This document shows positions 1-32,000 of a stretch of DNA of 32,000 nucleotides, one piece after another; within the stretch, counting starts at the first letter, position 1, and every line of letters begins with the position of its first letter. Source of the stretch: Patescibacteria group bacterium (lineage in GTDB: Bacteria > Patescibacteriota > Minisyncoccia > UBA6257 > HR35). Below the pieces are notes generated by a model. It was not told the DNA's origin, ran no database searches, and saw only the letters and a program-made list of their open reading frames with translations. Location: NCBI GenBank assembly GCA_030549845.1, contig JAUQQN010000001.1, positions 90,001 to 122,000 of the forward strand. Direction: 5' to 3'. The translations under genes were made by a program, and so were the position numbers.

Positions 1-1074
1 TACAGCTACTTGAACAGGTGCAATTGCTGGCTTAAATCTTAAAACTGTTCTTTTTTCCAATTTTCCTTTTTCATTTGGCACTTCATCTTCATCATATGCA
101 TCACATAATAAAGCAAATAAAATTCTTTCAACTCCAGCTGATGGTTCTATCACATAAGGTATTAACTTTGTTTTTGTTTTTTCATCAAAATAAGTCAGGT
201 CTTCTTTGGAAAATTCCATATGTCTTTTTAAATCATAATCTGTTCTATTTGCTATTCCTTCGATTTCATCCTCTTTAAATGGAAATCTATAATAAATATC
301 AATAGCTTTTTTTGCATAATGAGCCAGTTCATCTTCTGATTGAATGTGTTTTACTAAATTTTCTTTTTTAATACCTAAAATATCAGTATACCATTTAAAT
401 CTCTTTTCTACCCAAAAATTAAACCATATTTCATCTTCTTCTGGTCTTACAAAAAATTCAATTTCCATTTGTTCAAATTCTCTTATTCTAAAAATAAAAT
501 TTTTAGGCGTGATTTCATTTCTGAATGATTTTCCAATCTGGGCTATTCCGAAAGGTAATTTTGCTCTCATTGAATTTAGTATATTTTTAAAATTTACAAA
601 AATTCCTTGAGCTGTCTCTGGTCTTAGATAGCTTTCTGAAGCCAATTCTTCTACTGGGCCAACAAATGTTTTAAACATTAAATTAAAATTCCTAGCCTCA
701 GTTAATTCACCTTTACATAAAGGGCACAAGGCTTTGTTATCTTTTATCTCAATTTCACCATATTCACCTTTTAACAAATGATCTTCCCTAAATCTTTTAT
801 GACAACTTTTACACTCAACTAATCTATCATAAAAATTTTCAATATGCCCTGAGGCTTCATATAATACTCTTGGTCCTATTATTGGAGTTTCTATTAAATA
901 AATATTAGGCATATTCAAGATATCTTTAAGCCAAAGCTCTTTTATTTTATTTTTTAGTAAAACCCCAAGAGGACCAAAATCATAAAATCCACCTACTCCC
1001 CCGTAAATTTCATAACTTTTAAAAACAAATCCCCTTCTTTCTGCTAAATTTATAATCTTTTCTAACTTCTCCAT
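1..1074 (-). CDS. glyQS: Glycine--tRNA ligase, dimeric class II type; N-terminal 358 codons, C-terminus lies beyond the window edge
   Basis: Hand translation from the ATG at 1074-1072 gives MEKLEKIINLAERRGFVFKSYEIYGGVGGFYDFGPLGVLLKNKIKELW...YLIETPIIGPRVLYEASGHI. This matches the conserved GlyRS N-terminus (EIYGG..G..D.GPLG, SGH). I hand-translated to about position 841; beyond that I infer the frame stays open from the absence of a closed minus-strand ORF in the track. Confidence 0.85.
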   Translation of the reverse strand, partial: MEKLEKIINLAERRGFVFKSYEIYGGVGGFYDFGPLGVLLKNKIKELWLKDILNMPNIYLIETPIIGPRVLYEASGHIENFYDRLVECKSCHKRFREDHLLKGEYGEIEIKDNKALCPLCKGELTEARNFNLMFKTFVGPVEELASESYLRPETAQGIFVNFKNILNSMRAKLPFGIAQIGKSFRNEITPKNFIFRIREFEQMEIEFFVRPEEDEIWFNFWVEKRFKWYTDILGIKKENLVKHIQSEDELAHYAKKAIDIYYRFPFKEDEIEGIANRTDYDLKRHMEFSKEDLTYFDEKTKTKLIPYVIEPSAGVERILFALLCDAYDEDEVPNEKGKLEKRTVLRFKPAIAPVQVAV

Positions 1075-1077
1075 TTT

Positions 1078-2940
1078 TTAATACTTAAATGGATAACCTA
1101 TATTAAATGGTTGTAACTCATTTGTTTTAATTTTGAATGATTCACCAGAAAATTTACCTTGCGCACTTATTTCTATAGGTGGAATAATTACTAAATTATT
1201 TATATTTCCTATCAATGGGGGAGTGACTTCAATCTGAAACATTATAGAATAAGGTTCATATATACTTCCATGTCCGACTGATATTTCATCAATTTGGTAA
1301 ACAAAATCTCCAGTTTCTGCATTATATTGTAACTTATTATAATTAAACTCTCCACCTACAACGCCTGTTAATTTTACTCCGATAGGTATTTTGGTTTTTA
1401 CAAGTATATTTTGAAAATCTTCACCATATGTATAAAATTTTAGATAAAAAGATAAGGTTGTAGGTTTTCCATTGACTAGAGGATATGGACCAGTATTTTT
1501 TACCTGTGGGTCATTATACAATAATTCTGTAACTACATTAATATCTCCTTTAATTTTCTTTGTAAGTTGAGTTTGGATTGAAAGTTTTTTGCTTAATATT
1601 TGAACTTCTGGCGGTATTGACTCAGTTTCTAATGTTGCTTTAATTTGTAATTCTAAATCTTTTTTACCTATAGGATATTCTTTTGTGGGAGCTATTGATA
1701 TTGTCACATAATCAGAAGAACCAGGGCTCACATTTGCTAAAGAGGGTTTATTTCTTGCATCCCATATTATGGAATTTTCATAAGGATCAAAGTATCCATC
1801 AGTTCTAAGGGTTTCATAATCAAAAGGGCCTTCAAAATTTACTTTTAATTTCACATTATTTAACGTAATAGAGCTTTTATTGGTCCAACGTATAACATAT
1901 GTAATAGGAAACCTTAAATCAACCACATTAGATTCTGGCCTGCTTTCTATCTCTAAAACAATTGGACTTTCTAAAATATTTATACCTACAGAGTATGTTT
2001 TAAGAGGCAAAATTCTATTTAAATAAATCAAATTTACATCAACATAAACAGCTGGGTTTGAAACATATTTAAGATATTTTCCTATCATACTTATCTCTAA
2101 AGAAGAATTTGGACTTATAGAATTAAAAGTCCATTCATATTTTCTTTCATAAGGTGGGGAGACAACATCTGCTTCATAGTTTCCCTGAAAGTTTACACTG
2201 ACTTTAAATCCTAAGTTTTTAGAAGTGTTATTTGATAATTTAATAGAAAAATTAAAAAACTCATTTACAAAAACTTTAGAAGGAGAATAAATTTGCAAAG
2301 ATAAAGGTTCTTTTTTTATGGAAACTATAAGCTCTTTTTCTGTTTTGTATTCTTGGTTTCTTTTGGGAGTATAATATATGTAAGCAACTTTTATTTTTTT
2401 GATTTCATTTAAATTACCTATAAAGAAAAATCTTGATCTTATTTCTCTTGAAGTTTTAGGATCTAAATCCCCTATATTTATTATCTTTTTCTCGGCCTCT
2501 ATATCATCAGCAAAAAATACGCCCTTTTCTAAATTTATCTCTAGCTTAGAATCTACTAATTGATAATTAGAATTGTTTTCTATTTTTATAGCATATTCAT
2601 ACTCATCTAGCGAATTTACCTCCTCTACCCCCAAAATATTTAAGTTAACCCCTCTTATATAAACTGCTCTATAATAAAATATATATATAAATGCTGAAAC
2701 ACTTATTAAAAATAATAGAAAGATTGCAACAAAAACTTTCTTTATATTTTTTTTAAATATTGTCAGAGATTCCACTTCAGATTCAAATTCTTCCCAAGGC
2801 TGCAATTTTTCTGGTTTCCTTTTCTGAATTCCCCAAATTTTTTTTATTTTACCTACTCTGCTTGAAGGCTTTATTCCATATAACTCCTCGCTTAACTTTT
2901 CCTCAAATCCTTCGTTATTTTTATTGAAATCTTCTTGCAT
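1078..2940 (-). CDS. Membrane-anchored surface protein: about 70-aa charged cytoplasmic N-terminus, one TM helix, then four to five beta-strand-rich repeat modules (CARDB/DUF11-like by pattern)
   Basis: 620-aa ORF with TM segment VFVAIFLLFLISVSAFIYIFYY. Roughly 100-aa modules recur with alternating hydrophobic patterns (e.g. FNFSIKLSNNTSKNLGFKVSVNF and ITYVIRWTNKSSITLNNVKLKVNF). Packed tightly between recO and glyQS. Confidence 0.6.
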   Translation of the reverse strand: MQEDFNKNNEGFEEKLSEELYGIKPSSRVGKIKKIWGIQKRKPEKLQPWEEFESEVESLTIFKKNIKKVFVAIFLLFLISVSAFIYIFYYRAVYIRGVNLNILGVEEVNSLDEYEYAIKIENNSNYQLVDSKLEINLEKGVFFADDIEAEKKIINIGDLDPKTSREIRSRFFFIGNLNEIKKIKVAYIYYTPKRNQEYKTEKELIVSIKKEPLSLQIYSPSKVFVNEFFNFSIKLSNNTSKNLGFKVSVNFQGNYEADVVSPPYERKYEWTFNSISPNSSLEISMIGKYLKYVSNPAVYVDVNLIYLNRILPLKTYSVGINILESPIVLEIESRPESNVVDLRFPITYVIRWTNKSSITLNNVKLKVNFEGPFDYETLRTDGYFDPYENSIIWDARNKPSLANVSPGSSDYVTISIAPTKEYPIGKKDLELQIKATLETESIPPEVQILSKKLSIQTQLTKKIKGDINVVTELLYNDPQVKNTGPYPLVNGKPTTLSFYLKFYTYGEDFQNILVKTKIPIGVKLTGVVGGEFNYNKLQYNAETGDFVYQIDEISVGHGSIYEPYSIMFQIEVTPPLIGNINNLVIIPPIEISAQGKFSGESFKIKTNELQPFNIGYPFKY

Positions 2941-2948
2941 ATTAAAAA

Positions 2949-3617
2949 TTATAAATAAATCTCTTTAAGGTGTCTCTTTATGATTTTCCTTAAAATTTCT
3001 CTCCAACTAAGGCTTTTGAAGTTTATAATTTCCTTTAATACAAAATTCCGAATATTTAAATAGTCTATTTTCCTTATTTTTTCATACCCTTCTTTTTTGC
3101 AGTTTTCGCAAAATAAAGAGGATTTATATAAAAAAACATCTTTAGCCTTTATTAAATCTTTATAACAATTTGTACATGTAAACAAATTTGGTTCCATGCC
3201 TAATTCTTTAAAAACTTGGAGCATATACCATTCTGGAAATATTCTTTTAAACTTTAAAACATATTTATCCAATTTAATAATAATCCCCCAAAAATTTTCT
3301 GAAATACTTAAAAAGTTAAAAAAGGTTAAAAATCTTAAAGCCCACAAGTAGATATATGGGTATAATTTAAAAACTTTGATCGGAATTTTATAAGGTAAAA
3401 AGGATAATAATTTAAATGTATTTTCCTCTCCTACTAAAAAGATTTTACCTACAGAACCGGGTTGAAGTGTTGTAAGAAGTTTGCTTTCTGGTCTATTTAT
3501 CCCTTCTGCTATAGTTTTTTTTATTCCATAGTTTTTTGTTAAAATATAAATTATTGCCGACTTTTCTTTTATATTCTTTTTGGTTAAAATAATAGAGTGA
3601 TCTTTTAAATACACCAT
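2949..3617 (-). CDS. recO: DNA repair protein RecO
   Basis: From Met52 of the listed ORF: MVYLKDHSIILTKKNIKEKSAIIYILTKNYGIKKTIAEGINRPESKL (OB-fold N-terminus typical of RecO), followed by the Cys4 motif CTNC...CENC. The longer listed start at 3770 would run antisense through ctpA. Confidence 0.7.
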   Translation of the reverse strand: MVYLKDHSIILTKKNIKEKSAIIYILTKNYGIKKTIAEGINRPESKLLTTLQPGSVGKIFLVGEENTFKLLSFLPYKIPIKVFKLYPYIYLWALRFLTFFNFLSISENFWGIIIKLDKYVLKFKRIFPEWYMLQVFKELGMEPNLFTCTNCYKDLIKAKDVFLYKSSLFCENCKKEGYEKIRKIDYLNIRNFVLKEIINFKSLSWREILRKIIKRHLKEIYL

Positions 3618-4899
3618 GGAGGTTTTTAATAAATTTAAAAATAAAAAAATTCTGACTACAGGGCTTCTTGCTATTTTAATTTTAACATTAAATTTTTTTA
3701 TTGCTTTTAAATTAGGGCAAAGCTCGGCAAGTAATCCTCCTACTATTTTTGAAAAGAACTCAGAATTCAAAGAGAAATATGCTGATTTATTTAATGAAGT
3801 ATGGATAAAAATAAAAAATCACTTTGTAGATCAAAGTAGGGTTAACCCTGATAAGGCAGCATTTGAAGCAATTAGAGGACTTGTAAAATCATTACAAGAT
3901 CCTTATTCAGATTTATATACACCAGAACAAACAAAAATACTTGAAGAAGACTTAAGGGGTTCTTTTTGTGGTGTTGGAATGGAAATAGGTATTAGAAATG
4001 GAATTTTGACTGTAATAGCTCCTTTGGAAGATACACCAGCATATAGAATAGGGATAAAAGCAGGAGATTTCATTTTAAAAATAAACAATGAAGACACATC
4101 CAATATGAGTTTGGAAGAAGCTGTTTCTAAAATAAGGGGTGAGTGCGGAAAAGAAGTGGTTCTTACTTTAATGAGGGAGGGTTGGGAGCAAGAAAGAGAA
4201 TTTGTAATAAAAAGAGAAGAAATTAAAGTGCCCGCTATAAAATCAGAATTTATAAAACCAAATATAGGGTATATTAAAATAGTAAGCTTTGGGCTAAACA
4301 CTATACCCGAATTTTTGAAGGCATATAATAGCTTAACAAAAAAGGGAGCTAATAGATTTATATTAGATTTAAGGAATAATCCTGGAGGTTATTTAGAGGT
4401 TGCTATAAGATTAAGTGAATATTTCTTACCAAGGGGAAAAATAATCTTAAAAGAAGTTTGGGGCAAAGAGCAGGAAGAAAGAATCATAAGATCTGAAGGG
4501 CCAGGTACTTTATCAAAATTAAAAATGGTAATTTTGGTAAATAAAGGTAGTGCTTCTGCCTCAGAAATTTTTGCTGGTGCTTTAAGAGAAAATTTAGGTG
4601 TTAAATTAATTGGAGAAAAAACTTTTGGTAAGGGCAGTGTTCAACAAATTTTTCATTTATCTCAAACAGATTTTCCTTCAATAGAAATTCAAATAACCAC
4701 AAGCACCTCAAAAAAGATCCTCAAAAGAGACACAAAAAATGTAGCCTTAAAATTAACTGTTGCTTACTGGCTTACACCTAAAGGTATAAAACTAGAAGGA
4801 AATGGTTTGGAACCAGATGTAAAGGTTGTTGATAAAAATCCTGAAGATAAAATTGACGAAGTTTTACAAAAAGCAATTTCTATGATAAAATTATTATAA
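3616..4899 (+). CDS. ctpA: S41 family C-terminal processing peptidase (Ctp/Prc-like) with N-terminal TM anchor and PDZ domain
   Basis: PDZ-like segment GVGMEIGIRNGILTVIAPLEDTPAYRIGIKAGDFILKINN; S41 motifs LDLRNNPGGYL and VNKGSASASEIFAGAL; TFGKGSVQ. Confidence 0.9.
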   Translation: MEVFNKFKNKKILTTGLLAILILTLNFFIAFKLGQSSASNPPTIFEKNSEFKEKYADLFNEVWIKIKNHFVDQSRVNPDKAAFEAIRGLVKSLQDPYSDLYTPEQTKILEEDLRGSFCGVGMEIGIRNGILTVIAPLEDTPAYRIGIKAGDFILKINNEDTSNMSLEEAVSKIRGECGKEVVLTLMREGWEQEREFVIKREEIKVPAIKSEFIKPNIGYIKIVSFGLNTIPEFLKAYNSLTKKGANRFILDLRNNPGGYLEVAIRLSEYFLPRGKIILKEVWGKEQEERIIRSEGPGTLSKLKMVILVNKGSASASEIFAGALRENLGVKLIGEKTFGKGSVQQIFHLSQTDFPSIEIQITTSTSKKILKRDTKNVALKLTVAYWLTPKGIKLEGNGLEPDVKVVDKNPEDKIDEVLQKAISMIKLL

Positions 4900-4915
4900 G
4901 AATACCAAATCCACC

Positions 4916-5392
4916 ATGGCTAAAAGAAAAAAGGATAAAAGAGTACCAGTTCTACTTTTAGAAGATATTGTAAGGGTTGGAAACAGGGGTGAAATTAAAA
5001 AATTAAAGATGGGGTATGCTTTATTTTTAGTAAGAAAAAATCAAGGTATTATTGTAAATCCTAAAAAAATTGATGAGCTTCCTATTTTAAGAAATTTAGC
5101 ACTGAAAAGATTAGAAGAAAAAACTAAGTTTGTTGAGGAAATAAAGACAAAAATAAATAATTTAGTTTTTCAAACATCTTTAAAAGTTGGTGAGCATGGC
5201 GAAGTTTATAATTCTATCACTAAAGAAAAAATCAAAAAGTTTTTAGAAGAAAATGGCATTGCTGTTGAAAAAAATGATATTTTATTAGACGAACCAATTA
5301 GAGAGAAAGGTGAGTATGAGGTAGAAATAAATGTAGGTTTAGGAGAAAAAGCAATTTTAAAAATTTTAGTAGAAGAAGAAAAAATCAAATAA
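4916..5392 (+). CDS. rplI: 50S ribosomal protein L9
   Basis: N-terminus VPVLLLEDIVRVGNRGEIKKLKMGYA and C-domain GEVYNSITKEKI...PIREKGEYEVEINV match the L9 pattern. Confidence 0.85.
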   Translation: MAKRKKDKRVPVLLLEDIVRVGNRGEIKKLKMGYALFLVRKNQGIIVNPKKIDELPILRNLALKRLEEKTKFVEEIKTKINNLVFQTSLKVGEHGEVYNSITKEKIKKFLEENGIAVEKNDILLDEPIREKGEYEVEINVGLGEKAILKILVEEEKIK

Positions 5393-5414
5393 AATAATTA
5401 AAAAATATAAAAAT

Positions 5415-8021
5415 ATGTTTTCATTTAACAGATTTACAATAAAAGCTCAAGAGGCTTTGCAAAAAGCTCAAGATTTAGCATTGAAATATCATCATTCGGA
5501 AATCAAAAGCCTTCATGTTCTCCATTCTTTAATTTCTCAAGAAGATACAATTATTTCCGATATCTTACATGAATTAAAGGTTGATAAAAGTTATCTTCTG
5601 CAAATAATAGAAGAAGAACTTAATAGGATCCCGAAGATTTTTTCTATTACAAATGTAACTCAATTATATTTAGCCCAAGAAACTTTTCAAATCCTAGATC
5701 AAGCAGCTTTGATTGCAAGAAGGTTAAATGATGAATTTATCTCTGTAGAACATATTTTTCTTGCTTTGACAGAAATTAGATCAGTTGCAAGGTATGTTCT
5801 TGAAAGATTTGGAGTTACAACAGAAAGGGTAAGTAAAGTTTTAAGTATTTTGAGAAAAGGACAAAAAATTACTGATGAAAGCCCTGAAACTAAATATAAA
5901 GTTTTAGAGAAATATAGTATTAATTTAACTGAGCTTGCAAGACAAAGAAAGTTAGACCCAATCATCGGAAGAGATAAAGAAATAAGAAGAATAATTGAAA
6001 TTTTATCAAGAAGAACAAAAAATAATCCCATATTAATAGGAGAACCCGGGGTTGGTAAAACTGCAATAGTGGAAGGTTTAGCTCAAAAAATAGTTGCAAA
6101 TGAAGTACCAGATTCAATTAAAGGCAAAGAAATAATATCTTTAGACTTAGGTGCATTAATAGCAGGTGCGAAATATAGAGGAGAATTCGAAGATAGATTA
6201 AAGTCAATTCTAAGAGAATTAAAAGCAAATCCTGGTAAATTTATAGTTTTCATAGATGAAGCTCATACTTTAGTAGGGGCAGGAGCAGCTGAAGGAGCTA
6301 TAGATGCTTCAAATCTTTTAAAACCTTCTTTAGCAAAAGGTGAAATTCAAGTAATAGGAGCTACCACTTTGCGAGATTATAAATTATATTTTGAAAAAGA
6401 TCCTGCGCTGGTGCGAAGATTTCAACCTGTTTTAGTAGAAGAACCTTCCCGAGAAGATGCTATAGCTATTTTAAGAGGGTTAAAAGAAAGATATGAAGTC
6501 CATCATGGAGTTAGGATAGCAGACAATGCGATAATAGCTGCAGTTGATCTTGCTATGAGGTATATTACAGATAGATTTTTACCAGATAAAGCAATTGATT
6601 TAATCGATGAAGCAGCAGCAAGCTTAAGATTAGAAGCAGAAAGTATGCCAACTGAATTGGAAGATATTAAAAAAGAAATTAGAAAAATTGAAATTGAAAA
6701 GGAAGCTTTAATGAAAGAAGAAAACTCTCAAGGGAAAATTAAAGTTTTAGAAAAGAAACTAAAGAAATTAAGGGAGGAAGAAGCTAAGCTAGAAGAACAG
6801 TGGATGAAAGAAAAAGAACTTAAAGAAAAATATACATTTTTGAAGAAAAAATTGGAGGAGCTTCAAAAAGAAATGGACGAAAAGGAAAAAATCGGAGACC
6901 TTTCTCGAGTAGCTGAAATATTATATGGAGAAATCCCCTCTATCAAAAAAGAACTTAGTGAGATCGAGAATTATTTCAAAAAACATAGATTAAAGTATAT
7001 AAAAGAAGAGGTGACAGAGGAAAAAATAGCAGAAGTTGTTGCAAGATGGACAGGTATTCCTGTTGCAAAAATTTTAGAAGATGAAGCACAAAAATTACTA
7101 AAAGCAGAAGAGATTTTGAAGAAAAGGGTTATTGGGCAAGATGAGGCAATATCAGCAGTAGCAAATGCGTTAAGAAGAGCAAGGGCAGGTCTTTCTGATC
7201 CTAAAAAACCAATAGCTTCATTTATGTTTTTAGGTCCTACTGGTGTAGGTAAAACAGAAACTGCAAGAGCATTGGCTGAATTTATGTTTAATGATGAAAA
7301 AGCAATGATAAGATTAGACATGTCAGAATTTATGGAACCACATTCGGTTGCTAAATTAATTGGTTCTCCCCCAGGTTATGTAGGATATGAAGAGGGTGGT
7401 CAATTGACAGAAGCCATAAGAAGAAGGCCTTATAGTTTAATTTTGTTTGATGAAATAGAAAAAGCACATCCAGAAGTATTTAATATCTTGCTTCAAATTT
7501 TAGATGATGGAAGGTTAACAGATAGTAGAGGTTTTACTGTTAACTTTAGAAACACCATAATAATATTAACTTCTAATATCGGTAGTCATTACTTTAGAAA
7601 ATTAGGTTCAATAGGATTTACAAGGGAAGAACAAAAAGAATTTGAGGATTATAAAGATAGAACGATAAAAGCCTTGAAGGATTTCTTTAGGCCAGAATTT
7701 TTAAATAGATTAGATGAAATTATTATATTTAGACCATTAACTAAAGAAGATCTAAAACAAATTGTTGAAATTCAATTAAATAAAGTAAAAGATATGTTGA
7801 TCAATAAAGGAATAAATGTTACCTTTGATGAGAAAGTAAAAGAATTATTAATTGAAAAAGGGTTTGATCCAGAATATGGTGCTAGACCTCTACAGAGAGT
7901 AATTCAAAAACTTATTCTCGATAAATTAGCCCAACAGATAATAGCAGAAAAGATTAAACAAGGACAAAAGCTAACTTTAAAATTAAATGATAAAAACGAG
8001 ATTGAAATTATTCACAAATGA
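5415..8021 (+). CDS. clpB: ATP-dependent chaperone ClpB
   Basis: 868 aa. Clp N-domain, two Walker A motifs ([16 protein letters not shown]), a long Lys/Glu-rich coiled-coil middle domain, and the GARPLQR sensor motif. Confidence 0.95.
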
Positions 8022-8200
8022 AAGAGAAAATTATAAATTATATTAAAAGTTCGGTAACGGAGTTTAAGAAAGTAAAGTGGTTAACAGCAAAAGAAACTTT
8101 AAATTTCACTTTGCATGTAATTTTGTTTACTATACTATTTTCGGTATTTTATGGTATCTTAGATTTTCTATTTTCAAGGTTAATAATTTTTCTCAAGTAG
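8018..8200 (+). CDS. secE: Preprotein translocase subunit SecE
   Basis: 60 aa. EFKKVKWLTAKETLNFTLHVILFTILFSVFYGILD matches the SecE signature (E.KKV.WP...E followed by a single TM). Its ATG overlaps the clpB TGA (ATGA). Confidence 0.75.
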   Translation: MKEKIINYIKSSVTEFKKVKWLTAKETLNFTLHVILFTILFSVFYGILDFLFSRLIIFLK

Positions 8201-9464
8201 AATTTTGAATTATTTGGGGTTTATTAAAAGATTTTTCTACTAAGCCTAAAGATAAAGCAAAATTTAAAGCTTGAGAAAGAAGGGTAGAAATGGCTGCTCC
8301 TGTTATCCCTAAATTTTGTATTAAAATTATGTTCAATATTATATTTAAAACAGCACAGATTGCTGTTAGATAAAAATTAAGCCATTGTTTATTTAAAATA
8401 AATAAAAGGTTGTCTAATAAAATTAAAGAAAATAGAAAAATTAAATTCCAGGACAAAATTTTAAATACAATTATAGAATTTTTATACTCTTCCCCCAAAA
8501 TCCATAAGAACCAATAATCAACTGTAAAATATAAAAATAGTGCCAATAAAAAAGATGAGAAAATAAAACTAAAAAGTACTTTCCTATAAATTATTTTTAA
8601 TCTTCCATAATCAGTCGAGATTTTACTTAAAAATGGAAAAAGTGCTGTTACTGCCAAAGAAGGAATTAATGTTAAATTAAGCATAATTTTAGTAACTATT
8701 GAATAATAACCAAGCTCTTTCATTCCTCTTAAATAACCTAAAATAAGATGATCTGAATTAAAAAATATAAAACCTAAAAAGCCTAAAAACAAAATAGGTG
8801 TTCCTTCTTTTATGTATCTTAAAAATCTATTGAATAAAAAAATAAATTTTAAATTTACCCATCTTTTGTAAACATTCAAAAAACTATAGAAAAAACCAAA
8901 TGTAGCACCCATAAGATAGGCAAGCGCTAGATATAAAACATCTCTTGTTAAAAATACAAATAATATTCCAAAAACTACTGTTGTTAAATTTTCTATTAAT
9001 AAAGATATGCTTTCTATTTTCATTTTTTGAATAGCCCTAAAGTAAATATTTATTAAATCTTTCATGGAATTTAGCAAAAAAGCAAACAGTATTATGGAAT
9101 AAATTGCTTTTGCAGGAGCTTCTTTTAAAATAAAGTAACCAAAAACAGTAAGGAGACTTATAAAAATTATTAATACTATCTTAATAGAGATAATTTCTTC
9201 TAATAATTTTTCTTTGTTTTGTAATATTTGGAAGTTTTTTATAAAAATATTAGAAAGTCCCCAATCAGAAAACATGAAAAAGAAACCAATTATTGAAAAC
9301 ACATATGTAAAGTTACCATATAAATAAGGTCCTAAAATTTTTGCAACAATTAAAATCAAAATTAGTTTTGAAATTTTATTTACAAAAGTAGCAAAGTATA
9401 ACCATAAAGCATTTTTTATAACTACCCATTTAGGGGACAAATTTACATCTTCATATTCGATCAT
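8193..9464 (-). CDS. Polysaccharide/lipid-linked oligosaccharide flippase, MOP superfamily (Wzx/MurJ-like)
   Basis: 423 aa, about 12 predicted TM helices. N-terminus ALWLYFATFVNKISKLILILIVAKILGPYLYGNF is typical of the Polysacc_synt family. ATGA overlap with the truB stop. Confidence 0.7.
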   Translation of the reverse strand: MIEYEDVNLSPKWVVIKNALWLYFATFVNKISKLILILIVAKILGPYLYGNFTYVFSIIGFFFMFSDWGLSNIFIKNFQILQNKEKLLEEIISIKIVLIIFISLLTVFGYFILKEAPAKAIYSIILFAFLLNSMKDLINIYFRAIQKMKIESISLLIENLTTVVFGILFVFLTRDVLYLALAYLMGATFGFFYSFLNVYKRWVNLKFIFLFNRFLRYIKEGTPILFLGFLGFIFFNSDHLILGYLRGMKELGYYSIVTKIMLNLTLIPSLAVTALFPFLSKISTDYGRLKIIYRKVLFSFIFSSFLLALFLYFTVDYWFLWILGEEYKNSIIVFKILSWNLIFLFSLILLDNLLFILNKQWLNFYLTAICAVLNIILNIILIQNLGITGAAISTLLSQALNFALSLGLVEKSFNKPQIIQNST

Positions 9465-10372
9465 AGTATTTCAAAATTATAGTAAATATTAATGGGTTTT
9501 CTGAATAAGATATCTAATTTTTCAACTTTTGCCAATGTTGGGCCTATTCTTATTTCTTTAATGAAATTTTGTAAATCTTTTTCTTTTCCTTGAACAATTA
9601 TTTCAACTGTTCCATCAGGTAAATTTTTTGCGTATCCTAACAAATTATATTTTTTTGACAATCTTGAAGCAAAAAATCTAAAACCTACCCCCTGCACTCT
9701 TCCATATACTTTGATATAGCTTTCTAAATAATCTTTGTTTATATCTTCAAAAGTTAAGGCTTCTTCTAATTTATATTTATTTATTTCTGTTCTTATCAAA
9801 TTTTCTAAATAGGCACCACAACCAAGTTTTTCTCCTAAATCATTCGCAAAAGATCTTACATAGAATCCAGAACTGACTTTTAATTTTAATTTTAATATCC
9901 CATTTATCTTATCAAAATCTAAACATTTTATTTCATAAACCTTCACACTTCTTTCAGGTATTTCTACATTAATGCCTCTTCTTATCAATTTATACAATGG
10001 AACTCCCTTAATTTTGATTGCAGAATAAAGAGGCGGCTTTTGCTTAATTTCTCCTTCAAAAAGCTTAAGAATATCTAAGATTTTTTCCAAAGAAGGAATA
10101 GGTTTTTCTATCTTTTGAATATTCCCTTCTTTATCAAAAGTATCAGAAATGTAACCTAATTTAATTTCTGAAATATAAGTTTTTATACTGTTTTTAAGAA
10201 AATCATTTAAATTTTTTGTATATCTTCCGATTCCAAGTATTAAAAGTCCGGAGGCTAATGGATCCAAAGTACCACCATGTCCTACTTTTTTATTAGTAAT
10301 TTTTTTGAAAAATTCCACTATTTGATTTGAAGTAAATCCTACAGGTTTATTAAATAAAACTATGCCCTCCAT
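9461..10372 (-). CDS. truB: tRNA pseudouridine(55) synthase TruB fused to a C-terminal acylphosphatase domain
   Basis: Start taken at MEGIVLFNKPVGFTSNQIV. Catalytic motif GHGGTLDPLASGLL. The last 85 aa carry both acylphosphatase signatures: VYGRVQGVGFR and GYAKNLPDGTVEIIVQG. Confidence 0.85.
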   Translation of the reverse strand: MEGIVLFNKPVGFTSNQIVEFFKKITNKKVGHGGTLDPLASGLLILGIGRYTKNLNDFLKNSIKTYISEIKLGYISDTFDKEGNIQKIEKPIPSLEKILDILKLFEGEIKQKPPLYSAIKIKGVPLYKLIRRGINVEIPERSVKVYEIKCLDFDKINGILKLKLKVSSGFYVRSFANDLGEKLGCGAYLENLIRTEINKYKLEEALTFEDINKDYLESYIKVYGRVQGVGFRFFASRLSKKYNLLGYAKNLPDGTVEIIVQGKEKDLQNFIKEIRIGPTLAKVEKLDILFRKPINIYYNFEIL

Positions 10373-10385
10373 GTTAAAAATTAAT

Positions 10386-10401
10386 TTTATAATATTATAA
10401 A
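10386..10401. promoter_or_regulatory. Perfect 16-nt palindrome TTTATAATATTATAAA giving back-to-back TATAAT boxes for the divergent truB and MFS genes
   Basis: Read directly. TATAAT on + at 10388-10393 lies 8 nt before the ATG at 10402. TATAAT on - lies at 10399-10394, with 21 nt between it and the truB ATG at 10372. Confidence 0.35.
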
Positions 10402-11607
10402 ATGGATAAGGTAAAATATTTGCTAATATTTGCTTTAGTATATTTTTTCTCTCCGAATGGATTATCATCTTTACCAAACTTAACTTTAAATTTTTTACTA
10501 AAAGAAACATTTAAACTTACTGCTACTCAACTTGCTTATTTTAGTGCTATCACTATATTAGGTTGGGCCTTAAAGCCACTATGGGGATTAATCTCAGACT
10601 TAATTCCTCTTTTTGGTAGTAAAAGAAAAAGTTATCTAATAATCACTAGTTTAATAGCTGCATTTTGTTGGTTTCTTTTATCTAGTACTTCAAACTATAG
10701 TGTTTGGATTCTCTTAGTAATTCTCACAATTTCTTCTTTTGCTTATGCCTTTCAAGATGTCGTAACTGATGCTTTAATGATCGAAATTGGCAAAAAAGAA
10801 AATAAATTAGCAGAATTTCAAGCAATTCAATGGTTAGGGGTATCTATAGCACAGATAATTACAGGATTTGCTGGTGGTTTAGCTGCAGAAAAATTAAGGG
10901 CTCAAACTACTTTTCTATTAGCAGCATTTTTCCCCTTAACTATTGCTATTTTGACATCTATTCTTTTAAGAAAAATAAAAGAAGAACCGATTCTAAGGTT
11001 TCAAGAATTTAAAGAAAATTTCAAATTAGGGGTTTGGAATAAAGAGTTTCTTTTGGTGAATTTATTCTTATTTCTTTGGAGATTTTCTCCTTCTTTTGGT
11101 GCTCCTATGTTTTATTATCAAGTTGATGTTTTAAAATTCTCAAAAGTCTTTCTTGGTTTTTTGTCATCCTTAGGTGCCATTGGTTCAGCTATTGGAACAA
11201 TTATTTTTAGCTTTATTTCAAAATATGTTCCAATGAAAAAACTATTATTTTGGTCAGTATTTTTAGGAGGAATATTAACTTTTTGGGGTTTAATTTATCT
11301 TACGCCCTTTATTAAAAATAATTTAACCTTAGCAAAAGTTTTGGCAATCGTTGATAGTATCCTCTTTGGAGTATTAGGAATAATTTTCTTTTTAACAATG
11401 CTAACTTTTGCTGCACAAAAAACAAATCCTAAGCTTGCTGGAAGTATATTTGCTTTTATTACTTCAGTTATGAATTTAGGACTTATGGGTTCAGAAGCTT
11501 TAGGTGGTTATTTGTTTTCAAAAGTTGGTTTATTTTGGCTTATAGTTATTTCAGGAATCACAAGTTTAGCAATTTTAATATTTATCCCATTCTTAAAGAT
11601 TGATTAA
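10402..11607 (+). CDS. MFS transporter, folate-biopterin transporter (BT1)-like
   Basis: 401 aa, about 12 TM helices. N-terminal motif ILGWALKPLWGLISDLIPLFGSKRKSYL resembles the BT1 family signature (PW..KPL.G..SD..P..G.RR.Y). Confidence 0.65.
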   Translation: MDKVKYLLIFALVYFFSPNGLSSLPNLTLNFLLKETFKLTATQLAYFSAITILGWALKPLWGLISDLIPLFGSKRKSYLIITSLIAAFCWFLLSSTSNYSVWILLVILTISSFAYAFQDVVTDALMIEIGKKENKLAEFQAIQWLGVSIAQIITGFAGGLAAEKLRAQTTFLLAAFFPLTIAILTSILLRKIKEEPILRFQEFKENFKLGVWNKEFLLVNLFLFLWRFSPSFGAPMFYYQVDVLKFSKVFLGFLSSLGAIGSAIGTIIFSFISKYVPMKKLLFWSVFLGGILTFWGLIYLTPFIKNNLTLAKVLAIVDSILFGVLGIIFFLTMLTFAAQKTNPKLAGSIFAFITSVMNLGLMGSEALGGYLFSKVGLFWLIVISGITSLAILIFIPFLKID

Positions 11608-11617
11608 AAATAAACAT

Positions 11618-12259
11618 TTAAGGTATAAGACAAAAATCTCGTCTATCTTTTTTGCATCCATATTTTTCGTTCAAAGAAGTATATCCATATTCAACCAAAT
11701 AAGATGTTCCATAAGCCCATGTATCACATACCCAGAATTTATTAGCTTGAGAAGAGTCTCTTGGCGGAGGATAATTTAAAAGACTATTCAAATTACCGTT
11801 AGGATCAAAAAATTCAACTCCACTTTCATATAAGCGTGGATTTTCAGACATAGATTCTTCTAAACGTGTATATAAAAGATATTTATTAAAAATAAATTTA
11901 TTATTAACAAGCGGACAGTCTACACCATTAGGTGAATTATCACAGCATTCAAAATAGCTATAATATGATCCTTTAGGAGGCTTTGGAAGATGTGATACAA
12001 TTCCAGCATCTTTTAAAATTGTTTCCAAAGCCTTCCAATTATCTTCTGCTGTAGAGGGGTCACCAGGTAACATAGGGCAAGTTCCAAATTTTATATAATA
12101 TTGCTCTAAGTAAAATTGTACATTTTTTAAATCCTGGACTCTTTTAATATCCCTTGCTTTTGCTGATATATAACCTACATTTCTTAAAAAAATGCCTGCT
12201 ATTATCCCTATCACTAAAATTATTATTCCTAATTCTATTAAGGTAAAACTTTTCCTCAT
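11618..12259 (-). CDS. Type IV pilin / pseudopilin-like protein with class III (prepilin) signal
   Basis: MRKSFTLIELGIIILVIGIIAGIFL is a prepilin peptidase motif followed by a hydrophobic helix. ARDIKRVQDLKNVQFYLEQYY is typical of the pilin alpha1-C region. Eight Cys in the globular domain. Confidence 0.75.
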   Translation of the reverse strand: MRKSFTLIELGIIILVIGIIAGIFLRNVGYISAKARDIKRVQDLKNVQFYLEQYYIKFGTCPMLPGDPSTAEDNWKALETILKDAGIVSHLPKPPKGSYYSYFECCDNSPNGVDCPLVNNKFIFNKYLLYTRLEESMSENPRLYESGVEFFDPNGNLNSLLNYPPPRDSSQANKFWVCDTWAYGTSYLVEYGYTSLNEKYGCKKDRRDFCLIP

Positions 12260-12295
12260 GTTTAAACATTATTATATTCAAATTTAAAATTTCAT

Positions 12296-13117
12296 TTAAG
12301 ACTTTTTAGTTATAAATTTAATTATTTTTTTAAAATTTGCTCCTTTTCTTACTATTTCTATTTTTTTGTCTTTTAACTTAATTAGAGTTGATGGCTTGTT
12401 TTTTGTTTTTCCTCGATCAAAATAAACTACGTGATTTCCAAAATATTTTTTAGCCTCGCTGATGGTTTTTGCAGGTTGATACCCTTCCCAATTTGCTGAA
12501 GGAGCTACTAGAGGACCAGAAATTTGTAAAATCTTCCTTAACCATGCCGGCTTTGGTAATCTAAAAGCTAGAGTTTTTGTGCCTCTATGTAGATATTCAA
12601 ATTGTTTAATTTTCTTTTTATCCCTAATATCTAAAATTATAGAAATTTCACCTGGCCATAACTTTTGCAAAATTCTTAACTCATTTTTATTAGGTTTAAC
12701 GCCGAAAATTTTTAAATCTTCGAAACTTGAAATTAAAATAATCATAGGTTTTAAGGGTGATCTTTTTCTCAATTTATAAATTTTCTCAACGACTTTTCTT
12801 TTTAAGGCACTACCACAAATTCCATAAATAGTATCGGTTGGCATAACTGCGATTACTCCTTCTTTTAGAAGTAAAGCAAGTTTTTTCCAGGAATTTTTAA
12901 AAGAACCCTTGTATCCACCAACAGTATAATCATTTCTAATAACTCTATGACAAGGAATTTCTGGATTTTTATTTTTAGCTAAAATATTAGCAACCGCTCT
13001 AAATGACTTAGGTCTTTTTATAATTTCAGCTATTTCTTTATATGTCCTGAATTCACCTTCTTTAATTTTTTTAACAGCTTCCGAAATTTTTTGTTTAAAA
13101 GATTTTTCAGTTTTCAT
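12296..13117 (-). CDS. Fusion protein: MGMT/Ogt-type alkyltransferase DNA-binding domain (active-site PCHRV) plus TsaC/YrdC/Sua5-type threonylcarbamoyl-AMP synthase domain
   Basis: N-terminal about 85 aa: FRTYKEIAEII...NPEIPCHRVIRNDYTVGGY. Remainder: VIAVMPTDTIYGICG, KLRKRSPLKPMIILISS, APSANWEG, PSTLIKL (YrdC-fold motifs). Confidence 0.8.
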   Translation of the reverse strand: MKTEKSFKQKISEAVKKIKEGEFRTYKEIAEIIKRPKSFRAVANILAKNKNPEIPCHRVIRNDYTVGGYKGSFKNSWKKLALLLKEGVIAVMPTDTIYGICGSALKRKVVEKIYKLRKRSPLKPMIILISSFEDLKIFGVKPNKNELRILQKLWPGEISIILDIRDKKKIKQFEYLHRGTKTLAFRLPKPAWLRKILQISGPLVAPSANWEGYQPAKTISEAKKYFGNHVVYFDRGKTKNKPSTLIKLKDKKIEIVRKGANFKKIIKFITKKS

Positions 13118-13147
13118 TTATTAATATTAAAGTATAAAATAAATAAA

Positions 13148-13180
13148 TTGACATAAATCAATTATAAAATTTTGTATAAT
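13148..13180 (+). promoter_or_regulatory. Candidate promoter: consensus TTGACA (13148-13153) and TATAAT (13175-13180)
   Basis: Both hexamers are perfect, but the spacer is 21 nt, which is non-optimal. The -10 box ends 6 nt before the ATG at 13187, implying a leaderless mRNA. Confidence 0.3.
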
Positions 13181-13186
13181 TTGGAA

Positions 13187-14026
13187 ATGGAAAAGATCAT
13201 TATTAAAAAAAATGGCGAAAGAGAAAAATTTAATGAAGAAAAATTTTGCAATAATTTAATAAATTTAGGATTAGATAAAGAAGCTGCTTCTAAAATTTGT
13301 AAAAAAATTTATGAAAAGATACCTAATGAAATTTCAAGTTTTCAGCTTTTTAAAATCACATTGAATGAACTAAAAAAAGAAAATATCGGGTTAGCATTAA
13401 AGTACAACCTAAGAGAAGCCATCTATAAATTAGGACCAACTGGTTTTCCTTTTGAAAAATATTTTGGGAAAATTTTAGCACATTATGGTTATGAAACTTT
13501 CGCAAACTTTTGGGTTGATGGAGCCTGTCTTAATTATGAGATAGATATTTTAGCGATGAAAGATAAAGAAAAGTTTATAATAGAATGTAAATATCACAGA
13601 GATAGAAATATAAAAACAGATCTTAAAACAGTGCTTTATGTTTTTGGAAGATGGGTAGACATAAATGAAAAATTTCCTGAGTTAAAACCTTGGCTTGTTA
13701 CAAATACAAAAATAACTTCAGAAGGAATTGAATTTGCTAATTGCAAAAAAATAAAAATTACTGCTTGGAAATTTCCAGAAAATGAATCTTTAGAAAAATT
13801 AATTGAAGCTAAAGCTTTATACCCTATTACAATTTTAATTAGAACTCCTTTTAATATAATTAGAAAATTAATAGAAAATAATTTTGTTTTGATACAAGAC
13901 TTTAATTTTTATAGCTTAGAAGATATTCACAAAAGAACAAATATAGATTTACAAGTTTTAAAAAAAATAAAATCTGAAATCGATGCTTTATTAGAGTTTA
14001 ATGAAAATTTAGTATCTTCGGGCTGA
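13187..14026 (+). CDS. ATP-cone domain protein fused to a PD-(D/E)xK (restriction endonuclease / Mrr_cat-like) domain with a C-terminal helical tail
   Basis: MEKIIIKKNGEREKFNEEKFCNNL is a typical ATP-cone start. YEIDILAMKDKEKFIIECKYH fits the D...E.K nuclease motif. The listed start at 13172 is a TTG; the ATG at 13187 is preferred. Confidence 0.65.
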   Translation: MEKIIIKKNGEREKFNEEKFCNNLINLGLDKEAASKICKKIYEKIPNEISSFQLFKITLNELKKENIGLALKYNLREAIYKLGPTGFPFEKYFGKILAHYGYETFANFWVDGACLNYEIDILAMKDKEKFIIECKYHRDRNIKTDLKTVLYVFGRWVDINEKFPELKPWLVTNTKITSEGIEFANCKKIKITAWKFPENESLEKLIEAKALYPITILIRTPFNIIRKLIENNFVLIQDFNFYSLEDIHKRTNIDLQVLKKIKSEIDALLEFNENLVSSG

Positions 14027-15280
14027 AATTTCTGCTTCTATTTGTCTTAATGTTTCCAAAGCTACTGAAACCACTATTAAAATAGATGTCCCACCAATTG
14101 CTGCAAATGGAAGTTTTGTTAAGCCTTCAATTATATAAGGAAGTACTGCTATAACTCCTAAAAATAATCCACCACCAAGATTTATTCTATTTACTATGTT
14201 GCTAAGATAATCTGCTGTTTCTTTTCCTGGTCTGATTCCTGGAATAAATGCTCCAGCTTTTTGTAAATTTAAAGATAATTCGTTTGGTTCAAATGTTATA
14301 GAGGTGTAAAAATAAGTAAAAGCAAAAACTAAAATAAAATATAAAATACCAAAGATTAGTCTATTTTGATAAAATTTATTGAAATCATTTGCTAGTGTTT
14401 TAAAAATATCTATTCCGGTAGCAGAAAGAATTTGAAAAAGTGTTGCAGGGAAAAGTAAAACAGATATTGCAAAAATTATAGGAATCACACCTGCTTGATT
14501 GATTTTTATAGGAAGATATGTACTTACTCCACCATATAATTTTGTTCCTCTTACTCTTTTTGCAAAATTAAGAGGTATCCTTCTTTCTCCCTCATTTATA
14601 AAAGTAATTCCTGCAACTACTATAATTGCTAAAACAACTAATAAAATATAAGCATCAATTTTATCAATAGAAAAATTAACAATAGCTTGCTGAACAACAA
14701 CAGGTCCTCCTGCTACTATACCAGAAAATATCAAAAGCGATATACCATTTGCCAATTTTTGCTCAGTTATCAATTCTCCTATCCACATCAGAAATATTGT
14801 ACCTGCAGTTACTATGATAATATCTCTTAATAAATCAAATTGAGAAGCAAAAAATAAAATTCCTTGAGTTTCTAAAAATTTCAAAAACCCAAAAGATTGA
14901 AGAAGAGTCAAAGGAACAGTTAAGATTCTTGCATATTGATTAAATTTTGCTCTACCAATTTCTCCTTCCTCATAATACATTTCTTTTAATCTTGGGTAAA
15001 TTAAAGTTAAGAGCTGAAGAATAATTATTGCTGTTATGTAAGGTCCTAAACCCAAAAGAGCTATTGAAAAATTAGATAAAGTATTGCCTGTAAAAATATT
15101 TATTAAGCCAAATAATTTATTGGTTTCAAAAAGAACCTTGAGTCTTTCTAAATCTACCCCTGGTAATGGAATATTAGCTACTATTCTGAAAATTATGAGC
15201 AAACCTAAAATTATCAAGATTCTCCTTCTTAGATCCTTAAATTTAAAAAGTGCGATTATTTTATCCAAAAAATCTTTCAT
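14009..15280 (-). CDS. secY: Preprotein translocase subunit SecY
   Basis: 423 aa, 10-TM pattern. FRIVANIPLPGVD, LGLGPYITAIIILQLL and GTSILIVVSVALET are SecY hallmarks. Located at the end of the ribosomal protein cluster. Confidence 0.95.
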   Translation of the reverse strand: MKDFLDKIIALFKFKDLRRRILIILGLLIIFRIVANIPLPGVDLERLKVLFETNKLFGLINIFTGNTLSNFSIALLGLGPYITAIIILQLLTLIYPRLKEMYYEEGEIGRAKFNQYARILTVPLTLLQSFGFLKFLETQGILFFASQFDLLRDIIIVTAGTIFLMWIGELITEQKLANGISLLIFSGIVAGGPVVVQQAIVNFSIDKIDAYILLVVLAIIVVAGITFINEGERRIPLNFAKRVRGTKLYGGVSTYLPIKINQAGVIPIIFAISVLLFPATLFQILSATGIDIFKTLANDFNKFYQNRLIFGILYFILVFAFTYFYTSITFEPNELSLNLQKAGAFIPGIRPGKETADYLSNIVNRINLGGGLFLGVIAVLPYIIEGLTKLPFAAIGGTSILIVVSVALETLRQIEAEISARRY

Positions 15281-15708
15281 TTTATTTCAGATCCTGAACT
15301 TAATATTTTTTCCTTTGCTTTATTGCTAAACATCAACTCTGAAGAGAAAATTAATTTTTTAGTTAATTCTCCATCCCCTAGGATTTTAACTTTTTTATTT
15401 TTATCAGATTTTCTAATTTTTATAACTTTTTTTTCGATTAAACTTTGTAAATTAACGATTTCTCCTTCATTAAACTTTTCATTTATTTTCCTAAGATTTA
15501 CTATATATTCTATTTTTGATCTAGATCTGAAACTTTTTCCTCTTAATTGTGGCAATCTCAAAATAAAATCTCTTAAAGCAGGCCTAATTCTTCTTCCTGC
15601 TCTTGCTTTTTGCCCTTTTATCCCTCTACCACTATAATTACCCCTTTTACCTCCTCTACCAATTCTTTTTGCTTTCTTTAATCTAAAGTTAATCTGATTT
15701 ATTAGCAT
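15277..15708 (-). CDS. rplO: 50S ribosomal protein L15
   Basis: KRIGRGGKRGNYSGRGIKGQKARAG motif; position between rpsE and secY. Confidence 0.9.
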   Translation of the reverse strand: MLINQINFRLKKAKRIGRGGKRGNYSGRGIKGQKARAGRRIRPALRDFILRLPQLRGKSFRSRSKIEYIVNLRKINEKFNEGEIVNLQSLIEKKVIKIRKSDKNKKVKILGDGELTKKLIFSSELMFSNKAKEKILSSGSEIK

Positions 15709-16177
15709 TTTCTTTTGGTGTTATATTAATTCCATATTTTGATAATTTTTCTAAGGCTTTTATTGCACTTAATGCATTTGTTAATGGATTCTTTGTTACT
15801 CCTAAAATTTTAGCACTTGCATTTTCAACTCCGGCGAGTTCTAAAACAATTCTTACCGTCCCACCAGCAATTAATCCTCTACCAGCTTTTGCTGGTTTGA
15901 TTAAAACTTTTGCAGCACTAATTTTGCCAGTTACTTCATACGGAATTGTTCCATTTATTATAGGAATTTCAATAGAATTTTTAATTGCTGAATTTAATGC
16001 TTTATTCACTGCTTCTGAGACATCAAGGCCTTTTTCTATACCAATCCCAACCTTGCCCTTTTTATTACCTGCTATAACTACTGCCCTTATTTTAAATCTT
16101 TTTCCCCCTCTTGTAACTCTTGTAACTCTTTTTACTTCTACTACTTTATATTCCCATCCTGTTTTTCTATCAAGCAT
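15689..16177 (-). CDS. rpsE: 30S ribosomal protein S5
   Basis: VKRVTRVTRGGKRFKIRAVVIAGNKKGKVGIGIEKG motif; synteny. Confidence 0.95.
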   Translation of the reverse strand: MLDRKTGWEYKVVEVKRVTRVTRGGKRFKIRAVVIAGNKKGKVGIGIEKGLDVSEAVNKALNSAIKNSIEIPIINGTIPYEVTGKISAAKVLIKPAKAGRGLIAGGTVRIVLELAGVENASAKILGVTKNPLTNALSAIKALEKLSKYGINITPKENANKSD

Positions 16178-16178
16178 T

Positions 16179-16535
16179 TTAAAATTCCAAACCCTTACTT
16201 CTTGCTGATTCTGCTAAAGTTTTAACTCGACCTGTATATTTAAAACCACCTCTATCAAAAACTACTTTTTTAATTCCTTTTTCTAAGGCTCTTTCTGCAA
16301 TTAATTCTCCTACTTTTCTTGCTTTTTCTATCCCGGACAATTTTTCATTTCTAAATTCTAACGAAGAAGCGCTTACTAAAGTGTGTCCAATTTCATCATT
16401 TATTATTTGGGCATATACATGTTGATTAGAAACATAAACAGAAAGCCTCGGTCTTGTGTCAGTACCCTTTATTTTTGCTCGTATTCTTTTATGTCTTATA
16501 ATTCTTTTTTCTTTTTTGCCTAACCTTGATTTCAT
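16179..16535 (-). CDS. rplR: 50S ribosomal protein L18
   Basis: [34 protein letters not shown] motif; synteny. Confidence 0.95.
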
Positions 16536-17089
16536 TATTTACCTAATGATTTTTTAATTGGTTTTGGCCTTACTACTTCATCTTCGTACCTAAATCCTTT
16601 TAATTTATAAGCATCTCTTGGCTTTAAAGCTCTTATTAAGCTTGCAAATCTACCTACCTTTTCTTTATCATTTCCTATAACAGAAATAATAAAACCTTCT
16701 TTTGATTTTTCTATATTAATTTCAATTCCTTCAGGAATTTCCATTTTGACAGGATGACTATATCCCAATTTAAAAATTAACTCTTTCTCACCAATTTTTT
16801 CTACTGTATATCCTAATCCTTGAAGAATTAAATTTATCTTAAAGCCTTCTTTAACTCCTATTATTTTGTTGTTTAAAATTGCTCTTATTGTACCCCATAA
16901 AGCTTTTGTTTTATTATTCAAAACCTTAGGAACAATTTTTAAACTACTATTTTCTTTTATAATTTCAAAATTTTCATCCACTTTAAACTCATTTTCACCT
17001 CTTGGGCCTTTTATTTTCACCAAATTATTTTCTATATTTATTTCCACTCCTTCTGGGATTATAATTGGTTTTTTGCCAATTTTTGACAT
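16535..17089 (-). CDS. rplF: 50S ribosomal protein L6
   Basis: [31 protein letters not shown] motif; synteny. Confidence 0.95.
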
Positions 17090-17485
17090 TTATATTACTT
17101 CACAAATTACTTCGCCTCCTAGTTTTTTTCTTTTTGCTTCTGAATCTAGCATAATTCCCCTTGAAGTAGAAATTACTCTAAAACCAAATCCTTGTCTGAC
17201 GGGTTTTAATTCTTTATAACCAACATATACTCTTCTTCCTGGTTTTGAAATCCTTTTTATATCTTCATAAGGTGGTTGATTGTTTATATAATTCAATGTA
17301 ATTATCAAAAACTTTTTGACTCCTTCTTCTTTTATTTTTATACTATTTACTATCCCTTTTTCTTTAAAAATCTTTAATATCGCCAATTTAACATTAGAAT
17401 ATGGAACAATTATTTTCTCCTTTCTGACCATCCAGGCATTTTTAATTCTTGCTAATAAATCTGCTATTGGATCTGTCATAACCAT
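17090..17485 (-). CDS. rpsH: 30S ribosomal protein S8
   Basis: TDPIADLLARIKNAWMVRKEKIIVPYS motif; synteny. Confidence 0.95.
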   Translation of the reverse strand: MVMTDPIADLLARIKNAWMVRKEKIIVPYSNVKLAILKIFKEKGIVNSIKIKEEGVKKFLIITLNYINNQPPYEDIKRISKPGRRVYVGYKELKPVRQGFGFRVISTSRGIMLDSEAKRKKLGGEVICEVI

Positions 17486-17486
17486 T

Positions 17487-17672
17487 TTACCATGAAGCTT
17501 TTTTAATTCCGGGTAATTCTCCTTTGTGGGCTAATTCTCTAAAGCAAATTCTACACAATCCAAAATCCCTCATATAACCTCTTGCTCTTCCACATTTAAA
17601 GCAGATATTTACTTTCCTCGTTTTATATTTGGGTTGTTTTTTCCACCTTTCTATTTGGCCTTTGCTTGGCAT
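17487..17672 (-). CDS. rpsZ: 30S ribosomal protein S14, zinc-binding type Z (61 aa)
   Basis: Start taken at [12 protein letters not shown]. The listed upstream Met would overlap rplE. Contains [20 protein letters not shown] (a Cys4 motif) and ends in W. Confidence 0.9.
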
Positions 17673-17674
17673 TA

Positions 17675-18220
17675 TTACAATTTCATCGGAAAACCTAATT
17701 TGGACCACAATCTTAAGTTTTCTTCTTTTTTCTTTGAAGACCCTATTAAAGTTATTTGTATTCCAAAATTATATCTTATTTTATCAGAAAATGCTTCAGG
17801 GAAAATATTAACATCTCTAAATCCAAGGTTTAAATTTCCTTTATTATCCACTAATTTATTAGTAATTCCCTTAAATTCTTTTGACCTTGGCAAGGCATAA
17901 GTTAAAAGCCTTTCAATAAAATCTAGTAATTTTTTACCTCTTAATGTTACCAAAACAGCAACTGGAGTTCCTTTTTTGAGTTTAAATCCTGCAACTGATT
18001 TTCTTGCAGAAACAACTTTAGGTTTTTGCCCTGTTACCATACTCAAAACATATAAAGCATCTTCGATTATCTTATCCTTATTTTCTGGATTGGATGTAAC
18101 TAATTTGCCTATTCCTATATTTACAATACCTCTTATTGGCCTTGGAACTGCAAGAATATTATCTTTCTTAAGTTCTTCTTTTAACTCAAGTAATATTTTG
18201 TTAAAATTTTCTCTTAACAT
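17675..18220 (-). CDS. rplE: 50S ribosomal protein L5
   Basis: [32 protein letters not shown] motif; synteny. Confidence 0.95.
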
Positions 18221-18222
18221 TT

Positions 18223-18531
18223 TTAGTCAAATGTTTTTTGGCACTTTTTGCATTTTCTCTTTTTAATATCATTTATAAACGTATAACCTATTTTTGTTGG
18301 CTTTTTACATAATGGACATATTAATTTTACTTTACTTACATGCAAAGGAGCAGGTTTTTCAATTATTTCTCCTTTTTCCCCTGCTCTTTTTGGTTTTAAA
18401 TGTTTTTTAACTAAATTTAAACCTTCAACTATAATTCGGTTTTCTTTCGGCAATGCCTTAATAACTTTACCAGTTTTTCCTTTGTCTTTTCCTTTTATTA
18501 TTAAAACTGTATCTCCTTTTTTGATTTTCAT
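18223..18531 (-). CDS. rplX: 50S ribosomal protein L24 with a Cys4 C-terminal ribbon
   Basis: MKIKKGDTVLIIKGKDKGKTGKV (KOW motif). C-terminus reads CPLCKK...CKKCQ. Confidence 0.9.
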   Translation of the reverse strand: MKIKKGDTVLIIKGKDKGKTGKVIKALPKENRIIVEGLNLVKKHLKPKRAGEKGEIIEKPAPLHVSKVKLICPLCKKPTKIGYTFINDIKKRKCKKCQKTFD

Positions 18532-18534
18532 TTT

Positions 18535-18903
18535 TTATACTAATTCTTCTGCTAAATTCGCTATTTTATCAAATCCTTTTTCTTTAATTTCTCTTGGAAT
18601 GGGACCAAATATTCTGTTGCCTAAAGGTTCTTTTTCACCTTTTAATAAAACAACAGCATTTTCTTCAAATCTTATCCAAGTGCCATCTTTTCTTAAAAAT
18701 GGCCTTTTTTGTCTAACTACTACACCTCTTACAACCTGACCTTTTTCAACTGATTTACCTGGTTCAGCTTCTTTTACAGAACAAATGACAATATCTCCAA
18801 TTTGTGCATAATTTCTATTCCCTACTCCTTTAAATCCTATACACATAAGCTTTAAAGCTCCGCTATTATCTGCAGGTTTTAAAATTGTTCTTGGCCTTAT
18901 CAT
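18535..18903 (-). CDS. rplN: 50S ribosomal protein L14
   Basis: [22 protein letters not shown] motif; synteny. Confidence 0.95.
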
Positions 18904-19148
18904 TGTTCTTTTCTTTTAATAATCTTAACTAATCTCCATCTTTTTAATTTAGAAAGTGGTCTTGTTTCTTCAATTAACACTTCATCTCCCACTTTTGCTT
19001 CATTTTTTTCATCATGAACATAATACTTTGTTCTATGCTTTATATATTTTTTATACAATGGATGCATTCTTAAGGTTTCACTTATCACTACAATAGTTTT
19101 TTGCATTTTGTCTGAAATTACTTTACCTATTACTCTTTTGCGGGGCAT
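18900..19148 (-). CDS. rpsQ: 30S ribosomal protein S17
   Basis: [14 protein letters not shown]...[19 protein letters not shown] motif; synteny. Confidence 0.9.
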
Positions 19149-19338
19149 CTTCTTTTCTTTTTTCGTTAATTACGGTTAAAATTCTTGCTATATTTTTTCT
19201 AGTCATTTTAATAAGATGGGTTTGTTTTAATTTCCCTAATTCTTTCTCAATCCTTAAATTAAACAACCTTTTCCTTTCTTCTTCTAGAAGCTTAAACAGT
19301 TCAGGTAATGTTTTTTTTCTTAAATCAGATGCTTTCAT
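19123..19338 (-). CDS. rpmC: 50S ribosomal protein L29
   Basis: [29 protein letters not shown] motif. Sits between rplP and rpsQ, with a 26-nt overlap with rpsQ. Confidence 0.85.
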
Positions 19339-19747
19339 CTTTAGTTACAATTTTTGTTTTAATTGGTAATTTATAACTTGCGGCTTTTAATGCTGAAATT
19401 GCCAATTCTTTATCTTTGCTTTCTACTTCAAACAAAATGCTTCCTGGTCTTACAAGTGTTGCATAGTGATCTATATCTCCTTTCCCTCCTCCCATTCTTA
19501 CTCCTTCTGGTTTTTTTGTTCTTGTTATATGAGGAAATATCCTTAACCACATTCTTCCCTTTTTACCTAATATCCTTTTAATTTCTTTAATACAAGCTTC
19601 AATTTGGCTATCTTTCAAATAAGATGCTTCCAAGCTTTTAAGGCCAGCAATTCCAAAATTCAAATCAAAACCTTTGGTTATTATCTCTCTATTAAGCGAC
19701 TTACCCTTTCTCCATTTTCTATGTTTTAACTTCTTTGGTTGTAACAT
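19325..19747 (-). CDS. rplP: 50S ribosomal protein L16
   Basis: MLQPKKLKHRKWRKGK...RMGGGKGDIDHYA motif; synteny. Confidence 0.95.
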   Translation of the reverse strand: MLQPKKLKHRKWRKGKSLNREIITKGFDLNFGIAGLKSLEASYLKDSQIEACIKEIKRILGKKGRMWLRIFPHITRTKKPEGVRMGGGKGDIDHYATLVRPGSILFEVESKDKELAISALKAASYKLPIKTKIVTKDESI

Positions 19748-19750
19748 TTT

Positions 19751-20425
19751 TTAACTTTCTTTAATTTCTTTTGATTCTCCTTTATAAAGCCAAACTTTTA
19801 TTCCAATTATTCCATACTTTGTTAAAGCTTCTGCAAAAGCATAATCAATTTTTGCTCTTAAGGTAGTAAGAGGCATCCTACCCCAACTTAACATTTCAGA
19901 TCTATGAATATTTGCTCCACCTAATCTTCCTGACACTCTAATTTTTACTCCTTTAACTTCTTTATTCTGTTTTGCTTTCTCTATTATTTTTTTCATTACA
20001 GCTCTTACAGATTTATTTTTCTCTATATCTATGGCAGCAACTTGAGCAAGATAGGCAGCATATGTTGTGGGTTTTTTAACTTCTTCAATAATTATTTCTG
20101 TGGCTGGTTCAGGGATGTTATATTTAGAAAAGTGTTCCTTTAATTCTTTTTTTATTTTCTCTTGTAACGCTTTTAATTTTTGCCCTTCTCTTCCTATCAA
20201 AATACCAGGCCTTGCAGTTTTTATTATTATTTTGCAGTGTTCAGGATCTTTTCTTTCGATAATTACGTCTATTATCCCACTTTTTTTGTATTTCTCATTT
20301 ATTATTCTCCTAATAATAAAATCAGCCTCTAAAAATACTCGATAATTTTTACGAAAGAACCATCTAGACTTCCAATACTCGTTTATGCCTAATCTCAGTA
20401 CATATGGTGAAACTTTATGACCCAT
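19751..20425 (-). CDS. rpsC: 30S ribosomal protein S3
   Basis: MGHKVSPYVLRLGINEYWKSRWF and a KH domain with GILIGREGQKL; synteny. Confidence 0.95.
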   Translation of the reverse strand: MGHKVSPYVLRLGINEYWKSRWFFRKNYRVFLEADFIIRRIINEKYKKSGIIDVIIERKDPEHCKIIIKTARPGILIGREGQKLKALQEKIKKELKEHFSKYNIPEPATEIIIEEVKKPTTYAAYLAQVAAIDIEKNKSVRAVMKKIIEKAKQNKEVKGVKIRVSGRLGGANIHRSEMLSWGRMPLTTLRAKIDYAFAEALTKYGIIGIKVWLYKGESKEIKES

Positions 20426-20426
20426 T

Positions 20427-20759
20427 TTATTTTTGACCTAAAATTAATTGGACATGAGATGTTCTTTTAACAATGGTACCTACATGTCCCCTTGACATTG
20501 GGTAATATCTTTTAAATTTAGGCCCTTCATTAACTATTATATTCTTTATATAAAGTTCCTCTTTCTTTAAATTTTTTTGTTTTTCGGCAACATCAATAGC
20601 ATGCTTTAACAATTTTAATAAAGGCTTTGCACTTCTTTTATTCAAAACCATCAGGATTTTTTCTGCTTTTTCTACGGATAATCCCTTTAATGCTTTAGCA
20701 ACAACTCTAACCTTTCTTGGGGCTATATTTAATTTTTTTAATATAACACTTACCTCCAT
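20427..20759 (-). CDS. rplV: 50S ribosomal protein L22
   Basis: LNIAPRKVRVVAKALKG...GPKFKRYYPMSRGHVGTIVKRTSH motif; synteny. Confidence 0.9.
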   Translation of the reverse strand: MEVSVILKKLNIAPRKVRVVAKALKGLSVEKAEKILMVLNKRSAKPLLKLLKHAIDVAEKQKNLKKEELYIKNIIVNEGPKFKRYYPMSRGHVGTIVKRTSHVQLILGQK

Positions 20760-20760
20760 A

Positions 20761-21078
20761 TTACTTGACTGCTTCTTTTGATAATTTTCGCTCTAATTCT
20801 CTTTGCAATTTACCACCATGTTTTATAAACTTCCTAGTAGGTGCAAATTCTCCTAATCTATGACCCACCATATCTTCTAAAACTTTTACTTTGATAAATT
20901 GTTTACCATTATGAACTTCGAAAACCATACCTACCATTTCTGGTAAAATCATAGAGTCCCTTGACCAAGTTCTTATTGGATACCTGTCTCTCTCTTCGAT
21001 TGGCAATTCTAAAAGTTTCTTAACTTTTTTTAATAACTTAGGATGTACATATGGGCCCTTTTTTGAACTTCTTCCCAT
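20761..21078 (-). CDS. rpsS: 30S ribosomal protein S19
   Basis: [16 protein letters not shown]...[30 protein letters not shown] motif; synteny. Confidence 0.95.
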
Positions 21079-21079
21079 T

Positions 21080-21916
21080 TTATTTTCTTCTTTTTATTAT
21101 TAATTTAGTATATGGATTTCTCCTTCTTCTTGTCTTTCTACCACCGGTAACTTTACCCCATTTAGTTTTTGGTCTTCTTGTACCTCTAGGTGATTTGCCC
21201 TCACCTCCACCATAAGGGTGATCTCTTGCATTCATTGCGCTTCCTCTTACATTTGGCCTGAAACCCTTCCAAATCTTTCTACCTGCCTTTCCTAATCTTA
21301 TATTTTTATGATCAGAATTGGAAACCCTTCCTATAGTAGCGTAGCACTCTTTTGAAACTTTTCTTATTTCATTAGATGGCAATTTAATCATTGCATATTT
21401 CTCATCAGTACCCATCATAACACCAAAACTACCTGCAGATCTTATTAATTTCCCTCCGCTTCCAGGAGTTAATTCAATCTCAAAGATTTCAGTCCCTGGT
21501 AAAATATTTTTTAATGGCAATCTATTTCCTATTTTTAAAGGAGCTGACTCTGAACAAATTATTTCATCTCCAACTTTAATTCCTTCTGGCGCTAAATGAT
21601 ATCTTCTTTCTCCATCTTTGTAACAAACAAGCATCACAAATGCAGTTCTATTTGGATCATATTCAATAGTTTCAACTTTTGCTGGAATATCCTTTTTATC
21701 TAATCTTGAAAAATCTATAACCCTATATAATCGTCTATGCTCAGGATTTTTTCTAAATCTTGTTGTAATTCTTCCATATGCATTTCTTGCAGTTCTTTTT
21801 TTTATTGACTTCAACAAAGGCTTGTAAGGTTCATCTGTTGTCAATACTTTTTTATAATCAACTAATATTGTCACTCTTTTACCTGGTCCTCTTGATTTTA
21901 TTACTTTTAATGGCAT
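21080..21916 (-). CDS. rplB: 50S ribosomal protein L2
   Basis: [22 protein letters not shown] motif, 278 aa. First ribosomal protein gene of the cluster in this window. Confidence 0.95.
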
Positions 21917-22017
21917 TTTTGTAAAAAATTAATACAAAAATAAAACTAATTTCCCAAATAAATTTTCATTTTATGGCAATTAATTATAATTTTAGCACAA
22001 ATTAAAAAAAATTTAAG

Positions 22018-22091
22018 CGGGGGAGGCAGGATTCGAACCTGCAACCTGCGGTTTTGGAGACCGCCGCTCTGCCAATTAGAGCTACTCCCCC
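22018..22091 (-). tRNA. trnW: tRNA-Trp (anticodon CCA), no encoded 3' CCA
   Basis: Hand-folded cloverleaf: acceptor GGGGGAG/CTCCCCC, D-arm GCTC/GAGC, anticodon stem GCGGT/ACCGC with loop CTCCAAA, T-arm GCAGG-TTCGAAT-CCTGC, discriminator G. Confidence 0.9.
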
Positions 22092-22099
22092 TAAGGAAG

Positions 22100-22128
22100 A
22101 TTATAACAAAAATATTAGGGGGAGGCAA
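22100..22128 (-). promoter_or_regulatory. Candidate sigma70-type promoter for tRNA-Trp (and possibly the rplB cluster)
   Basis: On the minus strand: -35 TTGCCT (22128-22123), 17-nt spacer, extended -10 TGTTATAAT (22108-22100). The -10 box ends 8 nt before the tRNA 5' end. Confidence 0.45.
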
Positions 22129-22143
22129 TTAGCCTCCCCCTAA
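22115..22143 (-). terminator. Rho-independent terminator-like hairpin downstream of the 576-aa gene
   Basis: Perfect 12-bp stem TTAGGGGGAGGC / GCCTCCCCCTAA with a 5-nt loop. On the minus strand it is followed by TATTTTTGTT. It is the only strongly GC-rich hairpin I saw in an intergenic region here. Confidence 0.6.
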
Positions 22144-22178
22144 ATACACTAAAACAACTCTTTCAAATAATATTACAG

Positions 22179-23909
22179 TTATTTCATTAATCCTTGAAGT
22201 ATATTCCCCAAAAGCTGAAGTAATAATTTCATATTTTCATCCTCTAAACCTACACCTGGAGCTTTTCTAGGAGCTGGTGGAAAGTGCTGATCTATATCGC
22301 GAGGGAGAATAAATGAATATTTCAATTCTTCTCTGCCTGTAAATCTTTCTGATGGAATATAGTTCCAATTTATATTAACAACCATCTTTCTTCCCCAGCC
22401 AAAATTATTACCAAAGGCCCTTATATTGTTGCAGATCATTATTTGATTTTTATTTCGAGAAAGATCGAAGTATAAAGTACCATAACATCTATCCATAGTT
22501 AATTTCCCAGTAGATTGGACTGTCTTTTTAGGATCAAACTTTAGCACTAAAAAGCCCCATTCCGCTGGATGTCCAAATTTCTTTATTAAACTATCAACAT
22601 CTCTTGGGCAAGTCCCATTGCAATCTTTAGTAATTTGTTTCTTTTGGCCGCTTGGATGCTCCAAACCAACATTTATTTTATTAAATCTCCCTGTAAATGA
22701 TGTGAAAAATACAGATACTTCTTTTGTAGAAGGATCAACATACCAGACTAATGCAGGATATTCTTCTGCACCAACTGTTGCTTCTGATTTTGCATTTGGA
22801 TAATAAGGAAGATGAATTGCATATCTATGAGATTTATCAGTTCCTGTGCTTTTAATTTTTAAGTCAGGAGCTTCAATACTTGTAAATTCTACTGAGAAGT
22901 AACCTTGATTATATGGATAATCTTTATCTTGATAGTCATAAGTATCTACATAAAACTCTACAGTGTGAGTCCCATTAACATCTGATAAAACTACATCAAT
23001 ACTTGGAGATAAATATTGCATAGAGGATGTCGAAGGAGTTCCTTTAATATTTTGATCTACTAAAACATACACATTTTTCACCTTAGCTTCTAGATTAAAT
23101 TTAAGGCTTAATCTAACATTATTTTGTTCAAAATTTTTGCCAACAAAAATAAATTGATCTACTTTATAATCTTTAAGCCCTCCGTCTAATCTTCTAACTT
23201 CTTGGGTCCTTATTTGAGGTATTATTTCAAGTTTTGGTTTTGGTTTTCCTTTTTCAATTAAAACAACTTTTTTAGCTATACCTTGTGAAAATCTTACTAA
23301 AACTATATTCCCTTCTTGTAACACTTCATTTGGCTTTAGGCTACTCCCTTTTGTATTTTCAAATTTAGTTTTTTGATTAAATTTAATAATAGGACCATTA
23401 ACAAGCTTAAAATAATTTCCTCCTACATTTTCTATTTCACCATCCCTATAGTTTTCATCAGGAGATAGAACTAATTTAAATTGCTTTATAGAGATATCGC
23501 TTCCTATCACTTTTATTGATCTACTTTCTTCAAATTTTGCTGGTAAACTTTGAAATTCAAATAAATCATCAGGCAAAGCAGCCCAAGCCATTCTCAAAAA
23601 TTCTTGACTATATGAGGAAGTTCCAAATGGTATTAATGATTCCTGAAGAGGTATAGAAACATTCAACATTCTCCATTCTTTTGATTTTGGATTATTTGGC
23701 TCTTCAAATACTACACCTAAAGAAAAATTAACATCTTTTTCACCATAAGATATTGCTTTAAGAAAACCTTTCCCTGATATTATAACATTATCAACATTAG
23801 AAATATATCTATCAATTAAAAGATAAGAGCCTTTATAAGTTTGGGCAATAACTATTGAACCCATCAAAAGGATTGCAGATAATGATAAAATATAAATTAA
23901 TTTTTTCAT
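22179..23909 (-). CDS. Secreted protein of unknown function (576 aa) with Sec signal peptide
   Basis: Signal peptide MKKLIYILSLSAILLMGSIVIA|Q. No motif I recognise. Has its own 175-nt upstream region and its own terminator hairpin. Confidence 0.7.
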   Translation of the reverse strand: MKKLIYILSLSAILLMGSIVIAQTYKGSYLLIDRYISNVDNVIISGKGFLKAISYGEKDVNFSLGVVFEEPNNPKSKEWRMLNVSIPLQESLIPFGTSSYSQEFLRMAWAALPDDLFEFQSLPAKFEESRSIKVIGSDISIKQFKLVLSPDENYRDGEIENVGGNYFKLVNGPIIKFNQKTKFENTKGSSLKPNEVLQEGNIVLVRFSQGIAKKVVLIEKGKPKPKLEIIPQIRTQEVRRLDGGLKDYKVDQFIFVGKNFEQNNVRLSLKFNLEAKVKNVYVLVDQNIKGTPSTSSMQYLSPSIDVVLSDVNGTHTVEFYVDTYDYQDKDYPYNQGYFSVEFTSIEAPDLKIKSTGTDKSHRYAIHLPYYPNAKSEATVGAEEYPALVWYVDPSTKEVSVFFTSFTGRFNKINVGLEHPSGQKKQITKDCNGTCPRDVDSLIKKFGHPAEWGFLVLKFDPKKTVQSTGKLTMDRCYGTLYFDLSRNKNQIMICNNIRAFGNNFGWGRKMVVNINWNYIPSERFTGREELKYSFILPRDIDQHFPPAPRKAPGVGLEDENMKLLLQLLGNILQGLMK

Positions 23910-24084
23910 TTACTTAATTTTTTAATTTTAATAACGACCTTTTAATATTTAATAAATTTTAAAAAAATTTACTAGGTCAATATCTGTTCCTGTAAAATTT
24001 TGATAATATTTTTTATTGGTTTTTAGTATTTTATCCACAACTGTACTATTTTTAATATAACAAAATAATTAACTAATTTAAAAC

Positions 24085-25497
24085 CTATTTCTCTTTAATA
24101 TCTATACCTAATTCATCTAATTGTGCCTTATCTACCTCGGATGGAATTTCCATCATTGGGTCTCTGCCTTCCCCTGTTTTAGGAAATGCTATAACTTCTC
24201 TTATTGAAGGTTCATTTAATAAAATTGTTAAAATTCTATCTATTCCTAAAGCAATTCCTCCATGAGGAGGAACACCATATTTAAAAGCTTCGATTAAGTG
24301 TCCAAATTTCTCCAAAACTTCTTCTTTTTTGTTACCCATTGTTTCAAAAACTTTTATCAAAACCTCAGGATCATGAGTTCTTATACTTCCTCCTCCAATT
24401 TCAAACCCATTTAAAACTACATCATATTGCTCACTTAATAATTCTTCTGGCTTATTTTCCAAATATTCTATCAATACAGACCGCTCTTTGCTTCCTGATC
24501 TTGTTTTTGGTTGTGTAAAAGGATGGTGCATCGCATCCCATCTATTTTCTGTTTCTTTCCATTCAAACATAGGAAAGTCAATAATAAAAGCAAATGCTAA
24601 TTCGTGATGGTTATTTTTATTTTCTCGCAAGTCAGGTTTATCGGAGTTATATTTTTGCATAACTTCTTCATAAGTTAAATGCGGGAAAGGAATTTCTTTT
24701 ATTTTCTTTTCAGGAAATATGGTTTTTACAAGCTCAATTAAAAGTTCTTCAACTAAAGTTAAAATATCTTCTTTTTCAATAAAGCTCATCTCGATATCTA
24801 CTTGTGTAAATTCAGGTTGTCTATCTCCTCTTGGATCTTCATCCCTAAAGCATCTTGCAATTTGGAAATATTTTTCTATGCCTGCAACCATTAAAAGTTG
24901 TTTATATTGCTGAGGAGATTGAGGTAAAGCATAAAATTTTCCTTTATATATTCTTGATGGAACTAAATAATCTCGTGCTCCCTCAGGTGTTGATTTTGTT
25001 AGAATTGGAGTCTCTACCTCAATAAACCCTTTGTTAATCAAAAAGTTTCTTATGAAATTAATAGCTTTGCTTCTTATCATTAGATTTCTCTGCATTCTTT
25101 TTCTTCTTAAATCAATGTAACGATATTTCAATCTTCTTTCTTCATTTATTTCGTAGCCATCAGTATCGATGGGAATAGGCAAAGTTTCTGCTTTATTTAA
25201 TATTTCGATTTTTTCAACTAATATTTCAATTTCTCCAGTTTCGATATTTGGATTGACAAACTTTGGATCCCTTTCTTTTACGATTCCTTCTACCTTAATT
25301 ACATATTCAGGTCTAAGCTCCTTTGCTAATTCAAAGTATTCTGAATTAGAGTCGATTACGCATTGAATTAATCCACTTCTATCCCTTAAATCAAAAAAAA
25401 TTATTTTCCCGTGTTCTCTTAGCGAGTTTACCCATCCAAATAACTCTATCTTTTCTCCTATCTTATTTTTTGAATCCAAAACTTCGAATTTTTTCAT
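24085..25497 (-). CDS. aspS: Aspartate--tRNA ligase, bacterial type but lacking the GAD insertion domain
   Basis: OB-fold N-domain; QSPQQYKQLLMVAGIEKYFQIARCFRDEDPRGDRQPEFTQVDIEMSF (bacterial AspRS motif 2 region); GGGSIR; GIALGIDR. 470 aa. Confidence 0.9.
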   Translation of the reverse strand: MKKFEVLDSKNKIGEKIELFGWVNSLREHGKIIFFDLRDRSGLIQCVIDSNSEYFELAKELRPEYVIKVEGIVKERDPKFVNPNIETGEIEILVEKIEILNKAETLPIPIDTDGYEINEERRLKYRYIDLRRKRMQRNLMIRSKAINFIRNFLINKGFIEVETPILTKSTPEGARDYLVPSRIYKGKFYALPQSPQQYKQLLMVAGIEKYFQIARCFRDEDPRGDRQPEFTQVDIEMSFIEKEDILTLVEELLIELVKTIFPEKKIKEIPFPHLTYEEVMQKYNSDKPDLRENKNNHHELAFAFIIDFPMFEWKETENRWDAMHHPFTQPKTRSGSKERSVLIEYLENKPEELLSEQYDVVLNGFEIGGGSIRTHDPEVLIKVFETMGNKKEEVLEKFGHLIEAFKYGVPPHGGIALGIDRILTILLNEPSIREVIAFPKTGEGRDPMMEIPSEVDKAQLDELGIDIKEK

Positions 25498-25531
25498 TTA
25501 AAGTATAATTATAATATAACTTTGTTTTATA

Positions 25532-25843
25532 ATGGAGGAGCAAAAAGGACCTAAGCTTATAGAAGTAAACTGTGGAGAATTTAAAATAAGGGTTTTCTAT
25601 ATAAAAGGCTTAAAACCTGAAACAGAAGTTATTCAAGAAATAATTGAAGAATTAAAAAAGCTAGGAGAAAAAGAGATAGATGACTCAATTTTCATATTTA
25701 AGAAGATTGAAGAAAAGGAAAGAAAGAAATATTATGAGTGTAATATTGTAATTAGAAGGCAAATTAGATATACTTTCACATTGGAATATGATTTAGAATC
25801 TAAAAAGTTGCTTGAAAAAACATATAAAAAAATAGAAGAATAA
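25532..25843 (+). CDS. Small Lys/Glu-rich hypothetical protein (103 aa)
   Basis: The only sizeable ORF in the gap between aspS and the tRNA pair. No recognisable motif. Coding status uncertain. Confidence 0.4.
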   Translation: MEEQKGPKLIEVNCGEFKIRVFYIKGLKPETEVIQEIIEELKKLGEKEIDDSIFIFKKIEEKERKKYYECNIVIRRQIRYTFTLEYDLESKKLLEKTYKKIEE

Positions 25844-25914
25844 TGCGGGGTGGTGTAAGGGTAGCACACGAGGCTCTGGACCTCGTAGTCCTGGTTCGAA
25901 TCCAGGCCCCGCAG
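25844..25914 (+). tRNA. trnQ: tRNA-Gln (anticodon CUG), no encoded CCA
   Basis: Hand fold: acceptor TGCGGGG/CCCCGCA (U1-A72), U8, D-stem GTGT/GCAC, anticodon stem CGAGG/CCTCG with loop CTCTGGA, T-arm CCTGG-TTCGAAT-CCAGG, discriminator G. The U1-A72/G73 combination is typical of bacterial tRNA-Gln. Confidence 0.85.
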
Positions 25915-25919
25915 ATAAA

Positions 25920-25991
25920 GGGCTGGTAGCTCAGCGGAAGAGCGCTCGCTTCGCAGGCGAGAGGTCAGGGGTTCAAATCCCCTCCAGTCCA
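25920..25991 (+). tRNA. trnA: tRNA-Ala (anticodon CGC), no encoded CCA
   Basis: Hand fold: acceptor GGGCTGG/CCAGTCC containing the G3:U70 alanine identity pair, D-arm GCTC/GAGC, anticodon stem CTCGC/GCGAG with loop TTCGCAG, T-arm AGGGG-TTCAAAT-CCCCT, discriminator A. Confidence 0.9.
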
Positions 25992-26015
25992 AATTTTAAT
26001 TTCTTTAAATTTTAC

Positions 26016-26807
26016 CTATTTTATAATTAATGTACCTTGAAGGTCTGTCCTCCAATATTTTATATTTAATTTATTTAAAATATTAACCACTTCTTTATGA
26101 GGGTGGCCATATTTATTTTTGCCAACTTGAATAATTGCAAAAGAATTAGCAAAGAGTCTCAAAAAATTTTCCGAAGATGAGTATTTTGAGCCATGATGGG
26201 GTATTAAAATAAAATCACTTTTTAAAAATTCCTTATATTTATTAAACAAATATTCTTCCACCTTTTTATCTATATCTCCAGTTAGTAAAAAACTCTTATT
26301 ATTCTTAAAAACTTTCAAAACTAATGAATTTTGGTTTTCTGTCTTAAATAATTTGGGTGCCGGATTTAATACATAGATCTTTTCATAATTTGTTTCTATC
26401 AAATCTTCTTCATCTAAAGCCAGTAGAGGTATTTTACTTTCTTTGACTTTCTCGATAAAGGTTAAATAACCACTTTCTTCACTTTTTACTGGTGAAATTA
26501 AAATAATTCCAATTTTATATCTTTTTAAAATATCAAAAATGCCGCCATAATGATCTTTATCAGGATGAGAAATTATAATAACTTCTATTGTTTTATCATA
26601 AAAAGGCATTAATTTTTTCAACTCATTTAATGCTTTATAACCATAAGGGCCTACATCATACAAAACTTGTAATTTAGGATTATTTATCAAAACACTGCTT
26701 CCCTGCCCTATATCTAAAAATGCAATATAGCTTTCTTCTTTCAACAAATTAAAAATAAAAATTAATAGGAATATGTTAACTAAGCTTAAAATTAAAATCA
26801 ATCTCAT
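26016..26807 (-). CDS. comEC: ComEC C-terminal metallo-beta-lactamase domain encoded as a separate ORF with its own N-terminal TM helix
   Basis: IAFLDIGQGSSVLI, IISHPDKDHYGG, IPHHGS and GHPH match the ComEC/Rec2 MBL domain. Overlaps the upstream ORF by 32 nt in the +1 frame. Confidence 0.8.
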   Translation of the reverse strand: MRLILILSLVNIFLLIFIFNLLKEESYIAFLDIGQGSSVLINNPKLQVLYDVGPYGYKALNELKKLMPFYDKTIEVIIISHPDKDHYGGIFDILKRYKIGIILISPVKSEESGYLTFIEKVKESKIPLLALDEEDLIETNYEKIYVLNPAPKLFKTENQNSLVLKVFKNNKSFLLTGDIDKKVEEYLFNKYKEFLKSDFILIPHHGSKYSSSENFLRLFANSFAIIQVGKNKYGHPHKEVVNILNKLNIKYWRTDLQGTLIIK

Positions 26808-28059
26808 TTTTATTTAATTTATAAATCCAAAGAAAAAGAATTAAATAAATAAAAATCAAAGCACCTAAAGGAAGATATATATAAATTTTAGGGAAATATG
26901 AAAATGGTTTAAGAAGAGTCAAAAATAGTTGAAAAGGAAAATTTAAAATATTATTTAGTGGGCTAAAAAGAATTAAAAATATTCCTAAAAAGCCTAATAG
27001 CATCAAGAAAGGAATAAAAGGCACAAAAATCAAATTTGTAAATATAGATGATAAATTCATTTCTCCAAATTTATACCATATAAGAGGTAGTACCATGATT
27101 TGAGCTGATATAATCTCAGAAAATATTTTGAGTTTTAAAAAACTTCTTAATCTTTCTTCCAAATATAAAATTCCTAAAACTCCTAAAAAAGAAAGATGAA
27201 AAGCAAAATCACTTACTAAAGCCAGAGGATTAAAAATTCCTATAAAAAATACAGGTAATATAATTAGGTTTCTTTTTAAAGGTATTCTACCGATTGTTTT
27301 AGCTAAAATCAAAAATATTGACATTATACCTGCTCTTACCACAGACGATTGAAAACCTGCAAAAACTATAAAAAACAAAATAAAAATTATTGAAAAGAAA
27401 TTTATTAAAAATATAGAGGGGAAAATAAATTTAAATAAATGGTATGAGAACAAACTTAAAATAGTTAGGTTAAACCCTGACATTGCTGTAATATGAGAAA
27501 GACCGGTCTCTTTTAATAAATTTCTTATCTCATTATCTCTTATTTCCTCTCCATATAAAATACCACTTATTATCTCTGCAGTGGATAAAGAGTAATTTTT
27601 ATAAATAATTTCATTGATTTTATCTTTTAAATTAAAAATAGGAGTAAATGGTGATTTTTCGATTTTTTTTATGCTTTTAAAAAATATTTTGTTTTCAAAA
27701 ATCTCAAAATCTCCATATATTTTATCTTTTGGATTTACTTTTAAATGATAAGGTAAATAAACTATATAAGGTTCAGCTTTATAATAACTTAAGAATCTTT
27801 TATAGCTTGTGGGAGAAATTTCTCTATCTAAAATCAGAAATGCTTGACTTGAAGAAACTATATGAAAATAAAAGGCATAAAAATAACCGCAAATAAAAAG
27901 CAGTATTAAAACCAAAGAAAAGAAGGGTCTTTTGAAAATAAAAAATAAAATTAAATAAATTGTCAAAAGCAGCAAAAAATTTAATCCTCCGTAAAAATAA
28001 AAAATAATTCCTAAAATAAAAAATAAAACAGAATAAAAGAAAACATTAGCTAATATCAT
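26776..28059 (-). CDS. comEC: ComEC/Rec2 N-terminal (DUF4131-like) plus competence channel domain
   Basis: Polytopic membrane protein with LKETGLSHITAMSGFNLTIL (competence-domain motif GlsHllaiSG). ATG at 28059; the listed start at 28074 is a TTG. Confidence 0.8.
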   Translation of the reverse strand: MILANVFFYSVLFFILGIIFYFYGGLNFLLLLTIYLILFFIFKRPFFSLVLILLFICGYFYAFYFHIVSSSQAFLILDREISPTSYKRFLSYYKAEPYIVYLPYHLKVNPKDKIYGDFEIFENKIFFKSIKKIEKSPFTPIFNLKDKINEIIYKNYSLSTAEIISGILYGEEIRDNEIRNLLKETGLSHITAMSGFNLTILSLFSYHLFKFIFPSIFLINFFSIIFILFFIVFAGFQSSVVRAGIMSIFLILAKTIGRIPLKRNLIILPVFFIGIFNPLALVSDFAFHLSFLGVLGILYLEERLRSFLKLKIFSEIISAQIMVLPLIWYKFGEMNLSSIFTNLIFVPFIPFLMLLGFLGIFLILFSPLNNILNFPFQLFLTLLKPFSYFPKIYIYLPLGALIFIYLILFLWIYKLNKNEIDFNFKLS

Positions 28060-28060
28060 C

Positions 28061-29479
28061 TTAGGGACCACCAAAAATTCCTCTAACTGCAGCTAAAATG
28101 CCAGTTATTACTAAAAGAACAAAATAACCAATTACAGCCCATTTAATATATTCTGACCCAGTTTGTATATTTTTTAAATTAACCGGGGCTAATAAATAAA
28201 ATATTCCACCTATTATTAAAAGTAGAATAAATAATGTAGGAGCAAGTTTAAAAACAAAATTTTTTATTTCATCGAATATTCTTTCTGGAGTAATGCTTGC
28301 AAAACTACTTGTACCTTGATGTTCTTCACTAAAAATAATTGGTGGAATCACAGCAATAGGTTGTTCAGTTGTAGTTACTTCAACTTTTGCTGGTGTAATC
28401 TTCATATTTAACCTTCTTACTTGCTCAATGATTTCCTGGGTATCTGAAGCATAAGGCTGAAATATATCTTTTTCAAATTCTTGTACGTTTTTCCCTGCCG
28501 GAGTTTCACCTTTTATTATCACAGAAAGTAATAGATGGCATGTTGATTCTTGAGTTGTACCAGTCATATAAAGATTTTTATACCGAGCTTTTATATCTTT
28601 AACTTCTTGTACCAATGAATAAAAATAGTTGAGACTATTTAAATCTTTTACTGCCTTATAAACTTCATAGGTTTTTGAGGCTAAATCTTTAACCTGTTGA
28701 CCAAGTTCGTAGTAATTTTTTATCAAATCTTGAGCCATAGAGTATAATTTAGATAAATTTTCTCCGTGTTGGTTTCTTAATTTTTGATAATCAAACTCAT
28801 ATACCATATTTACACTATAAGATGGTTGTATCCCTCCTCCAATGGATTCTTTCCATTTTTTAGTTATAATACCAGTATTTAAACCTTCGTTTATCAAAGA
28901 TTGGACATTAGTATTTCTAATTAAGTCAGGATAAAAAGGAGTGTTATTTACAAAACTTTGTAATACAATAACACAAGCATTAGGTTGTTTTAACATTTTT
29001 TCTACACTATCTGAAAAATAAGGATCTTTACTTGTTATCCATTGGATTAGTTTATCGATTGAAGAATATTGAACTCCAGAAATGATTTTTCTAGGCCATT
29101 CAAATACAAAAACTAATTCATCTAAGGTATCCACTTGTTGAGAAATTTTATCAATTAAATTATCAATTTCTTCTTTAGGAGCACAATAGTCTTTATTTTT
29201 GTAGGTAGATTGTAAATACTTTCCCCAACCATCTAAATTATGGAGCCATAGGATACCTAAAAGATAATCTGTATATAATGATGGGTCTGGGATATAGTCA
29301 CTCCAAATTAGATATTCTTGTTCAGAACATTTTTTTCCTTTTGCTTTATTCCATAATTTTTGAAAATATTCTTTTGACGATTCTATTTGAGCATGAATAA
29401 CATTAGAAAAAACAAAAATTAAAAATATTAACAAAAATAAGAGTATAAATCTGTTATTTTCTATCCTCTTGCTAGCCAT
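28061..29479 (-). CDS. Secreted 472-aa protein: large ectodomain with a coiled-coil VKD[LI] repeat and a C-terminal two-TM pilin-like hairpin
   Basis: Signal peptide ...SNVIHA|Q. Repeats QQVKDL / AVKDL / EVKDI at aa 261-296. The C-terminus IKNFVFKLAPTLFILLLIIGGIFYLLAP...QTGSEYIKWAVIGYFVLLVITGIL is paralogous to the two downstream-numbered small ORFs. Confidence 0.6.
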   Translation of the reverse strand: MASKRIENNRFILLFLLIFLIFVFSNVIHAQIESSKEYFQKLWNKAKGKKCSEQEYLIWSDYIPDPSLYTDYLLGILWLHNLDGWGKYLQSTYKNKDYCAPKEEIDNLIDKISQQVDTLDELVFVFEWPRKIISGVQYSSIDKLIQWITSKDPYFSDSVEKMLKQPNACVIVLQSFVNNTPFYPDLIRNTNVQSLINEGLNTGIITKKWKESIGGGIQPSYSVNMVYEFDYQKLRNQHGENLSKLYSMAQDLIKNYYELGQQVKDLASKTYEVYKAVKDLNSLNYFYSLVQEVKDIKARYKNLYMTGTTQESTCHLLLSVIIKGETPAGKNVQEFEKDIFQPYASDTQEIIEQVRRLNMKITPAKVEVTTTEQPIAVIPPIIFSEEHQGTSSFASITPERIFDEIKNFVFKLAPTLFILLLIIGGIFYLLAPVNLKNIQTGSEYIKWAVIGYFVLLVITGILAAVRGIFGGP

Positions 29480-29880
29480 TGTATTAATTCCATGATTTTT
29501 TCAATTATAAATAAAATTATAAAACCTATAATTATCCAAAGTAAAATTGTTTTTCCTTGTTGAATCAAATCTTGTTTAAAGGGACTTATAACCAAAAGCC
29601 CTGCTACATAGGTTAAACCTATAATGAATAAAATGACACCAAGATATCTTAACGCTCTTGTTACTGTTTTTATGCAATTTGTAATTTTTTCTAAAGGTGT
29701 ATCACCTGATAAACATTTCACATCTGCAGATGGCCTCAAGAGATCATAAAAATACCTCCAAGCATCCGGAGAAGACGGGAATATATTTGAATCCGAAGAG
29801 TTACTTTGTTGAGCAAAAATTAAATTTAAAAATCCTAACAAAAAAATAAAAAATATTAAAAAAACAAGCGTTTTTTTCAT
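29461..29880 (-). CDS. Small secreted membrane protein, VirB2/TrbC (T4SS pilin)-like architecture
   Basis: Signal peptide ...LNLIFA|Q, a Cys pair, then TM1 (LGVILFIIGLTYVAGLLVI), loop QQGK, and TM2 (ILLWIIIGFIILFII). Confidence 0.55.
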   Translation of the reverse strand: MKKTLVFLIFFIFLLGFLNLIFAQQSNSSDSNIFPSSPDAWRYFYDLLRPSADVKCLSGDTPLEKITNCIKTVTRALRYLGVILFIIGLTYVAGLLVISPFKQDLIQQGKTILLWIIIGFIILFIIEKIMELIQWLARG

Positions 29881-30227
29881 TTTACAAATAATTTTGGCCT
29901 TAAAAAGTCTAATATTAGATCAAAAATAACTCCTGCTAATAATAAAATTACATAATAAACTAATGAATCAACCATAAGTCTTTTACCTTGATCTAACCAG
30001 GCTCTATTATACCCGCCTAGCATTACCATAAATGCACCAACCAAAGACGCGATTGCTGCTATCCAATAACCGAAAATTAACATCGCTCTTATTACTCTTT
30101 GTAATGTTTTGACAAATTCGCCCCATGTACAGTCTAATCCTTTACATTTAACTATAGGAATAGTATCAGTTTGTGCAAATGTTAAGCTTATTAAAAAAAT
30201 TAAAAACAAAAAGTAAAATTTTTTCAT
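29877..30227 (-). CDS. Small secreted membrane protein, VirB2/TrbC (T4SS pilin)-like architecture
   Basis: Signal peptide ...LISLTFA|Q, a Cys pair (KCKGLDC), then TM1 (IFGYWIAAIASLVGAFMVML), loop DQGK, and TM2 (LVYYVILLLAGVIF). ATGA overlaps at both ends. Confidence 0.55.
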   Translation of the reverse strand: MKKFYFLFLIFLISLTFAQTDTIPIVKCKGLDCTWGEFVKTLQRVIRAMLIFGYWIAAIASLVGAFMVMLGGYNRAWLDQGKRLMVDSLVYYVILLLAGVIFDLILDFLRPKLFVK

Positions 30228-31447
30228 TTTATAAAAATTTTATTAAATTGCAATCTTGTTAAAATTAACCTTGCATTTTCTCGATCTTCGAGCCATTTAT
30301 CAACAATATCTTTAAAAATACCTTCTGCATAATTTCTATTAAATTCAGTAAAATCACTACCGATTAGCAAATCTTTTGCTATTTCTCTTTTTTCTCCACT
30401 TAGTTCATCAAAGACATCTTTTCTTATAGGAAGCAAGTTAAAATCTCTTATAAAGTCTTTATAATTTTCATCTAAGATTTCTAATGCCTTCCATGCGAAT
30501 TTATGTTTCCCTTGTTTTGGTACTGCAAAGCTATAAATTTTTAAATAATTTGTTTGATCTAGTCTACCTGAAAATTTAGGAAATTCAGTTATTCTAAACT
30601 TAAGCCTTCTATTTATTTCTTTAATTTTTTCAGTGTCAGAATAAAATCCGAAGGCAAAAACAACCTTACCTCTTCCAAATTCTTCTAAAGAATTACTATT
30701 TCCGTAATCCCAAGAATATAAATTTGAGGTTTTATCAGCAAACTGGGTATAGAATTCTACAGTTTTAGAAAAATTATTTAAATTTTTATATCCTTTCCCA
30801 TGTAAATTTCTGTGTATGGTTATAAATATTTCATAAAAATTCTCAATATTATTTGATCTACCTAAAGCTACAGGAATTATATTTTTTAAAAATGGATTTA
30901 CTTTAATACCTTGTATTGTTTTTATCAATTCTTCAAATGTTCTAGGTGGGTTTATTATTCCCAAAATATCCAAAAATTCTTCATTAGAGAACATAACAAG
31001 AGTATCAAAACTTACTGGATAGTTCAAAAGCCTATCAGAAAGAACTAAACTTTCTTCAGGATATTTTTCTTTCTTTATCTTTTCACCTGAGTATTCTTTA
31101 AAAATATTTTTGTTTTCTTTTATAAAATTGTTATCAACATAGACTAAATCTGGTATATTCCCTGCTGCTATTTCTTTCAAAAGATTTTCTCTTATATATT
31201 CAACAGGTTTTTTTATTGTTTCTACTTTTATACAATAAGCTGAAAAAATTTTTTGTATATTTGTGAATTTTTGATCAGAAAAAGGAGATAAAATTCTTAA
31301 AGTTATATTATAGCAAGGAAGAGTTTGTTTTTTAGGCTTTGAAATTTTTCCTAGAACATAGAAAGAAAAAATTATCACAAAAATTACTGCACCAAGAGCT
31401 ATTTGAGCGATTCTATTATTTTTTATTCTTTCAATTATCTCCTCCAT
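30224..31447 (-). CDS. Membrane-anchored extracellular solute-binding-protein-like protein (SBP family 1 pattern)
   Basis: N-terminal TM helix. LLKEIAAGNIPDLVYVDNNF and YPVSFDTLVMFSNEEFLDILGIINPPRTFEELIKTI resemble the MalE-type SBP lobes. No permease or ATPase genes lie adjacent. Confidence 0.6.
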   Translation of the reverse strand: MEEIIERIKNNRIAQIALGAVIFVIIFSFYVLGKISKPKKQTLPCYNITLRILSPFSDQKFTNIQKIFSAYCIKVETIKKPVEYIRENLLKEIAAGNIPDLVYVDNNFIKENKNIFKEYSGEKIKKEKYPEESLVLSDRLLNYPVSFDTLVMFSNEEFLDILGIINPPRTFEELIKTIQGIKVNPFLKNIIPVALGRSNNIENFYEIFITIHRNLHGKGYKNLNNFSKTVEFYTQFADKTSNLYSWDYGNSNSLEEFGRGKVVFAFGFYSDTEKIKEINRRLKFRITEFPKFSGRLDQTNYLKIYSFAVPKQGKHKFAWKALEILDENYKDFIRDFNLLPIRKDVFDELSGEKREIAKDLLIGSDFTEFNRNYAEGIFKDIVDKWLEDRENARLILTRLQFNKIFIK

Positions 31448-31467
31448 CTAATTTATTTTACAACTAT

Positions 31468-31983
31468 TTATTTTACAACTACTAATAAATAATAATTTTC
31501 TCCTATAAATTTTTGGAATTCAATTTTTTTGTTTTTAACATGAAAATACGCTCTTATAGCCTCTAAGCTTACTGGAGTTCCGTAAAGAAATGGTAATTTC
31601 TTAGTAGGTTCTAAGATTATCAAATATCCCCCATTTTTCAAAACCCTTAAAGCTTCATCTAAAATTTCTTCATAATTTTCATTTTGGAATAATAGTTGGC
31701 TTATAAACACAACATCAAAAAAATCATTTTCATAAGGCAACTTTTTTACATCTCCTTTATAAAATACAACATTATCTAAACCCAAAATTTCTGTTAATTC
31801 TTTTGCTTCATTTATTGCATCTTCTAAAATATCAATGGCATAAACCTTTCCATATTCAACTTTTTTAGAAAGAAGGCTTGTAAAATATCCTCCGCCACAT
31901 CCCAACTCTGCAACTTTATCACCTTTTTTGATATAGAACCTTGAAGAAAGTTCTTCGATTATCTCTTTTGGATTCAAAAACAT
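31468..31983 (-). CDS. Class I SAM-dependent methyltransferase
   Basis: SAM-binding motif I VAELGCGGGYFT, acidic post-I AIDILEDAI, and LKNGGYLIILEP (Methyltransf_11/25-like). Confidence 0.8.
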   Translation of the reverse strand: MFLNPKEIIEELSSRFYIKKGDKVAELGCGGGYFTSLLSKKVEYGKVYAIDILEDAINEAKELTEILGLDNVVFYKGDVKKLPYENDFFDVVFISQLLFQNENYEEILDEALRVLKNGGYLIILEPTKKLPFLYGTPVSLEAIRAYFHVKNKKIEFQKFIGENYYLLVVVK

Positions 31984-31989
31984 TATTAA

Positions 31990-31995
31990 ATTATA
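31990..31995 (-). promoter_or_regulatory. Candidate -10 box (TATAAT on the minus strand) 6 nt upstream of the methyltransferase ATG
   Basis: Read directly. Any -35 element would fall outside the window. This would head the methyltransferase-to-comEC operon. Confidence 0.3.
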
Positions 31996-32000
31996 AAACT

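Follow-up and report, generated by a model that had tools for sequence, protein, structure and literature searches.

The window, which is the whole stretch of 32,000 nucleotides analyzed here, belongs to an ultra-small Patescibacteria genome. Seven minus-strand ORFs that an earlier note had delimited in it were all recovered at the same coordinates and are listed below.

31468-31983, minus strand: methyltransferase (MTase) ORF, 171 aa
30224-31447, minus strand: solute-binding-protein (SBP)-like ORF, 407 aa
29877-30227, minus strand: pilin-like A ORF, 116 aa
29461-29880, minus strand: pilin-like B ORF, 139 aa
28061-29479, minus strand: pilin-like C ORF, 472 aa
26776-28074 (TTG start) or from the ATG at 28059, minus strand: ComEC channel ORF, 432 aa or 427 aa
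26016-26807, minus strand: metallo-β-lactamase (MBL) ORF, 263 aa

The junctions described in the same note were also reproduced. A 20-nt gap separates the MTase and SBP-like ORFs, ATGA overlaps join SBP to A and A to B, B and C overlap by 19 nt, C is separated from the ComEC channel ORF by 1 nt (ATG) or overlaps it by 14 nt (TTG), and the channel and MBL ORFs overlap by 32 nt. Among the other co-directional neighbour pairs of the window, 14 of 20 likewise overlap or are at most 22 nt apart, and the plainly unrelated flippase and TruB genes overlap by 4 nt. The close spacing of the seven ORFs is no tighter than is expected by chance in this genome.

The 171-aa ORF encodes a class I SAM-dependent methyltransferase (Pfam Methyltransf_31/11/25, E down to 9e-26); its NCBIfam matches, which are ArsM/UbiE-like, are all sub-threshold. 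It is the first gene of a five-gene cassette (MTase, SBP, A, B and C) and directly precedes the SBP gene in all related loci, even in the distant L013, L014 and L027. The SBP-like protein matches Pfam SBP_bac_8 (PF13416) with 41.6 bits against a cut-off of 27, and carries one N-terminal TM anchor (residues 11-38, Kyte-Doolittle) and a conserved cysteine pair, C45 and C72. Its AF2 model (pLDDT 77) was matched by Foldseek to sugar SBPs with E values of 1e-17 to 1e-14 and TM scores of ~0.6-0.7, the best match being 4qsd (E 1.4e-17, TM 0.67-0.71). From the PF13416 and Foldseek matches, the SBP-like label given previously corresponds to a true MalE-type two-lobe class-I fold. ABC permease and ATPase genes adjoin the SBP gene neither in the window nor in the related loci that bear the cassette.

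Kyte-Doolittle analysis agreed with the topology claimed for the three middle proteins, each of which begins with a signal-like segment and carries two TM segments towards its C-terminus. All three combine a Sec signal peptide with a two-TM hairpin that has a short basic loop; A and B each contain a Cys pair in addition, and an A|Q cleavage-type motif is invariant in both of their families. The assignment of these proteins to the VirB2/T4SS_pilin group holds at the level of families, while the window copies themselves fall below the Pfam gathering thresholds. At E<=0.01, PF18895 was detected in 12/12 orthologues of B (best E 1.5e-9; TrbC in 10/12), in 29/29 members of the C family (best E 1.3e-7) and in 4/13 orthologues of A (best E 4.3e-6). 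In the window, A matches TrbC with E 0.024 (15.3 bits, cut-off 27.9), B matches PF18895 with E 6e-4 (20.2 bits, cut-off 26.6) and C matches PF18895 over aa 399-463 with E 3e-5 (24.3 bits, cut-off 26.6); C of locus L027 reaches 34 bits. The proteins are one-to-one orthologues across loci and are homologous to one another: hhalign related the A family to the B family with 97% probability (E 4e-11), and tied the A, B and C families together at 97% and 94% probability. None of the three matches a holin or other phage family, which had been named as a possible alternative identity.

Pilin C consists of two parts.

28394-29479, minus strand: N-terminal part, aa 1-362, signal peptide and strain-variable ectodomain
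28061-28393, minus strand: C-terminal module, aa 363-472 and stop, linker and VirB2-like two-TM hairpin ending in GGP

The linker of ~35 aa is invariant (PIAVIPP...ITPERIF), and AF2 places the hairpin helices at residues 398-430 and 443-469. For aa 35-360, where pLDDT is mostly 85-97, the model of the window ectodomain shows an alpha/beta head carried by a long helical bundle, and Foldseek found no significant PDB or viral match to this model. The ectodomain of ~330-375 aa is exchanged wholesale between strains with near-identical flanks (97-99% identical in DNA and 96-100% in protein). Between such strains the ectodomains are 27-33% identical or give no BLASTP match, while the last ~100-110 aa of pilin C are 98-100% identical. 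The swap boundaries are sharp in DNA: one lies ~33 nt after the gene start, the other 333 nt short of the stop. At least seven ectodomain types were distinguished, none alignable to another, and one head type is common to lineages as distant as 38% SBP identity. A search for the C-terminal module among 1.84 billion cluster representatives recovered 47 proteins at E<=1e-10, mostly of 300-540 aa, with the module C-terminal in all. An origin of the head alleles as assembly chimeras is unlikely because the pattern recurs in independent JGI, ENA, NCBI and Logan assemblies. This strain-to-strain replacement of the ectodomain is the most notable result of the analysis and is new relative to the earlier note.

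The two downstream ORFs together constitute a split ComEC. The channel ORF matches Pfam Competence (PF03772) with 121.2 bits against a cut-off of 23 and TIGR00360 with 61.7 bits against 36.5, and it covers positions 100-349 of TIGR00361. The MBL nuclease domain is encoded not in the channel polypeptide but in a separate ORF, which covers TIGR00361 positions 429-663 (E 5e-37), matches Pfam Lactamase_B with 48.5 bits and has its own N-terminal TM helix (residues 1-24). The domains previously called in the SBP, channel and MBL ORFs were thus borne out by Pfam. The split, with an overlap of 32-44 nt, is kept in all relatives that carry the MBL ORF, including L029 and L030, and an assembly frameshift is therefore ruled out as its cause. 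Pfam gave no match to the OB-fold (DUF4131, PF13567) in the window ComEC; this domain is present in more distant ComEC relatives with identities of 38% or less.

A search for the remainder of a type IV secretion system (T4SS) was negative. Neither the window ORFs scanned nor the 10 kb on either side in L001-L005, L027, L031 and L033 gave a match to VirB4, VirB6 or VirB3. The complete conventional T4SS that, as the earlier note had cautioned, might lie upstream of position 32000 was not found there, nor within 10 kb in relatives. The VirB homologues in the window and in the flanks of its relatives are VirB2-like genes only, without the VirB4-like ATPase, VirB3 and VirB6-10 of a ComB-type apparatus. 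Type IV pilus and Com pseudopilus genes were likewise not found in the window.

The order MTase-SBP-A-B-C was observed in all of the ~16 distinct lineages recovered, and holds down to 26-31% SBP identity (L013 and L027). It was considered whether the seven genes are functionally unrelated and have become neighbours by accident in a compact genome. The tight packing that is the norm for unrelated genes of the window would accord with such an accident, as would the fact that MscS, M50 protease and beta-CASP nuclease genes are also syntenic with the cassette in its clade. However, the five-gene order persists despite changing surroundings, with GyrA (L013, L027) or M50 (L005) upstream and HSP20, PaaX-like or radical SAM genes downstream, and the three pilin paralogues are kept together in every complete locus, so that an accidental neighbourhood is very improbable.

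The relation of the cassette to ComEC is looser. The two had been described as hard-wired, a description that the relatives contradict: the conserved cassette has no ComEC beside it in L005 and L028, which form a sister clade, or in the outgroups L013 and L027, and ComEC, MBL and AspRS genes occur together without pilins in L029 and L030, in the latter in the order ComEC-MBL-x-AspRS. The L005 genome carries a ComEC-MBL-AspRS-r-protein operon on the same contig, ~12 kb from the cassette; ComEC lies beside AspRS in the sister and in a more distant lineage, with the ribosomal-protein operon next to them in the former. A neighbour-joining tree (simple distances, 836 columns) recovered the ComEC-linked cassette loci as monophyletic in 198/200 bootstraps, with L005/L028 as sister and L013/L027 as outgroup. 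Conservation of the pilin-comEC adjacency, which had been proposed as a test, was therefore confirmed within one clade and not outside it. In this clade pilin C adjoins ComEC in at least nine lineages, and the distance from the stop of the former to the start of the latter stays within the limits of a 1-nt overlap and a 5-nt gap in all complete loci with both genes intact. This constant spacing could reflect selection for co-expression, which counts against a reading as two independent units.

In the model first proposed for this locus, the three VirB2-like proteins together with SBP make up a minimal ComB-like extracellular arm that captures DNA and passes it to the split ComEC, which would amount to T4SS-pilin-based competence in a monoderm. 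The adjacency itself, spanning at least nine lineages in which ComEC identity drops to 46-56%, argues for this model, as does a window devoid of type IV pilus or Com pseudopilus genes. There is also a precedent in Helicobacter pylori ComB, a T4SS that cooperates with ComEC (PMC12857230), and T4SS loci of ABY1-class Patescibacteria adjoin comF, recG and radA (PMC12102498). However, the sister clade and two outgroups preserve the cassette just as well with no ComEC attached, ComEC retains its AspRS linkage without pilins, and a VirB4-type ATPase that could power uptake is absent nearby. Furthermore, the SBP fold is sugar-binding rather than DNA-binding, wholesale swaps of head alleles are not obviously expected of a DNA receptor, and close gene spacing is a genome-wide norm; in another Parcubacterium (L032), ComEC overlaps an unrelated upstream NrdG gene. 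The model as a whole is unlikely. Since the cassette and ComEC are each conserved apart, a minimal ComB-like uptake machine, as envisaged in the earlier note, is possible for one clade only, on the basis of adjacency, and elsewhere the units are separate. The link between pilins and ComEC is lineage-specific and amounts to co-transcription at most.

On balance, we lean towards regarding the seven-gene string as composed of two units, each conserved independently, that became joined in one Paceibacteria/Parcubacteria clade. The first would comprise a cytoplasmic SAM methyltransferase, an anchored MalE-fold sugar-type SBP and three paralogous proteins of the VirB2/T4SS_pilin family; the second would be the split ComEC, in which the channel and an exported MBL nuclease would carry out ordinary ssDNA import. 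As the cassette adjoins ComEC in one lineage only, its appearance is that of a device for contacting cells rather than of a built-in machine for DNA uptake, and the best reading is a structure for surface contact or adhesion whose head is polymorphic. The three hairpin proteins would be exported by Sec and then co-assemble, either into a filament of VirB2 type that a T4SS encoded at another locus would build or into a membrane-embedded oligomer, and the variable head of pilin C would be shown on the cell surface in either case. In solved structures of conjugative pili, both termini of the pilin hairpin point outward, and an N-terminal fusion would therefore be surface-displayed. The head may contact a variable partner, such as a host-cell surface, or a phage or predator, which would explain why near-identical strains have exchanged entire heads but kept the anchor unchanged. 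SBP is probably a saccharide-binding co-receptor or sensor. In the clade of the window, ComEC follows directly downstream of the cassette and is probably transcribed together with it, a lineage-specific link that neither unit would need.

The second of these assembly products can be taken further, to a reading in which there is no pilus and a membrane-embedded hetero-oligomer anchors the variable surface protein and docks SBP, as a host-saccharide receptor or uptake complex independent of any T4SS. T4SS genes are not near any of the loci, the trio is a fixed 1:1:1 set of orthologues in contrast to the variable arrays of 2-11 genes near virB4 (PMC12102498), and SBP is tightly coupled to pilin A through the ATGA overlap. 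In addition, identity in pilin C is ~70-74% over the linker and hairpin, above the values for pilin A or B, which suggests specific protein contacts. On the other hand, all three proteins belong to the T4SS_pilin/TrbC family, the characterised members of which polymerise, and the cassette contains no ABC permease, ATPase or other energising component. Moreover, ~40% of the Patescibacteria assemblies that have VirB4 and a VirB2-like pilin carry the pilin gene away from virB4 (PMC12102498), so that distance from virB4 is not unusual. This reading is doubtful.

The contact structure that we prefer may also be combined with DNA import, as a contact organelle of T4SS-type pilins in Paceibacteria in which swappable, horizontally shared head alleles on the tip or surface subunit set host or partner specificity and, in the clade of the window, a co-transcribed split ComEC couples partner contact to import. 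We accord this combined proposal a low probability; if it were true, it would represent a pilin-ComEC pathway that resembles neither the type IV pilus/Com route nor the ComB route of H. pylori.

Compared with canonical ComEC/Rec2 (TIGR00361; OB, Competence and MBL domains in Bacillus subtilis), the protein described here has the Competence and MBL domains in canonical order, but as two overlapping ORFs, the MBL part of which has its own TM helix, and with OB/DUF4131 undetected in the window copy. To our knowledge, comEC and comB are not adjacent in H. pylori. The ComB system there resembles the present locus, as the first model held, in placing a VirB2-like protein, ComB2, and ComEC in one DNA-uptake pathway (PMC12857230). 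However, ComB has homologues of VirB3, VirB4 and VirB6-10, none of which lies within 10 kb here, and it crosses a diderm envelope; the ComEC adjacency here is, in turn, restricted to one clade.

Sequence-variable surface parts on a conserved T4SS scaffold, read as host-range or immune-evasion devices, are a feature shared with the T4SS pilin variants of Bartonella and the VirB2 paralogues of Anaplasma (cited in PMC12102498) and with TrwJ/VirB5 of R388. Whereas Bartonella and Anaplasma amplify paralogues, a single locus here undergoes allelic replacement of one domain. The helical ectodomain recalls VirB5-type tip adhesins, although a Foldseek comparison of the pilin C ectodomain with TrwJ/VirB5 was not significant (E 0.8, probability 0.11) and the ectodomain shares one polypeptide with a VirB2-like hairpin instead of being a protein of its own.

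The closest comparison is with the VirB2-like pilin arrays already known in Patescibacteria, which are essential for epibiotic growth of S. epibionticum, a species in which transformation requires comEC and growth does not (PMC12102498, PMC10633639, PMC12857230). The chromosomal T4SS of this phylum include 441 pilin arrays of 2-11 genes in 383 assemblies, and the ML1 array of S. epibionticum is essential (PMC10633639, PMC12102498). Both those arrays and the present cassette consist of tandem, sequence-divergent paralogues of the PF18895/PF04956 family in the same phylum, and a relaxase and a coupling protein are absent nearby in both. A fixed trio, a leading MTase and SBP, a swapped ectodomain and a position not adjoining virB4 are not mentioned in PMC10633639 or PMC12102498. 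Unlike the arrays, the pilin genes described here form a fixed trio of one-to-one orthologues that does not adjoin virB4; genes for a methyltransferase and an anchored SBP stand ahead of it in every case, and its third pilin bears a large ectodomain that strains exchange.

All seven minus-strand ORFs described in the earlier note were found exactly as stated, and domain searches assigned them as follows, with Pfam values in brackets.

31468-31983, minus strand: class I SAM methyltransferase (MTase), 171 aa (E 9e-26)
30224-31447, minus strand: solute-binding-protein-like protein (SBP), 407 aa (SBP_bac_8, 41.6 bits; cut-off 27)
29877-30227, minus strand: pilin-like protein A, 116 aa (TrbC, 15.3 bits; under the cut-off of 27.9)
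29461-29880, minus strand: pilin-like protein B, 139 aa (T4SS_pilin, 20.2 bits; under the cut-off of 26.6)
28061-29479, minus strand: pilin-like protein C, 472 aa (T4SS_pilin at aa 399-463, 24.3 bits; under the cut-off of 26.6)
26776-28074, minus strand: ComEC channel ORF, 432 aa from TTG (Competence, 121 bits; cut-off 23)
26016-26807, minus strand: MBL ORF of ComEC, 263 aa (Lactamase_B, 48.5 bits; cut-off 22.7)

The junctions were also upheld: a 20-nt gap separates MTase from SBP, ATGA overlaps join SBP to A and A to B, B and C overlap by 19 nt, the channel and MBL ORFs overlap by 32 nt, and the channel ORF follows C either after a 1-nt gap (ATG at 28059) or with a 14-nt overlap (TTG at 28074). 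Spacing this close does not stand out in this genome (G+C 24-35%), because 14 of the window's 20 other co-directional pairs of neighbours overlap or lie no more than 22 nt apart, including that of an unrelated polysaccharide flippase and TruB, and caution is needed in that function is not to be deduced from close packing where genomes are this compact. A promoter and terminator scan gave counts at chance level and was uninformative, and Rfam returned three tRNAs and nothing else. An 86-aa ORF (window 25732-25992, minus strand), on the opposite strand to the overlapping tRNA-Gln and tRNA-Ala, is almost certainly no gene.

The topology claimed for A, B and C, in which an N-terminal signal-like segment is followed by two TM segments near the C-terminus, was reproduced by hydropathy. 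In orthologue sets drawn from related loci (numbered L001-L033), PF18895 matched 12 of the 12 139-aa proteins, all 29 of the 472-aa proteins and four of the 13 116-aa proteins, and TrbC matched 10 of the 12 members of the 139-aa family. Furthermore, profile-profile comparison linked the 116-aa family to the 139-aa family (97% probability, E 4e-11) and the latter to the C-terminus of the 472-aa family (94%, E 2e-7). From these matches and links the earlier pilin call was right, and A, B and C are predicted to be pilin-like at the family level. All three have an A|Q-type signal-peptide end, the Gln being invariant in both small families, and conserved Cys pairs ahead of the hairpin; VirB2 of Agrobacterium, likewise cleaved before a Gln, provides a lead for this end rather than a test. 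A sequence-profile search of the A and B families against the PDB gave nothing meaningful. Holins or other phage membrane proteins were considered as the identity of the small ORFs and were rejected, none of A, B and C having matched a PHROG or holin family.

The assignment of SBP was likewise correct, given its SBP_bac_8 score and an AF2 model (pLDDT 77) that resembles MalE-type sugar-binding proteins in Foldseek, the best match being Atu4361 in its sucrose- or maltotriose-bound form (E 1e-17, TM about 0.7). Hydropathy indicated a single N-terminal TM anchor in SBP, and likewise in the MBL ORF; SBP also has a conserved Cys pair and, as read from its sequence, no lipobox. No ABC permease or ATPase gene lies beside SBP in any cassette-bearing locus. 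In L031 (Parcubacteria KatS3mg095, 6504-7737) the SBP gene consists of two overlapping ORFs of 255 and 171 aa, representing either a frameshift error or a pseudogene, with the other cassette genes intact.

The 472-aa protein and SBP served as search anchors, and contexts were inspected before all genes were mapped by phmmer; a word-index search with SBP gave nine proteins only, and the wider survey was therefore performed by pattern scans. The order MTase-SBP-A-B-C, referred to here as the cassette, was found wherever a locus was long enough to reveal it, in approximately 16 distinct lineages, and persists to 26-31% SBP identity (L013 and L027), with A, B and C as one-to-one orthologues throughout. 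The cassette is a coherent five-gene unit. The source names of the homologues were Parcubacteria, Paceibacter, Pacebacteria and Minisyncoccia, all of which are within Patescibacteria/CPR.

ComEC-MBL directly follows pilin C, with a spacing between a 1-nt overlap and a 5-nt gap, in the window, L033, L016/L006, L008, the L003/L018-L022 group, L024, L004, L002, L031 and the fragment L011. ComEC, frameshifted, also follows pilin C in the fragment L009, a short contig in which the channel gene (537-1821) is in two ORFs of 195 and 282 aa, a probable frameshift. In L005 and L028 the cassette is followed by HSP20-HrcA-GrpE-DnaK, and in L013 and L027, where GyrA lies upstream, by a PaaX-like gene and a radical SAM gene, respectively, with no ComEC after pilin C in these four loci; L025, which also belongs to the sister clade, breaks off within pilin C and covers no genes downstream of it. 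The GyrA gene of L027 (5756-9448), directly upstream of the cassette, contains an intein with a LAGLIDADG homing endonuclease, and a PilB-type (T2SSE) ATPase is encoded ~8 kb upstream of the cassette. In an NJ tree built from MTase, SBP, A and B (836 columns), the ComEC-linked loci formed one clade in 198 of 200 bootstraps, with L005/L028 as its sister and L013/L027 outside. The pilin-ComEC adjacency is accordingly conserved within one clade. However, the proposal of a DNA-uptake machine with pilins hard-wired to ComEC finds no support in the comparative data, as the sister clade and L013/L027 keep the cassette without ComEC; the attractive 'machine' dissolves on examining sister lineages.

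Neighbourhoods were also collected in the reverse direction, starting from ComEC. The L005 genome has ComEC-MBL-AspRS-ribosomal operon-SecY on the same 40.6-kb contig as the cassette, which lies ~12 kb from ComEC across the ribosomal operon, and in a more remote relative, whose ComEC is 38% identical, the order is ComEC-MBL-x-AspRS and there are no pilin genes. As ComEC is kept with MBL and AspRS, and without adjoining pilins, in both, the stable partners of ComEC are its own MBL ORF and AspRS; the ribosomal-protein operon comes next in most loci extending far enough. A Parcubacteria ComEC at 31% identity (L032, 9303-11473) overlaps an unrelated gene, that of the anaerobic ribonucleotide reductase activase NrdG. 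In this distant Parcubacterium the order is NrdD-NrdG-ComEC and ComEC begins on the final base of the activase gene, which may set DNA import beside dNTP synthesis or may be mere compact packing. The string is made up of two units, each conserved independently of the other, that lie together in one clade, and their adjacency would most simply be explained by a single rearrangement in the ancestor of that clade. Judging from the gene layout, co-transcription of the cassette with ComEC is likely in the clade of the window, and it may be neutral.

With respect to TIGR00361, the channel ORF represents the middle of ComEC and the MBL ORF, with its own TM helix, the C-terminal third. A two-ORF ComEC, its parts overlapping by 32-44 nt and in most cases by exactly 35 nt, recurs wherever a related locus carries the MBL ORF, including L029 and L030, and a sequencing frameshift was rejected as the origin of the split (window 26016-28074) on this ground. 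Because it is conserved even at 38% identity, the split is stable and genuine rather than an error, and this conserved channel/nuclease division is a small extra point for DNA-import models.

A conventional T4SS just past position 32000 was rejected; with the pilin and SBP calls and the adjacency within the clade, this gives the interpretation in the earlier note partial support. A Logan contig in which the 472-aa gene is identical and the gene order unchanged reaches ~4 kb beyond the window and carries, upstream of MTase, a beta-CASP MBL nuclease, an M50-like protease and MscS; these genes and DUF763 occupy the region in this contig and in relatives. The nuclease (L001 2720-4066; upstream of MTase in all clade members) is closer to aCPSF1/type VII CRISPR Cas14 than to RNase J by NCBIfam, with an aCPSF1/Cas14-like score of 384 bits that is below the cut-off. 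In the sister clade it is missing from the surroundings of the cassette, and a 586-aa RNase J precedes ComEC (L029). Downstream, the window contains tRNAs, AspRS, a 576-aa unknown protein, a ribosomal-protein operon, SecY and housekeeping genes. The 576-aa ORF (window 22179-23909, minus strand), between tRNA-Trp and AspRS, matched no Pfam or NCBIfam family, with a weak DUF5666 match at most, and the closest relative, L033, has an unannotated 572-aa ORF at the corresponding site beside AspRS. Three domain fusions in the window are unusual: TruB with a C-terminal acylphosphatase domain (9461-10510), Sua5/YrdC with an N-terminal MGMT-type DNA-binding domain (12296-13117) and an ATP-cone with an Mrr-type restriction endonuclease domain (13172-14026).

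An alignment of 29 homologues of pilin C showed that the last ~110 residues, comprising a linker (PIAVIPP...ITPERIF) and a hairpin ending in GGP, are nearly frozen, whereas the ectodomain, or head, is hypervariable. Amino-acid identity between L016 and L006 is 91-100% in neighbouring genes and 100% in the last 100 aa, but 27% in the ectodomain; among L003, L019, L021 and L022 the corresponding values are 93-100%, 98-99% and, between different head types, 28-33%. The sister clade without ComEC behaves alike (L025 versus L028: neighbours 78-97%, head 29%). At the DNA level, L016 and L006 are 98.6% identical to 33 nt inside the gene, lack detectable similarity for ~1.1 kb and are alike again (98%) from 333 nt ahead of the stop codon; the pattern is the same in L003, L019 and L021. 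The ectodomains form at least seven groups mutually without a BLASTP match (E above 1e-3), and different groups are carried by near-identical strains, while one group is common to the window, L002, L003, L006 and L008, lineages as distant as 38% SBP identity. The third pilin-like protein thus combines a conserved anchor with a recombinationally exchanged extracellular domain. A diversity-generating retroelement is an unlikely source of this variation, because a whole ~1.1-kb segment is swapped for unalignable sequence rather than point-mutated; no reverse transcriptase was present among the ORFs scanned, and tblastn detected no silent donor head copies within 10 kb on either side.

AF2 modelled the window allele with confidence (pLDDT 83). 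An alpha/beta head spans about aa 35-230, three long helices form a bundle at about aa 231-361, and the low-confidence invariant linker and the hairpin follow. Foldseek of this model against the PDB and BFVD gave no match below E 0.07 and no significant one, and the likeness to VirB5/TrwJ (E 0.8) is not significant. The linker (window 28290-28393, aa 363-397; PIAVIPPxxFSxEHxGTxSxAxITPERIFxEIxxF, ~35 residues) is almost invariant across all head types and is modelled at a pLDDT of about 50-65, and pilin C always ends in G-G/A/S-P; the linker and end could be a processing or docking motif. A search of the C-terminal module against 1.84 billion cluster representatives returned 187 proteins with a limit of E<=1e-3 and 47 with one of E<=1e-10; the module is C-terminal in all 47, most of which are 300-540 aa long, and the family is small and lineage-restricted.

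Strain-level replacement of an exposed domain is the most interesting property of this finding. The hairpin proteins would co-assemble, either into a VirB2-type filament built by a T4SS encoded elsewhere or into a membrane complex, and would expose the variable head on the outside; conjugative pili of solved structure have both termini of the pilin pointing outward. The head would then meet a variable partner, either a host surface or a phage, and SBP may act as a saccharide co-receptor or sensor. Patescibacteria are mostly uncultured and apparently live attached to host cells; a conserved cassette whose one exposed domain is swapped as a whole between otherwise identical strains is a concrete candidate determinant of host range or phage avoidance. 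The cassette can be tracked in metagenomes, since its conserved flanks permit allele typing.

A literature search found no description of the cassette, of an SBP or a methyltransferase as partner, of a pilin-ComEC link or of the head polymorphism, and the supplement of PMC12102498, checked for VirB4 in these genomes, had no matching entries. Arrays of VirB2-like genes have been described from Patescibacteria, and they are essential for S. epibionticum (PMC10633639, PMC12102498), in which comEC is needed for transformation and not for growth (PMC10633639, PMC12857230), and T4SS loci adjoin comF, recG and radA in the ABY1 class (PMC12102498). The cassette is best filed as a variant of these known VirB2-like pilin arrays of Patescibacteria.

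Follow-up and report, generated by a model that had tools for sequence, protein, structure and literature searches.

Gene content of the locus

Within the window, that is, the whole 32-kb stretch of DNA analysed, the interval 28061-30227 corresponds to exactly three consecutive, overlapping minus-strand open reading frames, here called S1, S2 and L (Table 1). Each of them displays an N-terminal hydrophobic signal segment and two C-terminal hydrophobic helices, the Kyte-Doolittle segments being located at aa 5-23, 50-68 and 88-106 in S1, at aa 5-23, 80-98 and 112-130 in S2, and at aa 11-29, 415-433 and 447-465 in L. The three products are predicted to carry cleavable signal peptides of the SPase-I type (FA|Q, FA|Q and HA|Q, respectively), leaving mature ectodomains of about 20 (S1), 46 (S2) and 374 aa (L) ahead of the C-terminal module, close to the figures of about 25, 50 and 390 aa given in a preliminary description of this DNA. 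In L, the cleavable signal peptide together with an even number of transmembrane (TM) helices means that the large domain is predicted to lie outside the cell and not in the cytoplasm, in keeping with the surface role that the same description had proposed for it.

The A|Q signal ends, which had been noticed earlier, are seen in all four SPase-type signals of the window, and Gln+1 is invariant in the alignments of S1 and S2 orthologues. The possibility that A|Q constitutes a pilin-specific processing site was rejected, since an unrelated 576-aa protein shares A|Q and an S41 peptidase has G|Q; most probably, A|Q reflects a lineage-wide signal-peptidase preference. A class III signal peptide (G|F-x-x-x-E) with its N-terminal helix was not found in S1, S2 or L, which have SPase-I signals and a C-terminal hydrophobic module. 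The genes are tightly packed, with overlaps in the window of 4 nt between the stop of the upstream solute-binding-protein (SBP)-like gene and the S1 start, 4 nt between S1 and S2, and 19 nt between S2 and L. A promoter scan returned promoter-like sites no more common than in shuffled DNA and did not define the transcription unit, and three terminator-like sites, two of them on the minus strand within the S1 and S2 genes, fell inside the shuffle range.

Table 1. Coordinates of the genes and protein features discussed in the text (positions in the window).
Feature	Position	Strand	Description
SAM-dependent methyltransferase	31468..31983	(-)	171 aa; Pfam Methyltransf_31/11/25, E = 9e-26; first gene of the conserved module
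SBP-like membrane-anchored protein	30224..31447	(-)	407 aa; TM anchor aa 13-31, then SBP_bac_8, E = 1.7e-10
S1	29877..30227	(-)	116 aa
S1 parts	29877..30227	(-)	Predicted signal peptide aa 1-18 (FA|Q), ecto segment of ~20 aa, two-helix hairpin, conserved tail FDLILDFLxPK
S2	29461..29880	(-)	139 aa
S2 parts	29461..29880	(-)	Predicted signal peptide aa 1-23 (FA|Q), 46-aa ecto segment, two-helix hairpin
L	28061..29479	(-)	472 aa
L signal peptide	29390..29479	(-)	Predicted, aa 1-30, HA|Q; hydrophobic 11-29; homologue consensus [AG]|Q
L hypervariable head	28388..29389	(-)	aa 31-364, mostly helical folded ectodomain (predicted)
Three VKD[LI] motifs	28592..28693	(-)	aa 263, 277 and 293, within the L head
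L neck and T4SS_pilin hairpin	28064..28387	(-)	aa 365-472: IAVIPP...ITPERIF neck, TM1, loop, TM2, GGP end
Split ComEC	26016..28074	(-)	Competence ORF 26776-28074 (E = 6.5e-35); metallo-beta-lactamase ORF 26016-26807 (Lactamase_B, E = 1.3e-12)

A shared two-helix module of the VirB2/TrbC type

The three genes had been proposed to be paralogues sharing one C-terminal two-helix module, a resemblance that could also be explained by the generic composition of TM hairpins in otherwise unrelated genes. Direct BLASTP/tblastn similarity is indeed weak, with BLASTP between the S1, S2 and L pairs giving E = 0.005, 3e-4 and 0.09 at 20-27% identity, and the hhalign probability for S1-L is only 36-53%. Against this explanation, profile-profile comparison of the TM module without signal peptides (hhalign) yielded scores of 27.7 for S1-S2, 45.0 for S2-L and 26.8 for S1-L, whereas reversed profiles reached 9.6-14.3 and column shuffling gave 11 +/- 2.5 (maximum 18), placing the real scores 5-12 SD over the column-shuffled profiles and well above the reversed ones. 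Moreover, the three proteins independently match one Pfam clan, and the same single-domain T4SS pilins are matched by all three profiles with E = 1e-8 to 1e-14. Unrelated genes with similar composition are in this way largely refuted and appear very improbable, and the three C-terminal hairpins are, as judged from these profiles, homologous well beyond TM composition.

The preliminary description saw in the module a pilin-type polymerisation unit but gave no family name; the profile matches agree with that view and identify the module of S1, S2 and L as the VirB2/TrbC-type T4SS_pilin domain (PF18895/PF04956). The C-terminal part of L (aa 365-472) taken alone scores 27.5 bits on PF18895 against a gathering cut-off of 26.6 (24.3 bits for the full-length protein), and 13/13 L orthologues match this family (best 2e-8). 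S2 of the window lies below the Pfam gathering cut-off (20.2 bits, E = 6e-4), PF18895 being matched by 7/7 of its orthologues (best 7e-6) and TrbC by 5/7 (best 3e-6). S1 of the window is also below the cut-off (TrbC, 15.3 bits, E = 0.024), so that its family membership rests on profile-level links; four of seven S1 orthologues match PF04956 TrbC (best E = 1e-4). With its three overlapping genes at 20-27% identity, the locus corresponds to what has been described as a patescibacterial pilin array (2-11 tandem or one-gene-spaced pilin genes, low identity of ~25%), and under the thresholds of PMC12102498 (i-E < 1e-3, coverage > 50%) L and S2 are called while S1 is missed.

In the AlphaFold2 (AF2) model, the L hairpin is a helix-loop-helix at aa 398-430 and 443-469, and the loops linking the helices in the three proteins are short and basic (NRAWLDQGKR, KQDLIQQGK and NLKNIQTGSEYIK). 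Gly441 in the L loop is invariant, and aa 365-472 of L are 55-73% identical among orthologues. The pattern "[IV]K[TN]" plus "Q.G" that had been put forward as the signature of the module is not kept in S1 and S2 orthologues; what survives of it is the loop Gly alone, invariant in S1 and L. A search of 1.84 billion representative sequences with the L module gave 606 matches at E <= 1e-3, and the wider family includes polypeptides with 2-7 tandem modules. A sequence search of the PDB with the module profile gave chance ABCB7 matches only.

Three distinct orthologous groups and their natural fusions

S1 orthologues align end to end at 47-59% identity, and their short ecto segment holds an invariant Cys28/Cys33 pair. 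The ecto segment of S2 has a different set of invariant residues (W41, YFY43-45 and Cys56/Cys69), one S2 orthologue (P0049) being named "pilin" by NCBI. S1 and S2 are conserved to an equal degree, and the motifs as well as the invariant Cys pair are particular to each. S1, S2 and L form three separate orthologous groups of ancient origin that keep the same order, a feature that is new here.

Evidence that the trio acts as one unit came from four representative protein clusters (P0076, P0081, P0083 and P0085) in which S1, S2 and L occur in that order as a single polypeptide, the domains being recognised at E = 1e-12 to 1e-27. The clusters are at most 50% identical to one another, and no internal signal-peptide core was found in any of the four, although xFA|x / VYA|Q motifs are retained in the linkers of the fused proteins. 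The two fusions with complete N-termini and unsplit segments, P0076 and P0085, have one signal peptide and six TM helices; P0081 shows eight segments, which are read as one TM helix split in two, and P0083 has six TM segments without an N-terminal signal peptide. The presence of such fusions in four distant clusters implies equimolar use of the three proteins, which would act as one 1:1:1 unit. The AF2 model of P0076, built from a 5-row alignment, reached a pLDDT of 54 and a pTM of 0.29 and displayed three hairpins only, being too poor to show their packing.

A hypervariable head replaced as a cassette

The large domain of L behaves very differently from its surroundings. Among loci its sequence is on average 24% identical, whereas the genes around it reach 44-62%, and the mean for the head is still 24% where those genes are 65-83% identical; the dN/dS ratio is 0.94 for the head and 0.12-0.26 for the neighbours, at equal dS. 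In two independent pairs of near-identical strains the head cassette was found to be cleanly replaced: in L020 versus L009, flanks that are 99.8-99.9% identical stand on either side of ~1 kb of unrelated head DNA, and L025 versus L003 display the same head replacement between flanks of 99.5-99.6% identity. In addition, 21 pairs have C-termini at least 90% identical but unrelated heads and, conversely, the same head type is found on anchors that are just 33-65% identical. In the closest relative of the window the contigs break where L begins. Silent head cassettes were not detected in the window by tblastn.

The AF2 model of L has a pLDDT of 83 and a pTM of 0.67, with the head blocks mostly at pLDDT 85-98. 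A Foldseek search of this model against PDB and BFVD returned nothing at E <= 1e-3, the head thus being confidently modelled yet without a match to a known fold, and a homology search with the L head alone retrieved only the window's own protein. A VirB5-like head is not claimed, VirB5/TrwJ appearing in Foldseek only at E = 0.8 with TM scores of 0.15-0.21, and matches to Borrelia surface proteins (prob 0.9, E = 0.2-0.7) were dismissed as generic helical bundles.

The earlier proposal of an exposed recognition protein finds support in a head that is confidently folded, hypervariable and swapped as a cassette, and the L head emerges as a strong candidate for deciding which partner cell this ultra-small bacterium recognises. 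The same signatures fit equally well a selective pressure other than adhesion, exerted by phages or by host defence. As for the three VKD[LI] repeats, they are present, but the coiled-coil stalk that they had suggested is not supported. A tripeptide occurring three or more times arises in 71% of residue shuffles of L, and the motifs are unconserved in homologues, so that they do not rise above chance; the AF2 model places them inside a compact helical domain, on a helical hairpin formed by helices 231-276 and 280-304.

A conserved operon in two genomic neighbourhoods

The order methyltransferase (MT), SBP-like protein, S1, S2 and L was found in every locus examined, across two different genomic neighbourhoods, defining what appears as a conserved operon of a SAM-methyltransferase, a membrane-anchored sugar-type binding protein and the trio; this arrangement is also new here. 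Every locus examined has a methyltransferase orthologue immediately upstream of its SBP-like gene, this orthologue sharing 51% identity in the distant lineage with the gyrA context, and any role of this enzyme in the system is suggested by linkage only. The SBP-like protein has a single TM segment; among solved structures it comes nearest to 4qrz, the SBP of a sugar ABC transporter (E = 4e-11), and it shares 35% identity along its entire length with the orthologue at L016, a distant locus (E = 1e-87). No family match to a nucleotide-binding domain, ATPase or permease was obtained in the operon, the sole membrane partners of the SBP-like protein being the three hairpins.

What follows the trio is variable. 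In the window, a split ComEC lies immediately downstream of L, with an overlap of 14 nt, and this adjacency is restricted to one subclade (the window and loci L001, L003, L006, L007, L009, L011, L020 and L025). ComEC is replaced by HSP20-HrcA-GrpE-DnaK in L005, L014 and L015, and by further pilin genes (small T4SS_pilin) in L016, L018 and L019. VirB4, VirB6, VirB3 and VirD4 were not detected in the 32-kb window nor within +/-8-10 kb at the related loci examined, and the tie of the trio to type IV secretion (T4SS) is consequently one of family name only.

Comparison with known systems

Publications of 2023-2025 described tandem arrays of such pilins in Patescibacteria, and the kind is therefore already known: VirB2-like arrays of 2-11 genes with ~25% identity were reported in 383 Patescibacteria assemblies and are essential in S. 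epibionticum (PMC12102498, PMC10633639, PMC12857230). The trio resembles these arrays (Wang et al. 2023, PMC10633639; Quinonero-Coronel et al. 2025, PMC12102498) in Pfam family, in consisting of divergent tandem paralogues (~20-27%), in Sec-type signal peptides and in the monoderm CPR host. The published arrays are, however, mostly near virB4, although ~40% of Patescibacterial pilin genes are not (PMC12102498), whereas the present trio has no T4SS gene in the searched neighbourhood. Likewise, their members have been treated as interchangeable variants, possibly serving antigenic or host-range variation, whereas those described here form three fixed orthologous groups that are coupled to SBP-like and methyltransferase genes, are sometimes fused, and include one member with a large, cassette-swapped head. 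In the literature searched, fixed groups, SBP/methyltransferase coupling, fusion, a swapped head and a T4SS-remote trio were not found. A PrgB-type adhesin was not found in Patescibacteria by a published survey (PMC12102498), and a T4SS pilus, the extracellular, lipid-containing filament expected of this superfamily, has not yet been seen in these bacteria, reviews calling it a possibility.

With VirB2, TrbC and TraA (Agrobacterium T-pilus, RP4 and F) the three proteins share the signal peptide, the two-helix hairpin, the short basic loop and, as predicted here, the external termini. N-terminal modification (acetylation, cyclisation) recurs among those pilins, and the invariant N-terminal Gln could here form pyroglutamate. 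Classical pilins differ in being 70-120 aa homopolymer subunits in diderm hosts, with VirB5, a protein unrelated to them, as tip adhesin; to our knowledge, no large domain fused to a classical conjugative pilin is known. A functional analogy, and no more than that, can be drawn with GspI-GspJ-GspK and the TcpB/CofB-type minor pilins, which combine consecutive paralogous pilin genes, a 1:1:1 cap and one large outward extra domain. Those tip complexes of type II secretion and type IV pili have an unrelated fold, with a class III signal peptide, a prepilin peptidase and a single N-terminal helix, whereas S1, S2 and L combine SPase-I signals with a hairpin at the C-terminus. Finally, the H. pylori ComB system consists of a VirB2-like ComB2 plus ComEC and, like the archaeal Ced/Ted import pili, pairs VirB2-like proteins with DNA uptake, beyond conjugative export, which recalls the ComEC gene adjoining L in one subclade. 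Ced/Ted and ComB encode a VirB4-type ATPase alongside, however, whereas here there is no ATPase in the operon and the ComEC adjacency is not family-wide.

Proposed model and alternatives

The interpretation that we favour, with a probability of roughly 55%, is that the trio constitutes a heterotrimeric VirB2-type pilin-like core (cap or protomer) of a Paceibacteria/Parcubacteria bacterium, displaying an exchangeable recognition head. In this model, S1, S2 and L would be members of the VirB2/TrbC-type pilin superfamily that separated long ago and cannot replace one another. Each would be exported via Sec and cut by signal peptidase I ahead of Gln, which would yield a helix-loop-helix hairpin whose two ends lie outside the cell while the short basic loop stays inside. 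The three hairpins would join 1:1:1 in one unit with conserved juxtamembrane necks, as suggested by the gene fusions, the strict gene order and the overlapping start/stop codons. Such a unit may either cap or initiate a pilus of the T4SS type or be repeated as the protomer of a decorated filament. One point against the model is that a 335-aa head on each third subunit would be bulky for a VirB2-type filament. L would supply its folded head of ~335 aa on the outside, as a recognition surface for the host/partner cell or for whatever selects on it. The head would be under diversifying selection, and its cassette may be exchanged by recombination, with the signal-peptide/S2 flank on one side and the neck on the other as conserved borders. 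The co-transcribed SBP-like protein and methyltransferase would be conserved partners (co-receptor, assembly or maturation factors), and genes at another place in the genome would provide the energy/extraction machinery (VirB4 and others).

The preliminary description had opted for a classical pilus, with S1 as abundant major pilin, S2 as minor pilin and L as rare tip adhesin, all built on one shared polymerising module. The VirB2-type module common to the three proteins is real, the size gradient and the variable head of L suit a tip adhesin, and the extra small T4SS_pilin genes after the trio in three loci make pilin hierarchies plausible. This division of roles nevertheless seems unlikely: the natural S1-S2-L fusions force equimolar synthesis where a major pilin would be expected to outnumber the others greatly, and the equal conservation of S1 and S2 as distinct groups makes them look like specialised subunits rather than bulk and accessory ones. 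A reading without any pilus, which we regard as rather unlikely too, is that of a static six-helix membrane complex working with the SBP-like protein in reception, sensing or uptake, the pilin fold being reused just as a membrane anchor. It would account for the SBP-like gene being always directly upstream and translationally coupled, for the lack of T4SS machinery nearby (window and related loci), for the 6-TM product of the fusions and for the 2-7 tandem modules of the wider family, odd for filament subunits. Yet the complex has no permease, ATPase or similarity to a transporter family, its consistent matches are to pilin families, and SBP-like proteins may also serve as adhesins or chaperones.

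The position of ComEC raises the further idea of a DNA-uptake organelle comparable to H. pylori ComB or the archaeal Ced import pilus. The 14-nt overlap and the ComEC adjacency in nine loci are what such an organelle would lead one to expect, but the adjacency is limited to one subclade, with a chaperone operon or more pilin genes following the trio elsewhere; as synteny extends across the entire neighbourhood, this linkage may simply be a historical one. In addition, ComEC is dispensable in S. epibionticum, whereas the T4SS and pilins are essential, and DNA binding would not call for a hypervariable head, which makes this analogy distinctly improbable.

Significance for Patescibacteria

Little is known of how Patescibacteria/CPR cells find and hold their hosts, or of what their essential but enigmatic T4SS pilin arrays are for. 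The present locus offers a concrete candidate, in which an adhesin-like head would be built directly on a VirB2-type pilin module, and this head bears the population-genetic signatures of a recognition/escape determinant: its dN/dS is close to 1, and its alleles are cleanly replaced between 99.5-99.9% identical strains. The fusions imply that three particular pilin paralogues act together, which would recast the arrays as a "defined hetero-oligomer" where "interchangeable variants" had been seen. More tentatively, and possible rather than probable, MT-SBP-S1-S2-L may represent an undescribed surface organelle of Paceibacteria, with a heterotrimeric VirB2-like core capping or building a filament, L as host-range determinant of these episymbionts, ancient, mutually unrelated head alleles exchanged between strains through recombination at the conserved flanks, and the SBP-like protein as co-receptor. 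If this were true, the host specificity of an uncultivated CPR lineage would be readable, and perhaps re-programmable, from one 1-kb cassette. On a more practical level, the head alleles could mark strain and host range in metagenomes, and the natural fusion provides structural biologists with a single-chain construct.

Shared Membrane Module of the Three Proteins

The three minus-strand, pilin-like proteins designated S1, S2 and L were initially described as having an N-terminal hydrophobic segment followed by A/Q (the slash marking cleavage) and a hairpin of two C-terminal hydrophobic helices, and all three do carry these elements. Direct BLASTP comparisons among them were weak (E = 0.005, 3e-4 and 0.09; 20-27% identity). 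Profiles were therefore built from orthologues in related loci (alignments A2 for S1, A3 for S2 and A4 for the last 108 aa of L) and compared over the module only, with signal peptides removed. The hhalign scores were 27.7 for S1-S2, 45.0 for S2-L and 26.8 for S1-L, against 10.2, 9.6 and 14.3, respectively, with reversed profiles, and with column-shuffled profiles (30 per pair) the means lay at 10.5-11.9 (SD 2.2-2.7; maximum 18.5). As the scores exceeded both controls, the proposed common C-terminal module is real. Some finer points of the preliminary description did not survive: neither [IV]K[TN] nor Q.G is kept among S1 and S2 orthologues, and the VKD[LI] repeats of L (aa 263, 277, 293), formerly read as a coiled-coil stalk, are absent from homologues, a triple tripeptide arising in 71% of shuffles.

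The L C-terminus matched the Pfam family PF18895 (T4SS_pilin) with E = 3e-5 and, taken alone, scored 27.5 bits (cut-off 26.6), with matches in 13/13 orthologues. S2 orthologues matched PF18895 (7/7) and TrbC/VirB2 (5/7), one of them being named "pilin" by NCBI, and S1 orthologues matched TrbC/VirB2 (4/7, best E = 1e-4). The S1, S2 and L profiles also match the same single-domain pilins (1e-8 to 1e-14). To this family belong the patescibacterial genes described as "VirB2-like pilin arrays". The arrays are reported to be essential in Southlakia epibionticum (PMC10633639); a survey of 3,035 genomes counted 441 of them, with 2-11 genes each at about 25% identity (PMC12102498), and a 2025 review singles them out as the only T4SS of Gram-positive type that has pilins (PMC12857230). 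This kind of locus is thus already known.

In the wider T4SS_pilin family, many chains have 2-7 tandem pilin modules, and other proteins present long N-terminal regions (Gly/Pro/Thr-rich, with ~100-aa repeated segments) before two modules; examples of either kind from the profile search are P0183 (820 aa), P0168 (606 aa), P0133, P0104 (713 aa) and P0126 (651 aa). Such multi-module "poly-pilins" seem common in the family and were not mentioned in the literature searched.

A Conserved Gene String and Natural Fusions

The window is AT-rich (GC ~28%) and its chromosome bears a ribosomal-protein operon, SecY, AspRS, ClpB and ComEC. S1, S2 and L lie in the middle of a tight gene string, and the order from the methyltransferase to L is kept in all loci examined. 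The MAGs that supplied the related loci bear the labels Candidatus Paceibacter, Parcubacteria or Minisyncoccia, which places the organism in the Paceibacteria/Parcubacteria group of the Patescibacteria. The module occurs in two genomic settings, with either Peptidase_M50 or gyrA upstream; for the distant lineage with gyrA, identity is 51% in the methyltransferase and, over the full length, 35% in the SBP-like protein. The closest solved relative of the latter is a sugar SBP. Both proteins are conserved partners of the trio. S1 and S2 orthologues share 40-59% identity end to end, each protein with its own invariant Cys pair; the two are fixed, specialised subunits and not recent duplicates.

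Features of the window and related loci (mean identity over nine loci; dN/dS by Nei-Gojobori between the window and its nearest relative, L023, at about 96-97.5% nt identity)
Feature	Position	Strand	Description	Mean identity	dN/dS
Methyltransferase	31468-31983	-	SAM-methyltransferase, first in string	62%	0.12
SBP-like	30224-31447	-	TM-anchored SBP_bac_8 protein; overlaps S1 by 4 nt	44%	0.13
S1	29877-30227	-	116 aa ORF; overlaps S2 by 4 nt	47%	0.21
S2	29461-29880	-	139 aa ORF; overlaps L by 19 nt	46%	0.26
L	28061-29479	-	472 aa ORF; overlaps ComEC by 14 nt		
L head			aa 31-364	24%	
L codons 1-334					0.94
L neck + hairpin			aa 365-472	55%	
Split ComEC	26776-28074 + 26016-26807	-	last in string, after L	53%	
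tRNA-Trp + 576-aa protein	22017-23909	-	between AspRS and rplB		
284-aa protein	13172-14026	+	ATP-cone + Mrr_cat		
213-aa ORF	11618-12259	-	prepilin-like N-terminus		
Second pilin set, L016	11825-15080		gyrA-context lineage		
Second pilin set, L018	11265-12718		gyrA-context lineage		
Second pilin set, L019	9140-11471		gyrA-context lineage		

When 1.84 billion representatives were searched exhaustively with a profile, 606 matched at E <= 1e-3. In four clusters (P0076, P0081, P0083 and P0085) the S1, S2 and L modules follow each other in one polypeptide (domain E = 1e-12 to 1e-27), colinear with the concatenated proteins of unfused loci, with the Cys pairs kept and at the orthologous locus. A single signal peptide and six TM helices are present in both P0076 and P0085, P0081 shows eight segments with one TM helix split in two, and P0083, probably a truncated gene call, starts without a signal peptide. 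No internal signal-peptide core was found in any of the four. Since both ends of each module are predicted to lie outside the cell, fusion would preserve the topology. These proteins constitute Rosetta-stone evidence for a 1:1:1 S1:S2:L functional unit, and such equimolarity conflicts with the major pilin, minor pilin and tip adhesin roles proposed in the preliminary description.

In the alignment of the fusions (A5), the signal peptides of S2 and L have lost their hydrophobic cores (columns about 170-200 and 300-330), and the former cleavage positions retain FVFA/D, YTFA/A, LVYA/Q and IVYA/Q. Because these cleavage-type motifs persist, signal peptidase may still process the polyprotein behind the in-to-out helix that precedes each of them. 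The structural model of a fusion was weak and gave no reading of hairpin packing.

In the gyrA-context lineage, a second T4SS_pilin/TrbC gene set (78-332 aa) and a 501-aa ORF directly follow the trio; these sets could be the bulk pilins missing from the window's locus.

A Hypervariable, Exchanged Head

Across a 29-member alignment of L, the last ~105 residues are 55-73% identical and the preceding ~340 barely align. Identity of the head remains ~23% even between genomes with 65-83% identity in their other genes, and the high dN/dS of this region accompanies dS values that are alike in S1, S2 and L (0.08-0.09) and lower in the methyltransferase (0.02) and SBP-like gene (0.06). Two independent strain pairs show clean cassette replacement: loci L020 and L009 are 99.9% identical over S1 and S2 as far as nt 53 of L, and 99.8% identical from the last ~350 nt of L to 7.6 kb downstream, with no detectable similarity over the intervening 0.95-1.05 kb; L025 and L003 behave likewise (flanks 99.6% and 99.5%). 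The heads of 44 L proteins fall into at least 11 groups with no recognisable similarity to each other, and 21 pairs of these proteins have C-termini >= 90% identical and unrelated heads; the window's head group is found on anchors only 33-65% identical.

Three of four contigs of the window's closest relative (Logan; L021, L022, L024) stop 0-150 nt from the L start, an assembly-break signature of strain-level head polymorphism. "Headless" L-type proteins also exist (P0089, 135 aa; P0095, 142 aa; P0090, 201 aa), in which the signal peptide is followed directly by the conserved neck (V.VCPPGIFG...C.YP, containing a Cys pair) and the hairpin. They suggest that an ancestral small pilin acquired the head by insertion between its signal peptide and its neck.

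AlphaFold2 modelled L confidently (pLDDT 83, pTM 0.67; most head blocks at pLDDT 85-98) with a head that is mostly helices, three of them long (231-276, 280-304, 332-361), and includes one beta-hairpin (205-229), followed by a low-confidence linker and the hairpin (398-430 and 443-469). Foldseek searches of PDB and BFVD with this model gave no match at E <= 1e-3; VirB5/TrwJ reached only E = 0.8.

Possible Function

The best-supported reading of these comparisons is that S1, S2 and L would form a heterotrimeric VirB2-like core whose head, exchangeable and under positive selection, is displayed either at the cell surface or along a T4SS-type filament. Functionally, it most resembles the minor-pilin cap (1:1:1) of T2SS and type IV pili, where one member bears a large extra domain; S1, S2 and L do not belong to that pilin family, because their signals are of SPase-I type and their module is a C-terminal hairpin. 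The ComEC genes adjoining L suggest a ComB- or Ced-like role in DNA uptake, but this adjacency is not conserved across the family: ComEC follows L in one subclade only, with a chaperone operon or further pilin genes elsewhere. The main weakness of the T4SS-linked reading is that T4SS machinery was found nearby neither in the window nor in any related locus examined.

The observation in the preliminary description is confirmed, and its interpretation has partial support. The locus belongs to the Patescibacterial VirB2-like pilin arrays, of which it is an undescribed variant, marked by a trio in fixed order, by natural fusions and by a head swapped as a cassette; the conserved module, fusions and swappable head were not found in the pilin-array literature searched. 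As a candidate host-recognition determinant, it is worth follow-up.

Other Features of the Window

The split ComEC consists of two overlapping ORFs with Competence and metallo-beta-lactamase domains. The split is kept in all relatives having ComEC there (L001, L003, L006, L007, L009, L020 and L025), so it is real and not a frameshift error. The 213-aa ORF starts MRKSFTLIELGIIILVIG, an N-terminus resembling that of type IV prepilins, with a class III signal and the FTLIEL motif; it has no Pfam match. The protein is probably a pilin or pseudopilin of T4P type, which would give the genome a second, unrelated pilus system. The 576-aa secreted protein has a signal ending in IA/Q and a weak DUF5666 match. 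AspRS and rplB are adjacent in L001, and other secreted proteins (Laminin_G_3, GH3) lie between ComEC and AspRS in L003 and L025; the stretch near AspRS has the look of an island in which genes for secreted proteins vary. The 284-aa protein, combining an ATP-cone with an Mrr_cat restriction-endonuclease-like domain, is encoded between Sua5/YrdC-MGMT and SecY.
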